64,000 bases of DNA from the NCBI RefSeq assembly GCF_963676685.1, contig NC_092346.1:62806001-62870000 (forward strand), written 5' to 3'. The position numbers and the translations under genes are program-made. Under the pieces are notes generated by a model, which was not told the DNA's origin, ran no database searches, and saw only the letters and a list, made by a program, of their open reading frames with translations. This document shows, one piece after another, positions 1 to 64,000 of the stretch. This DNA comes from Mytilus edulis (lineage: Eukaryota). Positions within the stretch are counted from its first letter, which is position 1. The number at the start of each line of letters is the position of its first letter.

Positions 1-1129
1 TTTTTCTGAAACAATAATATAACTTCACAACATAGAAAAACACACGATGAAATATCAATTGGAAGGCTTAACTCAATCAAAAAACGTAATTTAACACACT
101 TTAAACAAATAAATTTCGAAGTAAGCCAAATCCTTGAGGTTGTTGAAACCAACAAGGGAAAAAAATTAACTAAGTCTACTAAACCTCTCGCAATAAATAC
201 CCAAATATTACTTAATACTTTCCTACTTCCATGGCAAATACTAAGCATTCACTGCAAACAAAGGCACAACACAATCTGAATTTAATACCTTTTTTTTTTT
301 TTTTTTTTTTTTTATCTCAAAGGCACATTATATTTGTTGCAGGTTAAATTCATTTGGTGTCTACAATTTATTTGGAACCCCTTCATACCACCTACCAAAG
401 AGTAAACCCTGAACAATCATAGGTAATCTTTTAAGAGGCGTTACAAGAACGATATATCGCTGTGTCTGCCATACGCTCTTCAAAACCTCTGTCCAAATTA
501 TTAACATTCGAGTTTTTATCAACCAAACCCTAGCAAGAAATTAGCATAATGTTGTTTTCATTTCAGAGTTTATGTGAAACTCCCTTCTCTATGTTTTTGC
601 TATTTTCACATTTGTTGATCGGTGTGAGAAAATAGTATTCTTCACTAGCTGTTCTCGGCAAATGATTTATCGATTTTCTTGGTTTCCAATTGTGACGTCA
701 TGAAAAAATGGCGCATACGTCACATATCAGGAACACAACTTTCTGCAAATCTTTGAATAAGGAAGGATAAAAAATCATTAGCAAAACAGATTCCATCACT
801 TTAACTAATGTTTTACGATATTTCTCCACTCTAAACAGTTAAATTTTAAAATCTCGACAAGCCTCGATCGTTACCTTGTTAATGTATCGAGTAGAAAAAT
901 ATCATTATAACACACTTGTTGCAGTGGTGTCATCTATATATGTCTATGAAGTTGATATAAATCAGAAGTGCATATAAAAGAATAAAAAAATATCTGTTAG
1001 AGAATTTTCAATCAAAGTCCCTCTCCTCATGAAATAATATAAAACTATTGACTTCTCTTCTCTTTACACTGACAGTCCTCGTTCTAGATTTAAAAAGAGT
1101 AAAAAAAAATGTCAAACAAACATCTGGTT

Positions 1130-1700
1130 TTAAGAAAAGACCTATTATCTCTGAAAAGACCACTATGATTCGAACAAAATGTTGACATGTATGAAACGTT
1201 ACATCTCCAACATACTAACTTGTTTTATTTAGAGCATACCTGTAACGTTTGCAGGACGTGTTTTTCAAAAGACAATCGATATACTTAATAACTATGGAAA
1301 CCAACAGTGTCCTTCTGTTTTCCTATGTGTTCTTTTATTTTTAGGACTTCGTGCATGTGCTTCTTAAGACTTCATCTTCCGCTATATACATAATATCATT
1401 TCACTAAATATTTCATCATATGATGCCTGTGTTGACTGCATAAATTTCAACGAACTTGACTTGTTATAAAGGGATACGTCTTTTTGTTTTGACTTTACAT
1501 AATAAAATCAAAATTAACATTGAGGGCCGATTGAGAACTAAACTTGACGACAAACTAGATGTCTTCATTCTATTCTATTGTGAACTTTTTATTTGTACCG
1601 TATAATATTCCAGCAGCGCCTGTATATAAAGGGCACTTTGCAACGTTGATACGGCAGTTCAGGACTTACCACATTCAAGGACGCTATTGCGTCAATATTT
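1130..1700 (+). pseudogene. Decayed Penelope-like element (PLE) reverse transcriptase fragment
   Basis: Frameshifted remnants of PLE-type RT motifs in the expected order: ctatggaaaccaacagtgtccttctg (~PMGTNCAPL, 1292), ttccgctatatacataatatcatttcacta (FRYIHNIISL ~ FRYIDDVLSL, 1377), LRTKL-DDK (1531) and IVNFLF..NIPAAPVY (1577-1627). Boundaries approximate. Confidence 0.7.
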
Positions 1701-2109
1701 CCATGTGTGTGAGTTTAAGTCGTTCCTGTGAAACGGACGCCATCATGATTTTGTTGCCTGTTATTAAATATCTGTGAAGCAGATAACCACGGATATGCAT
1801 TGCAATCCCGTCCTGTTTTCCATGATAGTGACAAAATTATAGGCGACCTATCATTGGATTTGTTTTTCAGAACAGCCGATGGGTGTCAAATGTATAGCAG
1901 GAACTTCTTATCATCCGGAGCACCTAAGTGCGTTTGTTTTTATTATAAGTCAATATATCTATCTGTTGTTCCGTTGCTTATCACTATAGTTGATGTGTTT
2001 CCATCGGTTTTAGTTTGTTATCCAGTTTTATTTTTCTATTAATCGATTTATAACTTTTGAACAGCGATTTACACATGTTGCTTTTACTAATGAAGTCTGA
2101 GTAGCAGCT

Positions 2110-2600
2110 GTAAAAGAGGGACGAAAGATACCAGAGGTACAGTCAAGCTCATAGATTGAAAAAAAAACTGACAACGCCATGGCTAAAAATAAAAAGACAA
2201 ACAGACAAATAATAGTACAGAAGACAAAACACAGAAAACTAAAGACTAAGCAACACGAACCCCACCAAAAACTGTGGGTGATCTTAGGTGCTCCGGAAGG
2301 ATACGCAGATCCTGCTCCATATGTGGCACCCGTCGTGTTGCTTATGTTATTACGAATCCGGTAAAAAGTCTCATTCGGTAAGTCACAATCGTGAAAAGGG
2401 AAGGGTAATGCAGTTACGATATAACTATTAAGGAACATATCCAATATCTCTGTGAAACGGTTATTTCATAACGGTCAACCAACTCGTGATGGCGTCCGTA
2501 AAATTTACGAAGGGATGATATAAACTTCACTATTTGGAAATCTTGGTTTAATAGCTTCCTTGTGTGCTGGAATGTTGCTACAAAGATTAGTTACATAGGC
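2110..2600 (-). mobile_element. Inverted 3' fragment of a similar PLE-like repeat
   Basis: The minus strand encodes RKLLNQDFQIVK..SLRKFYGRHHELVDRY (PLE RT C-terminal region), followed by the ggagcaggatctgcgtatccttccggagcacc tail. The tail recurs in degenerate form near 1900, 22880 and 57250. Confidence 0.6.
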
Positions 2601-3526
2601 ATGTGAAGTTGGTAAATTTTGGCTAAGGTGTTGGATGACACGTCGCCCATGTTTTTTTATCATATAGTTGATGCGTTTTCCCCGGTTTGGTGGGTGACCC
2701 GGGTGATTTTTTGCTTAATCGATTTATGACTTTTGAACTGCCGTATGCTACTGTTGTCCTTATTCGTTTCTTTGTTTTGTGAGGCAAGCGTTGATCAATC
2801 TGGTTTGATGTGTACAAGAGTTTGTTTTTTTTGCTTTTTTTTTTAAGATTTCATCGTTTAATTTTTGCCTTGTTGTCAGTGTATGCCTCTTTAGTATCGT
2901 CTTTCTGTGTACACATTTCAGCACACCGGAAACGTATTTAAGAAACTACCTTTATCTTGTACGATTGATGCCAATAGATTATAAAGTGGAATAAATTAAA
3001 CCTTTAAAGGCATTAAAACCAAAAGTAACCGAAACAGGATAGCCGAAACTTTTGATACCAATTTATTATAAAGGCATTCCTATAGCAAAAATAGACGATT
3101 AAATGTTCATCAGCTGAAAATTTACAGATATAAAATACCATTTTAATCATGTCAATACCTAAGTTGTAGATCCTTGAAGGAACGAAATATTGTGGCCAAA
3201 TTTAGTAAAATATAAATTGATTGTATTGCGTACAACACGTGATTTTATGACTACTAATAATATTCATCATGTACGATAGAGAGAAAACTATTGAATAGTC
3301 CTAGTAATTAACTGTTATAGAACACAGAAACAAAATGCGCTGTAACAAAAGAGTACAAACGGTCTGGCCAACTTTGACTCAGTGAAATGAATATTTAGCT
3401 TCAGGACAATAACACCATTTTATGAAAGTAAATCATTGGCAGAATCATGTCAAGGCGAAGCACTGGCTTGAAAATTTAGTAACAATTGGAAATAGTAATC
3501 AAAGGTACCAGGATTATAATTTAATA

Positions 3527-3570
3527 CGCCAGACGCGCCTTTCGTCTACATAAGACTCATCAGTGACGCT
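3527..3570 (-). ncRNA. Minimal type I hammerhead ribozyme motif (PLE/retrozyme type)
   Basis: Minus strand reads gcgtca-CTGATGA-gtct-tatgt-agac-GAAA-ggcgc-GTC-tggcg. This gives the conserved core, stem II gtct/agac, stem I cgtca/tggcg and a very short stem III. Confidence 0.75.
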
Positions 3571-6267
3571 CATATCAAAATATTTATAAAGCCAATGTAA
3601 TGTGTGATTAAACCATAAAACTTTATGAATGATGATAAAATTTTGATAAAACAAAACATATTCATGCAAAGAGTTTATATACATTTCAAACGAGCATTGT
3701 TTTGTTACAGTTATACCTGTCACATAACGATGATTCAATTACATTTCATTGGTTTATCTCGCATCTTCTAATCATCGACTTTAAATCTGTTTTGATACAG
3801 TACGTACTAACGACAAGCTTTATGAAAGAGGGGTGAAAGATACCGGAGGGACGGTCAATCTTGTATATTGAAAGTAAACAAATAACGCCATGAAGGTGCT
3901 TTCTATTACATCTTTACCTTCATGTGACATTAGGCTTATGTCCAGTAAAGTAACTTCCACAAAGAGGTCACTGAGTGCAAGTACATAGAAATAAATTGCT
4001 CACGTTGATTAATATTCAACCTTTAACACGACGTTCACAGTAAAAGGTAAAATAACAAAAATACCGAACTCCAAGATAAATTCAAGAGAAAAGTCCCTAA
4101 TCAAATGATCAAATAGCAAAATCAAGCGCTCAAACACATAAAACGAATGGATAACAACTTTCATATTCCTGACTTGGTACAGACATTTTCTATGTAGAAA
4201 ATGGTGAATTAAACCAGTCCTGGTTTTATAGCTAACTAAACCTCTCACTTTTATGACTATATCATAAAAATTCCATTATATTAACAACAATGTGAGAACA
4301 AAACAAACAGATATAAAATTAGGGTACAGAATTCAACATTGTTTACAATCTTAATCCCTTTAAAGCAAACAAATATATCAACAAAGAAAAACAAAAAGGC
4401 ATTTAGACACAGTATATAAGAAAAAAAACAAAAGACAAAAATACAAATATTTACCATGATAGTACAATAATACAATGAGCCGCGTTCAATGGATATTACA
4501 AATAAATAGAGTAAACATGTACAGTAAAAGTAATACTTTAATAATACAAATAAAGAACACAATAACACGTAATAAAGAAAATAAATACATCAGTACCTAG
4601 AATCTAAACTTTAAAATCACTTTATTTGTGAATTTGATAATGTATATTTATCAACGAGGTCTTGGCATTTTATGATTAACTTTTTAAGAAAAAGGACGAG
4701 ATGTTCGTTGATATAACCTGGTTCAACAACTTTCTGCTCAGACACTTGTGACGTTTTGTGCAAGCTGTTGAATACCGAATGAGTTAGGAAATGTATATCA
4801 AATATGCAGATGAGTTTGGTATATTGCTGCTAAGGTAGGGAAAATTGATAATTTCATTATTTAAATCATTTCGTTTGTCATAGATCCTGAAACTGAGATG
4901 ACCGCTTATGTCAAATTCGAGGTATAAATCTAAAAGTTAGGTAGAGGAAGAAGCAGTGTCTGTTGTTTCTTTAATTTCTAGTTCTGTAGGGTATAGCAGT
5001 GGAATCCAATCAGAAAATATTTGATTGTTAAAATCCTCAATATGTCTGAATGTGAAATTAAATAATCTGGCTTCTTTGAATTCTATTTTTTGACAAGTGT
5101 CTAAAGAAACTCTGATTCATATTAAAATAAAACGTTTACACAGCAACACTCACAAATTGGTTGATTCTTCCTACTGTTTTGCTGTTAGGTTTGCATAGCG
5201 GAAGAATATTATACTGCATTTATAAATAATAATAATTCAGTAATTACAACAACAAAAATGAAATGGTATATGCAATCACGTTTGAGACATTATAGTTAAA
5301 AGTTTTAAAAATGCAGAATAGTTTTGAAAGCAAATAATGTTTTTTTAAAGTACCCAATACCCTGCTCAAACTACAAATGTTGTCACATGTCATGTTCAGT
5401 GAATCCGAAAATCGCATTCGATTTATATTATAAAGATTTCATATGATCATGAATATGTGATTGGACCACAACTTCCTTCTAAACTGCTTTAACCAAAATT
5501 TAACCTGCACATAACAGACGAATCGACAACTCGATTAAACACCATAATGATTGACAAAATTGTAAAATACAAAAAGATTTCATTAATTGTCTAATATTTT
5601 AGTGTATTCTACTTCATTATCTATTTACAGAAACATAGCATAACAAAAGTAAATATCGCACTAAAATATGTACTTTTTGAACACCACATGAAAAATATAT
5701 TAATTCAGTTTTTCTCTACATGTTCTAAACTAAAATCAAGGTCAAATGAACCTGACAGTTTTTCAAGTACTTTAAAAGGATAAACATGAATTCGTTAATA
5801 TATGGTAAGACCCAATATGAATGTTTTGCTATCAACAGGTTAAGTATTTTTAGTTTTAATTAACAAACTGCGAGCATACGCGAAATAATGTTCATGTTTG
5901 TGTTTTGTTTTCTATGGTATCATTATTTTAGAGTTCTGTGATCTTTGATTGATCCTGTTAAATTATTCAAAATTATCAAATTTTTAAGCTGCCTACTCAA
6001 TTCTATAGCTATTGGTATTCCTCAATGCAAATAAAAACAAATGTATAAGATAAGAAATTTAAAGCAGCAATCATACCTCAGATGGCTTTCATTCAACCAA
6101 GTTAAAATTCATGTATTTACGGTAATATTACACTCGGATGTCTTTTAGGTTCATCTAGTTCGCTTAGAGCAAACACATATAACGTATAATAAATTTAACC
6201 AAAAAAGGGCATGAATTAAAAACCAAATATGTTAATTTGATTTTGCGGGAGGGTGTTCGCGCTTTAG

Positions 6268-7353
6268 CTACACCAACAGTTTTACGACAAATATTTTCGC
6301 TTTATCGTCCCCCGCATTATAACTAGTACATCCAATCACAAGAAACCCCTCACTGTCTACTGACAGACTATATGGAAGAATTATCCCTATGTTCTGTGTT
6401 AACTGTATTCCACACAATTCTCCTTTAGGATTAAGTGCGTGTAAAGTATGATTATTCCTATCTGATATTAAAATGACATCATTCGGCGTAACTGCAATAT
6501 CCATAGGGATTAAGGGTACGTCATCTGTATTATAAAAAGGATGGCCAGTGTAGGAAAAGATTTGTTGGCCACTTCTACTCATTCCCACTATTTGTCCTCT
6601 TAAATCATTATCCATCCAATCAACAATATACACATTGTCGTTCGAATCGGTTGAAATTCGGCCAGCATAATTAAACAACTTTTTTCCTGTACTGTCAAAC
6701 TCAAATACTGATTTGCGTGTATACTTTTCGTCAAATATGGCTACTTGCCTCGAACTCCTTTCCGTAATTGGATATTTCTGACCTTGGTCTCTCATGCCAA
6801 TTATAAGATCTCCATGCTTGGTTAAATGAATGGCTAATATCACCATAGGCGAAGCCTGAATAACACTCTTCACGCTTCCAGAAGCTGACACAGCTAGAAG
6901 TTCTTTACCTGGAGGTGCCGCAAATAAAATTTCATCCTTGTTATTTACAGTGAAGTCCATGCATCTGATGTTGTAATTCAATAACACTTTCAATGACGCT
7001 TTTAAAAGTTTTCCTTTGGTAAACTTGTGCTTTCCAAGTTCACAATTCCCCATGAAGAAAACGATACCGTTCTCTTTACAAAGCAATTTCCCGATCCCAT
7101 GCAAGTCTGTGTCGTATGAATTATAAACTGAGGCAATAATCTCCGGAAGATTGAGAGATTTTATACGATCTGATATGTCTTTGCCTGTATCTTTTACTGA
7201 TATTACTCTGTGTTTCTCAGACGAATGTTTGGTAATTTTACAGTTTTCACACATAAACAACTCGCATTTGGTACACTTCCATTTCAAAATGACATTTGTT
7301 TCACATAACTGACACTGAATTGGTGATTGTGCCTTTACAAAAGATGTCGCCAT
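6268..7353 (-). CDS. B-box zinc finger + NHL/6-bladed beta-propeller protein (TRIM2/3-like, no RING), single coding exon, 361 aa
   Basis: Intact ORF from the ATG at 7353. N-terminal CQLCE..WKCTKCELFMCENC..H..H B-box; C-terminal NHL-like repeats (ISTDSNDNVYIVD, PMDIAVTPNDVILISD, PYSLSVDSEGFLVIG). Confidence 0.85.
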   Translation of the reverse strand: MATSFVKAQSPIQCQLCETNVILKWKCTKCELFMCENCKITKHSSEKHRVISVKDTGKDISDRIKSLNLPEIIASVYNSYDTDLHGIGKLLCKENGIVFFMGNCELGKHKFTKGKLLKASLKVLLNYNIRCMDFTVNNKDEILFAAPPGKELLAVSASGSVKSVIQASPMVILAIHLTKHGDLIIGMRDQGQKYPITERSSRQVAIFDEKYTRKSVFEFDSTGKKLFNYAGRISTDSNDNVYIVDWMDNDLRGQIVGMSRSGQQIFSYTGHPFYNTDDVPLIPMDIAVTPNDVILISDRNNHTLHALNPKGELCGIQLTQNIGIILPYSLSVDSEGFLVIGCTSYNAGDDKAKIFVVKLLV

Positions 7354-7745
7354 TATACTCGCGTGTCTCACACGGGATCGTTCTAAAGGAACGCGAATCT
7401 TTTATTTCAGCAAATATAGAATGTACTGCCATGCAAATAGTTTGAAATAAAATCAATATTAAAAAATCCTTCCTTTGATCGGAACTAAACAAACTCCGAT
7501 ATTGACAACTTTCTTTGTGAATGTCTATTTAAATATACAGTTTTAAAAAAAAAAATGAACACCATAGATTAGAAGTAAAAATTAAGTTCTATATTGAATG
7601 TTTGGTTATCGTCCAAAGGACGTTTATTCTCTATCTGATTTAATTCTCTGAACGTGAGATGAATAATTTTATATTCAATACTGGGTGTTACCATAGACAT
7701 GTATACAATATGATGTCTCTGGTTTTAAATAGATATATATATATA

Positions 7746-8223
7746 TGTTGTGTACAAGATGTAATGTTGTACAAATTATAATTTGTACAGAAGTTTTGTA
7801 CAAGTTATCAGTGTGTTATGACCTGCTGAACAAAAATGAATGATGCAAGCACACAGTCTTTTGCTCCGCATATTTCTGTCAATTTTTCACAACTTCATGA
7901 TACAGTCTAATACGGAGCATTGATACAAAAACATTATAAGACATCACAAAGATTTTGTATAGATATGAATATGGTATAAGGAAAAAAAGAAAATTAGAAT
8001 TTAAACCATTCTGGTATTTTTATTTCCAGTTTAAAGGTAAGGAGAATAGCACTAAATGTTAGATTGACGTATATTTTTTTGAATTTAAAACATTACACTG
8101 GTACATTTTATAGGTTAAACCTGTATCACCTGTTGCAAGAAGGTAGGTGTCAAAAAACTTATAACTTGTACAAAAACCCTGTACAAATTACAATTTGTAC
8201 AAACTTACATCTTGTACACAACA
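7746..8223. mobile_element. Non-autonomous TIR element with TGT...ACA ends (Ginger/TDD-like) in a (TA)n tract
   Basis: ~65-bp imperfect inverted repeats (tgttgtgtacaagatgtaa... / ...ttacatcttgtacacaaca) built from tgtaca subrepeats, with TA runs on both sides. Confidence 0.7.
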
Positions 8224-8239
8224 TATATATATATATTTA

Positions 8240-8390
8240 TTTGTTGAGGGGCCAGCTGAAGGACGCCTCCGGGTGCGGGGATTTCTCTCTGCATTGAATA
8301 CCTGTTGCATGGTGACCTTCTGCTGTTGTCTTTTATATGGTCGGGTTGTTGTCTCTTTGACACATTACCCATTTCCATTCACAATTTTAT
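8240..8390. repeat. SINE-like dispersed repeat fragment
   Basis: ggtcgggttgttgtctctttgacacattacccatttccatt matches, in reverse complement, the copy at ~57920-58000. Confidence 0.55.
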
Positions 8391-8930
8391 GTAAAAAGAA
8401 AACGAAAACGAAAGCAAGAAAACCATGAATATTCTAGTCAAGATGTTACAAGTTACTGTCCATTTCCTCAACTAATATTCTTGTTTTATATCTGTTTACA
8501 TCTATTCAGAGAAATAAATCTATAGAATAAAAATAATAATGAGAAGAAATATTATGATAGGCTGCGGCTAAAGTAAATACTAGAAAATTGAAGGGGGAAA
8601 CAGTCAGTGCAAATATTTATTTAGAAAAGTAAAAAGAGAAGAAAGACAAATGTGTATAAAATGGGGAAAGTTTCTTGACATAAGGTGAAAATGACTGTTC
8701 GATTGGTTACTCTGATGTTAGTGGTCTCTGGTTGTAATTCTTTGTCTGAATGTAAGCAATTCAGATTAAACTTAAAATTGTTAATAGTTAAAAGTTTGAT
8801 TGACGAGCTAAGCAATGGCTTCATTTTTCATTTTAAGCATCTTGGAACTGTACAGATTGTATCTAAAATTTTATTACCAAAGTCTATATAAACTAAAGGT
8901 ACACATTTGAATTACATCAATATCAATAAT

Positions 8931-9203
8931 TATAGATTATCGTTAATCATATCAACGAGATTCATTTTCTCGCGTGAGCCGGTACGGTGAAAGCGAGAAA
9001 AGCAATCGAGTTGAGATGATCAACGATAATCTGTTTATCGCTATTTTACCTATGACGACGATGTCAATTTCATGTCAATTTCCTTAGCAACGTCACGTAC
9101 CTCCTTAGTTTCTAGCGATAATTTTCCATCTCAAGCGAGTAGCATGATATGAAAAATTATCACAAAAAAATATCAGAGGGAAAATGCACAAAATAGCGAT
9201 AAT
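8931..9203. mobile_element. Unclassified non-autonomous repeat; deleted inverted copy at 29511-29665
   Basis: The segments gcgagaaaagcaatcgagttgagatga and tttacctatgac, and the termini tatagattatcg / aaaatagcgataata, occur in reverse complement at 29511-29665. Confidence 0.6.
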
Positions 9204-10544
9204 ACATATTATAATACATAGATAAACATAAACTTATTGACGGGATATCAGAAGGTGTTGTAGAAATACATAAATATCATTTTAACATTTCGGTTCTATA
9301 AGCTTAAAAGAAATATAAATTTATCTACATCACACAGCTCTTTTACGTTGTTCGTACTCATTAGTTTAATGCATCGATGTTTTTCCAATAATATGGCTTA
9401 ATATAAAATATTCTAAAACGTTGATAACATGGACATTTGAGGATGAAATGAAACTCATCCTCTTGTAGTATTAGGTGATACCAAACACAGAATTAAATAT
9501 TTGTTACAGTCAGAAAGTCAGAATCGGAAAGTTGGAGATCGAAATCTGCTGGTTGAATTTGAACGGTATATAGAAAGTCTAAAAAATTATGAGTCTTATA
9601 TGTCTCATTAATTTAACATGCAAAACGTTTAACCTCCATTATCCATTAAATGTTGAAGTTTTAACGTGGAATTCAAGGTTGAAAAGAAGTACAGAAATCT
9701 TTTTAAGTTTTAGAGTTATTTGTCTGTGTAAGACAATGTGAGTTAGAACTTCATCAAATAACATATAGAAAAAGGTATGCTAAAAGACTATACATCTGGT
9801 GTTACTGTTATTTTGGACAATTTGTGGCATGCTGAATAAAACAAATATAGATATTACCATTGGCAAACTTAAATTTACAGTGTAACAAATGTACTCGACG
9901 ACATGACGATTTTTTTTTAGCTCGCTCTATCTCTCTTTTTTTCAGAAATCCGCTATTCTTTGTGATTAAATTTCTAACTATTTCAATTATTTTCGCGTTT
10001 TCAAGTACTTATAATTATGATTTATCTGGGAACAGTATATCCAGAGACATATAATACATATTATATAGGGATAACAGCAAACTTGTCTTGTCTCCAAGTA
10101 CCTATGGTATATCGAAGTAAAATTCTCGCTAAATGGCCAGAAAACTACAGTTAATCTTTGTAGTGAAGCGTAGCGCATTTTCTTTCCATTTAATGTAAGA
10201 TGCAGAAAGAAAAAAATGAGACTGAAAATAGTGACAGAACTTAGGTAATGACCGATTTCAGGGACAGAAATCCACAGAAATTCAGATTGCTTATCATTAT
10301 TTCTTCGGATGGTCTTTGCTTTACACTCACAGTATCCGAAATATATCATAGGGAAATATCATAGGTGCTTGAGGACAGGATCCTGTTTAGTCGAAGTAAG
10401 GCGTCAAAGAAAAAAATTATAATAGCCAATCAAGACGTCATAATTATTTGGACTAGATCCTGTTATGATCGAACCACCCATAGTCCCTCCCCCTTATTAT
10501 CATAAATCTCAGATTTTTTTAATATATATCACTTATTTGTACCA

Positions 10545-10825
10545 TATATATACTAATATACCATATTTTTTTCTTTAAATATGCATGTTTACTATCAACG
10601 TGAATCTCAACTATAGAGCGAAAGGTTGCCAACTTCGTTTCATCTGGGACTCGTTGATTTAACCGGTAAGGGAAATTTTATTACATTTTAAAACAATTTT
10701 TCCTGACCGTTGCCCCAATTTCATGAAACGAAGATGGCAATCTTTCGCTTCGCTCTATAGTTGAGATTCACGTTGATAGTAAACATGCATATTTAAAGTA
10801 AAAATATGGTATATTAGTATATATA
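10545..10825. mobile_element. Foldback MITE with ~100-bp near-perfect arms
   Basis: tatatatactaatataccata...ctatagagcgaa..ttgcca.cttcgtttcat (10545-10643) is inverted at 10723-10825. Confidence 0.8.
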
Positions 10826-11159
10826 ACTCATTATAACTCTTTAATATGAATTTGGATACCCTGTTAAGCCTGCACAGATCATAAGAAGAATTTCAAATTC
10901 TCTGGCACCGTCCCTTGATGATCCTTGCTGGCTGGACACAGAATCTATAATCTTAAAAATATGTTATTAAAATATATTTTAAATAATTTAGGAGTTTGAC
11001 TCATCTGTATTAAGTACAAGTAGGGACTTCCCGCTTTAAGCACCGACTCTTGGAGCTTTCTGTAGATAAGTCATATTAAATATCCTTTATTAAATATACT
11101 TGGTTATTTGCAGTATACCTCATAGTCAAATGTGGGAGTGCTTAATCGTTTTGTTTTTT

Positions 11160-11259
11160 NNNNNNNNNNNNNNNNNNNNNNNNNNNNNNNNNNNNNNNNN
11201 NNNNNNNNNNNNNNNNNNNNNNNNNNNNNNNNNNNNNNNNNNNNNNNNNNNNNNNNNNN
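11160..11259. other. Assembly gap (100 N)
   Basis: Run of exactly 100 N, a typical placeholder for a gap of unknown size. Confidence 0.99.
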
Positions 11260-11999
11260 GGTTATGGTGAAAAAAAATAATTTGTTTTGGACCCTCAGTA
11301 AAAAAAATTGTTTGTTTCACCCTCAACTGCCACTATATGTAATGCTAAAATTGAAAGAAAAAAATTGTCTTCGGTTTGTCGCTAAAAAAATAGATTGTTC
11401 TTCGCCGAAGGCGAAAAAAAAAGTTTGCACAGAAAAAAAAAACCATAGCCCCCCCCCCCCCCCCCCCCCCCGAAAATCAAATGGTTGCTGCCTAATACCT
11501 CATGTTTGTGTTTTCAAAGTGAAAATACACATACCGGGTGCACTTGAGTCAATTTCAACATAGTATTCATTGAATAATAATAGGTCTACTTTGCTACTAT
11601 TTTGTTGAGTGTATTTTCTGTGGTATATTATTTTATTTTATTATTTTTATAACACTTGTTACATATCTTTTATTGTGTGTGTATTGCATATGTTATTGTT
11701 TATAATAATATTGTCTGTATGATATGCCCTCCTGGGGCACTAATTTGGTAAATAAAAATATTCTATTCTATTCTTATACGGTACAAATAAGTGATTACTA
11801 GTGATATATATTAAAACATCTGAGATTTATGATAATAAGGGGGAGGGACTATGGATAACAGGATCCTGTTCTCAAGCACCTATGGTTTTGTTTATACCTC
11901 CCCAAAATTGAAATTGCTTTCGTTTAAGTACGTTGCAGTATCTTTTTTAATTGATGGTTTTTAGCAACAATAATCTGCCTTTGTATTCTCAACAGAGAA

Positions 12000-12130
12000 C
12001 ATTCTGGCGAGAACAGTAAACATTACGAACCGGAACTTGCGGAAATACACTCAGAAAACGAAACAAGTCAAAATATTGTTACAGCTGATCACGGGACCTC
12101 CAGATAAAAAAAACCACTCTTAGTCTAAGT
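12000..12130 (+). promoter_or_regulatory. Possible TECPR2 promoter / non-coding first exon region
   Basis: Tandem ETS-like motifs ccggaac and gcggaaa at ~12031-12045. The first coding exon is preceded by a splice acceptor (15933), so an upstream non-coding exon is expected; its position here is a guess. Confidence 0.25.
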
Positions 12131-13648
12131 GTAAATTAATTTACCTAATCTTATTTAATTAGATATGTATTAAAATCTCTTTAAAAAGCTTAAACGTCAC
12201 CAAGCTACTCAGTACGTACAAAGCCTAAAAAACGAACTCGTCTATGGCTGATACGAATTTAACTTTAAGGCACTTGTAAAGGCTGTCTCTCTCATTCTTC
12301 CATATAAAAAGTCTGTGGGAAGAAGAGGGAGCTAACCTTTATCATCGAATGAAACACGTGCCTGTGCTAATATGTTTACCTGCCAACAGGACAATCCAAC
12401 AAACAGATATGCATATAGACTCCCGACCAGTGCTCGGTAGACCAGTGCTCAGTAACACGCTACAGAAATGATTTTTTTAATGAAAATAAAAACACTTTTG
12501 AATTAAAATATTTTTTGTTTTTATCCCTTAAAAGGGGCTTTACAGGAAATGTACATTTCACATGATCTTAACTTAACTGGAAATTAATAGCAGACGATTA
12601 ATCGGCAGTGGTGAATTGAAGTTGAAAATATCGCTCTTGGAATCCGGTTTAAAAAAACCTTAAGTAAATATTTAGTAGTTTGAAATAACATGAATCGATT
12701 ATAAATTCATTTACAATTCAAATGATGTGATTCCTACAGTAATATTCAATCCAGGGCGTTTGTATCATCATGTTTTGTCCCCCTAGAGCCCCTTCATATT
12801 TTCTCTTGACCACCGTCATTTTTAGGTAAACAATATATTTTGGGTAAACTGGCTTGTCCCTTCAAGTATTTTCCGGTTTGGGTGTTTCATATGTCACTGA
12901 TGAGCCGTGGTACTATGTTTGTGTGCAGTGTGAGGAATAATGAAATATGAACATGTTTTTAGGGAAAAAATAATTTTCCAAACAATACACATTTAGATCA
13001 AATTTAGAATCTCTGAATTTCTGTGAATACATGTATTTTACCATTTCTGTAAAATTTAAATGCCAATTATCAGTAAAATGTTCATTTTATCAAATAGACA
13101 TCATAGTTCTTATTTTATTTTTATTCTGAAGCTTTTATAACATTATCGAGAACTGGTCAAGTTGTATTCAAATTTTGAATATTTTCATCATGTGAATCAA
13201 GGATGCCCCAAGGTGACGTCAAAACAGGAATTAAAAACAACCAATCAGGTCCTTTTATTTCAAATAAGGTCAACTTTGATCAAACAAAAGGTCATGAATT
13301 AGTTTGCACGATTGTGTCGGTAAACAGTAAAAACCAGTGTTAAATTATCTAGCACTGGTCAGGAGAGTCTATATGAAATACTTGCCACTGAACTAAGCAA
13401 GTAAAAATCAGTTTACATAAACAAGACCATTCATTGTAACCTAATTAAAGTAATAAAGATGGCTTGAAAGGCTGTTTAAATTTTTGGTCGTTATGCTGTC
13501 CTATGAAGATGTCAGTCTCAGAGCCAAAAAAAAATTAAACAGCCTTTCAAAATTAGTCATAATTATTTAGATTGGACTAGTAAAATAATATACTTTATAG
13601 GTATTGTTAAATGTGATGACTTGGATGGCTATTTCAATCAGAATTAGA

Positions 13649-14774
13649 ACTAGAATTGCCATTTCAAGCAATTGCGGATGTCACCCAGTTCCCCCAATTG
13701 CCACTAAGCGTCAGCCATTTCAAAATTGTTTAACAGTGAATGCACATATATGCATTGCAATACATCTTTCTGTAAATTTTCAGCACATTCTGAGCATTGA
13801 AAATTTTTCACATTTCTACTGTTTCCATGGCAACGACAGCCATTTTGAAAATTTTAAAGTCAAAAGTCTCATCTTTGCTTGCCAGTTAACAATAATATCA
13901 AGTTTCATTAAGTTGAAAGCATTTTGAGAATTTTTTACTTTTTTGCAGTTTCCATGGCAATGGTAGCCATTTTGGAAATTCAAAAGTAAAAAGTCTAATC
14001 CAGACTTGCCAGTCAACAATCATATTAAGTTTCATCAATTTTGGAGCATTCTGTAATTTTTGAAATATTTGATCCTGTAAATGCTGTATCCATGGTTACA
14101 TCTTAGTTCCAATGATTGTCAAAATCATTTTAAACCTGTATATTGTGGGCAACTATATTGTATAAAAATTTGATGATTTTGTGTTCAAGCATACCAAAAT
14201 TATTCACCAAACCCTAAAGTTTTTAGAGTATTTTGACCTTTTTGCATTGTTTCCATGGTAACAGCAGACATTTTGGAAATTCCAACGCCAAATTCCACAT
14301 CTACCAATGTTGCTCATCGTTACTATGAAGTTTCAAAAAATTTGAAGCATTTTGATATTTTTGAAATTTTTGGTGTAGTTTCCATGGCAACATAGTAGTT
14401 CCAATGATGGTCAAAATCATCCAAAACCAGTACATGGCTGGCACCTACATTGTATTAAAATATAATGATTCTGAGTTAAAGCATCTCCAAATTATTCACC
14501 AAAACCGAAAACTGGAATTTTTCACAATTGTTCCGTTTCCATGGTAACGGCAGCCATTTTTTTTTTATAGTATTAAGACCTACTGCAACCCAAAATTTGG
14601 TGTTCCTCATTATCATGATTATAGTTAACTATCAAGATTGGTTCCATTGTCTCAAAAAAAGCTGCCAGACAAAAAAGTTGGAAGAATAATAATAATAAAA
14701 GCAATATGACACAATAACAAAGAAACAGAGGAAAAGCAATATGTCACCCGACATTGTGGATAGGGTGACATAAA
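13649..14774 (-). mobile_element. Helentron-associated non-autonomous element (HINE/DINE-1-like)
   Basis: Minus strand: T-rich start, subterminal inverted repeat atgtcaccc/gggtgacat, (att)n microsatellite, internal repeats with tttccatggcaa, then a 3' hairpin and CTAGTT end. Confidence 0.75.
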
Positions 14775-15953
14775 TAATCTTAGAAGGAGTAGAGATTATC
14801 CGAGACTTGTGCAGTGTGATATGAGAAATATCTATTCATGCAAGAAACAGATAACAGGCCACAACCATAAGGGAAAAGCCATTATTACAACATTTATGAT
14901 TTAATGAATCTTGTCTAAATTTCAAAATTGTAATAATATCTAATCCTTTCATCATTACTTTAATCATATTATTAAATGAATAGGGAGATATATAATCTGG
15001 ATACATAACTATAGTTTCAATGTTGCTTTGATGTCATAAATACACAACGTGAAGTAAATTACCTAAATGACCATTTACACAAAGTATTGATAAGAACCAC
15101 AGCAAAAAAATGTATTTTATCTACATGATTGATGTCTGACAAAATGTCTGAGTTAAAGTTCTTAATCAAAGATTCTTTTTGGCCTCTTAATCTAAAGACA
15201 ATATTTTATCAAGATTTCAAAAGTAGACTGTTTTGGCATTTTGTATTATATATTAAACTTGATGTTTGAAGCCTTAAAGCAAATAAGACAAAATTTCAAT
15301 AATACTGTCTTTTTACATCTGATTTTTTTTTAAAATTTATCATTATTTTTGATTTTCTAATCATTTGCTAATTGAAGAGATCAATAAAGTATTCTTGTTA
15401 AATACAATTTGTACTTTCTCCTTTGTATACTTTAAGTGATTGTTTACTTGACATTTCATATATAAAAAAGAATAGAACATATGTTTACAAGTTTATATGT
15501 CATGTATGTAAAACAAAAGCTTGGATATCAATAATGAGTAATATGCATTGTAAGTTGTAAGCATTTATATTCATTTTGAACTTACAAGAAGATGCCAGTG
15601 AAATCTTGGTAAAATTGAGAAAAAAAGATTGTTTTTAATCCATACAAATTTTAGGAAGTACAAAATACTACACTAATATATGTCATACATCATGTGCATT
15701 GTATCACAAACATTTCCAACTTTGTATGGTTTCAGAGGAGTTGTGGCTCAATGAAATCTGTCTCCTCCTTTAGTAGTCATAGTAGTATAGATTTTCCATA
15801 GCAAAAACAATGAAAGAGAGGGATGAGTGAGAATGGTGAAAATATAAAAATGATTACTTTCAACTTTTCTTGTGGCTTACGTGAATATGTGTGACTCATA
15901 CTCATTTTGATGAATCTATTTTGTATTTTTCAGATGATTTAAGATTATGGAAG

Positions 15954-18900
15954 ATGGCAGCTGTTGGTAAAAAGACAGAGGATGAAATTCCAGAAATTAG
16001 AATTCCAAAAGAACATGCTTTCCTTGATTACCTACTATCACAAATACCTAAAAAGGCCCAAAAGGGGATGCTTATTCAGTGTGATTTACATATTATTTCC
16101 TTAGATGCTAATGAGTTTTTTATTGCTCTTGGTTCCAATGTGGGAGTTGCGTTTTTGTATAACCGAAAGACCAAAGAAATAGAAAGACTTAGGACCCATG
16201 TAGGTATTTATTAACATTGATTCTGAGGTATTAAAAGTACAATACATACCGGTATACTCAGTGTTTTATATATTATTATGTGATGGCCATTATTACTTGT
16301 GGATAAAGTTTTCCCCTTTGATTGTTTTTTTGCTTGCAGAGGTGCAGGTGGGCATAAAGTATATTATTGATGTACATGTATATCCCATATTTATTCTAGT
16401 AAATGTTAACCAGCTGCCAATATTTAAAATCTTAAGTAAAAAAAAAAATGTTTTGCAAGAACAGCTAGGACTCATCTTTATACAATGTTTAACAGACCAT
16501 GCTTTTATATATTGCTCTTCTTACTATATATATTTTGGTCCATATATTTTAAGGTCTTCAAATGTGTAAAACTCAAAAATTTAATGCAACAAGTTGAACT
16601 TTTGAATTATTTATATTACATCATGGTTTTAGTAAATGAAAAATATGATAAAAGTTAATTGCTCATGTTTGTGGAAGTACAAATGAATCATAAAGAATAT
16701 AAATACTGGTAATCCACACAACTCTTCCTTGTTACTAATGTCTATTATGATTTTATCACTACTTTGAAGATATTTTACTAAGAAGATAAGTATGTAAGAG
16801 GGAAACTGAATCTTATAACTTAGATTTTTGATACATGTATTTTAAAACTTTTGTTTAAACTTTTTCATACTTACGGTAATAGCTTTTGCTTACTTATCAA
16901 ACACACACTTTTCAATCTCAAATTCACATATTACACATACTGCTGATAATTTTATATGGCATTATTTATTTATTCACAGTCCCACAATGATGTGATAACA
17001 TGTGTTGCGATACATTCCGGACTTGAACACCAAGTGGCAGTAGCTACACAGAAAGGTTTGATCTATCTATTCCAGCTTCCCTCTGTGATGCCATCTCAAA
17101 GTAAACAGGTACATTGATAATCAATCAGATATATTGAAGTGCAACATTATTTGATTAAACGTCATTGATTCATTGTCCTTTCCTGTATATTTTATAATTA
17201 TAAAGAACAATGGATGAACACATTAGGTATTAAATCACAGAAGTTAAAAGTAAGCATCATCAATGATTCAGTGTAGATGAAACAGAGAAATGAAGAAATA
17301 AATCAAGATTGAAACAAGACAATAGGAATGAATTGAAAACTGCTTATTTGCACCAATACAAATAACCAAGGATTTGTATAGTAAGACAAATCCTTGAAAT
17401 AACCAAAACCCAAATTAAATACTCTATTCAATTGACAAAAATGATGGCAACATACCGGTACTACATTTTACAAAAAAAAATACTAAAACACACATTGCAT
17501 TGTTACTTTAATTACACCTTATGTAAGAATCCTGGATTTTGATTGGTCGATAGCCAGTGTATTTTTCACCAATTAACTGATATCAAATGAATATCGTTCA
17601 TTTTTTAACGCCGCCGGGGTATTTGCCAAAAGGATATGCCTTTTTTACCCTCTCTGCCGTGGTATTTGCCAAAAAATACTCTATCCTACTGGACACTTAT
17701 AACATCACAATCATCAACTTGAGGGTTTTTTGCGAAAAATACCAGTCTTGAGAATGAATTTCCCTCGCCTTACGGCTCGCGAAATTTAACATTCTCTTGA
17801 CTGGTATTTTTCGCAAATATCCCTCCTTAACACGATATCTGTTTAAAAATATCAGAAAAATGTAGAAATATATGTATTCTAAGTTTTCACAACTCATACC
17901 CGTAGCCAGGGGGGTTCGGGGGGTTCGGACAAACCCCCCCTTGTAACCAAATAAGCACTGTTAAAGTCAACGTTCTGTTCAAATTGTGACTGTTAAAGTC
18001 GAGTTCATGAGTCCAAATAAACCCCCCTTGGAAATTCCTGGCTACGGGCCTGCAACTCATAATGTTTTTATCATACTGTATTTGTGTTTTTATCTTGGCA
18101 TCCAATGAACATATTTTACTCTGAGCCAGGTTAAACCGGCTTACATATTATACTCCGAGCCAGGTTTATCAGGCTTACATTCACTTATAAGATTAGAATA
18201 TATTTTACTCCGAGCCAGGTTAAACAGGCTTACATTCACTAATAAGATTAGAACATATTTTACTCTGAGCCAGGTTAAACAGGCTTACATTCACTAATAA
18301 GATTAGAACATATTTTACTCCGAGCCAGATTAAACAGGCTTAAATTCACTAATGAGATTACTCCGAGCCAGGTTAAACAGGCTTACATTCACTAATGAGA
18401 TTACTCCGAGCCAGGTTAAACAGGCTTACATTCACTAATAAGATTACACTTTTCTTTTTCTTCTTATATCCCATGTTTCTATTATTTTTAGATAAATAAC
18501 TTTGTATCTAAAATAAACACTCAAAAACATTCTTTTGAGCTAGTTTTGTTTTGGAAAACAATATTTTACCTGATAATATGAATTCTGTTATACACTATTT
18601 AAATAACTGTGGAGCAGTTATGATTTCAAAATTAATATAATGATGATAGAATTAGAATGAAAGTGACTTATTTAAATCTGCTACATGTTGTTGCGAACCA
18701 TGTTTGGGTTGTCTTCAGTTATATCTTAAGTTTTTTTTTTGTCCTTTAGAGAATTTGATGATGAAGGCGAATATTGGTCCAGAGATTGAAATATTGAATA
18801 CAACTAATGAAAAGTTGTGTATTTTTATCTGTGTTGCCAATGGTGAAAGCATGACTAGCACTGCTCTACTCAATCCATCAATATATGTCTATCTATTTTT

Positions 18901-21900
18901 CTAAAAGACCTAGAGTAGACATTTTTTGACAAAGTTTTCTTGGCTTTTATGAAAGTGAATGATTTTGTATTTGGTTTGCAACTTGATAAGGTTGAGTGGT
19001 AAGTAAATTTTACACCTTTATTGTATTTTATTTTCAGCTTCAACAATTTATAGTAAAAGACATACATAAAGGTGAAGTAACAAGTCTATGTTGGAGTATG
19101 AATGGTATGAAACTATTTGGTGGTGATAAGAAAGGTCTTGTATCCTGTACAGAGGTGGATTTTTATGCTGTAAGGTTGTTTTCTTCACTTTTTTGCTGAG
19201 CGGAACCCAACGGGCCCCATGTGAGGTTTTACCATCACTTGTCGTCGTTGTCATACACTATTTCAAAAATCTTCTCCTCTGAAACTACTGAGCCAAATAC
19301 CTTCAAACTCTTAACTAAAAACTGGCTAAAATGGAACATATGGGTAAAATGCATTTATTTGCATTTGAAGTATATGACAGATACAAAAATTATTTAAATG
19401 GCATTTTTAAGCCACTCATTAATATATATTGGGAAAAAAAAGTAATTATTGATGAAAATCGAAGCAAAAATTAACAGCTGAGCGATTCAGGCTCTTGAGA
19501 GCTTTTTGTTTCTTTTAGATGCAAAAATGTATAGTGAGGTTTACATGCCATTTCAATTTCTAATTTTACAATTAGTTTAAGATTGTTTTTTTAAGCATTT
19601 TTTTGCAAAATCAAATTGCCCTACAATCAAGAATACTTGTAAAAAGATATTTTGATAAAGATGTGTTACTGGTCAAATATAGGCGTTGGCATGTTTTTTT
19701 TGGGTCAAATTTTAACATACAACATTTTCTCTGTATGAAGCACTTTTCTGGATTTAGTTTTCAACAGGAAAGCTTTGAGCCTATTGATTGAAGACAAAGA
19801 TATTTATAGATATGGAGGTACATTACCAACTAGATATACGAGGAATTTCCAAAACCGTCATATGTTTAAAATCTCTTAGTGGGATTTTCCTGCCTTTTTT
19901 TCAGCTTAGAATTTAAAATGAATGTGATGAATCATGGCTATTGCTTCTGAAAGATACCATAAAATATCACTTTCTGATAAATGATAAGGTGAATAAAACA
20001 GTGTTAATGGTAGCTTGTAAAACTATCCAGATTTACCAGAAGTACTTTGTTTCTTAGTTCTAAACTGAACTTATTTCACACATCGATACATATGCTCAAT
20101 TCAAACTGAGTTGTTATGCAAAGCAAAGTTATTTTACCCCTGCTCTGTTTGTTTGTCTTTTCTTTGAAAATTTTGAAACACTTTTATCAGGAACAACAGA
20201 TGAGCTACATGAAATTTAGTATCAAGCTTAAAGAGAGCATAAATAAATATATGATCAGTTTTCATATTTATTCTTCATCATTTTTCCTTTATTTCAATTA
20301 CTTTATTTATTAAGCTTTATGTGAGCATGATATATATACAATATTTGTATGTTGTCTGAAAATATAAAAGTTATTTGTGTGAGCTTTAGAAACAGGATGA
20401 AAAGTGAAGCTATGCTGAAATTTTCTCCTGTTTGTAGCGAGGACAAATAAATTATATTTGCCAATATATATTAATGATTGGCTTTATATTTTCCGACAAT
20501 ATACATATACATTGTATTGTGTTTATTCTGAAATTACTCCCAACACTTGAAAATTTAGTTATTAAATTCTAAATTATTGTCTCTAATTTCTCAAAGAAAT
20601 CGACAAAGTTATAAACACGGACCTGGAGGACCCCAAAATGAACTGGTTAGGAAACAGAAATATTCATATAACCGCTTGCTCTACGTGGAAGTGGGGTAAC
20701 AGGAGACTTTTATTTGCAAAAATTATTTGTATACCTTTTATTTGCAAAAAATTATTTGTATACCTTTTATAAAGTAGGCTAATTGCAGGATAAACCATGC
20801 GATGTATTTTTACATCCATTGCTTATCAACTTCTTATCAACTTCCTAATAATTTAAATCTTCTAGCATGGTAACATAAGTGATTACAGCTTGTTGTTTTT
20901 TTTTTGTATTTCAGGGATTATGTGAGACCAACATTTGTTTGATTGAGAATAACAGTGAGATTGTACAACTGAATCATGCACATAAAACTTTATTGATCTC
21001 TACAAACCAGAGATCTATGTTATATCGAACAGATACCAAAGTCTCTCTAGTCCAGGTGGGACAGAAAGACAGAAAAATGTAAGTGATTCAAGCAAAACAC
21101 TTTGTTTGAATCTTGGTTTACTGGATTTTTGTCTTACTAGCATAAACTTTACAATGTAGGTGTTACCTAAAAGTTATTAACATTTAGAAAGCATTAGATG
21201 TACAAATTTTGTCATTCAGAGGTAAGGTCCAAAATTTAACATGTTTAAATTTATACTTTAGCATTGAACACTATTAAAACTTGAGGCAGGAAAACAAACA
21301 TAAGGTTGAAAATGATACAACTTCTGTTTGATAAGAATCAAGATTTTGTGTTATTCATCATTTTACTAAATCAGTTATCGTTTCATTTAAAAATAATAGA
21401 TGTGGTATGATTTCTTATGAGACAACTATCCACCAGAGACCAAAGGAGGTTCTGTAGAAATTATTTAAACATAATTTTCAAACTAATACCGCAATGTTTT
21501 ATTAAGTAACAAAGAATTTATATTTAATTATGCAAAGGGGTAGATCTGTTAAGGGCTGATTTTGGCCTCAAATTGCAGGTTCATATGATGAAAGATTTTG
21601 GATACTTTTTAAACACTTGAGTGTCTACTTCAGTCGATTCAATTAGTTTATGTGAAAGATTTTAACTGATTTAGTCATAAAAGACGCTCAAATTCAAGCT
21701 TAAATATGAAAATATGCCATAATATGTCACTTTTTCGGATGGTTTTTGTCAAAAATGAAAGTGGCTGCATCTGTGTTCACTCTCAATTATTATATATGTC
21801 ATTATGTAGGTTATGTACTATCATCAAAAACAACTTATATTTTAATATTAAGAATGAACACAAATGAAGATTTCAGCAATTTAAAATGACTTAAAGATGC

Positions 21901-24900
21901 TAGTACCTGATATATGTGCAATATACTGTTAAAAACAGTCCATATTTATGTAGCTGAGGTATTATACTTTCCAATAAATAGCTAAAAATTTACATTTTAA
22001 CAGTTTTGAAATACTGCTTTATTTTGGGGCCAAGAAGGGCTTTTACTGGGCCTACTCCTTTGAGAAATTTTGAATTAACTTTGATTTGAAGTTCAATTTG
22101 CCGTACAATCTATGGTACATCTTCTTGTAGATTTGGAAAGTTTGGTGCAGTTTTTATACCAGGACTTTGTAAACCAGAAGATGCTGAATTATATGCTTGT
22201 CGACCAGGTCTACGAATCTGGAAATCCAAAATGGATGGTTCTGTCATTAGCACATATCTGTTCAAAGAACTTTTAAATAACCCTCATCCAACATTAGAAC
22301 TGTTACCTTTCAATAGAAAAACTAGAATGTTTCTGCCAGAAGCTCAGTTTGGGCCCTTGTATTTGTATAAAGATAAATACATTGTGACATGGTCAGATTC
22401 TAGTGTTTTTATTTTGAATATGGACAATACATCTGTGATAGGAGGAACGTTTCATGTTGGGACAATTCAAAACATTGCTGTTACAAATGATGAAATATTT
22501 ATCTTACGTAAAGATACAGATAGAAATGTGATAAGAATAGCTGAACGTCCTGAGACTTTGGCAGGTATGTGACTAAACCTGGAATCTTTTTCTGATGCCT
22601 ACATGTATATAACTTTACTAAGCTGTTTGAAGCTATTTGATTAGTTTGACACAAAATCATTGAATATAACATACCTCCAAGGAACATAATTAACATGAAC
22701 ATTGCACTATTAATGCTGTTAATTGTGCTGATTTTGCCAAGTAACATTTTTAACATTTGGCAAATTCTTTCACTCATGTAAAAATTGATTTTTGTATATG
22801 TAATGAATTTGCATTTTTGTCTATTGTTAAAGATAGGGATATGAGTAACCAAGGGGTTCATTTAAAGCTCGGAAACTGGGAGTGATCTCATGTGCTCCAA
22901 AAGAGTAAGCATATCCTGCCTCACTACTGGCACCCATTATGCTGCTTGTTGCAAGTAAAAATTTGGTCATAAGTCTCATTAGATGATTTTACAATTGAGG
23001 AAAAGGATAATTGCAATAATAAATGCACAGACAAATTTCTGTAATGACAGTTCATTTTTTGTTGAAAACTTTTCATTTCTGATTTTCCAATAATTTCTTT
23101 TGATATGTTTTTAGGTAATACATATCAGAGGTTAGTGAAGGATAAAAATCTGCCAGATTTTATGTCTGAAACTCCTGTAAAACATGAAAAAGCAGAAAAT
23201 ACTCAAACAACACCGTCACCACTTAGGTTTATAAAAGAAAATGTGATAGACAAAATAAAAAATTTAGATGTAATCTCAGATATGTCAGATGGTACCAGTT
23301 CTGTGTCAAATTTAGCTGACTCAGTGGATAAATATATTGAACAGAAAGAGTTACCTCCCATTGTGAAACTTGAAAATCCTGATCTTTTGACAATTGAAAT
23401 TTTTCCTGGAATTCCTACCACATCAGAGTCTACTGACCAAAATGTTACTTCACCTATAAGACGAGATAGATTTAATCCATTTTCAACAGATGATTCACAT
23501 GAATTTGAAGACGATACTGAGCTAGACACTTCTAATCTACCATTGTGCAATAAACCAAAGCCAGTTATTCTTAAATCTAGTCATGAAACCAAAGCAGAGC
23601 AACAGGATTCTAAAGAATCTTCTGGATCACATGACAGAATTAGGTCTATACCTATCAATACTCCCACAGATGACATTGCTATCAGTGTGAAAACAAAGAA
23701 AAAGAAAAAGAAGAAAATTGGTAATCCTTTTATTGAAGAATAACATAACAGATATAAACAAATTGTATTTATAAATATTTGCTATGACGGTATGTCATTC
23801 ACTCATAGGTTGCATGAAATTAGCTTAAAATAATAATGATAAATTACACAATACAAGTATTAATAAAATGAAAAAATTGAATCAATTTACATTACTCTTC
23901 CAGCATGTTAGGATGCATCTTGGCATAGGCTTCACTGATTCATAGTGAGTTTAACTTTATAATTCTTTTCTCAAATACTTACTTCATGATCACATTTGGG
24001 TCCTTTTCACATTTAAATTAAATAACACTTTGACTACAATTTTCAGTTTTATTGAAGATTTAACAAGTTAGTTTAGCTTGTGTATATAAATTTGATATTT
24101 TTTAATTACATATATGTATTTTTAATGGCTATTTTGTAGTATGATAAATTTTTCCTCTAGTTTTATGTTTTGATTTTTATATTCTAGATAGCAAGTTGTC
24201 TCCAAACATCAAGCATCAGGACCTTGACACACTATCCCAGAATTCTGTAGAAAGTGAAGCTACCAGTGAACATATGTCAGATAAAGAAAAGTCATCTGAC
24301 AGTGCGTCAAATGATAGAATATCCATGGAAACTGAAAATATAAATGTGGACATTTCTGACATCATTGGCTTAAAACCGGTAGAAAGTCAAATAAATTACA
24401 CAGAAGACAATCAATTAAAACATGGATCTGATGGGCACATAATGAATAAAGATGATGTGAAATGTGTACTGGTTCAGGAAGTACATAATATTCAGGATAA
24501 AGATGGTGTTGTTCCTGATTCTGAAAAAGTTTCAACTGTGAAAATTTCAGAAATGCAGATTAATGAAACTAAACTGAAGGAAAGCTTACAAAAGTCTGAA
24601 TCTGTGTTAAAAGAGGATAAAACTATTTCTATGAAACAAGAAGAAAAACCGAATAATGACAATGTAGTGGGTGTGGTAGAGAAAGACGTAGCAAAACCAA
24701 TTACAGATAATATTGCAAAAACAAAACAAGATAATAAAGTAAAACCAAAACAAGATAATATAGTAAAACCAATCGCAGATAATAATTCAAAACCAAAACA
24801 AGACAATAGTCCAAAACCACAGACATCAAAACCAATTGAAAATAAAGCAGAAAGTTCTATTACTGTAGATGATCTTTTCAAAGAAAATAAATCTAATCTA

Positions 24901-27900
24901 GATATTGTTGAAAAGATTACAAAACATCCCAAAAAGCAGAGTGCTTTGTCAAAACTTGAAAAAAATCTTGCCAGTTTGGAAGAAGGCCTATCTTTCTCAG
25001 GTTTTGAACAAACAAGTCAGTTCCCAAGAAAAAATGATGCTGAAACAAAAAAAGAAGCATTAAATATATCTCAGGCAGATTCTGGTAATGATTCAATGCA
25101 TGAAGAAACTTTGTCTTTACAAAGTAAAGTGACTGAAGATCAGCAGAAAAAGGAAGTGACACAAGTATCTGCCAAAGATGTTTCTCCACTTAGTGGTCCA
25201 ATTTATCGGTCAAACAGTTCATCTTGTGATGATTTTTATGCACAGTACAATACTTCAGCAAATACAACATCAACAAGTGGTAGTGGACTTAGTGAATGTT
25301 CCGAAAATCCACTTTCAGGAGGTGAAACTGAGGAACCAGAAGAAATATTTGACAATAAATCTGAAAGTGTCAAAGTTTGTGATCAGGATAGTGATAATAT
25401 AAATAAATCAAGCAAGGTATTCAATACATGGACAGAAGTTGTGACATCTGGCAATTTGATCAGTCTTGTTGTGTCAGATTTACACATATGGTGTACTGAC
25501 AGAAGCTCAAATATTTGGTACAGTAATATAAAATCTCCTGGCATCAAATGGGTGAAAGCTAATGGTTACGCAAAACAGATTTCTGTTTCTCCCTCAGGAA
25601 TGATTGTATGGAGGGTATACAAGGATACAGTTTATGCTGGTACCAAAATCACATCAAAACATCCAGAAGGCATGAAATGGGTTGAGGCAATAAGAGGGGT
25701 TCAGTCAGTGTCTGTGGACAATTACTCTGCTTGGTATGTTGGTTACAGGAATATGTTTTCTACCAGTTCTTTTGTTTTAACTACATAAGAGAATTTTACT
25801 GCCAAACTGGAACCAGAAAAGACATGAATGTTTCCAATGGTTATGAAAAAGATAAAGAAATTCGACTAACTTTGATTTTCTTCGAGTTGTAAATATTTAT
25901 CCATTTTATAATAGTATGTTACGATCAGCAATACTTTTCAAATTGATTTTTCATTCTCCCATACAGTGTTTAATTTTTGTGGAAACATTTGAAATAAGCA
26001 TAATTTTAACTTTCCTTTTATTTGCAGGTATATCAAGTCTAATGGTGAAGTAGCAATGCAGAAAGGATTATCAAGGGATAGACCATGTTATAAATCTATA
26101 ATTATTGACTGTTCTTCATACAAATTACATCACATTGTTTGTAGATCAGGGGTGGTTTGGGCCCTCACTGACCAATGTAAGCTAATATATAGAGCTGGGA
26201 TAAAGAAAGATTGTCCGGAAGGAAAGGAATGGGCTGAATATATCAAGTTAGTATGTTTAATGAAAAGGTATTTTATTTTCACAAATTGTTAGACATTAAA
26301 ATCAGTGTATATTTTAGAATACCTCGTCAATGAAATTTGGGGGCATAAGTTTAAATAAAGATGCTATTTATAATGTTGCATGATATAATAAAGTCAATAA
26401 ACCAAATTTTTTGTCAACAAAAATCAATGTATTCATGTTCCATAAGGTACAACTTTAATTGTTATTGATCTGATTAACTAAATGATGTCATAGCAAAGTG
26501 GTAAATCCAGTTGATGCCCTAATGAAGAAACTGCATTTCTAAGAGATTAAGACGGATTTGTTATAAATTTTGATAGACAGTAGAACCTTGATAAGTCTAC
26601 AATGAAGCATTAGAAATGCATAGAATAAACAGGAATTTAGAAGGAATACTTCAACTCATCCTGGTTTTTAACACAAGGTTCAACTGTGCAAGTGATTGAA
26701 TAAAACTTCTCCATAGAGAAATTAGAATCATGAAAGTCATTGGAGTTTCTATAATTCAAATCTTGCTTAGAATGAGTAGATGTGCTTTCTACCTTTATTG
26801 TGAAATAGAACCTTTCACACATTTTTGTAAACAAATCCTAAGTTTCCTTAATAATACCAATTTAACTTAATATGAGGCAGGCATTTACCTGTAAATCGGG
26901 ACGAAGTCTGTATAAATTATTTTTTAGTAACTTTTAAAAATATTTGTTAAAAAAAAGAAACGGAAATACCGTAAGGTTTCTGATTTTGGTTCTGTTGTTA
27001 GGGATTTTAGTTGTGACGTTATTTAAGTTATGACTTTATATGCAATGTAAACAAAGAAATGCTATCATCAGGTAACGTATTTTCATATCAAGGAATTATT
27101 AAAAATGAAATTGGTATTGCGTTCCTCCCTATTTTTAGCTCACCTGGCCCGAAGGGCCAAGTGAGCTTTTCCCATCACTTGGCGTCAGGCGTCCGTCGTC
27201 GTCGTCCGTCCGCCGTCGTCGTCCGTCGTCGTTAACTTTTACAAAAATCTTCTCCTCTGAAACTACTGGGCCAAATCAAACCAAACTTGGCCACAATCAT
27301 CATTGGGGTATCTAGTTTAAAAAATGTGTGGCGTGACCCAGCCAACCAACCAAGATGGCCGCCATGGCTAAAAATAGAACATAGGGGTAAAATGCAGTTT
27401 TTGGCTTATAACTCAAAAACCAAAGCATTTAGAGCAAATCTGACATGTGGTAATATTGTTCATCAGGTCAAGATCTATCTGCCCTGAAATTTTCAGATGA
27501 ATCGGACATTTCTTTGTTGGGTTGCTGCCCCTGAAATGGTAATTTTAAGGAAATTTTGCTGTTTTTGGTTACTAAGTATCTTGAATATTATTATAGATAG
27601 AGATAAACTGTAAACAGCAATAATGTTCAGCAAAGTAAGATCTACAAATAAGTCAACATGACCAAAATGGTCAGTTGACCACTTTAGGAGTTATTGCCCT
27701 TTATAGTCAATTTTTAACCATTTTTCTTAAATCTTAGTAATCTTTTAGAAAAATCTTCTCCTCTGAAACTACTGGGCCAAATTTAACCAAACTTAGCCAT
27801 AATCCTCAATGGGGTATCTAGTTAAAAAAATGTGTCCGGTAACTCGGCCAATAAACCAAAATGGCCGCCATGGCTAAAAATAGAACATGGGGTAAAATGC

Positions 27901-30900
27901 AGTTTTTGGCTTATAGCTCAAAAACCAAAGCATTTAGAGCAAATCTGACATCGGGTAAAATTGTTGATTAGGTCACGATCTATCTGCCCTGGAATTTTTA
28001 GATGAATCGGATAATCGGTTGTTAGGTTGCTGCCCCTGAATTGGTAATTTTGAGGAAATTTTGCTGTTTTTTTGTTATTATCTTGAATATTATTATAGAT
28101 AGAGATAAACTGTAAACAGCAATAATGTACAGCAAAGTAAGAACTAAAAATAAGTCAGTATGACCAAAATAGTCAATTGACCCCCTAAGGAGTTATTGCC
28201 CTTCATAGTCAATTTTTAACAATTTTCTTAAAATTTGAAGATTTTGAATAACATTTTCCACAGAAAGTACTGTTATAGATAGAGATAATTGTAAGCAGCA
28301 AGAATGTTTAGTAAAGTAAGATCTACAAACACATCACCATCACCAAAACACAATTTTGTCATGAATCCATCTGTGTCCATTGTTTAATATTCACATAGAC
28401 CAAGGTGAGCGACACAGGCTCTTTAGAGCCTCTAGTATAGTAGACTGATGAATATATATTTTACCCAAAGTTTCATACAAACGAGACCGGAAAAAGGAAG
28501 TACATGGTAGATTTCTGCGCAGATGCAGGAATTCAAAACATGACATTAAAAAAATTGAACGATTTTGAGTTCCTTAGTACAATGAAAATTTCGGGAAAAT
28601 TTTCTCACTTTTTTTTTATATTGATTTTCTACTGTTATTGGGGACTTTGTCCCCATATTATTTCCATAAAAGTCATGTAATTTGAGTCCTTTTTAAAAAG
28701 TGCTTCATAAAATTCTGATTTCTATTTTATCAAGACTTAAATCATTTGCATTGACTTATTTCCATCTTACCAAATTTCTAAAAATATTAAATTTAGGTTA
28801 ACCTTAATTTTTTATCATAATATTTCAGTCCAGATGGTATGATGTTTTCATCTGTTTCATTTGGAGATGGTAAACTGGCTTGGGCTGTTGATGTACTAGG
28901 GAGAATTTATTTCATGACTAATGTTTGCATGGAAACACCATTAGGAGATAACTGTTGGTGGCAGGTGATTTTAACTTTATATGTTTTATAATATGATGTT
29001 ACAATCAGATGAAAAAATATTTAAAACAATTTGTTACAATTTGTTTGAAGTTATAATAAACATCTTTATCACCAGATTTGTTTAAGGCACTGGAAACAGT
29101 GCATGCAATGTTATGACTAAAATATCTACAGCTGTAGTATTCATCCCTCTCAGGGATGGATTGGCTTAATTTACAGAATTACACAGATTTCACAAAATGT
29201 ATAAATTTTTATCAGTTAGTAAAATTTATATATTTTGTAAATTCTGTGTAACTCTGTTAAGGTATGAATGAATCAATGATCCAAAGTGAATCATGAACCA
29301 TAAATATAAACACTAACTGTTTACATTGAGACATAAACCAATGTATAAAACCAACATATTCTGAAGTGAAACACAACACAATATCTAAAATCATCAAATG
29401 TCTATGGTCAAATATTTCAACTGTTTATGAATTGCACACTAAACAAAATATTTAGATTCAGAAAGCACAAAAACATAATTTATCACTGTAGTTGTTATAG
29501 AATTGAAAGTGTATTATCGCTATTTTACCAAATCTTTCTCAAATGATATGAAAATTATCGGTAGAAACTATGGACGTTGTCATAGGTAAAATAGCAAAAA
29601 ACAGATTATCATTGGTCATCTCAACTCGATTGCTTTTCTCGCTTTTGCCATACCGATAATCTATAAGTATCAACATGATTAATAAGTAGTTTTGGTGATT
29701 TACAGGTACCTATCAATAATGAAATAACTACTACTGATTACACTTTAATTGATGGCATCAAGTCACTGGCTAAAGTATTTGATCCTCAAAAGCTGACAGA
29801 TTTAATTGGTAGCCAAAGGGGTGGTCTGATAGCAGCAGGGACAGAAGGTGTCTGGGTTTGCCCTGATTGTAAATATACATTACAGCTATGCCGAGGATCA
29901 ATGGAAGGTAAACTATGTTTCTAATAGGATTGTGAAAATACCTGTCGAGGATTTATAAATTGTAAGTTGATAATTTTTTGTATACTCACCTTATTGCTAT
30001 TTTCACCATTTCTGGATATCACAAAGGCCCTAGTAACATTTTGATGTCACAATAGAAATTGTTTTATGCTGCAAAAGAAAAGTGATTGTTGTATGACACC
30101 AATAGTTCAAGTGTCACAGATATCCAAGCAGTTGGGTCTTATTCAAAATGAAGACTGAATTTGTGGTCTTTCTATCCATCTGTTCAATCCCATGCTCTTG
30201 TGTCAAACAAATTGTTTTTGTTTTGTCCTTTTGTGTCCCAAAAATTGCAACACCAGATTGAAATGCTCTCTTGAAAGGCTGTTTTGCCTATCAAAATATA
30301 TGTAATGACCAGTTTTGCATAGTGACAGACCTTGATTACTTCAATATTTCATGTATTTAGTATATGATTTATGAGTACAAAATATCCTAACAACATAACA
30401 TTTGTTTTGTTTTTAAGGTCACTTTTGGGAGGCTGTTTTTCTGAGTGGTATTGTTTCTTCAACAGCTTGGAAATTGATTTCTGTGGCAGCCATTCATTTA
30501 GAATGGGGTAAGCATATATGACAGGAGAGACTATTTAAAAATTGACATAGAGGCAGAAAAAAAATATAACACATGGTCAAATTTGTGTCAACATTGTATA
30601 AATTCAGCACCCAGTTTGTGAAAAGACATGGGTTGATATTGGTAACATCACTATCATATGCCTGAATGTAATATGCTTTAACATTGAGTACAGAGGTAAT
30701 CCAAGCAGGTGTTCTTGTACTTATGATGTACAACTGGATACGAAAACATTTGCTTACCTACATCGTATAATGACATGTGATGATTAGTTGCCAATAAGAC
30801 AATTATCCACGAGATTAAAGAATGAGGATGTGAACAACTTTACGTCAACTTAATAACTCGTTTTCAAAATTAAAATAAATATAAAAATAGCAATACATGA

Positions 30901-33900
30901 GAAAAAAATTTAAATGTGATTCAAAATTTATACTGCCTTGATGTTTTAGTCTAATTTATCTATAATCAAGGTTTCTGAACACAAAAATAACCAAATAGAG
31001 GTATACATGGAAATTATCTGAATTATTTTTAAATCTACTTATTACGGGTTAGAAATGAAAAAAATGAAAAGAAAACTGTATAATGATTTTCAGTTAAAGT
31101 TATAATTGGAAGCCACAAAGGTTAGGACATCCTTTTGTTTTTTTTAGGTTTAATTTGGGCTCAGCAACCAAATGGTGAAATATTTACATTCACTCCAACC
31201 AAAAAGAAAATAAGGACAGAGCAGAGGCCTCCAAAAGGCATGTTTGTGTGTATGAGTGTATGTGAGGAGGCTGTATGGGGCCTGAATGAGGATGGGAAGG
31301 TATACATACGTAGCGGCATAGCAGATCACTGTCCTGAGGGTGCCAAGTGGTGTGACCTGGATCTGAAACAATTGGGTATGAGTTTTCTATCTTTTATGAT
31401 CTTATATACCAACCAATGACAAAATAACAAATAATCTACAAAAAACATATTCATATATAGAAAGATTTCAATATTTATACACAATTGAAAAATGGCTTAC
31501 TAGGGTTTTCATGTTTATATAAGTAATGGATTTGAAATCTAGTGACAGAAATCTTCCCCTTGCAATTAGAAATGTTCAATCATTGGAATATTCTTTGTTG
31601 GAACACAGCAGGTAATAAGTGGCGAGATAGCATTCTGGAAAATAGTAATAATAAACAAACTGCTGCAAATACAAAGTTAACATATAATGTTATCATTTCC
31701 CCCTCAGTATAGCAAAGGATGATAATGACAGGTTTTAAAAGTTTTGTATAAAAAAGTCAACATGGTCTGTATGGTTACTATAGTATAGTATACTGATTTG
31801 TTTTGTTATACAGGTGATGCCCATTTAATCCATCTATCTTGTGGCTCTAGGAATGTCTGGGCTATTGACAGTGATGGTGTAGTATACCAAAGGATAGGAG
31901 TAAAGGCCCCTTCCACTCACTCTCTACAGGCTGCTTGGTTACCACCCGTATGAGAATTTTAGAGGGATTCCGCTTAAAATTAGCAGGAACCCAGGCGGAA
32001 TCCGCTTAAAAATCTAGACTTTTAGACGGAATTAAGGCGGACATGGAAAAAAGAAAAAAATCCGTCTAAACTGTTATATACCTTAGGCGAAATGTTAACT
32101 TTTTTCCTGCTGAGTTAACAGGATTTCTGTAGCAACAGATATAACACAGACGGAATGCTGGACTTAGTAAGATTTGTTTCATTTCTAAGGTGGAAATTGT
32201 ACTTAAAAAATTTTTGTTCAATTTTATGAGGCGGAATTTGTACTTAGAAAATTTTGTTTATATTTCTGAGGCGGAATTTGTACTTAGAAAATTTTGTTTG
32301 AATTTCTGAGGCGGAATTTCGGACTTAGAATATTTTTCACTTTTTTCTTATGAAAAATATATTGATTTATTTGTATTTTTGCAAATATATGATTAGAGGG
32401 TGGTGATTATCTGAGCAATATATCCAACATTAGTCAAGTTATCCAACAGATCAGAGATGCACAATCCCAGTATGTGGTTTGTATCAGTGCAACTTAGAAT
32501 CATTTGCAGGCTTTAACATCACATTACCATCATCATGACCCATATATCATACTTAGGCTTTAAAACAGAAATCTGTTGAATAAAATTTATTTGGAGACAA
32601 ATCGATGTATCCTTATACAAATATGAACTACAGAATAAAACAACATTCATGACATGTAACAACTACTAGTTTTATTCTCTTGATTTTCAGAAATCTACAT
32701 TCACAGTACATGCAGTACCACAGTTTGGATTAATTTTTCATCAACATGATTAATACAAATAATATTTTTTCCCTTTACATCAACATGATCAACATGATCA
32801 ATATTTTCTAATTTTAGTTTTGTAGCTATCATAATTTGCATTAAGCACTGTGAAGAAAATATTAGTTTTATGCTTTCTCTTTACACATGCAGGGCATATC
32901 CAGCCATTTTTAAAAAGGAGGTTCCCAACCCAGAGTAAAGGGGCAGGAACTATATGCTCCCATTCAAATGCATTGATTGGCAAAAAAAGAACTTTTACTT
33001 TACTGTTTTTAGAAAAAGGTTACATATGTACATGTATATAAACATTAATGAAATACTTAGAAATATGAAATATTAATCTGATTCCATTTTGTTTGGGAAT
33101 TTGCAAATATATGAATACTGTGCACAATCATATGTAACTAGCATACAAGAAGTAGTTATGTTTTCAATTGGTATTACTTCCAAAAATGCAGTTTTTGAAA
33201 CTCTTAGAATATTGGACTTTGGTGCATAATTTCCACATCTTAGTTTTTCAATAAAAGCCAAATAGTACTGTTGATCATTCTCTACAAGATTAATGAAAAA
33301 CTTGACTTGTCCAAAATTAATTAATCCCCTACATTTGTATTCAATTACTGAGTTGTTCCTCTTTACCATACGAGTATATGACTTTCCATATACAATACAG
33401 TCCTTCAGTTCCAAACGTTTAAAGCATTGAAACTTCATTTGTATAAGCTCATATCCAAAAAAATTATGCAATGCCACATTTTCTGAAGCAGATAGAGTTA
33501 TTTCTTTTATGCCACCTAAAATATAGCCAATGTTTCCAATTTTTTTCATTCGCTTTAAAATGTATGGACATTCCATTGAGTTATAAATTGATTCACAAAC
33601 TGATCCTTTTTCTATGCAGTTCTGTTTTAACTCTGGCAACTTTTGAAGAAAAGATACTCCAGTTACTATTTGGCTATCAATATTCTGAGTACCACGAATC
33701 ATTCTAATTAAGGCACCATTTTTGTCTTCAAAAGAGAAACAACTGTGAGTATATAAAGGACCTAAATTGCGAACACAATCAGCTAAATGTAACAATTGGT
33801 GAATATTTAAGCGCATGTAACATCCATTGTAAAGTCTTGGAAAATTCTTACAAAATTCCAACAAATACATTTCTGCTTCATTTACTTCTTCATCTGTTGA

Positions 33901-36900
33901 TCCATATTTAAGAAGAACATGCATTGCATTTACCAACAATAAATAATGTGACCATCGTTCCTGATCAAGTATTCCATGTAGAACTGGAGCACCATAATAT
34001 AACAGAAAAGATCGGTACTCTGAAGCCTTCCAGTATTTAAGGTCATTCTGTATTGTTCTAGGAAGTCGTGTAATTTCAGTAGTTGGACGTATACTAATAA
34101 GTCTTTCATCAACCTGACACAATTTTTGGAAGAAGTTGAAAGGTTTAGAAGAATGTTTTTGAGCAAACCATAATTCTAATAAAAGTTTCTGTACTCCCAA
34201 AAGTACCCCATGCATATAGTCAATGGCAATACCATTGACAATGTCAAATTCTGGGAAAAAAGACAACCATGATGGACCTTTAATTCCTTTTACTACAGAA
34301 CTTGTTCCATGTGTACCATTCAATGCTTGACGAGCATTTTCAATAACATTGTGAACTGTTCTTTCTGGGCCTTTTGGATTTGCCTCATCAAATGGAAATA
34401 CTCGCGTCTGACCTTTTCCAACTGCTGCAGAAGTGCCTTGTTGTTCACATTTCCAACAGGAGTATGCACCATTATATTGTATATGGTTGCATAATATACT
34501 TCTTGCTGGAAGATCTGCTGTACCACATAACAATATTCCTTTTGATAGAAATGCTCCTCTTTTTGGAGAGAAGCATTCTATGCCATTATACAAATTTTTC
34601 ATTGAATGTTGAAATGGTTTGAGAAAAGTGCCCATTGCTGGTTTCTGACTTCCAAACCATAAGCTTGCCAGTATCATATTCTCTCTTTTCATTCGTAGTT
34701 TATACGGCAGTTCATTTATTACCAAGAAAATAGGCCACACTGAAACTTTACTGCTCTTAAATACTGCTGCTCCATCAGTGTTAAAAGTAAAAGAAATGTT
34801 ATCAGGATTGCTCAAAAGACCATTCTCTTTGTTTAAAGATTTATAAATTTTCCCGTCATAAATATCTTCGTAGGTTCCATCTGGTGTATTACGCATAAAG
34901 CGATGTTGCAATCTTTCATAGAAATTTTCCTGAGAAAACAAATTTTGTATTTGGTTCTGTAATGGTATTTCAAGAAAGTAATTTCCATCATTTTTACTAA
35001 ATGGCTTTTTACAAAATTCATATGGACAATTCTTTAGAGAAGTATTTTCAATGGCTCCTAAACAATGGCCACAGTAGAAGTGTTTTACTAATGGAATACG
35101 CAAATTTGTAAAAAACTTTTTAAACTCATGGAGCTTCGTACACAGATTATGTTCAAATGGTAAAGCAAATGCAATAATGTTCAATAACACTTGTGTTCCT
35201 TCGCTAGACACACCAAAATTTGTTGTAAATAGGGCAAGAAGTAGCATGAAAGCTCCTACTGTTACTGAAGCTCCAGGATAAAGTGGTCGTAAGTCATAGT
35301 CTGAATTCAAATCATCATTCTGATCAAAATTAGTAAATGTATGTTCATCATCATTGGAATCTTCCCAGAGCTCGAAAGGATCTTCTAACTCTATTGTTTC
35401 TTCATAAAGGGATTTAAGAATATCGTCCAGTTCTGGATCATCACTTTTTAAATCTATTTCTGTAGCTTGTTCAAAGGTAATTGCATCAACTTGGTCACAA
35501 TGATCAATAGTACTCTGCAGCTGAAATAAGCAAATACATAAAAATGTACATTTGTTGAGTAATGCACATGTATAAACATATCTTTAAGGTTTACATGCAA
35601 GTTATTTACATTTATGTATGTGCCTGTCCCATTAGTCAGGAGTCTGTAATTCAGTGGTTGTCTTTTGTTTATGTGTTACATGTTTGTTTTTCATTCATTT
35701 TTTTACATAAATAAGGCCGTTAGTTTTCTCGTTTAAATTGTTTTACATTGTTTTATCAGGGCCTTTTATAGCCGACTATGCGGTATGGGCTTTGCTCATT
35801 GTTGAAGTCCGTACGGTTACCTATAGTTGTTAATGTTTGAGTCATTTTGGTCTTTTTTGGATAGTTGTCTCATTGGCAATCATACCAATCTTCTTTTTAT
35901 GTTACATTGTACATTTGTATTAAGCAGTAATACATGTATCTAAAATTTATACACTGTGCAGGTTTAAAAAAGAATTGACACAGCAGGTTTTTTCTTAAAC
36001 AGACCATAATTTTTTACATGTACAAATGTACAGATTATTATGAGATAGTTGTTTTGATTATGAGCTGCAATTTAGTAAAATGCTAAATCACGTTGATGTA
36101 TTGGCCTCAGATGACAACATGATGTAGCGATTACATGATCAATTGAAGGTCATCTATGTGTGATACTCATTCACGTGTTAATCTTTAAATAATCGTGTTT
36201 AAAGTTGCAAAACTTACTTTTTTGTGTTTTTGTTTATTTGCGGAAGTTGAATATTTTTAAAACAATAACGGAGATGTTCCGGAATGCGGAAATATGTTCC
36301 GGATAAAAAAAAATACCAACACTATAATATATAACATGCGACGTATAACCTACCATTGAGGCTTCTGGAGCAGGACTTTCTTTGGATAACAAATTGTTTT
36401 GAATTTCATCCTCAAACACGAAGCTTTGGTTAACTTCCGACTCAAAAATGTAGTTTTCGTGTAACTGTTCAGTTGATTCATTCGATGTTAAATCCAAAGT
36501 AGGGACAGAACCATTAAGAGTCAACACTGGAATCGGAAGTCCATCCTTTTTTATTATTTCTTTTTGTCTGTATGGTCCCCTTTTTCTTTTCTTTTTCATA
36601 TTGTATTCATCGGCCATGTTGAGGAGAAGAGTACTGTGTACAATTGGGGTTGCCAAAGGATGAATTAATTGCTTGTATTTGGAACCATTTTATTTGCTGC
36701 TATGTAGTCCTTTGAATAACTGTATATTTTTGTATACCAACTTTTCCAAGATCGACATATTTAAAGCCAATATTTTGTTCAGAATGGTGTTTTTTTTTTA
36801 ATTATAAAAAATATATTTTGTCATCAGTAAATCAAATTCATTAGACAAATCCGCTCCACAGATTATATTTTATGAAGAAAAATCAAAACTTATAAAAAAA

Positions 36901-39900
36901 TACATGTTCTCAAAGTCAGGGTTTTTTATTTTTAGCCTTCTTAGGTCTTTAATTTAATATTCATATTAAAGTAAGTATATAACGTTTTTTTTTAAATAAA
37001 AATCTGTGATACACTGCATGAGTTGAACCTGTGACGATCCTCATTCCGTTATATCAGTAGCATACGCCAGAGCTTACTGTAATTTGAAACCTCAATGACC
37101 AGTGCCATGCTGAATAGCGTTTCCTGTAATTTGAAACCTGAAAGACCAGTGCCATTTTGAATTTTCATCGCCACACATCATCACAGAACACGTTTTTCGA
37201 AGTAAAAAAATATGTATGCCTGTATTCATTGCGATTTTGACAATACATTGACTGTTCTTGGAAAGCAAAGCAAAAAGTTGAAGTTATTGGGAGAATTCAA
37301 AGTTAAAGAAAAGGTTGAACTGAAATGGTCAAAATCGGAAATCTACACAGGAATAATTGTAAAAATCAACGGTAAGTTACTTGCAATTTTTAACATTGAA
37401 GGAATTTTAATATCTATTCAGCAGTTTTGTTTTAAGAGTTAATATTATTTTTTAAATTGTTTATGTTTTTAAAGGTACGATTTATTGTTTTTTTTTACGA
37501 CTTAAATGTAATTTAAACAGTCACTTAATATTGACTACTATAAAACATGTGGTTATAGTAGTCTCAGTTAATATCAAGGATTTGGTGATAGTAAAACAAT
37601 TATTCGTCTCGGGTAAAAAGGAAACAACCTTTGAGACGTGTTGTACAATTATTTTAAAGTATTTAAAAAGACGTAAGTTCTAAACTTTCTGAAAAAATCG
37701 TTGAACTACCACCCCCCTTTTAATCGGAAAATGTATCCTGATCGCGATCGATGTAGCCTCCCATAAGTTTACTAGACTTTATAATTTGTAATCAGTTCTG
37801 ATATTTAACTTTCCTCGAAATCTGGACCATCCCTGCCAAATAAAAATATTTTATTAAACCTATGCATGTCATCGTGAGTATTTACCCCATGCTTTATGTT
37901 CACGTAAATATTTGTCGATAGATGTCGCTGCTTCGACGTAAACAATATCGTAAATACATGGTTCCCTGTACGAGTCATCGACTATAACGCCTTATATTTA
38001 ACAGATATGCTATTATTCTATAACAGTTTAAAATTTTCATTCATAAAAATCCCAACCGACAAGACGAAAACAAATTGAGATGGCATGCATTTAATCGAGC
38101 TAAGGGTTACAGGGAATTAAAACCTGATGCTTCTTAAAAAATCCAATTAAACGGTAATCAATTATAGTCATGATTTTTCGGATATTTTCTTTTTACATGA
38201 ATATTATGACTTAAAGGAACCGATCACAAGATTTATGTCAAACTACTTTTCTCGGATTTTTTTACAGGGATGAGATGATTTTTTCAACTTTCTGATTTTT
38301 TTAACTTAAGATTTGACTAAATATTCAAGATGTTGATGTTTGTACTGCCACTAGTCCAATTGATAATCTGGTCTTCAGTGACTATTATTGTACATGTATA
38401 TTAAAGTTATTTTGCTTTGACGCCTTACTGATCATGAGCAGACTTAGGCTTATAGAAAAATAATTAAATAGCCTTGCAGCACGTCAATAATATTTAGACT
38501 AATGCTTGCACATGCTTGTCTTTCTTTAGTGGCGGATCCTGATGTTTTCATAAAAGAGGAGGGGATCACTGACGGTATCGGGATCGTTCGCCCTGATTAC
38601 ATATTTGCCCTAGGTTCGTTCACACTGAGTTTGTTCGTCCTGATAGTCCGTTCGCCCTGGGTTCGTTCGCCCTATATTAATTTATGATATGTATATGTTA
38701 CATCAATGAACGAAATATATATATATGTATATATTAAAATTTATGTATATCTATTAAAAGTTAAATACAGAATATTTGCCAAATTTATATTAATAAAATA
38801 AAATTCTTGGCTGCATTGCTACACTTTATTTTATAATTACTTTTAATAACTGTTGATTGAATTTTGATTGCTGATTAGGTGTCATTTTGAAACCTGAGTT
38901 ATCACTGATTGTTAGATAAATTGTCTTTGATGGATTAATATTGAGAATACAGTAACAAATACTTTGTAGTCATTGAATTCACAAAAACTTATCCTTGTAT
39001 AGTCTTTAGTTGTTTTACATTTTCTTCTTGCTCAACAGTTGGACTCATCATGGCCAAAAATGATGAGTCCCTGGACTTGCCACCAAAAATCCTTAGCGAG
39101 AACCATGTTAATGTCGTCAGAACAGTAAAGTGAATTTGCAATTTGAGTTAGAATTTACATTCGGACTTAAAATATTTCGAATGCGATTTACACTATTTGG
39201 GTAATGCAAATTGAATTCAAATTATGTGTGAACGTTGCATGAAACATGTATTCTCACACTTTGATCTTTTAATTAAAATTCTTCACGCATGTACACATCT
39301 ATGCTGCTCAGTAATGAAATCAATTGTTATTTTTTGTAGAATCTCAAGACTTTTTGGATGAATTCGCTATAAAAGCCGTAACAAAGTTTTTGAAGCGTTC
39401 AAAGAGTAAAGACTTGCCAGAGGAAATATACACATACAATCATACGGAACCAGAATTGAATTCAAAACGATGCAGGACAAGCACCAAAAAAATAAATGAA
39501 AGTAAGGAACAAGAGAGTCAATTTAGCCCCAAAAAGCAGAAAAAACATAAAGATGATGATGAACCTAACCAAGAGCCACCCATTGCAGTTACCAAAAAAT
39601 CAAAAAAAAATCTGAAGCAAAATGAAAATGTCAAAGTCACAGATAAAGTATTAAATCCTACAAAGATTAAAGCTAATAAGAAAAAGGCAGAGGAGAATGT
39701 TTCTAAATCTCAGGGCAACCAGATGTTTGGCTTATCAAATTTGGAACTCCAGTTTGGTGATGAGAGTTCCATACATGACGAGACAGTCCTGTCAACATCT
39801 GAAGAAAGAAATAACTTGGAGATATTGCCCTCTAAACCAGCAAGTTCTGCAGACCCTAACTTGACAGCTCCATCTCCAGACAGGAGCAACATATTGCCAT

Positions 39901-42900
39901 CCTCTCCTTCGATACTTGCAGAAAGGAGCCATGCACCCTCCACATCTACACCATCTGCAGACAGGAGCAATACATTGCCATTAACCGCTTCGCTAGACGA
40001 TTATACAAACCAAAGTGCAGGACCTATGCCATCTGCATATGCAGGAAGCACCTTGAAAGGGCCATTGCAGTCAACATCAGCAGAAACATCTTTGACAAGT
40101 ACATGGAAGTTGTGTAAATCACTGTATAATGTGGATAATTCAGAGCAAACATGCTCTAATACAACATTAACAGAAATGAATTTTCCAGGTAATTTATTTA
40201 CATGTATTATCACACTTAAAGTAAAGGCTTAAAAAGAGTACATGTAGTGTACACTGTGAAGAAGTTGATCTTTGAAAAAAATGAAAAAAAAGTTGTACCT
40301 GTACGGTGACCTATAGTTGTTGATTTTTTGTTTCATTTTGGTCTTTGGTGGATAGTTGTCTCATTGGCAATCATACCACATCATCTTTCTTATATATATG
40401 TAGTTAAAAAAACAAGGCCAGTTAACCTATCTACCCTACTTTATATTCTATCCTGAAAGATATTTTTTTGTCATTTTTCATTAAGCATTGTAAAAGTCAG
40501 AATGCGATCAAAGCCTTGGTCAGCTTGAATTGGAGTTGGAATTTATTTACCTCAATTACTTAGGGTGACAATGTACTGGTATATACTTACTACAGTGAAC
40601 TACATGTAGAATGTTAAAAACCTCAAGCACATTTGTTATGTATGAAGCAGAAATAAACTCAAATGGAATTATCTTTTTCTGACCAGTTTTGATATACATG
40701 TACATTGTACTTCAAATTCATCTGTAAATGAACATTTGTTAAGATTAACATATTTCATTGCAATACTTGATGTACACATTTTTTGTATATGGCTATTGAT
40801 AAAAAATACAATTTCATACGATAACTACGTCCCCTTAACTTAACTTAGTTTGACTTTAGTATATATGTCATACATGTATCTGTTAACTTTGAAATAACTG
40901 TATAATTTCAGTGCCATCCCCAGTTGTTCTGGAATTTCTTGAGTTGATAACAAACAAAGAAGTGCAAAACTTTTGCTTAAAACTTAGTCAGCATTACAAG
41001 TTTAAGAAACAAGAGGAAGTAATTACAGAAAGCAGTACAGATAAGGAGGTATGTTTTTGTATACATGTTTCTCTAAGAAATTGAATTACATTTTTTATGA
41101 ATTAACAAGTCATATTCAACAATTGAAATACTGAAAAGTTGATATATTATTGTATAATTGGGAATAACATCACAGATTTTAATTTGATATATATGTCCAG
41201 AAATCTATTTATAGTCATGACAGTAAAATATTGTAGGTTTGAAATCAAAATTTTCCTTTTTATAAGCACAATATAAAAAAGAAAACAATTTTTATGAAAT
41301 CTATGTTACAAAACTAAAAATAATTCCAGAGATCTTAATTGTGAAAAACATCCTGTATTCACTTCTAAATACTTTTAGTATAAATAATAATAAATCCTTA
41401 AATGTCTAAAAACTAATTTCTGGTGACAAAACTTGAAAAAAGTTTCGTAGGAAGATATAAACTGTTTCACGAAAAAGACTTTTATTAATAACATGAATAT
41501 ACATTGTACTTGTTTTTGGCTCTTATTTTCAGTACACTTAAAATTCAGAATTCATTAGAAAAAGGACAGATACATGTATCATCCAAGTATGTCAGTCTAT
41601 AATAATGTTATTTCTCATTGCTTTCCCTATTTTTAAACTATTAACTTATTATTATTATTATTTTTTAGTTTCCTTTAGATGTCATGGAATCTTTGGACTG
41701 TGCTCCTACATACAGTGAGCTCATGCCTCAGAAAAATCAAAGCCTTGGATTGAGGAGATCACCTAGAAAACATGTGTCTAGCTCTGCTTCCTTCACTGGT
41801 AATAGCACTTGTCAACCCTACTACCAAACCAGTGAAGAATGTACTAGTACATGTACTCAAAAACCAACTGAGAAATTTTCTGCAACTAAAGACTTAAATC
41901 AGTACCAAGAAGCACCCATCCAACAGATTCAGATGTCACCTTTTCCCTGTCCGTCTCCTCTGAATTCTCAACATCAATCTCCTAACATTCAGAGTTCAAC
42001 ATTTTCCAGCCAACATTTTCCGTCTCCTCTGAATTCTCAACATCAACCTCCTAACATTCAGAGTTCAACATTTTCCAGCCAACATTTTCCGTCTCCTCTG
42101 AATTCTCATCATCAACCTCCTAACATTCAGAGTTTAACATTTTCCAGTCAACAGAGTCCGTCTCCTCTGAATTCTCAACATCAACCTCCTAACATTCAGA
42201 GTTCAACATTTTCCAGTCACCAGAGTCCGTCTTATCTGAATTCTCAACATCAACCTCCTAACATTCAGGGTTCAACATTTTCCAGTCACCAGAGTCCGTC
42301 TCCTCTGAATTCTCAACATCAACCTCCTAACATTCAGAGTTCAACATTTTCCAGTCACCAGAGTCCGTCTCCTCTGAATTCTCAACATCAACCTCCTAAC
42401 ATTCAGAGTTCAACATTTTCCAGTCACCAGAGTCCGTCTCCTCTGAATTCTCCATCGCAACATGTTATGCAGTCACATGATAGTGATCAATCTGATGACA
42501 ATAAGGTAAAAATTATTATATTTTCAAGAGTAAAAAAATGCCTGAGTTTTCAAGTTAATTATGCTTCTAACAATTATGAAGAATTTTATGTCTTAGATTG
42601 TTAGTGTTATTTTTAGATATAAGAAGGATGCAAAATTAATAAACACTGGGTTTCTCATGGATTGTATAATGTGTTTAGGGACTATAACATCATAATTGGT
42701 TCACGAGTAAAATGTTTCTTTTTAGTGTTAAAGGGTAAACAATCCTCATTTCATGTATTCCGCCAGATAATATACTGTAAATTCAGAAATTATTGCGTGC
42801 ATTTATTATTGCGATTTTGTCATTTTACACTTGAATGCGATTTTAATTTTTACGATTTTGAGAAAAGTCATGCTTAAGTCAGTTCAAATATTACAAAATG

Positions 42901-45900
42901 CGAGTTTTAATTATTGCGTTTACAACTCAGTCGCATTATTCGCAATAATAAAAACCTCGCAATAATTTCTGAATTTACAGTACATGATTTTAAGGAAGAT
43001 ATCTTTTTGACATAAATTTAAGAGCATCTCTAACACTCAAACACGTACATGTTCACAAGCTAATATACATACATCATAAAAATGCAAACAAAGCAACTTA
43101 ATGAATGTACTTATATTTTTCAACAGTTGGATATAAGAATATTTTGTCTGACAGAACCTTGACATTAGACACCAGCCGTTTATCTTAAAAGGAAAAAGGG
43201 GGGAGGAAGTTTAAAAGTAATTCAGCATAGACTCTAATTTTTATTAATTTTATAACCGGATGATAAATACATCTTTTTTATTTTTCCAGATGGTTAAGTT
43301 ACTGCAGACATCAGATGTACAAGTGAGGCGGGGTAGTTTAAGAAAGGCCAATACCAATGCAAGTAAAGGTGCAACTCAAAAATCATCTTTTAAGCTGGCT
43401 AGTTCATTGCTGCCCCTGTTATTCTCTGTTGATGAACTTGCAAATTCATGTGGACAAGGTTTAAAGAAGAAAGCCAATGATGTCAGAACTCCTTTGGATC
43501 CTGTTAGAATTGGAGTCTTAAAAGGTAAGGTTTTGTATTTCTTTATATTTTGATTATTTAATATATATATGCACACCTAAAAAGCCCATAGTATAAATGT
43601 AATGGGTAGGATCTTAATCTGGTACAGGTTTATAATCAATGTGAACTATTTTCAGATCAATAGCTAAGCCAAAAGCCAAGATTTTCTTTAATTTAACAAT
43701 TCCATATATAAAGCATTGACTGAGTGAAATTCTTGAACTTAAATGTAACATATGTTAATAGTTTAAAAAGTGAAATTGACTTGTTGTTACTGTATTTTTA
43801 GTAAAACATGGAGTCAAAATCAGCTCTAAAGATAGGGAATTCAAGTCAATAATATGTCAAAATAATAAAGAAAAATACCAAATATTTATTGATAATATTT
43901 ACATTTGACCAAATTAAATCAACCAATAAAGGGATGCTCAGGAAAAAATATCTGACCTACTTATGCAGCTCACAATTTACCTGTATAACATAGACGAATT
44001 TGGTAAATTTATTTTAATTTAATCCATTATGCATGGTAATTTTAATTTATGTCTTCTTTTTTTTCAGATTATGTTACTGCTTGGTGTGCAAAACACAACA
44101 GATGCATGCAAGATTGCCAGATCAATGATGCCGTTACAGAGCAAGTCAGCTATGCCCGAAAAAAAATAAAAAAATTGTGAACTTTCTTTATATCTGAAGA
44201 ACACTGGAAAAACATAAAAATGTGACTTATAAATGAATAGGAAGAAATTGTGAAGGACTAAGATTGTCAATATTTTACATATGTACATTGTAGTAAATTA
44301 TAGTTCAAATACAGTTGGCCAGGTTTGATAACATTTTTGGTATTTAATTTGTATGAGCCCTAGATATTCTTTGCAAGAATGCATAGAAATGGTAAAAACC
44401 TCAATCTGTAGAAAGAAAAATTTCTTTCTTTGAAGGCAGATTTTTTCCCCCTTTTCTTAAGGCTGATTTTTTTTCATATTCTAAGGCGGAATTTATTTCT
44501 AATTCTTTAGGCGGAATTTTTGCCACTTTGAAAGGCGGATATATTTTCCGTCTATTTAGGCGGACATATTTTCCCTCTCTTTAGGCGGATATATTTTTGT
44601 GAAATATTTTTCCTTTTAATAAGGCGGAATTTTTTCCCCCCTAAGACAGGCGGATAAATTAGCATATTTCGGCTCTATTCCGCCTGGAACCCGCCTGGAA
44701 TCCATGTAAGAAAGATTCTTCGTGTAAAGGGTGACTTTAAAGGGATTCCCTCTAAAAAACCCGTCTAAAACCCGTCTAAAATACGCCTGGATTTTTTCGT
44801 ACAGGCAGTAGACTCAGGGCCATCAGGAACCACATTTATACAAGTCTTCACTGGACCTTCAGACCTTAATGTATGTAATCTGGTATTTTATAATTGTAAT
44901 ATCTGATAGAAAAGCCTATGTTTTAGTCATAATAACCCCAAAAATTAATTTCAATAAGCACAAGTACCAACTCTAGTCTTGAACTGTTCTCAAATGTGCT
45001 TCTCAAATAAGTGTTTGACATTTAAAGTATAAGTAATATTTTATCTAAAGTATTAATAGTTCATAGTTCAAAAAATATTGGTGTCAAGGAGCTCCTTTTA
45101 GGATATTTGATATTTAAAAAATGGGGGGAAAAGGCTGACAAGTCTTTTATCTTATATTTGCATTGATATTACATGTATTTGGGTCTGAAATTGAAAGAAA
45201 AGAAATCTAGATTTTGCTTAAATTTTGATAAGTGACCCCTTAATGAAGTCTTATATGAAAAGAAAAATGGGTTTTAGGGGGCAAAATATTTTACTGTGTA
45301 TTAATATTCACTGTGTATCATCGTACAGCGGATATAGGTACTAACCAAGCGGGCATGATAGATTTTGAACTGACACGGTAATGAAAATCTTTGTTTTATT
45401 TTATCAACATTCAGTGTACATTTCTCAACATCTGAAATTCCTGCTCCAAAATAATTTTCGCATCGATTTTTTACTTTTATATTCTAATAAGAACAATTAA
45501 CTTGTAAATGCGCAAATAGTTGCGAATGTCAACACCAACTTTCAATTTTGATACAATTGTCAAGACATTTACATGTTTTACCTTAAAGAAAGCTAATACA
45601 GGTCAAAAGTAATAGTAACCAATCATAAACCTACCTGTGATTACTCATTCCTTGAAACTTTTTGGGTAATAAACGAACATGAAATTTTTTTTTGTGTACG
45701 GTGTACCGCAACTTAACTATGCACCATAGGGCTTCCAAAACGGTCATATATTCCGGTCATTTGTATAATGTCCGGTAAAAGTCCGGCTGGGCAAAGCATG
45801 AAACGGTCATATACTTTTTATTTTTCAAGGCTTTTTCGGTCATTTTTACATAATTCACGATCTTTTTGACCCAACCTTTTGGCTTTAACATCAACACGTT

Positions 45901-48900
45901 TCCGGTCATAAATGTGACATGATGATTAATCACTATCAAAACAACACCTACTTCAATACTTTCTAATTTTAATCAAGGCTAATTAGTAGTTAGACAGCTG
46001 AAATCTACCTGTTCAGGTGACAGGTGAACTATGATCAGTACCGGACATCGTATAAATTGATCGGTTTAATCACAAATATTTTCTTACATTTCAGTGGTTT
46101 GTATCTAATTGATTTCGTTCTAAAGATTAAAATTATTAGAAATTAGTTTATCAAAATGATTTGATGAAAAATTTTAAGGTTTTAAATAAAAAATCGTCAA
46201 AACTATGTCGTATGAACTAGAACACGTGTGCGCATGTGCACAGGTGGGAAATTTAATAATGCATCCTACATTTCTTCAAAAATGCTAAAATTATCAATGA
46301 TACCTGTATCTAACGTTCAATTCAAGTATTTTGTTGAAGAAATAACGTGGAAAGAGCTTCTTCTCTCAGTCGTGCTTTGTAAAAATACACGGATTTTACG
46401 TATCCGTTTATGGTCCATGTTTTACCATTGTCAAGTCAACATCCGGTTGAAAACGAAAGTAGTTTTTGACAATGTCATTTTGCACAAATAAAAAGTCTAT
46501 GGCAGATATGAGCACGCTGATGTGCACACTTTGAATGATGCACTGCCAATTTAACAGTAACATCCTAACATCAAATTCATATCATATCAAAGTAAAGTTT
46601 AAAATCGTTTTTTTTTTTAATGTAATGTCAATCATTGGAATGGCCATCTGATTACCATAATTGCCTTTTGTGACTAAGTCTTAAGGGATTAAAATCGGGA
46701 TCAGATATGAAATGTCCGGCTGGCTCAAATATTTTTTGGAAGCCCTGCTGACCATACAGAAGGATTTGTGTGGTCAGCTAAACACCGTACACAACGCTTC
46801 TTTTCGAAAAAAAATATCGAAAAAAACATATGCATGAAAGATTTCAATGTCAATTATTGATATAACTATACTTATTACACACGCATAGTGGCCTATTATC
46901 AGAAAAAGAGTTGCAATGAATATAGAATTATATCGGGTGAGACGAGAGCCAACTTCTTTGACAAGTATTTGCACATGTTTTTAGTAATCATTCTTGTTTT
47001 GGGAAAATAATGAGACATCTCTAATCATTAACCTATGACCAAATCATTTCTTAAAACAACAATTATGTTTAGATTGAGGTACACATTGATATTATGTGCA
47101 CAAAACAAAGATTTTCGTTACCGTGTGAGGTCAAAATTGATCACTCCCGCTTGGTTAGTACCTATATCCGCTTTACTGATGATACAAGTTGATATTGAAC
47201 AGTTGTAACAATTTGAATAAATTATTAAAAAAAAATTAAAAAATTATAATATAACTAGTGTCTGATTCTGTTGTCATTACTAAATCTCATAAATAATAAA
47301 ACTTGTTGTGCTGTAATGTGTGTTTAATTGATAGGTATGGGCTATAGATAACAGAAGGCAGACTTATGTCAGGATTGGTATAACAGATGACATGCCTATC
47401 GGAACAGAATGGATTCACATCCCTGGTAAGTTCATAGCACAATAGTCAATACACAATTTTTTTGCATTCATCATTACTGCAATTAAAAACAATTTAGAAT
47501 ATGTTTTTGTCCTGGTTATTACCAAATTCCTTCATGCTTGATTCTAGATCAAGCTTAATGAAATTGCTGTCAATCGCTGTAAAATATATGGCCCTATATC
47601 TGGAAAACAAAAATTTCACAGCATGTAAATGTTAGATTTATTGCTTAGATGTGTATATTATAATGGAGTACTTATACTTGATATTGTTGTCATATTAGCT
47701 TCCATTTCTTTCATATTTTCTAGCCAAAAATGAGATAGCTCTGCTTTACTGCCATGATTAAGAGATTTCGGATTTAAACATTGTTGAAATGTCAAGTTAC
47801 CTGATTTGGTGTGTTTATTGTTAGGAGTATTGCTAGAGTGTTTTTATATTTGGTTTGTTGTTGCATTAGCATTCTTGAGTTTTAATATCCAGAAGAAAAT
47901 GATAAAAATGTACCTTTGATATATGTGGTGAAATAAAGGATTTAGCGAGATTTTTTTCTCAAACAAAAATAATTTCAAATCAACTTGTATACTGCATTCA
48001 GTGAATTTGATGTCCTGTAAGAACTATACATAGACTATTTCAATCTGTTCTTGATCTCTTTTTAATTTTAGATTTTCAAAACTTTGATTTATTAATGAAT
48101 GTTAATATCTGATGTAATTAATTTTCAGGCATTCAAGCACAAGAGCTTGCCATAAGCAATACATTTCTGTGGGCCTTGGACCCAAATGGAGAAGTACTTT
48201 GTCGTCATAATATAACTAAAGATAATCCAGGGGGAGACTACTGGAGAAAGATTCCTGGAATATTTCTCCACATCTCATGTAAGTATCTCATATATCAAGC
48301 TAACAAATATTTCTAATAATGAATATTTGCCCAGATCTTATGTAGTTCTATCATATATCAAAATAACATTTATTTCTAAATTGTCAAAATCTCATAATAT
48401 TACTTCCTATATCTATAGAACATTACTTTCTAAAAAGAAAAATTTGTCAAGATCTTATAGTATTAGTTTCTATATCTATAGAACACATTCATTACCTTCT
48501 TATCAGGAATATTTTTTCATGCCAAATGGGACTGTCAGATATCAATACAAAAATTGATAGAAACGAATCAAGACAAATTACATGTGTATGTACCGGTAAG
48601 CAACTACCAGTCACTGTAAGTCCTTAAACAATGTGTCAAACTCACACTGTATAGACACCTACAAAAGGTCTTGACATGTCAACATGTAAATTGTTTTCAA
48701 AAGTTATAGTAAAGGAAGTCATCGTATACATCAGATTTTAAATTTCCATATGCCCTTATACTTCAATAACATTAACAAAAGTATCCAAATATTTGCACCA
48801 CCTTCAATTGTCAGTCCCCACACACATTTAATCGAGCTTTTTTGAGACATTATAAAAGCATTCTTTAGTTAGTAATACAAATAGGCCTAATTGTGAACTA

Positions 48901-49113
48901 TTGAAAAATTGCACAGAGGCTCAGTTTTTCATTTAAAATAATATACACTGTATTTCAGGTTCTGTAAATGACCAGTTGTGGGCAATAGGCCGTGAAGGAC
49001 AGATTTTCTGTAGAAAAACAAGATATCTATTACGTAAAGATTCGCCACAGGATGCTCAAAAAGGCAGAAAATCATCAAATTTATCCATCAGTGAAGACTG
49101 GGAATTAGTGTAA
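15954..49113 (+). CDS. TECPR2: Tectonin beta-propeller repeat-containing protein 2 (~1575 aa if the transposon is spliced out)
   Basis: GT-AG exons with consistent phases: 15954-16199, 16980-17108, 19038-19169, 20915-21078, 22131-22564, 23115-23720, 24188-25733, 26028-26246, 28829-28964, 29706-29907, 30418-30507, 31148-31375, 31814-31947, 44805-44870, 47335-47425, 48129-48278, 48959-49113. N-terminal WD40 region (GKFGAVFIPGLCK..LYACRPGLRIW), disordered middle, TECPR repeats (VWAID..YVRIGITDDMPIGTEWIHIPG) and terminal LIR EDWELV. Confidence 0.93.
17895..18052. mobile_element. Short MITE (hAT-like termini)
   Basis: Inverted termini cccgtagccagg / cctggctacggg; flanking direct repeat caact, extendable to caactcata. 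Confidence 0.7.
18108..18447. repeat. Minisatellite, 55-bp unit with shorter 43-bp variants, ~7 copies
   Basis: The unit tattttactccgagccaggttaaacaggcttacattcactaataagattagaaca starts at 18201, 18256 and 18311; shortened units follow at 18358 and 18401. Confidence 0.9.
19188..19510 (+). mobile_element. Internally deleted HINE related to the 27132-28436 element
   Basis: Shares ccatcactt, aaaaatcttctcctctgaaactactg and the 3' tgagcga..caggctct hairpin. Confidence 0.65.
21534..22061. mobile_element. Degenerate MITE, Kolobok-like ends
   Basis: Imperfect inverted termini aaaggggtagatctgttaagggctgattttggcc / ggccaagaagggcttttactgggcctactccttt. Confidence 0.55.
27132..28436 (+). mobile_element. 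HINE with (gtc)n microsatellite and two ~507-bp core repeats
   Basis: Start tttttagctcacctggcccgaagggccaagtgagc; cgtcgtcgtccgtc tract; core repeat starting at 27244 and 27751; end aggtgagcgacacaggctctttagagcctctagt. Confidence 0.85.
31960..32340. repeat. Left subterminal repeat array of the CACTA element
   Basis: AGGCGGAATTT core in ~40-bp tandem units (32228, 32268, 32308, with degenerate copies at ~32148 and ~32187) plus dispersed copies in both orientations. Confidence 0.9.
33073..36617 (-). CDS. CACTA/EnSpm-type DDE transposase, 2 exons (36617-36354, 35520-33073), ~903 aa
   Basis: Donor ATG|GTAGGT and acceptor TTATTTCAG|CTG join in frame with no stops. Motifs: basic NLS KKKRKR, CGHC..CPYEFC zinc finger, FNTDG..SVWP..INELP, TADLPAR, IDYMH, WKASE, NIHQLLH..GPL..SCFSFE. 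Confidence 0.93.
35612..35905 (+). mobile_element. SINE-like host repeat in the transposase intron
   Basis: gtgcctgtccca..tcaggag..gtaattcagtggttgtc...gttgtctcattggcaatcatacca. Related pieces lie at 40295-40390, 60840-61160, 62320-62460 and, inverted, at ~21396-21445. Confidence 0.75.
36618..37211. promoter_or_regulatory. Putative bidirectional promoter of the transposon
   Basis: 594 bp between the divergent ATGs. Contains a 32-bp direct repeat (37077-37108, 37124-37155) whose second copy runs into a YY1-like GCCATTTT. Confidence 0.55.
37212..44180 (+). CDS. Transposon accessory gene encoding a C-terminal BEN-domain protein, 6 exons, ~776 aa
   Basis: Phase-consistent GT-AG exons 37212-37371, 39340-40188, 40912-41048, 41669-42505, 43290-43524 and 44068-44180. 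The C-terminus LASSLLPLLFSVDELANSCGQG..PLDPVRIGVLKDYV..INDAVTEQVSYARKK fits the BEN pattern (LFs.EELa.S..G..LDp..i..ik). Confidence 0.85.
41951..42451 (+). repeat. Coding minisatellite, 69 bp x ~7.3
   Basis: Encodes 23-aa units of PSPLNSQHQPPNIQSSTFSSHQS within the BEN gene exon. Confidence 0.95.
42775..42980. mobile_element. Tc1/mariner-type MITE nested in a BEN-gene intron
   Basis: Perfect 23-bp TIR ctgtaaattcagaaattattgcg with a TA duplication on both sides. Confidence 0.9.
44430..44790. repeat. Right subterminal repeat array of the CACTA element
   Basis: AGGCGGA at ~44485, 44509, 44533, 44559, 44583, 44622 and 44648 (~24-25-bp spacing), followed by inverted ccgcct/ccgtct copies. Confidence 0.9.
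45314..47186. mobile_element. 1.87-kb non-autonomous DNA transposon with ~85-bp TIRs
   Basis: tgtatcatcgtacagcggatataggtactaaccaagcggg...cacggtaatgaaaatctttgtttt is inverted at 47101-47186; no long ORF inside. Confidence 0.8.
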
Positions 49114-52100
49114 AAGATTAACTTTGAATGAAATTAAACTTTTTTTTCATAGACATAATACACTTAATTTCAAAATTTTTGTGGAAGAGCTCATATTATG
49201 AATTGAGAGGTTCTAAATTTAGAAGGAATACATTTTTATGAAGAACTTGTTCAGATATGTTGATAATGTAATGACTAACGGGTATAAGGTAATTTTTCTA
49301 GCTTTTTCTAGTCATTTGAATAAGTAAAATAAAAAAAATAGGGTTGTAAAAAATAGAACTGCCAGCATTTATTACTGGACAAGAATCAATACCATGACCT
49401 GTATTTTATGCAGAACCCAAATGTGATTATAAATCAGGCTATAGAAAACTTTTTGGAAAAAAGTTGAAACTATTTTTGTTCAGGAATATTTATGAAAAAG
49501 TGAATTTCTGATGATAACAGTACAGTGTTTTACATCAATAACACTTTAGGTTAAAACAGTATTATATTTCTTTTTTATTCATTTTTTTCCATAATTTCTA
49601 TAGTGTCTATAAATCTACTCAGCATATAACATATAATTATCATTCCATCATTATTTTTTTTAAACTAAAAGATATATCTTTTTAATTTATTTTTTCTTTA
49701 AATCTCTTTTGGGAATACTTTTTCACTATTTAATATATTATTTGTTATAAAAGTTATAAAAACTTGGAAAATCTTGTTTTCCATAAATTATAGAAGTTAT
49801 CAAAACTTGGAAAATCTTGTTTTCCATAAATTATGCTTATACTTATTATATTTATTTGTTTATTGATCATGTTGATGCTTCAGAGTTTGATATGAATACA
49901 ATTTTAGAAAATAATACATTTTCTGCAAATGTTTGTGTTTTCATCGTGTACTTGACCATTCGTATTGTCAACTTTTTTCAATCATAAGATATTTATTTTT
50001 TGTACAACAAATCCTTTTGTCATGAAACTTTGTTTACTTAAGTTGGTGATAGGTATTTTTCAAGACTGGTGTAAAGCTTTAATACTATTTTGTTGGCTTT
50101 GGTGCTATCCTATAGTGTGCTATGTGATTAAGTGTAGTAGCTTACATTTTGCATGTGAAATTAAAATATGACCAAACATATTACTGGGTGCACACTGAAT
50201 AAAGCGCACAGCGGGTTATTTAACAGTGTGCACCACATTTTTTATGTTATTTCGAATAGACAGAACAAATACTTATAATTTAATTCTAAATTCCATTTTA
50301 AATCGGCGTAAATCAAGAAAAAACGTTGATGACGTCATGATCACATGACAAAATTGTGTCTATGATATGATAAACAAAATGATGTCAGCCAATCAGAAGA
50401 CGTGTTACATCCAAAATTAAATTATAATGTTTTATCTTCCTATTAGATACTTATTACTAATTCATATCAGATAAACATATTGTATGAAGGCTATTGTTTC
50501 CTTAGCCTAAAAATTGATGACTTTGCTCAAGTTTCATCTCTTACTTTTGTACTTTTATTTTGGAAAACAGATTTAAAGATCATGGCTGTTTAGCACTTGG
50601 TCAGATATATTTTAAATTCAGTTTCAGAACTTTCTGGGTAATATTTCAAAAGCCTATACTTAAATGTTGTAATTAACAACATTGGAAACAGTTAATATCA
50701 AACCATTTGTGTAACATTGATTTTGAATTGCAACAAGATTAGTAAGTTTTTTTGTTGGTGTATAAGTACTGTTTCATTTTAACATGAAGCTTCTTGGCTG
50801 CCATTTCAACCAGTTCAGAATGTGAACTCTCTTCCTTATCTGATTTTGTTGATCTTTATAACAAATTAAAAAAAATCAATAGTCTAGCTATACAATAAAA
50901 AAAAACATTGCATAAAGCATGTATCTGGTGTATAAAATTAATCATTTTAGACACCCATAGGTGATGCTTAATTTTGTAAAATGGAACAAGTTGTTCCTAG
51001 CTATAGGTTTCACTGTTTATAAATGATATGTACCAGCTAGCATATTTCTGGTTATTTGCCATACATATTGAGATAATATGCCTTCAAATTATGCATATGA
51101 CATTTTTAACCATATTTGTTTGAAAAAAATACAGACATGTATTTTCTGTTTTTAATATGCTCAACCTAATTAATAGGGGCCTTTATGTTTTCCTGTCTGT
51201 GCATCCTTCTGTCCGTCCATTTGTCTATCCCATTTCAGGTTTTAAATTTTTGGTTCAGGTAGTTGAACATTAAGTTGTGCTCACTTTATCTGGAAACTTA
51301 AGTGCATGTTCTGGGTAATACATGTATGTTCATTGTCATGTGAATATTTTAAATGATGTGTTGATTTACACTTGACCCTAATACAGGGTTCACTGAAAAT
51401 CGAAACTTTAAAATGTGAGAGGAGCATATTCTGTAGACTCATATTCTTGCTTTTTTATTGACTTGCATCGTCTTTCTTGCAGAACATTGTTATATACAAG
51501 CAAATTAAATTTAAATAGATTGTATTTTTAAAATAAACTGTGATATATTAAATGTTTGTGATTTTTTGACCAAAAAAAATTAGCTTTTTGAAATATAGTT
51601 TGCAGTAGATGAAGTAAAAAGGTATTTAAAAATGTTTCTTTTTTATTTTATGGTTACTCCACTGAACTTGGGGGTAAATCTTGTAATAGTCCAGCATGCT
51701 TATAGTTTCATGTGAACTGTGTTTATTTTGTTAATTATGTTTATTTTGTTAATAAATTTGTGAACTTGATTTCAGTCTTAGAATAGAGCAGATTAAGGCA
51801 TATACATGTAATTATAAACCTAAATATAAACAGTGAATTGAAAAGATTTTTTTTTTGTTTCAAGTTGCTGACATCAGTACAGGAAAGCTATATCATGGCA
51901 ACTCTCAGAAAATATGAAGAAAAAATGTTTCAGTATCTTTGATTGTAGAGATTTCTTGTGTGCCAACAAGTTTTCAATAGCTAGTTGTTTTTCATAAAAC
52001 TTTTTGGGAAATATTTTTTTATATACAATCCATTCTATAAGTCAACTTAATCCTGATTCCCTTTCAGTTGTGAATAAGTCAGTTGTTAGTTATTTGATAA

Positions 52101-53001
52101 AGGATTTGCTATAGGGATTTACATCTTATATATACCAGTCCAAGGTGCTTGGGGCACTGAGGACTACCTTGCATCATTAACAGTTTATATTTAGTAAGAT
52201 ATTTTCAATGAAATATTTTTAGCTGAATTTCCTATATCTTTTTATTGTTATTACTTGCCCAATCTTACTTTGTTATTAGTTTAAATGTGGTGTCCCCTTA
52301 CTCTATACTGTAAATTTAGAGTAGATGGGTAGCACATATACACTTCTTTCATATAAGATTGTGTTAGTAAAAGTAAGAACACATTTAGTTATGTATTAAT
52401 GATTTGTACTTCATTTAGAAATAACTACAGGTATGTTCCTAATATAGGTAAATATTTTTAGGTCTGTTATAGTACCAGTAAGTACCATTACATTCCAAAT
52501 ATATTGTAAAGCTCAACTAGAATAATTGTGTTATTATAACCTTTCATTGTATGCATTGTAGACTCTTGTAACCATGTCATAGAGTTTTATTTTTTCACAT
52601 TTTATTTGCTGGAGTAATGTAGACTTGGATAAATTACAAAAATACAATGTATATCCTTTTTTTTTCCAATGAAGGAATCAAATGGCAAAATCATATTTGT
52701 GTGTTAAGTTCCATTCTTGTGTGAGGTTTAAGTTATTCATATACCATTAAAAGTTGGGGAAAAAGTATCTAGATATTTTTTTTTCTTGTGTATCAGAAAA
52801 ACCAACAGGACTTTTCTTCTAAAGATAATCATGTGAGGTCATGAGGATGCAAAAAGCCACCCAAAATAAGTTATAAACTTACCATTGTTTACTGGTAAAA
52901 GCCAATTACATATTGTACAGTTATGTACCAGAAACAAATAAAACAACATATTTCATGTCTATGGAGGGGTATGTGTTCAGTGAAACAGAGCTTTATAAAA
53001 A

Positions 53002-54704
53002 ATAAATGGGGAATGTGTCCATTCTCCATAGGGACACAGATGATGCCCCCGTTAGCATTTAACATTATAAAGGGACATAACTCAAGAACTGTAAAAGTGA
53101 AACTGGCAAAATTTGAACTTAAACAAAGTTTAGTGGTAATAAGCGTTATATATACATTTCATTATATTTAGTTGAGATAAATTTAAGTGAAGAGAACAGA
53201 AACACATTTGTAAAGGGGCATAACCATAGAATGGTAATACAAGTGCTTGTAAGCACTGAATGGTAAAGATTGCTTTTATTTATCAGTTGGTAGTAAAATT
53301 GAATATTGCATTGTATAAAGCATTGGTTTTAGTTAGGGCCCCGCCAAAGGCGGGTCGCCCTATAGTGATCAGTCTGTCCGTCCGTCCATCCGTCCGTCTG
53401 TCCGTCCGTCCGTAACACTTTGTGTCCGCTCCATATCTAGAGAACCATTATGATTTCATACTTTATACTTTACATGTTTATTAACCACCACCAGAGGGCG
53501 TGTCATGATGTATGTACAACTTCCTAGGTCAAAGGTCAAGGTAAAAAAACTTTGGTTTCAGTTGACAACCCTGTGTCCTGTGGTGAAGATCGTGTCCGCT
53601 CTATATCTTGAGAACCGTTATGATTTCAAAGTTTATACTTGACATGTATATGAACCAACACCAGAGGGTGTGTCATAATTTATAAACGACTGCCTAGGGC
53701 AAAGTTCAAGGTAAAAAACTTTGGTTTCAGTTGACAACCCCATGTCCTGTGGTGAAGAGCGTGTCCGCTTTATATCTTGAGAACCAATATGATTTCAAAG
53801 TTTATACTTGACATGTATATGAACCAACACCAGAGGGTGTGTCATAATTTATGAACGACTGCCTAGGGCAAAGTTCAAGGTCAAAAACTTTGGTTTCAGT
53901 TGACAACCCTGTGTCCTGTGGTGAAGATCGTGTCCGCTCTATATCTTGAGAACCGTTATGATTTCAAAGTTTATACTTGACATGTTTATAAACCAACACC
54001 AAAGGGTGTGTCATAATTTATTTACAACTTCCTAGGTCAAAGGTCAAGGTCAAAAACTTTGATTTCAGTTGACAAACCCATGTCCTATGGTAAAGATACA
54101 ATTTTTTAATGCACATTATTCACAGCGGGGCCCACAGAGATGGCTCCCATCTCAATGATATCTAGTTGATTCAACTACCATTCTGGACAAAGAAAGATGA
54201 CTCCAATTTTCAAAGAAGATTTTGAAAATCATTGATTGTAGTTGATTCAACTAAAATCATGGACAAAGGAAGATAACTCCAATTTAAAAAAAAAATTACT
54301 TGATTGATATTTTTGAAATTTTTCAGTAATTTTTCCGTTTGAAAAGGGCATAACTCTAGAACAGTAATAGTGACGCCCCCAAAATTCAAACTTTATCTGT
54401 ATATTGTAGTAATAAGCATTGTGTATTAGTTTCATAACATTTGGTTGAGGCAAACTTAGTTAGAGAACGGAAACGAAAAATTTAGCAATTTTTCCATTTG
54501 TAAAGGGGCTTAACTCTAAAATGGTAAATTGATGCCACCAAAATTCAACCCTAATCTGTATTTAGTGGTAATAAGCATTGTGTATAAGTTTCATAACATT
54601 TGGTTGAGGCAAACTAAAGTAAGAGAACGGAAACCAACTTTGGGATGTACAGACGGACAAGGGTAAAACTTAATGCCCCCTCCACTACGGCGGGGTCATA
54701 AAAA
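53002..54704 (-). mobile_element. HINE interrupted by a second HINE
   Basis: Minus-strand start tttttatgaccccgccgtagtggagggggcatt..ttgtccgtctg at 54704; 3' end gggggcatcatctgtgtccc..ggacacattccccattt at ~53002-53050; shared gggcataactc core repeats. Confidence 0.65.
53327..54167 (+). mobile_element. HINE with (gtcc)n microsatellite and ~4 x 169-bp satellite-like core repeats
   Basis: Start tagggccccgccaaaggcgggtcgcccta; gtgtccgct recurs at 53422, 53592, 53761 and 53930; end hairpin gagatgg..ccatctc followed by ctagtt. Confidence 0.85.
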
Positions 54705-55945
54705 TCAAATCAAATAACGTGGCTATTGTGGTTGAAAATAAAACATACAGGTCAAACTGCAATTTTTGGCTTATATATAACTTGAAAAAAAGCAATTGGA
54801 GAAAAACTAAAAGGGAAGAAGTCAGCACAACAAACTATCTACCCTCAAAATTTTAGAAAATCTGTCTACCTGGTTTCTACCTGGTTTGAAGTTATTTCCC
54901 CTGAAATGTAAGTTTTTACCAATGTTCACAGTTTTTGACTTGTCTTGAAAACTATAGGAGCTAGTTGCAAAAAAGACCTGCAATAAAGAATGTATCAACC
55001 TGAAAATAGGAGAAAATTCAATTTTGGAGTTATTGCCCCTGAAACATATTTTGCTGGTAGATTTTGAAATATTTGTCACTCATAGTTCAAATTGTATATT
55101 TTGATGTAGGTAAAATACATTTTAACATATAAACTCAAACACACATATTAAAGGGAAGTAGCTATTGGTGATTTAAATTTCAAACAAACCGGCCATTTTC
55201 CATGTTCCAACCGGCGGCCAGTTTTGAGAAGTTTAAATGTAATAACCAATGAAAATGTAAATGAGGTCCAATTTTATAGTACATACAGGACAGACATCTA
55301 CACCTTACAATCTTTAAATTAAGCTGAGCTGTAGATTTAATTATTTAAGATCCAGACTTGTCCAGGAAAACTTAACATTCTTCAATGAACCATGAAAATG
55401 AGGTCAGGGTCAGATGATAAAACCCAGACAAATATGCACACCTTACAATAGTTCCATGCACCAAATATAGTTGACCAATTTCTTACTTTTGTAATAGATG
55501 TATGTAAGAAACAGACTTAACATTGATCAATGAACATGAGGTGATGGTATGATGAACATAGCCAAACAAACAGAAATGTACACTTTACAAGTATCCAATA
55601 CTCCAAATATATAGCTTACTAGCATTCGAAAAGCAGACCAAAGCACAAAATGTTATCATTGACCAATGAACAATGAAAAAACGGTGCAATTACCGTAAGG
55701 TATTTACCCTACTGCCTATATAGTATCAAGTGCTAATCACAGATTACTGATCAATGAAAGTAGGTCGGGTCAGGAGAACCCTGTCTGACGGACATGTAGA
55801 CCTTGCAAGGAATCTGTATACCAAAGACATGTACATGTACAATTACCTATCTCTTCATAAAAGGTGAGACGCATGACAAAAAGATATACATTTTTTCAGC
55901 AGTCATTGAACTATGAAAATGAGGTTAAAAAGTATATTGGACATA

Positions 55946-56784
55946 CCGTATTTGGGCATGTATAGTCCGCACTTTTTTTCCTTAAATATGTAGTTTGTAC
56001 AAGGGGTGCGGACTATACACACCTATAGACGGTTTTCGAAATTTATAAAAAAAAAAAAAAATATATATTTTTTTTTTTTTTTAATTTCGTTTTTTTCTGC
56101 ACTAATAATGTATATTGGAGACGTTAATTATATTTATTTCAATTAATTCTTATTCTTTTTAAACTTTTCTCTTCAAAATTGATTAGTCAAAGTAAAAGTG
56201 TGACATCCTGTATAGGTAATCAAGAGGGGTAATTAAGGATTAAGTATGGGTGTGTAGCAATTAAATAATGATGTCAAGTTTTGACAGATGTTAAATATTA
56301 TAATCCCCAGGCAATATAACAACATGATCAATGAAAAGATTATATAAGATTAAATAGTTTAAAAATTTTGATTACTGCTAATTAATTTAGATAAATGTTT
56401 GATCTCTTTTTTCTTTTGTTCCATAATATTCAAATTATTTCTGTTATATTATTCATCAGCTTGGACATACTTAGACAAATGTTGATTTTAAAAGGGATAT
56501 TTTGATTAATAATTACTTTTATAAAATTATCAAATATTAATTACCTGATGAAAAGCTCTACCATTTCATTATTTTTCATGAAATAAATAAAACAAAATTT
56601 ATTATTTTTATAAAAAACATGGAGAATAGATCACTTTCAGTGGATTTTCAGTGAACTAGACTTTGTTAAAAAAAATTTTTTTTTTTTTTTTTTTTTTTTT
56701 ACAAAACTTTTTTTCTCGATTTTAAGGGGATGAAAAGGGGGTGCGGACTATACATAACTGCGTACTATACACGGCCGAATACGG
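55946..56784. mobile_element. TcMar (Tc2/pogo-like) non-autonomous element
   Basis: TA|ccgtatttgggcatgtatagtccgca ... tgcgtactatacacggccgaatacgg|TA, with internal gtgcggactatac repeats. Confidence 0.85.
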
Positions 56785-58268
56785 TATTATAGATGAAAAT
56801 TTTGTAACATTAGGCATCTTGATACAACAGATAAAGCATCTGGTTCTTCAACCCTCTGAATATAAAGCTAAACTCCACAATCAGGTAGTATTCTGAATGT
56901 CCTGCATTCTGTGACTGTTAGTACACTCGCACTACAGATGCAATAATAATGACTTAAAGTCATCATTAGAGAGCAATTATTTGTCTTGTTTACCAATTTT
57001 CTTTACAAAAAAAAACATCAGCTTTTCCATTGGAAAAACTTTATTCCTCTTTTTGTTGTTCCTTTATTCACACGAGGCAGACATCATACAGGAGCTTCTT
57101 AGGAAGAATGATATTTTATAGATACCTATTCAAGTTTGTTGACCTTTTAACAGATGACAAGGGATATATTCCAAATGCAGTATTCCTGTCCATCTTTTTC
57201 CTGAATTCTACATATCATGGAGATTTTACATGAGCAAAGTGCTTGACACCACATGTGGAACAGGAGCTGTTTATTTTTCTTGGACGACTTAGGTCAAAAT
57301 TGATCTTACAAGAACTAATATTAACACAGCCACTATTGTCAGATGTCTCCTTATAGCCCTAGAATAATTTTTAAACCATTTTGTTATTTTGCAGACATTA
57401 AAGTTGAAGAACTACAAATCAGTGAATATGCCTTTAATCGCCAGTCTACTCTGTATAGGAGCAATTACCCTTGGAAGAAAGATCTATTTTTTGACACTTT
57501 GTTTCTGGTAATCATCTCTATAAAATTTTCTAGAAAATAGGTAAAAATACAAGAAAATCCATAAAAAGCAGTTTTATTGAAGGCAATAACTTAAGTGTAT
57601 GAAAAATTCAATAATGTTGACTTATTTTATATCTGACAGGGAAAATCATTTACTCTGGATCTAGTACTGTGGAATAATTCCAACACAACTTTTTTTTTTA
57701 AGTTACCATTTTTAAATTTATATGCACTTGTATAAATTTAATGTAATATAGGTGGGGAAAAAATAAAATCCTTGAAGAACCTACCTTTTGTTACGATGAT
57801 AAATTTTTTGTTCTCTTCCTGAATATACATGAAATATTTGTTACTAGATTTTAAGCAAGCAACACTCACTAATTGATCATGTTTTGTGACATAGATATAA
57901 ATACCTGCAAGTAAACATTAAATTGAAAATGGAAATGGGGAATGTGTCAAAGAGACTACAACCTGACCTAAGAGAAGAAAACAGTCAAAGACAACCAATG
58001 ATAACCAGTATGATGGCAAGACTACTCCTTATATATCAGTTGTTAGCCTACTAAAGCTCACAGAAAAATAATCTGTATGATGATGTGTAGGCTTTTCAAT
58101 GCAGACTTGCATAGTCTGCTGTCTCCAGGTACATATAATATCAGCAGAAGTGGATCAATCAATGTACATGGTATTGTAAAGGAAAACCAAGGTTTGGCAG
58201 AATTTTGTCATGTCATTGTGAAGGAATTGTGGATTAACAAACAGATGTTGTTAGGCAGAAACTGTTAA

Positions 58269-59216
58269 GAGTCAAGACTAAGTTTATAGTCCAGTCAATC
58301 TAGTAGAAATTTGACCCTAACCTGAAAGTAATTGCAACAGAAGATTTTAAAGTTTAATCTATAGTATTATACCCCAAATATACACAGAAAAAAGTCCCAT
58401 AAAATCTTACTTGAGGAAGACTTAAAAAATCACCATTTAAAATTCCTATGGAGATTTGCATTGAAAAGGGAGATTACTCTTGCAAAAAAGGCAGAAATAT
58501 AAATAAAAATTGATAAAAAAATAATAACTTTAACTATTCATCAGAATGTATTGATTCTTGATTTTTTAGCGGTCTTTAGAGTATAACAAACAACTCTAAA
58601 GGTGTTTTTATATCTTTTATCAAGCTATAATCTAGATTTCGTAATTCATTAGTTGACCATTTATTGAATTTTTCAACATGTCAAGGTAAAGAATCTCAAA
58701 TTTAATAAAAATAATTAAGCAGGTATTCTTCTTTTTGTGGTTTAAAGTTTCTTTAGACAAGTGAGATGCTGAAAATTATAATATACAGATATAAACAATA
58801 CCAAATTTTAACATTATTCTTTTCAAAATGGTCACAAAGCTTCAAATTTGCAATTTTTTCAATGAAAAATGCACACAAAAAAACAACTACCCATAACACT
58901 TCGGTTTTGTACATTTCATAAGCAGAAGATTATATAATTTAGTCAAAGACCAACTTATAACCCCATCAAAGTATCATACTTTACATAAATTTCAAGAAAA
59001 TAAACCAAAAACTGACCAAAAAAGACTCATTTTTGTGGAGTTATCTTCCCTTTCAGTGTTAATTACCATGGGAAATTAAAATTGCTGATTTTGAGTTTTC
59101 CTCAAGTTAGATTTTATGGGACTTTTTTTCTGTGTATATTGAGGGCATAATGCTATAGATTAGAATTAAAACATTTTCTGTTGCAATTAGTTTGAGGTTA
59201 AATCTTAGTTTGACTC
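58269..59216. mobile_element. Foldback element with ~200-bp imperfect arms
   Basis: aatctatag.attat.ccc.aatatacacagaaaaaagtcccataaaatct.acttgaggaa (58357-58420) is inverted at 59097-59162; similarity extends outward to gagtcaa/ttgactc. Confidence 0.75.
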
Positions 59217-59819
59217 GACAAGTTTCTGCATGGGGAAACCTCAAAATGAAAAAAAGTTTTAAAAGCAGCTGCACAAATTTATGTTCTAAAGAAGAATCTT
59301 TGCATGTTTGGTTGAATTTTGTCAAGATGTTTTCTACTGTGGAGATGTTTTATACCAGTTGAGGATAATCAAAGTGTGACACTGACTCAGAAGTTATCCC
59401 TGTTGTTACTTAACATTCACAGAACATTGTCAGGTAACTATATTTACTTATCAACTATTCATCCACAATTAAAAGATATGTTATTATCAACGCTAGTTGG
59501 ATGGTGAAATATTGGGAGCAGTCACGTAATAAAGACTCACATTACACAGTTCTCTAACCACTTTTGTAACTATTGTATACTATTATGCCAGTGATCCTGA
59601 CATTTAAGCTATACTCAATACTTTTTTTGAATTTAATTAGTAAATAAAAACATGTTTTTTTATTACATGATATTCATTTTAAAACAAAAACATAGCTGTT
59701 AACAATATTCATTAACAAACAAGGAAATCACTGAATTATATCCATTATTTCAGTTGACCATGTGGTCAGTAATGTAATAAGTAGCACTAAAATCTTTTGA
59801 TAAATCATCTACCCTCTTC

Positions 59820-62800
59820 TCATTCATCTGCTTCAATAACATTTTCAACTGACCTGAAAAATACCATTAAAATATATAACAACTATGTACAAGGCTTAGA
59901 AACAGGTAGAAAGCCAGGCTGTGCGAAGTTTTTCTATCCTGTTTTCAGTCAAGTAAATTAAATTCAGACTTTGAAACAAATTTATGATTATTCTTTATAT
60001 ATACTGCAACTCCTACTACTGTTCCAAATGAAATATTTGGGGTAAAAAGCAACAATTTTTAAATTGGAGGAGCGACATAAAAATTTCACAAACATGTACT
60101 TTTAATGACGACATATATAAAACTCTACAGAAACGCACTGTCAATGTCAATGTCATGAACAAGGCAATATACAGTCAGTGTTCTCCATGGAACTTTTAGC
60201 ATCAAGGTAATGTGATGATAATATTTCTTGAATTGGTTTTCTTATACATTACATTATGTATGTGATGGTATAATTTTTAGTAACAAGATGGTATTTAAAA
60301 TTTACTTGTTTACCAGGATGCTAGATGAAGTATCTGGGGAAAACACTGTACAGTAAGTTTCTGTATAACACAAATGATTATCCCTCAATGCAATTTGAAA
60401 GCATAAATAGCACAGTATATACTTCATTAAAAAAGTGATCTTGAAAAATCTTTTCCATTTACATAAACTGTTACATGTACAGTGAGATGGTTTTTTTTTA
60501 CTTTGTCACATACTATTTTATTTAAGAAATTCCTGAAGATAAAAAAATAATAAGTACCATGTATTTACCATACCATGAGAAAAAAGTGTGGTAAAATCAA
60601 TAGCCATTCATTAATGTGTATTTACCAAAAATTTGTTTTAGTTGAAATATGTGCTATAATTTTGTTCTATTTTTTTTAACCTTGAACTCTCTGTTCTGAC
60701 ACCATATCTTTTTATAAATGTTATAAGTATGATGACACAACAATTTTAAACATCCCAACAATTGAAAATACAGTTTTACACTTGTAGGTAAGCAATTCAA
60801 GCTTATTATGAAAGTTCTATATTATACATGTAGAAATGGGAAGGGTTTGGCACCTGCTAACATGTTTAAACCTGCCACTTTCATTTAAAAGTGCCTGTTT
60901 CAAGGCAGTGATTCAGTGGTTGTCATGTGTTTCTGAATTTCATATAAAATTTGTTGTTTGATACATTTACATAAATCAGGCAATTAATTTTCTCGTTTTA
61001 AATTTTTCATTATGCAGCCATTTTTAGTTTTCAATATGGTATGGGTTCTGCTCATTGTGTAAGCTATACCATGACCTATGGTTGCTAATTTCTGGGTCTT
61101 TTAATTTTGGTCTCAATTTGAGAGTTATGTCATTGTCAATCCTACCACATCTTCTTTATTTTACTGATACATGTGAATTATGCATCTTTAACTTACTTTT
61201 CTTCTTGCTCTCCTTTTTTACTGTACTTGTCAAATAAATCTTTGCCTGTCATTTCTTCCACTTTCATGCCTCTACCCAGGGTAATTTTTGTAGTCTTTGC
61301 ATTTGAGTCAGCATATCCATACACTAATAATGCTTTTTGTGCTACAAGGAAAATTTAGATCAAGTAGAACAATAATAAACTGAAATCACAACTAGGATAG
61401 AAGTTCTTGCCATGAGGTAATATCAAGCTTTCCAAATAATGTACATTTGTACATGTGTTCATTGTACATTGTTGTATGTAGGTCTTTTATTTATTTGTTT
61501 GTTTGTTTCAGTAATTATAAGTAGTCATCCTCATGATCCTGTTGGTAGCTGGGTTTTGTTTCATGTTTTTCTTTCATGACATAAATGTATGATCTAGATA
61601 TATATGTATTACCTTTTAATGTATATGTTATTTTATCTAAAATATACAGCACCAGGTTTGTGATACCCTATAATTTTAACAATGGTGCTTTTATATGAAT
61701 GGACATAAATCATTGATAATAAAATGCAATCTATAACAGCAATCTAATCCAGATTTTAAAACACTTTGACGCAAAATTAGAAACAATCAAAGTTGCTTAA
61801 ATAGTTGATGGAAACATTTCCTGAAACATCAATTATTATTTCATTTTTCCTGAATTAAGAATTTAATTTCACAAAAAAAATTTTGGGGGCTGCTAGCCGA
61901 TTTTAGGGCCACTACGTATACCCAGTTTCTCTCAGATCTGCAAGTAATGTCATTTTGGTGTGGGTATGTACCTGTATGAGGGTAGTAATGCCCTTTATCG
62001 TCAGGTGTTAAACGGTCATTTTCAGCTACTGTTAGCGTCAAATTGGTTAAATGTTTACCGTGATTCGTCTAAATATTCTTATCGTGAATCGTCAGAGGTC
62101 TCAAATAATTATTGTTACCGTTATTTTAGGAAAAAAAGTAACATGATTCATGAAAATCATTTGGTTTGTCTTATAGTGTAAAAGAAAGTGTTCATTTTAT
62201 TGTCATGCAAAAAAATATACCATTGACGTCATTTAGCAAGAATTTTTACCATTATTCGTCATAAAAGTATTCCCATTACTACCCTCATGTATATAAGCAC
62301 TCTGTGTTTTCATTATATGGTTTTACACTAGTCATTTTTGGGGCCCTTAATACAATGTAATAGCTTGTGAGCCAAGGTTCTGTGTTGAAGACCATACTTT
62401 GACTATGAAATGGTTTACTTCAACAAATTGTGATTGAGAGTTGTCTCATTAGCACTCATTTCTTTTAACCATCATTTTTTTTGTTAAGCACCAATTTTAA
62501 AACTGAAGAACAGAGGAATCCAGGTCCAATCACCCCAAATCATGTTGCCTCCCAATTGTCATTTGCTCCTTTTCATGTTCATACCCTTTTTAAAGGTTTT
62601 GTTTAAAAACATGATTTCAAAAATGCTTTATTTTGTATTGCTATAAAATAAAGAAAGTTTGTTTTTTAATTGTTTTTATTTTCATATATTTTGTCTTTTC
62701 GATAGAACATCTAAATCAAAATACTGAAGTACTGAACATTGGATGACCGCAATTTTTCGGTATATATATGTGTGCATAGATATTATCAATGATTTTTTAC

Positions 62801-63502
62801 TTATATATATATATATATCTACTGACAAAAAATTTTCATATTAATAATTTTATGTTCTAAACAATAATATTTTTATCAGTATTCATTGAAGAGATGTATT
62901 TATAACATTTATAACAAATGATATGGAATGATATTTTGCACTTATTAATATCCGTGTAGTAATTATGTTTATAGATCGGTTAAAAACCTTAAGCAAATAT
63001 TATGTAATGGAAATCTGACGAAAGCAATACACTGGAATATGTACACCTTATCGCTAATCCTGGCTGACCCGGCCGCTTGAACTTTTGACGCATACAACAA
63101 TCACTTTTCCATTGTGGCGTTAGATATTTTGCTTTATGACGTCAAAATTTTATGGGAACCTGTGTGATATCCAGTAATGGCGGACAAATAGCAATAAGGT
63201 GTATGCCCTCACGGTCATCTGCTGTAAAAACATCTCTAATTCAACATGTTCAACCAGTATTTGGATAAGAAGAGTGCATGAATAGACGCAATACCAGAAC
63301 AGAGATATGGGAATTACTACATATAGCTGTAAAGCTTACTGTGACTTAAAGAGTCGTATTCTGGATGTTCCTCTTTAGTTCTCTTCATAATTTTATGCCA
63401 AGCTATATAGCCAAAAAAATTCCATGCAGTAAAAGCATACATTAAAGGCAGGTATCTTTTCCATCCAGTCCTTTGAGAAGCTGTATACCTATATCTTTTC
63501 AT
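59820..63502 (-). CDS. Small uncharacterised single-pass membrane protein, 3 exons (63502-63340, 61341-61197, 59853-59820), ~113 aa
   Basis: GT-AG junctions join in frame (phase 1, then phase 2). Basic N-terminus, hydrophobic segment YLPLMYAFTAWNFFGYIAW, charged tail ending VIEADE*. AATAAA on the minus strand at ~59659-59664. Confidence 0.75.
61977..62287. mobile_element. MITE with 14-bp perfect TIR
   Basis: TGTA|tgagggtagtaatg ... cattactaccctca|TGTA. Confidence 0.75.
63042..63203. mobile_element. Short MITE
   Basis: Inverted termini tacaccttatcgcta / tagcaataaggtgta. Confidence 0.6.
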
Positions 63503-63747
63503 GATGTTATATAATTTTGCATTTTCAGCTAATTTAACAAATCAGAAGGAAAAAGTATTCAAAGTCAAATCTTTCATGGGGGCTGACATGACACCGGAAA
63601 CATACATACCAACTTTGCTAACGAGTACTTTGATTAGTTATTTTTCTTTTCAGTCGTTGATTGAACCAATCACAAAATAGATTACTAAATACCGGTAAAT
63701 CTGACAAATCCGCGGGAAAGTCTTAATATAAATAAATTAAGGTTAAA
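63503..63747. promoter_or_regulatory. Bidirectional promoter
   Basis: 245 bp between divergent ATGs, with an ETS-like accggaaa (~63593) and a CCAAT box (63666). Confidence 0.65.
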
Positions 63748-63895
63748 ATGAGTGCCGTGGTAATAGACGTAGACTCTTGTAATAGGGCTCCGGATTGCAA
63801 AACTCACCTTTTACCGTGTGAGATAAGTTACAATGGTCAAGCAAAGGTCGAAGAATATTTTGCAAGCTCAATTAACCAAGACATGGAAAGTAAAG
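63748..63895 (+). CDS. RNASEH2C: Ribonuclease H2 subunit C, first coding exon (gene continues beyond the window)
   Basis: THLLPCEISYNGQAKVEEYF matches the RNase H2C N-terminal signature (HLLPC.I..dG.A.V..yF); donor G|GTATTT at 63896. Confidence 0.82.
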
Positions 63896-64000
63896 GTATT
63901 TTATTTTTAATAAATCGAATTAAACTTCCTAATTATCCAATTTGTGTAGTAATTGTACCTCAGGAATCGGAATAAAATTCTGTAAATTACGAGAAGCTCT

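Follow-up and report, generated by a model that had tools for sequence, protein, structure and literature searches.

When a transposon lands in a coding exon of an animal gene, can splice sites in its own ends remove it from the RNA and rescue the gene? Exon 13 of a TECPR2-like gene in the mussel Mytilus edulis is a sharply defined case for this question. The exon is split by a 12,861-bp element whose termini carry a GT and an AG. We analysed the locus in a 64,000-nucleotide window, counting positions from its first letter and following an original prediction that an autonomous CACTA transposon could be spliced out of its host exon as a frame-preserving 12.9-kb intron. We conclude, with a probability of roughly 0.68, that an apparently active autonomous CMC transposon entered exon 13 of TECPR2 in the germline very recently, giving a disrupted, polymorphic allele.

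A transposon splits exon 13 of TECPR2

The host is a TECPR2-like gene of 17 coding exons on the plus strand (15954..49113), onto which the RefSeq protein XP_071163849.1 maps codon by codon. It encodes an N-terminal HPS5/WD-type beta-propeller (Pfam PF23756, E 3.4e-20), C-terminal TECPR (Hyd_WA/Tectonin) repeats with Pfam matches in at least four exons (PF06462/PF19193), and a C-terminus reading ..SEDWELV-stop with an LIR-like W-x-x-V motif. These three features, by which we recognised TECPR2, are all present, and the gene is collinear with proteins named TECPR2 by NCBI and UniProt. TECPR2 is single-copy in the M. edulis assembly: the interrupted exon has only one match place, as does the TECPR2 exon at 22132-22563, and searches with both found no empty-allele contig in the assembly.

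Exon 13 is cut in phase 0 at W-L-P^V-D, where the original prediction had placed the break, and CA is duplicated on either side (31943..31944 and 44806..44807). The left part of the exon (31814..31944, plus strand) ends in ..GCT TGG TTA CCA (A-W-L-P), and the right part (44808..44870, plus strand) reads V-D-S-G-P-S-G..S-D-L-N. XP_071163849.1 matches both sides at 100%, residues 1378-1421 corresponding to 31813-31944 and residues 1422-1443 to 44808-44873. A GTATGT donor at 44871 directly follows the right part, and the exons downstream lie at 47335-47425, 48129-48278 and 48959-49113. Host introns of TECPR2 are 294-2582 nt long, compared with 12.86 kb for the element. Orthologues from many animals carry an uninterrupted W-[LIV]-P|[VIL]-[DE]; their alignment bears out the ancestral intact exon that had been proposed, every sequence reading across the W-L-P|V-D site.

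The element is a CMC-type transposon

The element proper occupies 31945..44805 on the plus strand. We set its boundaries by comparing loci of the family, 20 for the left end and 20 for the right; this set of 40 flanks includes the window's own two. The insertion first described is real, and the span given for it, 31943-44807, had taken in both copies of the CA. Duplication of 2 bp is a family rule: flanking dinucleotides are equal in 8 of 12 other left/right pairs, compared with 1/16 expected by chance. The terminal inverted repeats are short and imperfect, CCCGTATGAGAA at the left (31945..31956) agreeing at 9 of 12 positions with CCTGTACGAAAA from the last 12 nt at the right (44794-44805), and the terminal sequences are conserved across all family left and right ends examined. 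Subterminal arrays of AGGCGGA lie inside both ends, with five copies at 31993..32316 (within 372 bp of the left end) and seven, in the same orientation, at 44484..44655 (within 322 bp of the right end). Composition alone predicts about 0.4 copies per strand.

The element carries two sets of open reading frames. The main transposase ORF (33073..35310, minus strand, 745 aa) matches Pfam PF02992, Transposase_21 (Tnp2), at E 4.5e-16 and 59 bits (cutoff 28.6), and runs antisense to TECPR2. A 140-aa ORF with a basic KKKRKRGP stretch (36234..36656, minus strand) has no Pfam match and may be an upstream transposase exon. The other set lies on the plus strand, sense to TECPR2, and forms a putative accessory gene (37212..44177). 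Its members are 37212-37442, 39324-40232, 41684-42604, 43260-43553 and 44046-44177. The gaps between these ORFs hold high-scoring splice-like sites, 23-aa tandem repeats occur within 41684-42604, and an exon-by-exon search of the set returned nothing significant in Pfam.

Tnp2 transposase, terminal inverted repeats, a short duplication and subterminal repeat arrays place the element among CMC/En-Spm-like transposons. Target-site duplications in the CMC superfamily are 2-4 bp long. Of the proposed identity as a CACTA transposon, the full-length Tnp2-family (CMC-type) element stands, and the narrower label falls: the termini are CCCGTA/CCTGTA and the duplication is 2 bp, not 3 bp. These CCCGTA.../...TACAGG termini, together with the 2-bp duplication, rule out a plant-type CACTA element in the strict sense. 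We regard it as an apparently active, autonomous CMC-type cut-and-paste DNA transposon.

The insertion is very young

A second copy of the element lies 235 kb downstream (C3:63072632-63085492) between unrelated flanks. Because the two copies are identical at every base (12,861/12,861), the exon 13 insertion must be very young. At an invertebrate mutation rate of 4.4e-9 per site per year (PMC12130899), zero differences put the age, by our arithmetic, below about 26,000 years (95% upper bound). The genome holds only two full transposase copies, both 100% identical, and the family comprises two full copies plus shorter ones of about 3 kb, at least a few dozen in number. The exon 13 copy and its twin 235 kb away are probably connected by a local hop. 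The locus is a tidy natural case of an autonomous CMC transposon that is active in a bivalve now or was so until very recently, with one hop whose new copy has knocked into a conserved autophagy/trafficking gene.

Residence in a host exon is not seen among the other family copies examined. Within the copies scored by our search, no sign of a host-exon location came from the identical second copy, from any of the 12 other pairs or from the single flanks (the set of 40 that includes the window's two). Of the 12 paired copies, a single one sits inside a long ORF, which encodes a LINE reverse transcriptase. No ORF surrounds the identical second copy, and open frames abutting the 40 single flanks (the window's two included) show no excess over background. 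The copies surveyed do not display the introner pattern of many copies sitting as spliced introns in coding genes.

Gene models keep the exon whole

Public gene models retain an intact exon 13. XP_071163849.1, a RefSeq protein from the same chromosome, reads WLPVD, not WLPPAVD, and is reproduced exactly from the window by 15 GT-AG introns plus one gap at 31945-44807. The model, built on this same assembly, just steps over the element and one of the two CA copies. The gap can be cut only as CC..CA, AC..GC or CA..GG, all non-canonical, and what remains after it is the empty-allele sequence, not the product of the terminal GT and AG. CAG2193665.1, from another M. edulis assembly, also reads WLPVD. 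Neither a +Pro-Ala isoform nor a second M. edulis isoform appears among the seven named members of the RefSeq protein cluster.

At the level of protein models the insertion is polymorphic: the exon is uninterrupted in further gene models from Mytilus, one of them from a second M. edulis assembly. The non-canonical gap in XP_071163849.1 may have been placed from RNA-seq or from protein alignment; if the RNA-seq came from non-carriers, the model says nothing on splicing in carriers. The case also shows how a polymorphic insertion can be passed over silently in a public gene model, by way of a non-canonical 'intron'.

The ends carry splice-like sites

Both ends of the element resemble splice sites, and the sequence features on which the original prediction relied are as it described them. 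The left end reads CCC|GTATGAG, with GT at 31948-49 (element positions 4-5) and a hexamer shared with the donor of host intron 12 at 31376, GTATGAGT. The right end, TTTTTTCGTACAGG (44792..44805, plus strand, from family-end comparison), supplies the candidate acceptor TTTTTTCGTACAG|G, with AG at 44803-04 (positions -3/-2). The expected AG-free run of about 60 nt is there, the nearest upstream AG being 62 nt away. The terminal AG is created by a mismatch between the inverted repeats at position 3, and its context includes a T6 tract and, some 25 nt upstream, a branch-like CTAAA; a single G would stay in the exon. When 31947 is joined to 44805, the product is ..AAWLPPAVDSGPSG.., or W-L-P-P-A-V-D, in frame and open to ..SEDWELV-stop. 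The footprint is 6 nt (4 nt of element and 2 nt of duplication) and adds Pro-Ala. Unspliced, the frame stops at once, CCA CCC GTA TGA encoding P-P-V-stop (ORF 31798..31953). In sequence potential, the ends have the frame-keeping GT..AG of an introner. The terminal GT and AG are fixed family features and candidate cryptic splice sites, from which in-frame removal is conceivable.

These sites have many competitors inside the element. On a rough position weight matrix built from only 15 introns, the candidate donor scores 3.2 bits, compared with 2.1-11.0 for host donors, its CCC|GT context being weak, and the candidate acceptor scores 8.0 bits, mid-range among host acceptors. By the same matrix, the terminal sites are equalled or outscored by 134 GT and 15 AG sites inside the element. 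High-scoring internal acceptors lie at 38267, 41532, 43289 and 44067 and donors at 37372, 40189, 41049 and 43525; acceptors at 38267, 41532, 41668 and 43289 reach 11-13 bits. A strong donor at 44706, CAT|GTAAGA (8.1 bits), lies just 98 nt from the right end, and the element contains 16 AATAAA motifs.

Fate of the interrupted allele

We favour a reading in which the transposon inserted in the germline into a conserved coding exon and its ends do not rescue the gene. Unspliced RNA from the insertion allele would end after P-P-V. The terminal splice-like sites would have to compete with many internal ones, including those between the sense-strand ORFs, and efficient splicing at the ends is probably lacking. 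The assembled haplotype would carry a disrupted TECPR2 allele, null or strongly hypomorphic. The insertion is probably heterozygous, and such an allele may be tolerated because it is heterozygous or rare.

Could precise splicing from GT 31948 to AG 44804 instead leave a functional allele with an in-frame Pro-Ala scar, making the element intron-generating? We consider this unlikely. Both sites are present and conserved in all family ends examined, the footprint arithmetic is correct and its product in frame, and host intron 12 begins with the very same hexamer as the donor; the acceptor is mid-range, with its T6 tract, CTAAA at about -25 and 62-nt AG-free stretch, and its AG arises from the position-3 mismatch. 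Precedents come from maize (Menssen 1990, as cited elsewhere) and from Aureococcus introners (4+8 nt). However, a role in transposition already accounts for the conservation of the ends, CCC|GT is weak at 3.2 bits with 134 internal GT sites scoring at least equal, and the intron would have five times the length of any other TECPR2 intron. The RefSeq model took a non-canonical gap (WLPVD) despite an available GT-AG pair, the named members of its cluster include no +Pro-Ala isoform, and no other examined family copy sits in a host exon. Because the sense-strand ORFs come with strong internal splice-like sites and the element holds 16 AATAAA motifs, exon inclusion or early polyadenylation is likely. 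Pro-Ala would also interrupt W-L-P|V-D, and since this motif is conserved, a two-residue insertion may not be neutral. A bolder version holds that the asymmetric ends and 2-bp duplication are an evolved 'soft landing' device, by which any sense-oriented exonic insertion, including one of the full-length 12.9-kb autonomous copy, would be removed with a 6-nt in-frame scar. We think this very unlikely; if true, it would be the first time that an autonomous DNA transposon has been caught generating introns in a bilaterian animal.

Imprecise processing, in which terminal sites pair with internal ones (above all those of the sense-strand ORFs) to give chimeric or frame-shifted TECPR2 RNA that is degraded or truncated, amounts to the knockout reading with aberrant isoforms that should be detectable. 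Many internal sites equal or exceed the terminal ones (such as donor 44706 and the acceptors of 11-13 bits), and Tc1 in C. elegans and 412 in Drosophila vermilion, as they are cited, set animal precedents. Against it, the site scores derive from a rough matrix of 15 introns and the RefSeq cluster examined lists no such isoform; we rate this outcome improbable. It is also conceivable that the element was misplaced into TECPR2 during assembly, owing to the identical copy 235 kb off. Two 12.86-kb copies identical at every base do share one chromosome, and the RefSeq model behaves as though the element were absent. However, a mis-join would not give junctions at the exact family termini, a perfect CA duplication and an otherwise intact exon, and the flanks of the two copies are unrelated, which makes such an artefact extremely unlikely. 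A very recent insertion that disrupts one allele of TECPR2 remains the reading we prefer.

Comparison with known systems

The proposal that this would be a new type of intron-generating system overstated its novelty, given precedents in PMC9860276, PMC12130899 and maize En/Spm. Like other members of the CMC superfamily, the mussel element has a Tnp2-type transposase, short inverted repeats with a C-rich start, subterminal arrays, a short duplication and a second ORF set. Unlike plant CACTA elements proper, it has a 2-bp duplication and non-CACTA termini, and unlike En/Spm, its two ORF sets lie on opposite strands (divergent). En/Spm makes two products from one transcript.

The maize element found to be spliced was reportedly short and defective, ended in CACTA and was flanked by a 3-bp duplication. 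Menssen et al. (1990, EMBO J 9:3051), to the extent that their work is cited in PMC4219821, described terminal splice sites in maize En/Spm. Like the maize a2-m1 dSpm, the mussel element belongs to the Tnp2/TnpD-like Transposase_21 family, is inserted in an exon and has a donor and an acceptor inside its ends; because they lie there, nearly the whole element could in both cases be removed as a new intron. The maize system is a plant one with splicing shown experimentally, whereas the mussel element has a bivalve host, a full-length 12.9-kb copy, CCCGTA/CCTGTA termini and a 2-bp duplication.

Removal of Tc1 uses cryptic sites and is mostly imprecise. As cited in PMC2586383, splicing from mutant pre-mRNA was described for C. 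elegans Tc1 by Rushforth and Anderson (1996) and for retrotransposon 412, lying in an exon of Drosophila vermilion, by Fridell et al. (1990). Like the mussel element, they are exonic transposable elements of animals with sites in or near their ends, and by that account RNA-level removal softens the Tc1 and 412 mutations; unlike the mussel CMC element, they belong to other superfamilies.

Introners have been reported in animals from only two groups (PMC9860276). Their families are mostly non-autonomous, with median lengths of 30-654 nt and between 5 and over 2,000 members sitting as introns in genes (PMC9860276, PMC12130899); autonomous TIR elements that generate introns are also known (PMC12130899). 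Unlike introner families, the mussel family consists of two full copies and at least a few dozen of about 3 kb, with no other examined copy in a host exon. If splicing at the ends proved true, animal CMC elements would be linked to introner-type intron gain; if false, this would be an ordinary disruptive allele. The footprint arithmetic is that of Aureococcus introners, which supply donor and acceptor themselves and add a multiple of three nucleotides (Gozashti et al. 2022, PMC9860276, Fig. 2F): their footprint is 4 (element) + 8 (duplication) = 12 nt and four residues, and that of the mussel element would be 4 + 2 = 6 nt and two residues.

Results

A 12,861-bp transposon at 31945–44805 splits exon 13 of the Mytilus edulis TECPR2 gene, most plausibly (probability about 0.68) through a very recent insertion that is polymorphic and leaves one allele disrupted. 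Its limits come from comparison of family copies: across 20 left-end and 20 right-end loci from the same genome, the window's own included, similarity begins at 31945 and stops at 44805. The left end reads CCCGTATGAGAA and the right end TTTTCGTACAGG, the terminal inverted repeat arms pair at 9/12 positions, and a CA target-site duplication flanks both ends (31943–44 and 44806–07). Flanking dinucleotides are identical in 8 of 12 other left/right pairs of the family, and a 2-bp target-site duplication is therefore the family rule. Four of the 13 pairs, with the window's own counted, have flanking dinucleotides differing solely by T versus C at the first base (L002/L022, L006/L040, L013/L036 and L018/L034; TA/CA in three, CA/TA in one). 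One of these belongs to a copy that matches the window element at 12,861/12,861 bases, which makes a subsequent point mutation there very unlikely; the difference could stem from a preference for YA targets together with mismatch repair, or from site polymorphism.

The element is a CMC/En-Spm-type DNA transposon on account of its Tnp2 transposase ORF, plus-strand ORF set, subterminal repeats and 2-bp-flanked termini. The 745-aa transposase ORF lies on the minus strand at 33073–35310 (Pfam Transposase_21 (Tnp2), E 4.5e-16), and the plus-strand ORFs lie between 37212 and 44177. The original prediction called the element a CACTA transposon; the CMC affinity holds, whereas a strict CACTA element is ruled out by termini that differ from CACTA and a duplication of 2 bp rather than 3 bp. 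AGGCGGA repeats occupy both subterminal regions, with five copies at 31993–32316 and seven at 44484–44655. All 12 lie on the plus strand, so that the two regions are direct, not inverted, repeats of each other, an arrangement predicted to make the two ends functionally asymmetric; a single inverted copy lies at 44679. A 306-aa ORF at 41684–42604 (+) consists mostly of tandem repeats of ~23 residues each (..SPSPLNSQHQPPNIQSSTFSSHQ..) and is without a Pfam match. Exon-by-exon searches of the sense-strand ORFs gave no significant match to BEN or any other domain, and no relatives of a 302-aa accessory ORF matched within its length range.

The interrupted exon is ancestrally continuous and the insertion falls in a conserved motif. 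TECPR2 spans 15954–49113 on the plus strand and encodes an HPS5-like beta-propeller and Hyd_WA/Tectonin repeats, with the C terminus ..SEDWELV. A profile-free search with one exon as query recovered full-length relatives, and a second search recovered named TECPR2 proteins of bivalves and gastropods. The 90% cluster of the M. edulis protein includes the RefSeq protein XP_071163849.1 (1573 aa), which a codon-by-codon walk rebuilt exactly from 17 exons in the window, stop codon included; it is thus the gene model of this very locus. The insertion separates the codons CCA (Pro) and GTA (Val), a phase 0 position. In about 25 animal TECPR2 orthologues, W-[LIV]-P runs directly into [VIL]-[DE], and all Mytilus proteins have AAWLPVDSGPSG at the site, bearing out the expectation of an uninterrupted exon. 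Two TECPR2 exons, the interrupted one and one other, are each single copy in the assembly, and searches of the assembly turned up neither an empty-allele contig nor a TECPR2 paralogue.

Several further features lie near the insertion or elsewhere in the window. The codon at 44868–44870, 63 nt from the insertion site, is AAT (Asn, ..SDLN) and may be usable as a phasing marker for the insertion. The residue is Tyr in another M. edulis assembly, M. trossulus, M. coruscus, M. californianus and one further Mytilus RefSeq protein, and Asn in M. galloprovincialis VDI64823/4. The intron that follows the interrupted exon contains, at 45070–45200, a ~130-bp repeat, probably a SINE or MITE, for which the genome holds at least 260 candidate matches at 80–86% identity. 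From 11160 to 11259 the window consists of 100 consecutive N, either an assembly gap or a masked stretch.

The ends of the element look like splice sites, and the sequence observations behind the original prediction were all confirmed. A candidate donor GT lies at 31948–49 in the context CCC|GTATGAG, sharing its hexamer, as had been noted, with the start of host intron 12 (TGG|GTATGAGT). A candidate acceptor AG at 44803–04 is preceded by TTTTTTCGTAC, with the next AG 62 nt upstream and a CTAAA motif ~25 nt upstream. Joining 31947 to 44805 yields ..AAWLPPAVDSG.. when translated, in frame with Pro-Ala added, whereas unspliced RNA from the insertion allele would reach a stop immediately after P-P-V; the predicted footprint of 4 + 2 = 6 nt also agrees with the sequence. 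GT is common to both terminal arms, and the AG at the right end arises from their single mismatch at position 3 (CCC versus CCT); in reverse orientation the element offers a GT and no AG. These ends are kept in all copies examined, including ones ~80% identical overall.

The terminal sites face many competitors inside the element. We scored sites with a rough weight matrix from 15 canonical introns of TECPR2, a small sample whose scores are indicative only. The terminal donor scored 3.2 bits, against 2.1–11.0 for host donors (leave-one-out), and has C at −1 and −2, seen in no host donor; the terminal acceptor, at 8.0 bits, is mid-range among host acceptors. On the plus strand of the interior, the terminal donor is equalled or exceeded in score by 134 GT sites and the terminal acceptor by 15 AG sites. 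Several of the top-scoring internal sites border the sense-strand ORFs (acceptors 38267, 41532, 41668, 43289 and 44067; donors 37372, 40189, 41049 and 43525), and a strong donor at 44706 lies just 98 nt from the right end. The same strand carries 16 AATAAA motifs, and as an intron the element would measure 12.86 kb, versus 294–2582 nt for host introns. Precise removal in one step is possible, but the terminal sites would meet strong rivals; one of the short non-autonomous copies would be much better suited to act as an intron than the complete element.

The RefSeq model passes over the element without a canonical intron. Residues 1378–1421 of XP_071163849.1 map to 31813–31944 and residues 1422–1443 to 44808–44873, with none between. 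Only three cuts reproduce the protein, at 31942/44806 (CA..GG), 31943/44807 (AC..GC) and 31944/44808 (CC..CA), all non-canonical; no canonical intron across the element yields it. A canonical GT..AG pair 3 nt away, with the product WLPPAVD, is not used by the model. The model amounts to exact loss of the element and one duplicated CA, and therefore equals the empty-allele sequence, that is, exon 13 without the element. CAG2193665.1, from an older M. edulis assembly, also reads WLPVD. The protein cluster has seven named members, none of them a second M. edulis isoform, and a search for short protein fragments bearing either junction, with a 51-aa ORF as query, found no candidates. The model spans 31945–44807 by a non-canonical "intron" (CC..CA or equivalent) and presents a wild-type protein under a name without a low-quality flag, an example of annotation concealing an exon-disrupting insertion.

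The insertion is very young, and the autonomous lineage of the family is sparse. A second copy at C3:63072632–63085492, 235 kb downstream, is the same at 12,861/12,861 positions and has unrelated flanks. PMC12130899 quotes 4.4e-9 per site per year for insects and molluscs; at that rate, zero differences over the two copies give an age of at most ~26,000 years (95% upper bound); the true insertion age may be far lower. A genome search found the full transposase ORF in these two copies only. The sole other close transposase relative is a third, partial copy on another contig (G000:C11:9185612–9187110; 96% identical over query positions 369–1880), so the autonomous lineage is represented by very few copies. 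Family copies of ~3 kb number at least a few dozen, and their shared ends are 87–91% identical. The pattern suggests a low-copy element, active very recently, with a linked hop. Linked hops are frequent among cut-and-paste elements.

Introner-like behaviour was not evident in the sampled family copies. We rebuilt the empty sites of the identical second copy and of 12 others for which both ends were available, and sought open frames across each. No host coding frame was found at the identical copy. One ~3.2-kb copy (G000:C10:50377069–50380291) lies in sense orientation with a TA duplication in a 590-codon frame; it was rejected as a host-exon insertion because the frame encodes a LINE reverse transcriptase. 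Among 40 single flanks, the window's two included, open frames abutting the element were no longer than at random positions, and the three longest were unlike real proteins.

Discussion

The original prediction, that the element is spliced out of its host exon as a frame-preserving intron, is partly supported: the splice potential is real, and use of the candidate sites is indirectly disfavoured. We read the RefSeq model as reflecting transcripts or proteins derived from the empty allele, which would mean that the insertion is polymorphic and that the sequenced animal is probably a heterozygote; if the annotation RNA came from non-carriers, the model is silent on how carriers process the element. 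Precise splicing at the terminal GT and AG would restore the frame and agrees with the conserved ends, but it would face strong competition from internal sites and is unlikely. Those same sites would serve imprecise or chimeric splicing, which we also think improbable. That the insertion is an assembly artefact is very doubtful: the element has family-typical termini and a duplicated CA. A recent insertion disrupting one TECPR2 allele remains our preferred reading.

The proposal of a new type of intron-generating system gives way to precedent. In Aureococcus, introners bring both splice sites with them and lengthen the product by four residues, from 4 + 8 = 12 nt (Gozashti et al. 2022, PMC9860276, Fig. 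2F); the 4 + 2 = 6 nt here follow the same logic. Most introners are non-autonomous, and in several species autonomous and non-autonomous copies, TIR DNA transposons among them, jointly generate introns (PMC12130899). By its title, Menssen et al. 1990 concerns splice sites at maize En/Spm termini, and two further titles (cited in PMC2586383) describe a transposable element within a gene that is spliced from the mutant pre-mRNA, one for C. elegans Tc1 and one for the retrotransposon 412, located in an exon in Drosophila. Were splicing of the mussel element confirmed, the novelty would lie in the bivalve host and the full-length CMC element rather than in the type of system.

What the first reader, a model, noticed from the sequence alone, without database searches (positions are those of the whole stretch)
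44794..44808. TIR mismatches fall on the bases that create the splice sites
The left TIR is CCCGTATGAGAA and the right TIR (reverse complement) is CCTGTACGAAAA. All three mismatches favour splicing in the + orientation. Position 3 (A at 44803) creates the AG acceptor, where a perfect TIR would read CGGG. Position 7 gives GTAT rather than GTAC at the donor, with C on the acceptor side. Position 10 gives a continuous T6 tract. The reverse orientation offers no terminal AG. Either the family has built-in asymmetric ends, or a compensatory mutation after insertion rescued the host gene. A second AG 4 nt downstream (44807-08), formed by the TSD plus host G, would shift the frame if used.
Basis: partly seen in the sequence, partly recalled or inferred. 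Interest (0 to 1): 0.8.

Follow-up and report, generated by a model that had tools for sequence, protein, structure and literature searches.

The report
Transposon ends that mimic splice sites
A very young 12.9-kb cut-and-paste transposon sits inside a coding exon of a mussel gene, and its two slightly unequal ends look like intron borders as an inherited family trait, but no evidence was found that the cell splices it out.

Summary
The sequence observation is correct. The element spans 31945-44805. Its left end is CCCGTATGAGAA and its right end is TTTTCGTACAGG, with three mismatches at TIR positions 3, 7 and 10, a 2-bp CA target duplication and a second AG at 44807-08.

The asymmetry is inherited, not a local rescue. 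A second copy 235 kb away, outside any exon, differs at 0 of 12,861 bases. Genome-wide, 23 of 24 family right ends read CAGG and 27 of 32 left ends have C at position 3. A second family, with 58-60% transposase identity, has CCCGTAC...GTACAGG and 54 of 54 CAGG right ends. This refutes the compensatory-mutation and sequencing-error readings.

Only position 3 matters for splicing; positions 7 and 10 are neutral.

GT(31948)...AG(44804) splicing would leave 6 nt (Pro-Ala) in frame inside a conserved WLP|VD motif of a TECPR2-like protein. It is unproven and looks inefficient. The donor matches 5 of 9 consensus positions. At least ten acceptor-like AGs lie in the last 450 nt. A sense-strand gene with AATAAA signals sits inside the element.

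Public RNA contigs and the RefSeq protein of this assembly show only the uninterrupted junction.

The closest precedent is maize En/Spm, whose termini carry splice sites. This scan had already noted both copies of the element.

The parts
31814..31944 (+). Left part of the interrupted host coding exon (TECPR2-like; ...AAWLP)
   Evidence: Open frame from GAT at 31816. It matches residues 1378-1421 of P0175 at 100%. Weak Hyd_WA/Tectonin hits.
31943..31944 (.). Target-site duplication, left copy (CA)
   Evidence: Read directly. A 2-bp TSD is seen in 11 of 19 end pairs of the family.
31945..44805 (+). 12,861-bp autonomous CMC/EnSpm-like DNA transposon
   Evidence: Ends defined by other copies. An identical second copy lies at C3:63072632-63085492.
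31945..31956 (+). Left terminus CCCGTATGAGAA, with a candidate 5' splice site CCC|GT at 31947/31948
   Evidence: Family-wide counts. The donor matches 5 of 9 consensus positions.
33073..35310 (-). Transposase ORF (745 aa), antisense to the host gene
   Evidence: PF02992 Transposase_21, E=4.5e-16. Only two intact copies in the genome.
37206..44200 (+). Region of the sense-strand accessory gene (weakly BEN-like), with AATAAA at 43864, 43925 and 44165
Evidence: Open frames and AATAAA sites. BEN PF10523 E=0.059, below the cut-off.
44440..44660 (+). Right subterminal repeats (..TTTAG|GCGGA..), each a pyrimidine-rich acceptor-like site
44794..44805 (+). Right terminus TTTTCGTACAGG, with T6 at 44792-97 and a candidate 3' splice site CAG|G (AG at 44803-04)
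   Evidence: CAGG in 24 of 26 copies and 23 of 24.
44806..44807 (.). Target-site duplication, right copy (CA)
44807..44808 (+). Second AG (TSD A plus host G). Its use would give CCC|TAG, an immediate stop.
44808..44870 (+). Right part of the interrupted exon (VDSGPSGTTFIQVFTGPSDLN)
   Evidence: Matches residues 1422-1443 of P0175 at 100%. RNA joint 44870>47335.
47335..47424 (+). Next host exon
   Evidence: RNA joints in X15, X17 and X23.
48129..48278 (+). Host exon
   Evidence: RNA joints. Hyd_WA E=1.5e-10.
48959..49110 (+). Last coding exon, ending ..EDWELV*

Best explanation
A very recent insertion of a still-active, Transposase_21-type (CMC/EnSpm-like) cut-and-paste transposon has split a coding exon of the Mytilus edulis TECPR2-like gene, inside the conserved WLP|VD motif.

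The unequal ends (left CCCGTA..., right ...TACAGG) are an inherited trait of this family and of at least one sister family. They are not a mutation that arose at this locus.

In the orientation found here the ends read as a weak 5' splice site (CCC|GTATGAG) and a consensus-like 3' splice site (T6CGTACAG|G). If the spliceosome used them, every sense insertion of the family would leave CCC + G + the 2-bp duplication = 6 nt in frame (here Pro-Ala).

Shown: the anatomy, the family-wide and cross-family asymmetry, the youth of the insertion, and the uninterrupted exon in orthologues and in public RNA.

Inferred: that the ends can act as splice sites at all. My estimate is about 0.3 that a measurable share of transcripts from the insertion allele is spliced exactly at 31947/44805. 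I put about 0.15-0.2 on the asymmetry having been selected for that purpose rather than for distinguishing the two ends during transposition.

The more likely fate of this allele is a hypomorph or null, through mis-splicing into the subterminal acceptors or the internal sense gene, or through early polyadenylation.
For: Ends and TSD.

Sister copy with 0 of 12,861 differences and different flanks.

Family 1:
- Right ends CAGG in 24 of 26.
- All 21 exact pattern matches, and 23 of 24 family-type ends, are CAGG.
- Left ends have C at position 3 in 27 of 32 and GT at positions 4-5 in 30 of 32.

Family 2 (C8:4853323-4869294; transposase 58-60% identical):
- Left end CCCGTACGAAAT, right end GTTCGTACAGG, TSD AA/AA.
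- 54 of 54 right ends are CAGG.

Metagenome relatives: the transposase-proximal end is ..TTTCGTACGGG in 10 of 12 recognised ends, from 17 loci examined.

Transposase: PF02992, E=4.5e-16.

Host gene:
- Tectonin/Hyd_WA hits.
- Ten of ten long orthologues have WLP followed directly by V/I/L-D/E/Q.
- They are named TECPR2-like in bivalves.

Frame arithmetic comes from direct reading.
Against: There is no RNA evidence for the GT...AG junction.
- In the joint 44870>47335, the RNA contigs of X15 and X17 match for exactly 65 letters (44806-44870). That is what the empty site predicts; 66 letters are expected for the spliced form.
- X23 raw RNA shows almost no depth over 43597-44778.
- These runs therefore seem to come from animals without the insertion, so the test is silent rather than negative.

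The RefSeq protein of this very assembly (P0175) joins residue 1421 (31942-44) to residue 1422 (44808-10) with no Pro-Ala, and only one isoform is listed.

The donor matches only 5 of 9 consensus positions, against 7-8 for three RNA-validated host donors.

At least ten AGs with equal or richer pyrimidine tracts lie at 44356-44709.

The element carries a sense-strand gene and three AATAAA signals upstream of the terminal AG.

Only 1 of 19 family copies sits in a host coding exon, so no orientation test was possible.

One metagenome relative (L089) has CAGG at the transposase-proximal end.
Confidence: 0.6

Rival explanations
1. The splice-site likeness is a coincidence. The C/T difference at TIR position 3 is kept because the transposition machinery treats the two ends differently, and the insertion allele is simply a young, probably heterozygous, loss-of-function or hypomorphic allele that selection has not yet removed.
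For: - Zero differences from the sister copy show the insertion is very young.
- The whole terminal 12-14 nt is conserved, not just the GT and AG.
- The donor is weak, many rival acceptors lie nearby, and there are internal AATAAA signals.
- Annotation and RNA show only the empty-site junction.
- A distant family (39% identity) has CCCTTATGAAAA at the transposase-proximal end, without GT.
Against: The GT, the T-tract, the CAG|G and the 6-nt in-frame remainder all fall together in one orientation, and they recur in a second family. That is somewhat more than a single dinucleotide coincidence. No test separates the two readings.
Confidence: 0.5
2. A point mutation after insertion (G to A at 44803) created the acceptor and rescued the host gene at this locus only.
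For: None found.
Against: - The sister copy at C3:63072632-63085492, in non-coding flanks, is identical at every base, including this A.
- CAGG is the family norm and the norm of a second family.
Confidence: 0.01
3. The A at 44803 is a sequencing or assembly error.
For: The table of differing letters hid 297 rows, so the base was not directly confirmed in reads.
Against: - The same base is in the second copy, in 23 of 24 family ends and in 54 of 54 family-2 ends.
- The best-supported rows list no difference at 44803.
Confidence: 0.01
4. The element is removed from the mRNA by a spliceosome-independent route set off by pairing of the inverted ends ('SOS splicing', described for Tc1, Tc3, Tc4 and HSMAR2), so the GT and AG are irrelevant.
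For: - The first and last 200 nt can pair: -90.9 kcal/mol against -61.2 +/- 6.7 for 200 shuffles, none of which reached it.
- Zhao et al. 2025 (PMC12779559; abstract and found passages read) report excision in or near the inverted repeats, rarely at GU-AG, leaving short indels, in worm and human cells.
Against: - No junctions of that kind were seen here. The only junction seen equals the empty site.
- The pairing is imperfect.
- The pathway has not been shown in molluscs, and I did not search for its factors.
Confidence: 0.1

Closest known systems
Maize En/Spm (dSpm) termini acting as splice sites (Menssen et al. 1990, EMBO J 9:3051). I saw the title only, in the reference lists of PMC4219821 and PMC8195511; the paper itself is not held.
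   Same: Same transposase superfamily (Transposase_21/tnp2). A cut-and-paste element in a coding region whose ends carry donor and acceptor motifs, so that the element can behave as a new intron.
   Different: - The host is an animal.
- The termini are CCCGTA/TACAGG rather than CACTA.
- The TSD is 2 bp.
- This is the full 12.9-kb autonomous element with a sense-strand gene, not a short deletion derivative.
- Splicing has not been shown here.
- Details of the maize junctions are recalled, not read.
Introners: transposons that create introns on insertion (Gozashti et al. 2022, PMC9860276; 2025, PMC12130899; abstracts and found passages read).
   Same: A TIR element with a TSD whose ends supply splice signals. 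An aquatic host, which matches the reported enrichment in aquatic organisms.
   Different: - Introners are defined by many near-identical introns in genes. Here 1 of 19 copies is in a host coding exon.
- Removal would be imprecise (+6 nt).
- The main texts of both papers do not contain the words CACTA or EnSpm.
- 'mollus' is absent from the 2022 text and occurs once in the 2025 text, in a passage on substitution rates.
- The supplements, which may list families and hosts, were not opened.
Removal of Tc1 from C. elegans mRNAs, and SOS splicing (Zhao et al. 2025, PMC12779559; abstract and passages read). Rushforth & Anderson 1996 is recalled only.
   Same: An exonic DNA transposon in an animal gene, with the idea that excision at the RNA level buffers the damage. 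The authors themselves speculate that transposons may evolve spliceosomal sites in their inverted repeats.
   Different: SOS splicing is reported as mostly non-GU-AG and driven by pairing of the inverted repeats. The reading here is a fixed GT...AG pair with one predicted product. No RNA evidence here.
Soybean TgmR*, a 13-kb CACTA element removed with intron 2 of the R MYB gene (PMC4219821; passages read).
   Same: A CACTA-type element of about 13 kb transcribed within a host gene and removed by splicing.
   Different: It sits in an existing intron and leaves with that intron. Its own ends are not the splice sites.

Membership tests
CMC / EnSpm (CACTA) superfamily of DNA transposons | Transposase of the tnp2 / Transposase_21 type | tested here: met
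   PF02992 E=4.5e-16, 59.1 bits against a cut-off of 28.6, residues 147-301 of the 745-aa ORF.
CMC / EnSpm (CACTA) superfamily of DNA transposons | Termini beginning CACTA / ending TAGTG | tested here: not met
   The termini are CCCGTATGAG... and ...CGTACAGG. So it is CACTA-like by transposase, not by terminus.
CMC / EnSpm (CACTA) superfamily of DNA transposons | Short (2-3 bp) target-site duplication (range recalled) | tested here: met
   Identical 2-bp flanks in 11 of 19 end pairs, where chance is 1 in 16. The window copy has CA/CA.
CMC / EnSpm (CACTA) superfamily of DNA transposons | Subterminal repeated motifs and a second gene | tested here: inconclusive
   GGCGGA-type repeats are visible at both ends. 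The sense-strand open frames give only a weak BEN hit, E=0.059.
Introners | Many related copies that are themselves introns of protein-coding genes | tested here: not met
   Of 19 paired copies, only the window copy lies in a host coding exon. One more lies in a LINE reverse-transcriptase frame. Copies of family 2 could not be fetched.
Introners | RNA evidence that the element is spliced out at or next to its ends | tested here: inconclusive
   The laid RNA runs show the empty-site junction and seem to lack the insertion. No carrier RNA was available.
Introners | Element carries or co-opts GT and AG at its borders | tested here: met
   CCC|GT at 31947/48 and AG|G at 44804/05, family-wide. This is sequence level only.
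Substrates of SOS splicing | Base-pairing of the inverted ends in the transcript | tested here: inconclusive
   The predicted duplex of the ends is -90.9 kcal/mol against -61.2 +/- 6.7 for shuffles. This is a prediction only.
Substrates of SOS splicing | Heterogeneous, mostly non-GU-AG junctions in or near the inverted repeats | not testable with these tools
   It needs cDNA of a carrier.
TECPR2 orthologue (host gene) | N-terminal WD40-like propeller, long disordered middle, C-terminal tectonin repeats, W-E-L-V end (architecture recalled) | tested here: met
   Pfam hits, the C-terminus ..EDWELV*, 100% match to XP_071163849.1 'tectonin beta-propeller repeat-containing protein 2-like [Mytilus edulis]'.

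The most novel reading that the evidence does not exclude
A clade of animal CMC/EnSpm-like transposons carries a hard-wired, orientation-specific self-intronising design.
- A conserved C/T asymmetry at TIR position 3 makes the right end a CAG|G acceptor.
- Both ends keep GT at positions 4-5.
- The fixed remainder, CCC + G + a 2-bp duplication, is always 6 nt.

Sense-oriented exonic insertions would then be in-frame two-codon hypomorphs rather than nulls. With its 1.16-kb derivatives (at least 54 copies), such a family would be an early-stage introner in a bivalve.
Probability: 0.15. Interest if true: 0.7.

Novelty: new member of a known kind. Interest (0 to 1): 0.4.

Why it matters
If the ends do work as splice sites, this would be an animal counterpart of the maize En/Spm case and a possible starting point for transposon-made introns in a mollusc, a group in which the introner surveys I read report none in their main text. 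It would also explain how an active 12.9-kb element can land in a conserved autophagy-related gene without destroying it.

What the evidence supports is more modest but still useful.
- The asymmetry of the ends is a stable trait of two families.
- The insertion is very young and absent from other Mytilus gene models.
- The public gene model of this assembly bridges the element with a junction that no canonical intron can give. That model reflects the empty allele rather than this haplotype.

Tried and rejected
- **Haplotig with the empty site.** A search of the assembly with window 31100-31944 found only the window itself.
- **Orientation bias of exonic insertions.** Only one host-exon case among 19 pairs, so no test was possible.
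- **Distal ends of relatives.** The 39%-identity family (C5 and C10 copies) gave one clear end and no inverted partner. Metagenome contigs were too short for the distal ends.
- **Ends of the 71-72% relatives L057-L060.** Their flanks are shared between loci, so the boundary is not an element end.
- **Short Mytilus protein fragments carrying the junction.** A search with a 196-aa part of P0175 returned only three distant proteins. The Logan and ENA fragments in the P0163 cluster do not cover the junction.
- **Pfam on the open frames around the L005/L036 copy.** Nothing significant.
- **Literature.**
  - Searches: 'introner + transposon + metazoa'; 'introner / terminal inverted repeat / target site duplication / splice site'; 'CACTA / spliced / exon / dSpm'; 'Menssen / dSpm / novel intron / A2 gene'; 'Rushforth / Tc1 / splicing removes'.
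  - None of the listings showed a paper on splice-like ends of a bivalve transposon. This covers the held library only, and supplements were not opened.
It describes a cGAS-like gene cut by a CACTA-like element. It was not followed up; my end patterns had no match near that place.
Full report
**What is there.** The window is AT-rich animal DNA, about 31% G+C. It lies at C3:62806001-62870000 of a 1.37-Gb assembly. CCCGTATGAGAA lies at 31945-31956 on the + strand. The reverse complement of TTTTCGTACAGG lies at 44794-44805. Each occurs once in the window. Between them lie 12,861 bases. These include a 745-aa open frame on the - strand (33073-35310) that matches Pfam Transposase_21 at E=4.5e-16. 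Both ends are flanked by CA. GGCGGA-type motifs are repeated inside both ends.

**The host gene.**
- On the + strand the element splits an open frame that reads ...VYQRIGVKAPSTHSLQAAWLP | VDSGPSGTTFIQVFTGPSDLN.
- The surrounding exons carry Tectonin and Hyd_WA repeats, a WD40-like N-terminus and a C-terminus ..EDWELV*.
- A whole-library HMMER search with the large exon gave long relatives. In ten of ten of those checked, WLP is followed directly by V/I/L and then D/E/Q.
- These relatives are named tectonin beta-propeller repeat-containing protein 2-like in scallop, oyster and freshwater mussel.
- Nine of nine Mytilus proteins from the two clusters that I checked (M. edulis, M. galloprovincialis, M. 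trossulus, M. coruscus, M. californianus) read AAWLPVDSG without interruption.

The insertion is therefore inside a conserved motif of a TECPR2-like gene.

**Is the asymmetry local or inherited?** A search of the window's own genome with 300 bases of each end found a second full copy at C3:63072632-63085492 and about twenty shorter copies (around 3.2 kb, around 85% identical at the ends).
- The second full copy has different, non-coding-looking flanks. It differs from the window copy at 0 of 12,861 positions.
- In the tabulated ends, 24 of 26 right ends finish CAGG; one finishes CGGG and one GAGG.
- A genome-wide pattern count gave 32 matches. All 21 exact ones have A at the variable place. 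Of the 24 that have the family's end, 23 read CAGG and one GAGG. Eight others end ..CATACCAT and are a different kind of end.
- For the left end, 27 of 32 matches have C at position 3 and 30 of 32 have GT at positions 4-5. Four have T at position 3.
- Identical 2-bp flanks occur in 11 of 19 end pairs.

The A at 44803 is therefore a family trait. A rescue mutation at this locus is excluded by the identical sister copy, and a sequencing error is very unlikely.

**A second family.** The transposase has only two intact copies in the genome, but many more distant relatives. The nearest is on C8, at 58-60% amino-acid identity.
- Its ends can be read: left CCCGTACGAAAT at 4853323, right ...GTTCGTACAGG ending at 4869294, with AA on both sides.
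- Its right-end motif has 54 matches in the genome, and all 54 read CAGG.
- Most of these belong to derivatives of about 1.16 kb.
- In metagenome contigs with 46-55% relatives, the transposase-proximal end is ...TTTCGTACGGG in 10 of 12 recognised ends, from 17 loci examined. Several of these are the same family.
- One contig (L089) has CAGG at that end, and one hit (L088) may be chance. The distal ends lie outside those contigs.
- A 39% relative has CCCTTATGAAAA, without GT.

The C/T asymmetry at position 3 is therefore conserved across at least two Mytilus families.

**What the three mismatches do.**
- Position 3 makes the AG.
- Position 7 puts T rather than C at donor +4, and G rather than A at acceptor -6.
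- Position 10 puts T rather than C into the tract.

The last two do not change splice-site quality in any clear way, so 'all three favour splicing' overstates the case. The GT is present at both ends, so it does not depend on a mismatch.

**Would it be spliced?** The arithmetic is attractive. CCC + G + the 2-bp duplication leaves 6 nt, here Pro-Ala between WLP and VD, and this would hold for any sense insertion of the family. Using the second AG (44807-08) would place TAG directly after CCC. The motif strengths are less attractive.
- The terminal donor matches 5 of 9 positions of MAG|GTRAGT. Three host donors validated by RNA match 7, 8 and 8.
- At least ten AGs at 44356-44709, mostly in the subterminal TTTAG|GCGGA repeats, have pyrimidine tracts equal to or richer than that of the terminal AG.
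- The element also carries + strand open frames and AATAAA at 43864, 43925 and 44165, upstream of the terminal AG. One of these frames is weakly BEN-like (E=0.059).

A host transcript would have to pass all of these before reaching the terminal AG.

**RNA and annotation.** One run search and one read-laying run were allowed. I laid window 43400-49300 with one DNA-type run (X1) and three RNA runs (X15, X17, X23).
- RNA confirms the host introns 44870>47335, 47424>48128 (cut +1) and 48278>48959, all GT..AG. This reveals an exon at 47335-47424.
- In the first joint, the contigs of X15 and X17 match the reference for exactly 65 letters on the short side, that is 44806-44870. An uninterrupted exon predicts 65 letters, and splicing at 44804/44805 predicts 66.
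- X23 has almost no depth over 43597-44778.
- The RNA therefore appears to come from animals, or alleles, without the insertion. It confirms the exon but does not test splicing of the element.
- X1 contigs cover 43400-44717 with 0-1 differences. No row for 44803 was listed, but 297 rows were hidden.
- The RefSeq protein XP_071163849.1 (P0175) sits on a contig of 107,021,180 bases, the length of C3. It matches the window's exons at 100% around the site. It joins residue 1421 (CCA, 31942-44) to residue 1422 (GTA, 44808-10) with nothing between.
- Given the CA duplication, an intron producing that join would begin and end CA..GG, AC..GC or CC..CA, none of them canonical. I infer that the model was built from empty-allele transcripts. 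No isoform with Pro-Ala is listed.

**A rival route.** Zhao et al. 2025 (PMC12779559; abstract and passages read) describe spliceosome-independent excision of exonic DNA transposons. It is triggered by pairing of the inverted ends and occurs mostly at non-GU-AG sites. The authors also speculate that transposons may evolve spliceosomal sites in their inverted repeats. The first and last 200 nt of this element are predicted to pair at -90.9 kcal/mol, against -61.2 +/- 6.7 for 200 shuffles. That route cannot be excluded, but nothing here shows it.

**Comparison with what is known.**
- The closest precedent is maize En/Spm, of the same transposase superfamily, reported to contain splice sites at its termini that turn a dSpm into a novel intron. 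I saw only the title (Menssen et al. 1990) in two reference lists; the paper is not held.
- Introner surveys report intron-making transposons in only two animal groups. Their main texts do not mention CACTA or EnSpm, and molluscs appear only once, in a passage of the 2025 paper on substitution rates. I did not open their supplements.
- This family does not meet the introner definition, because only 1 of 19 copies is in a host coding exon.

**Verdict.** The built-in asymmetry is real and is conserved in two families. The locus-specific rescue is refuted. The splicing function is an open and rather uncertain inference.

Noticed in passing
G000:C3:63072632-63085492 (L062, L063): The second copy of the element is identical at all 12,861 bases. 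It lies 235 kb downstream on the same chromosome, and its flanking dinucleotides differ (TA on the left, CA on the right). This looks like a local hop. The unequal duplication is unexplained.
   Followed up: partly
G000:C8:4853323-4869294 (L068, L069): A sister element of about 16 kb with a 58-60% identical transposase (in two pieces), ends CCCGTACGAAAT / GTTCGTACAGG and TSD AA. At least 54 right ends of this type occur in the genome, mostly on derivatives of about 1.16 kb that look like MITEs.
   Followed up: partly
window 31942-31944 joined to 44808-44810: The public RefSeq protein of this assembly (XP_071163849.1) bridges the transposon exactly at the empty site. No canonical intron can produce that junction, so the model seems to describe the other allele rather than this haplotype.
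   Followed up: partly
window 45000-47300: The host intron after the split exon is full of very high-copy repeats. Summed contig depth reaches about 21,800 in X1, against about 14 in the unique parts. These repeats are also present in the RNA runs.
   Followed up: no
G000:C7:85081975, 85838217, 86320262, 87296643, 88150199, 89312213 (L027-L030): The first 59 bases of the element's left end recur six times on C7 with identical flanks, spaced about 0.5-1.2 Mb apart. A fragment appears to be caught in a large repeated unit.
   Followed up: no
G000:C10:50377070-50380283 (L009, L037): A 3.2-kb family copy sits, in sense orientation, inside a long reverse-transcriptase open frame of a LINE-like element (at least 499 + 89 codons open through the site).
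   Followed up: partly
eight places, e.g. G000:C2:58932368, C5:67600674, C9:39363583: Eight loci share the subterminal CGCCTGGATTTTTTCATAC but continue ..CAT instead of ..AGG. They may be a different subfamily end or a shared truncation.
   Followed up: no
window 31945-32144 and 44606-44805: The two ends can form a long imperfect duplex (-90.9 kcal/mol, with 0 of 200 shuffles as low). The inverted symmetry therefore extends far beyond the 12-bp termini.
   Followed up: partly
window 47335-47424: A 90-nt host exon (VWAIDNRRQTYVRIGITDDMPIGTEWIHIP) falls below the 50-aa cut-off used in the window-wide open-frame list. It was revealed by RNA joints.
   Followed up: yes
window 44868-44870: An Asn/Tyr polymorphism (..SDLN against ..SDLY) among Mytilus TECPR2 proteins at the last codon of the split exon. 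The window allele has Asn, as do the RefSeq M. edulis protein and two M. galloprovincialis models.
   Followed up: no
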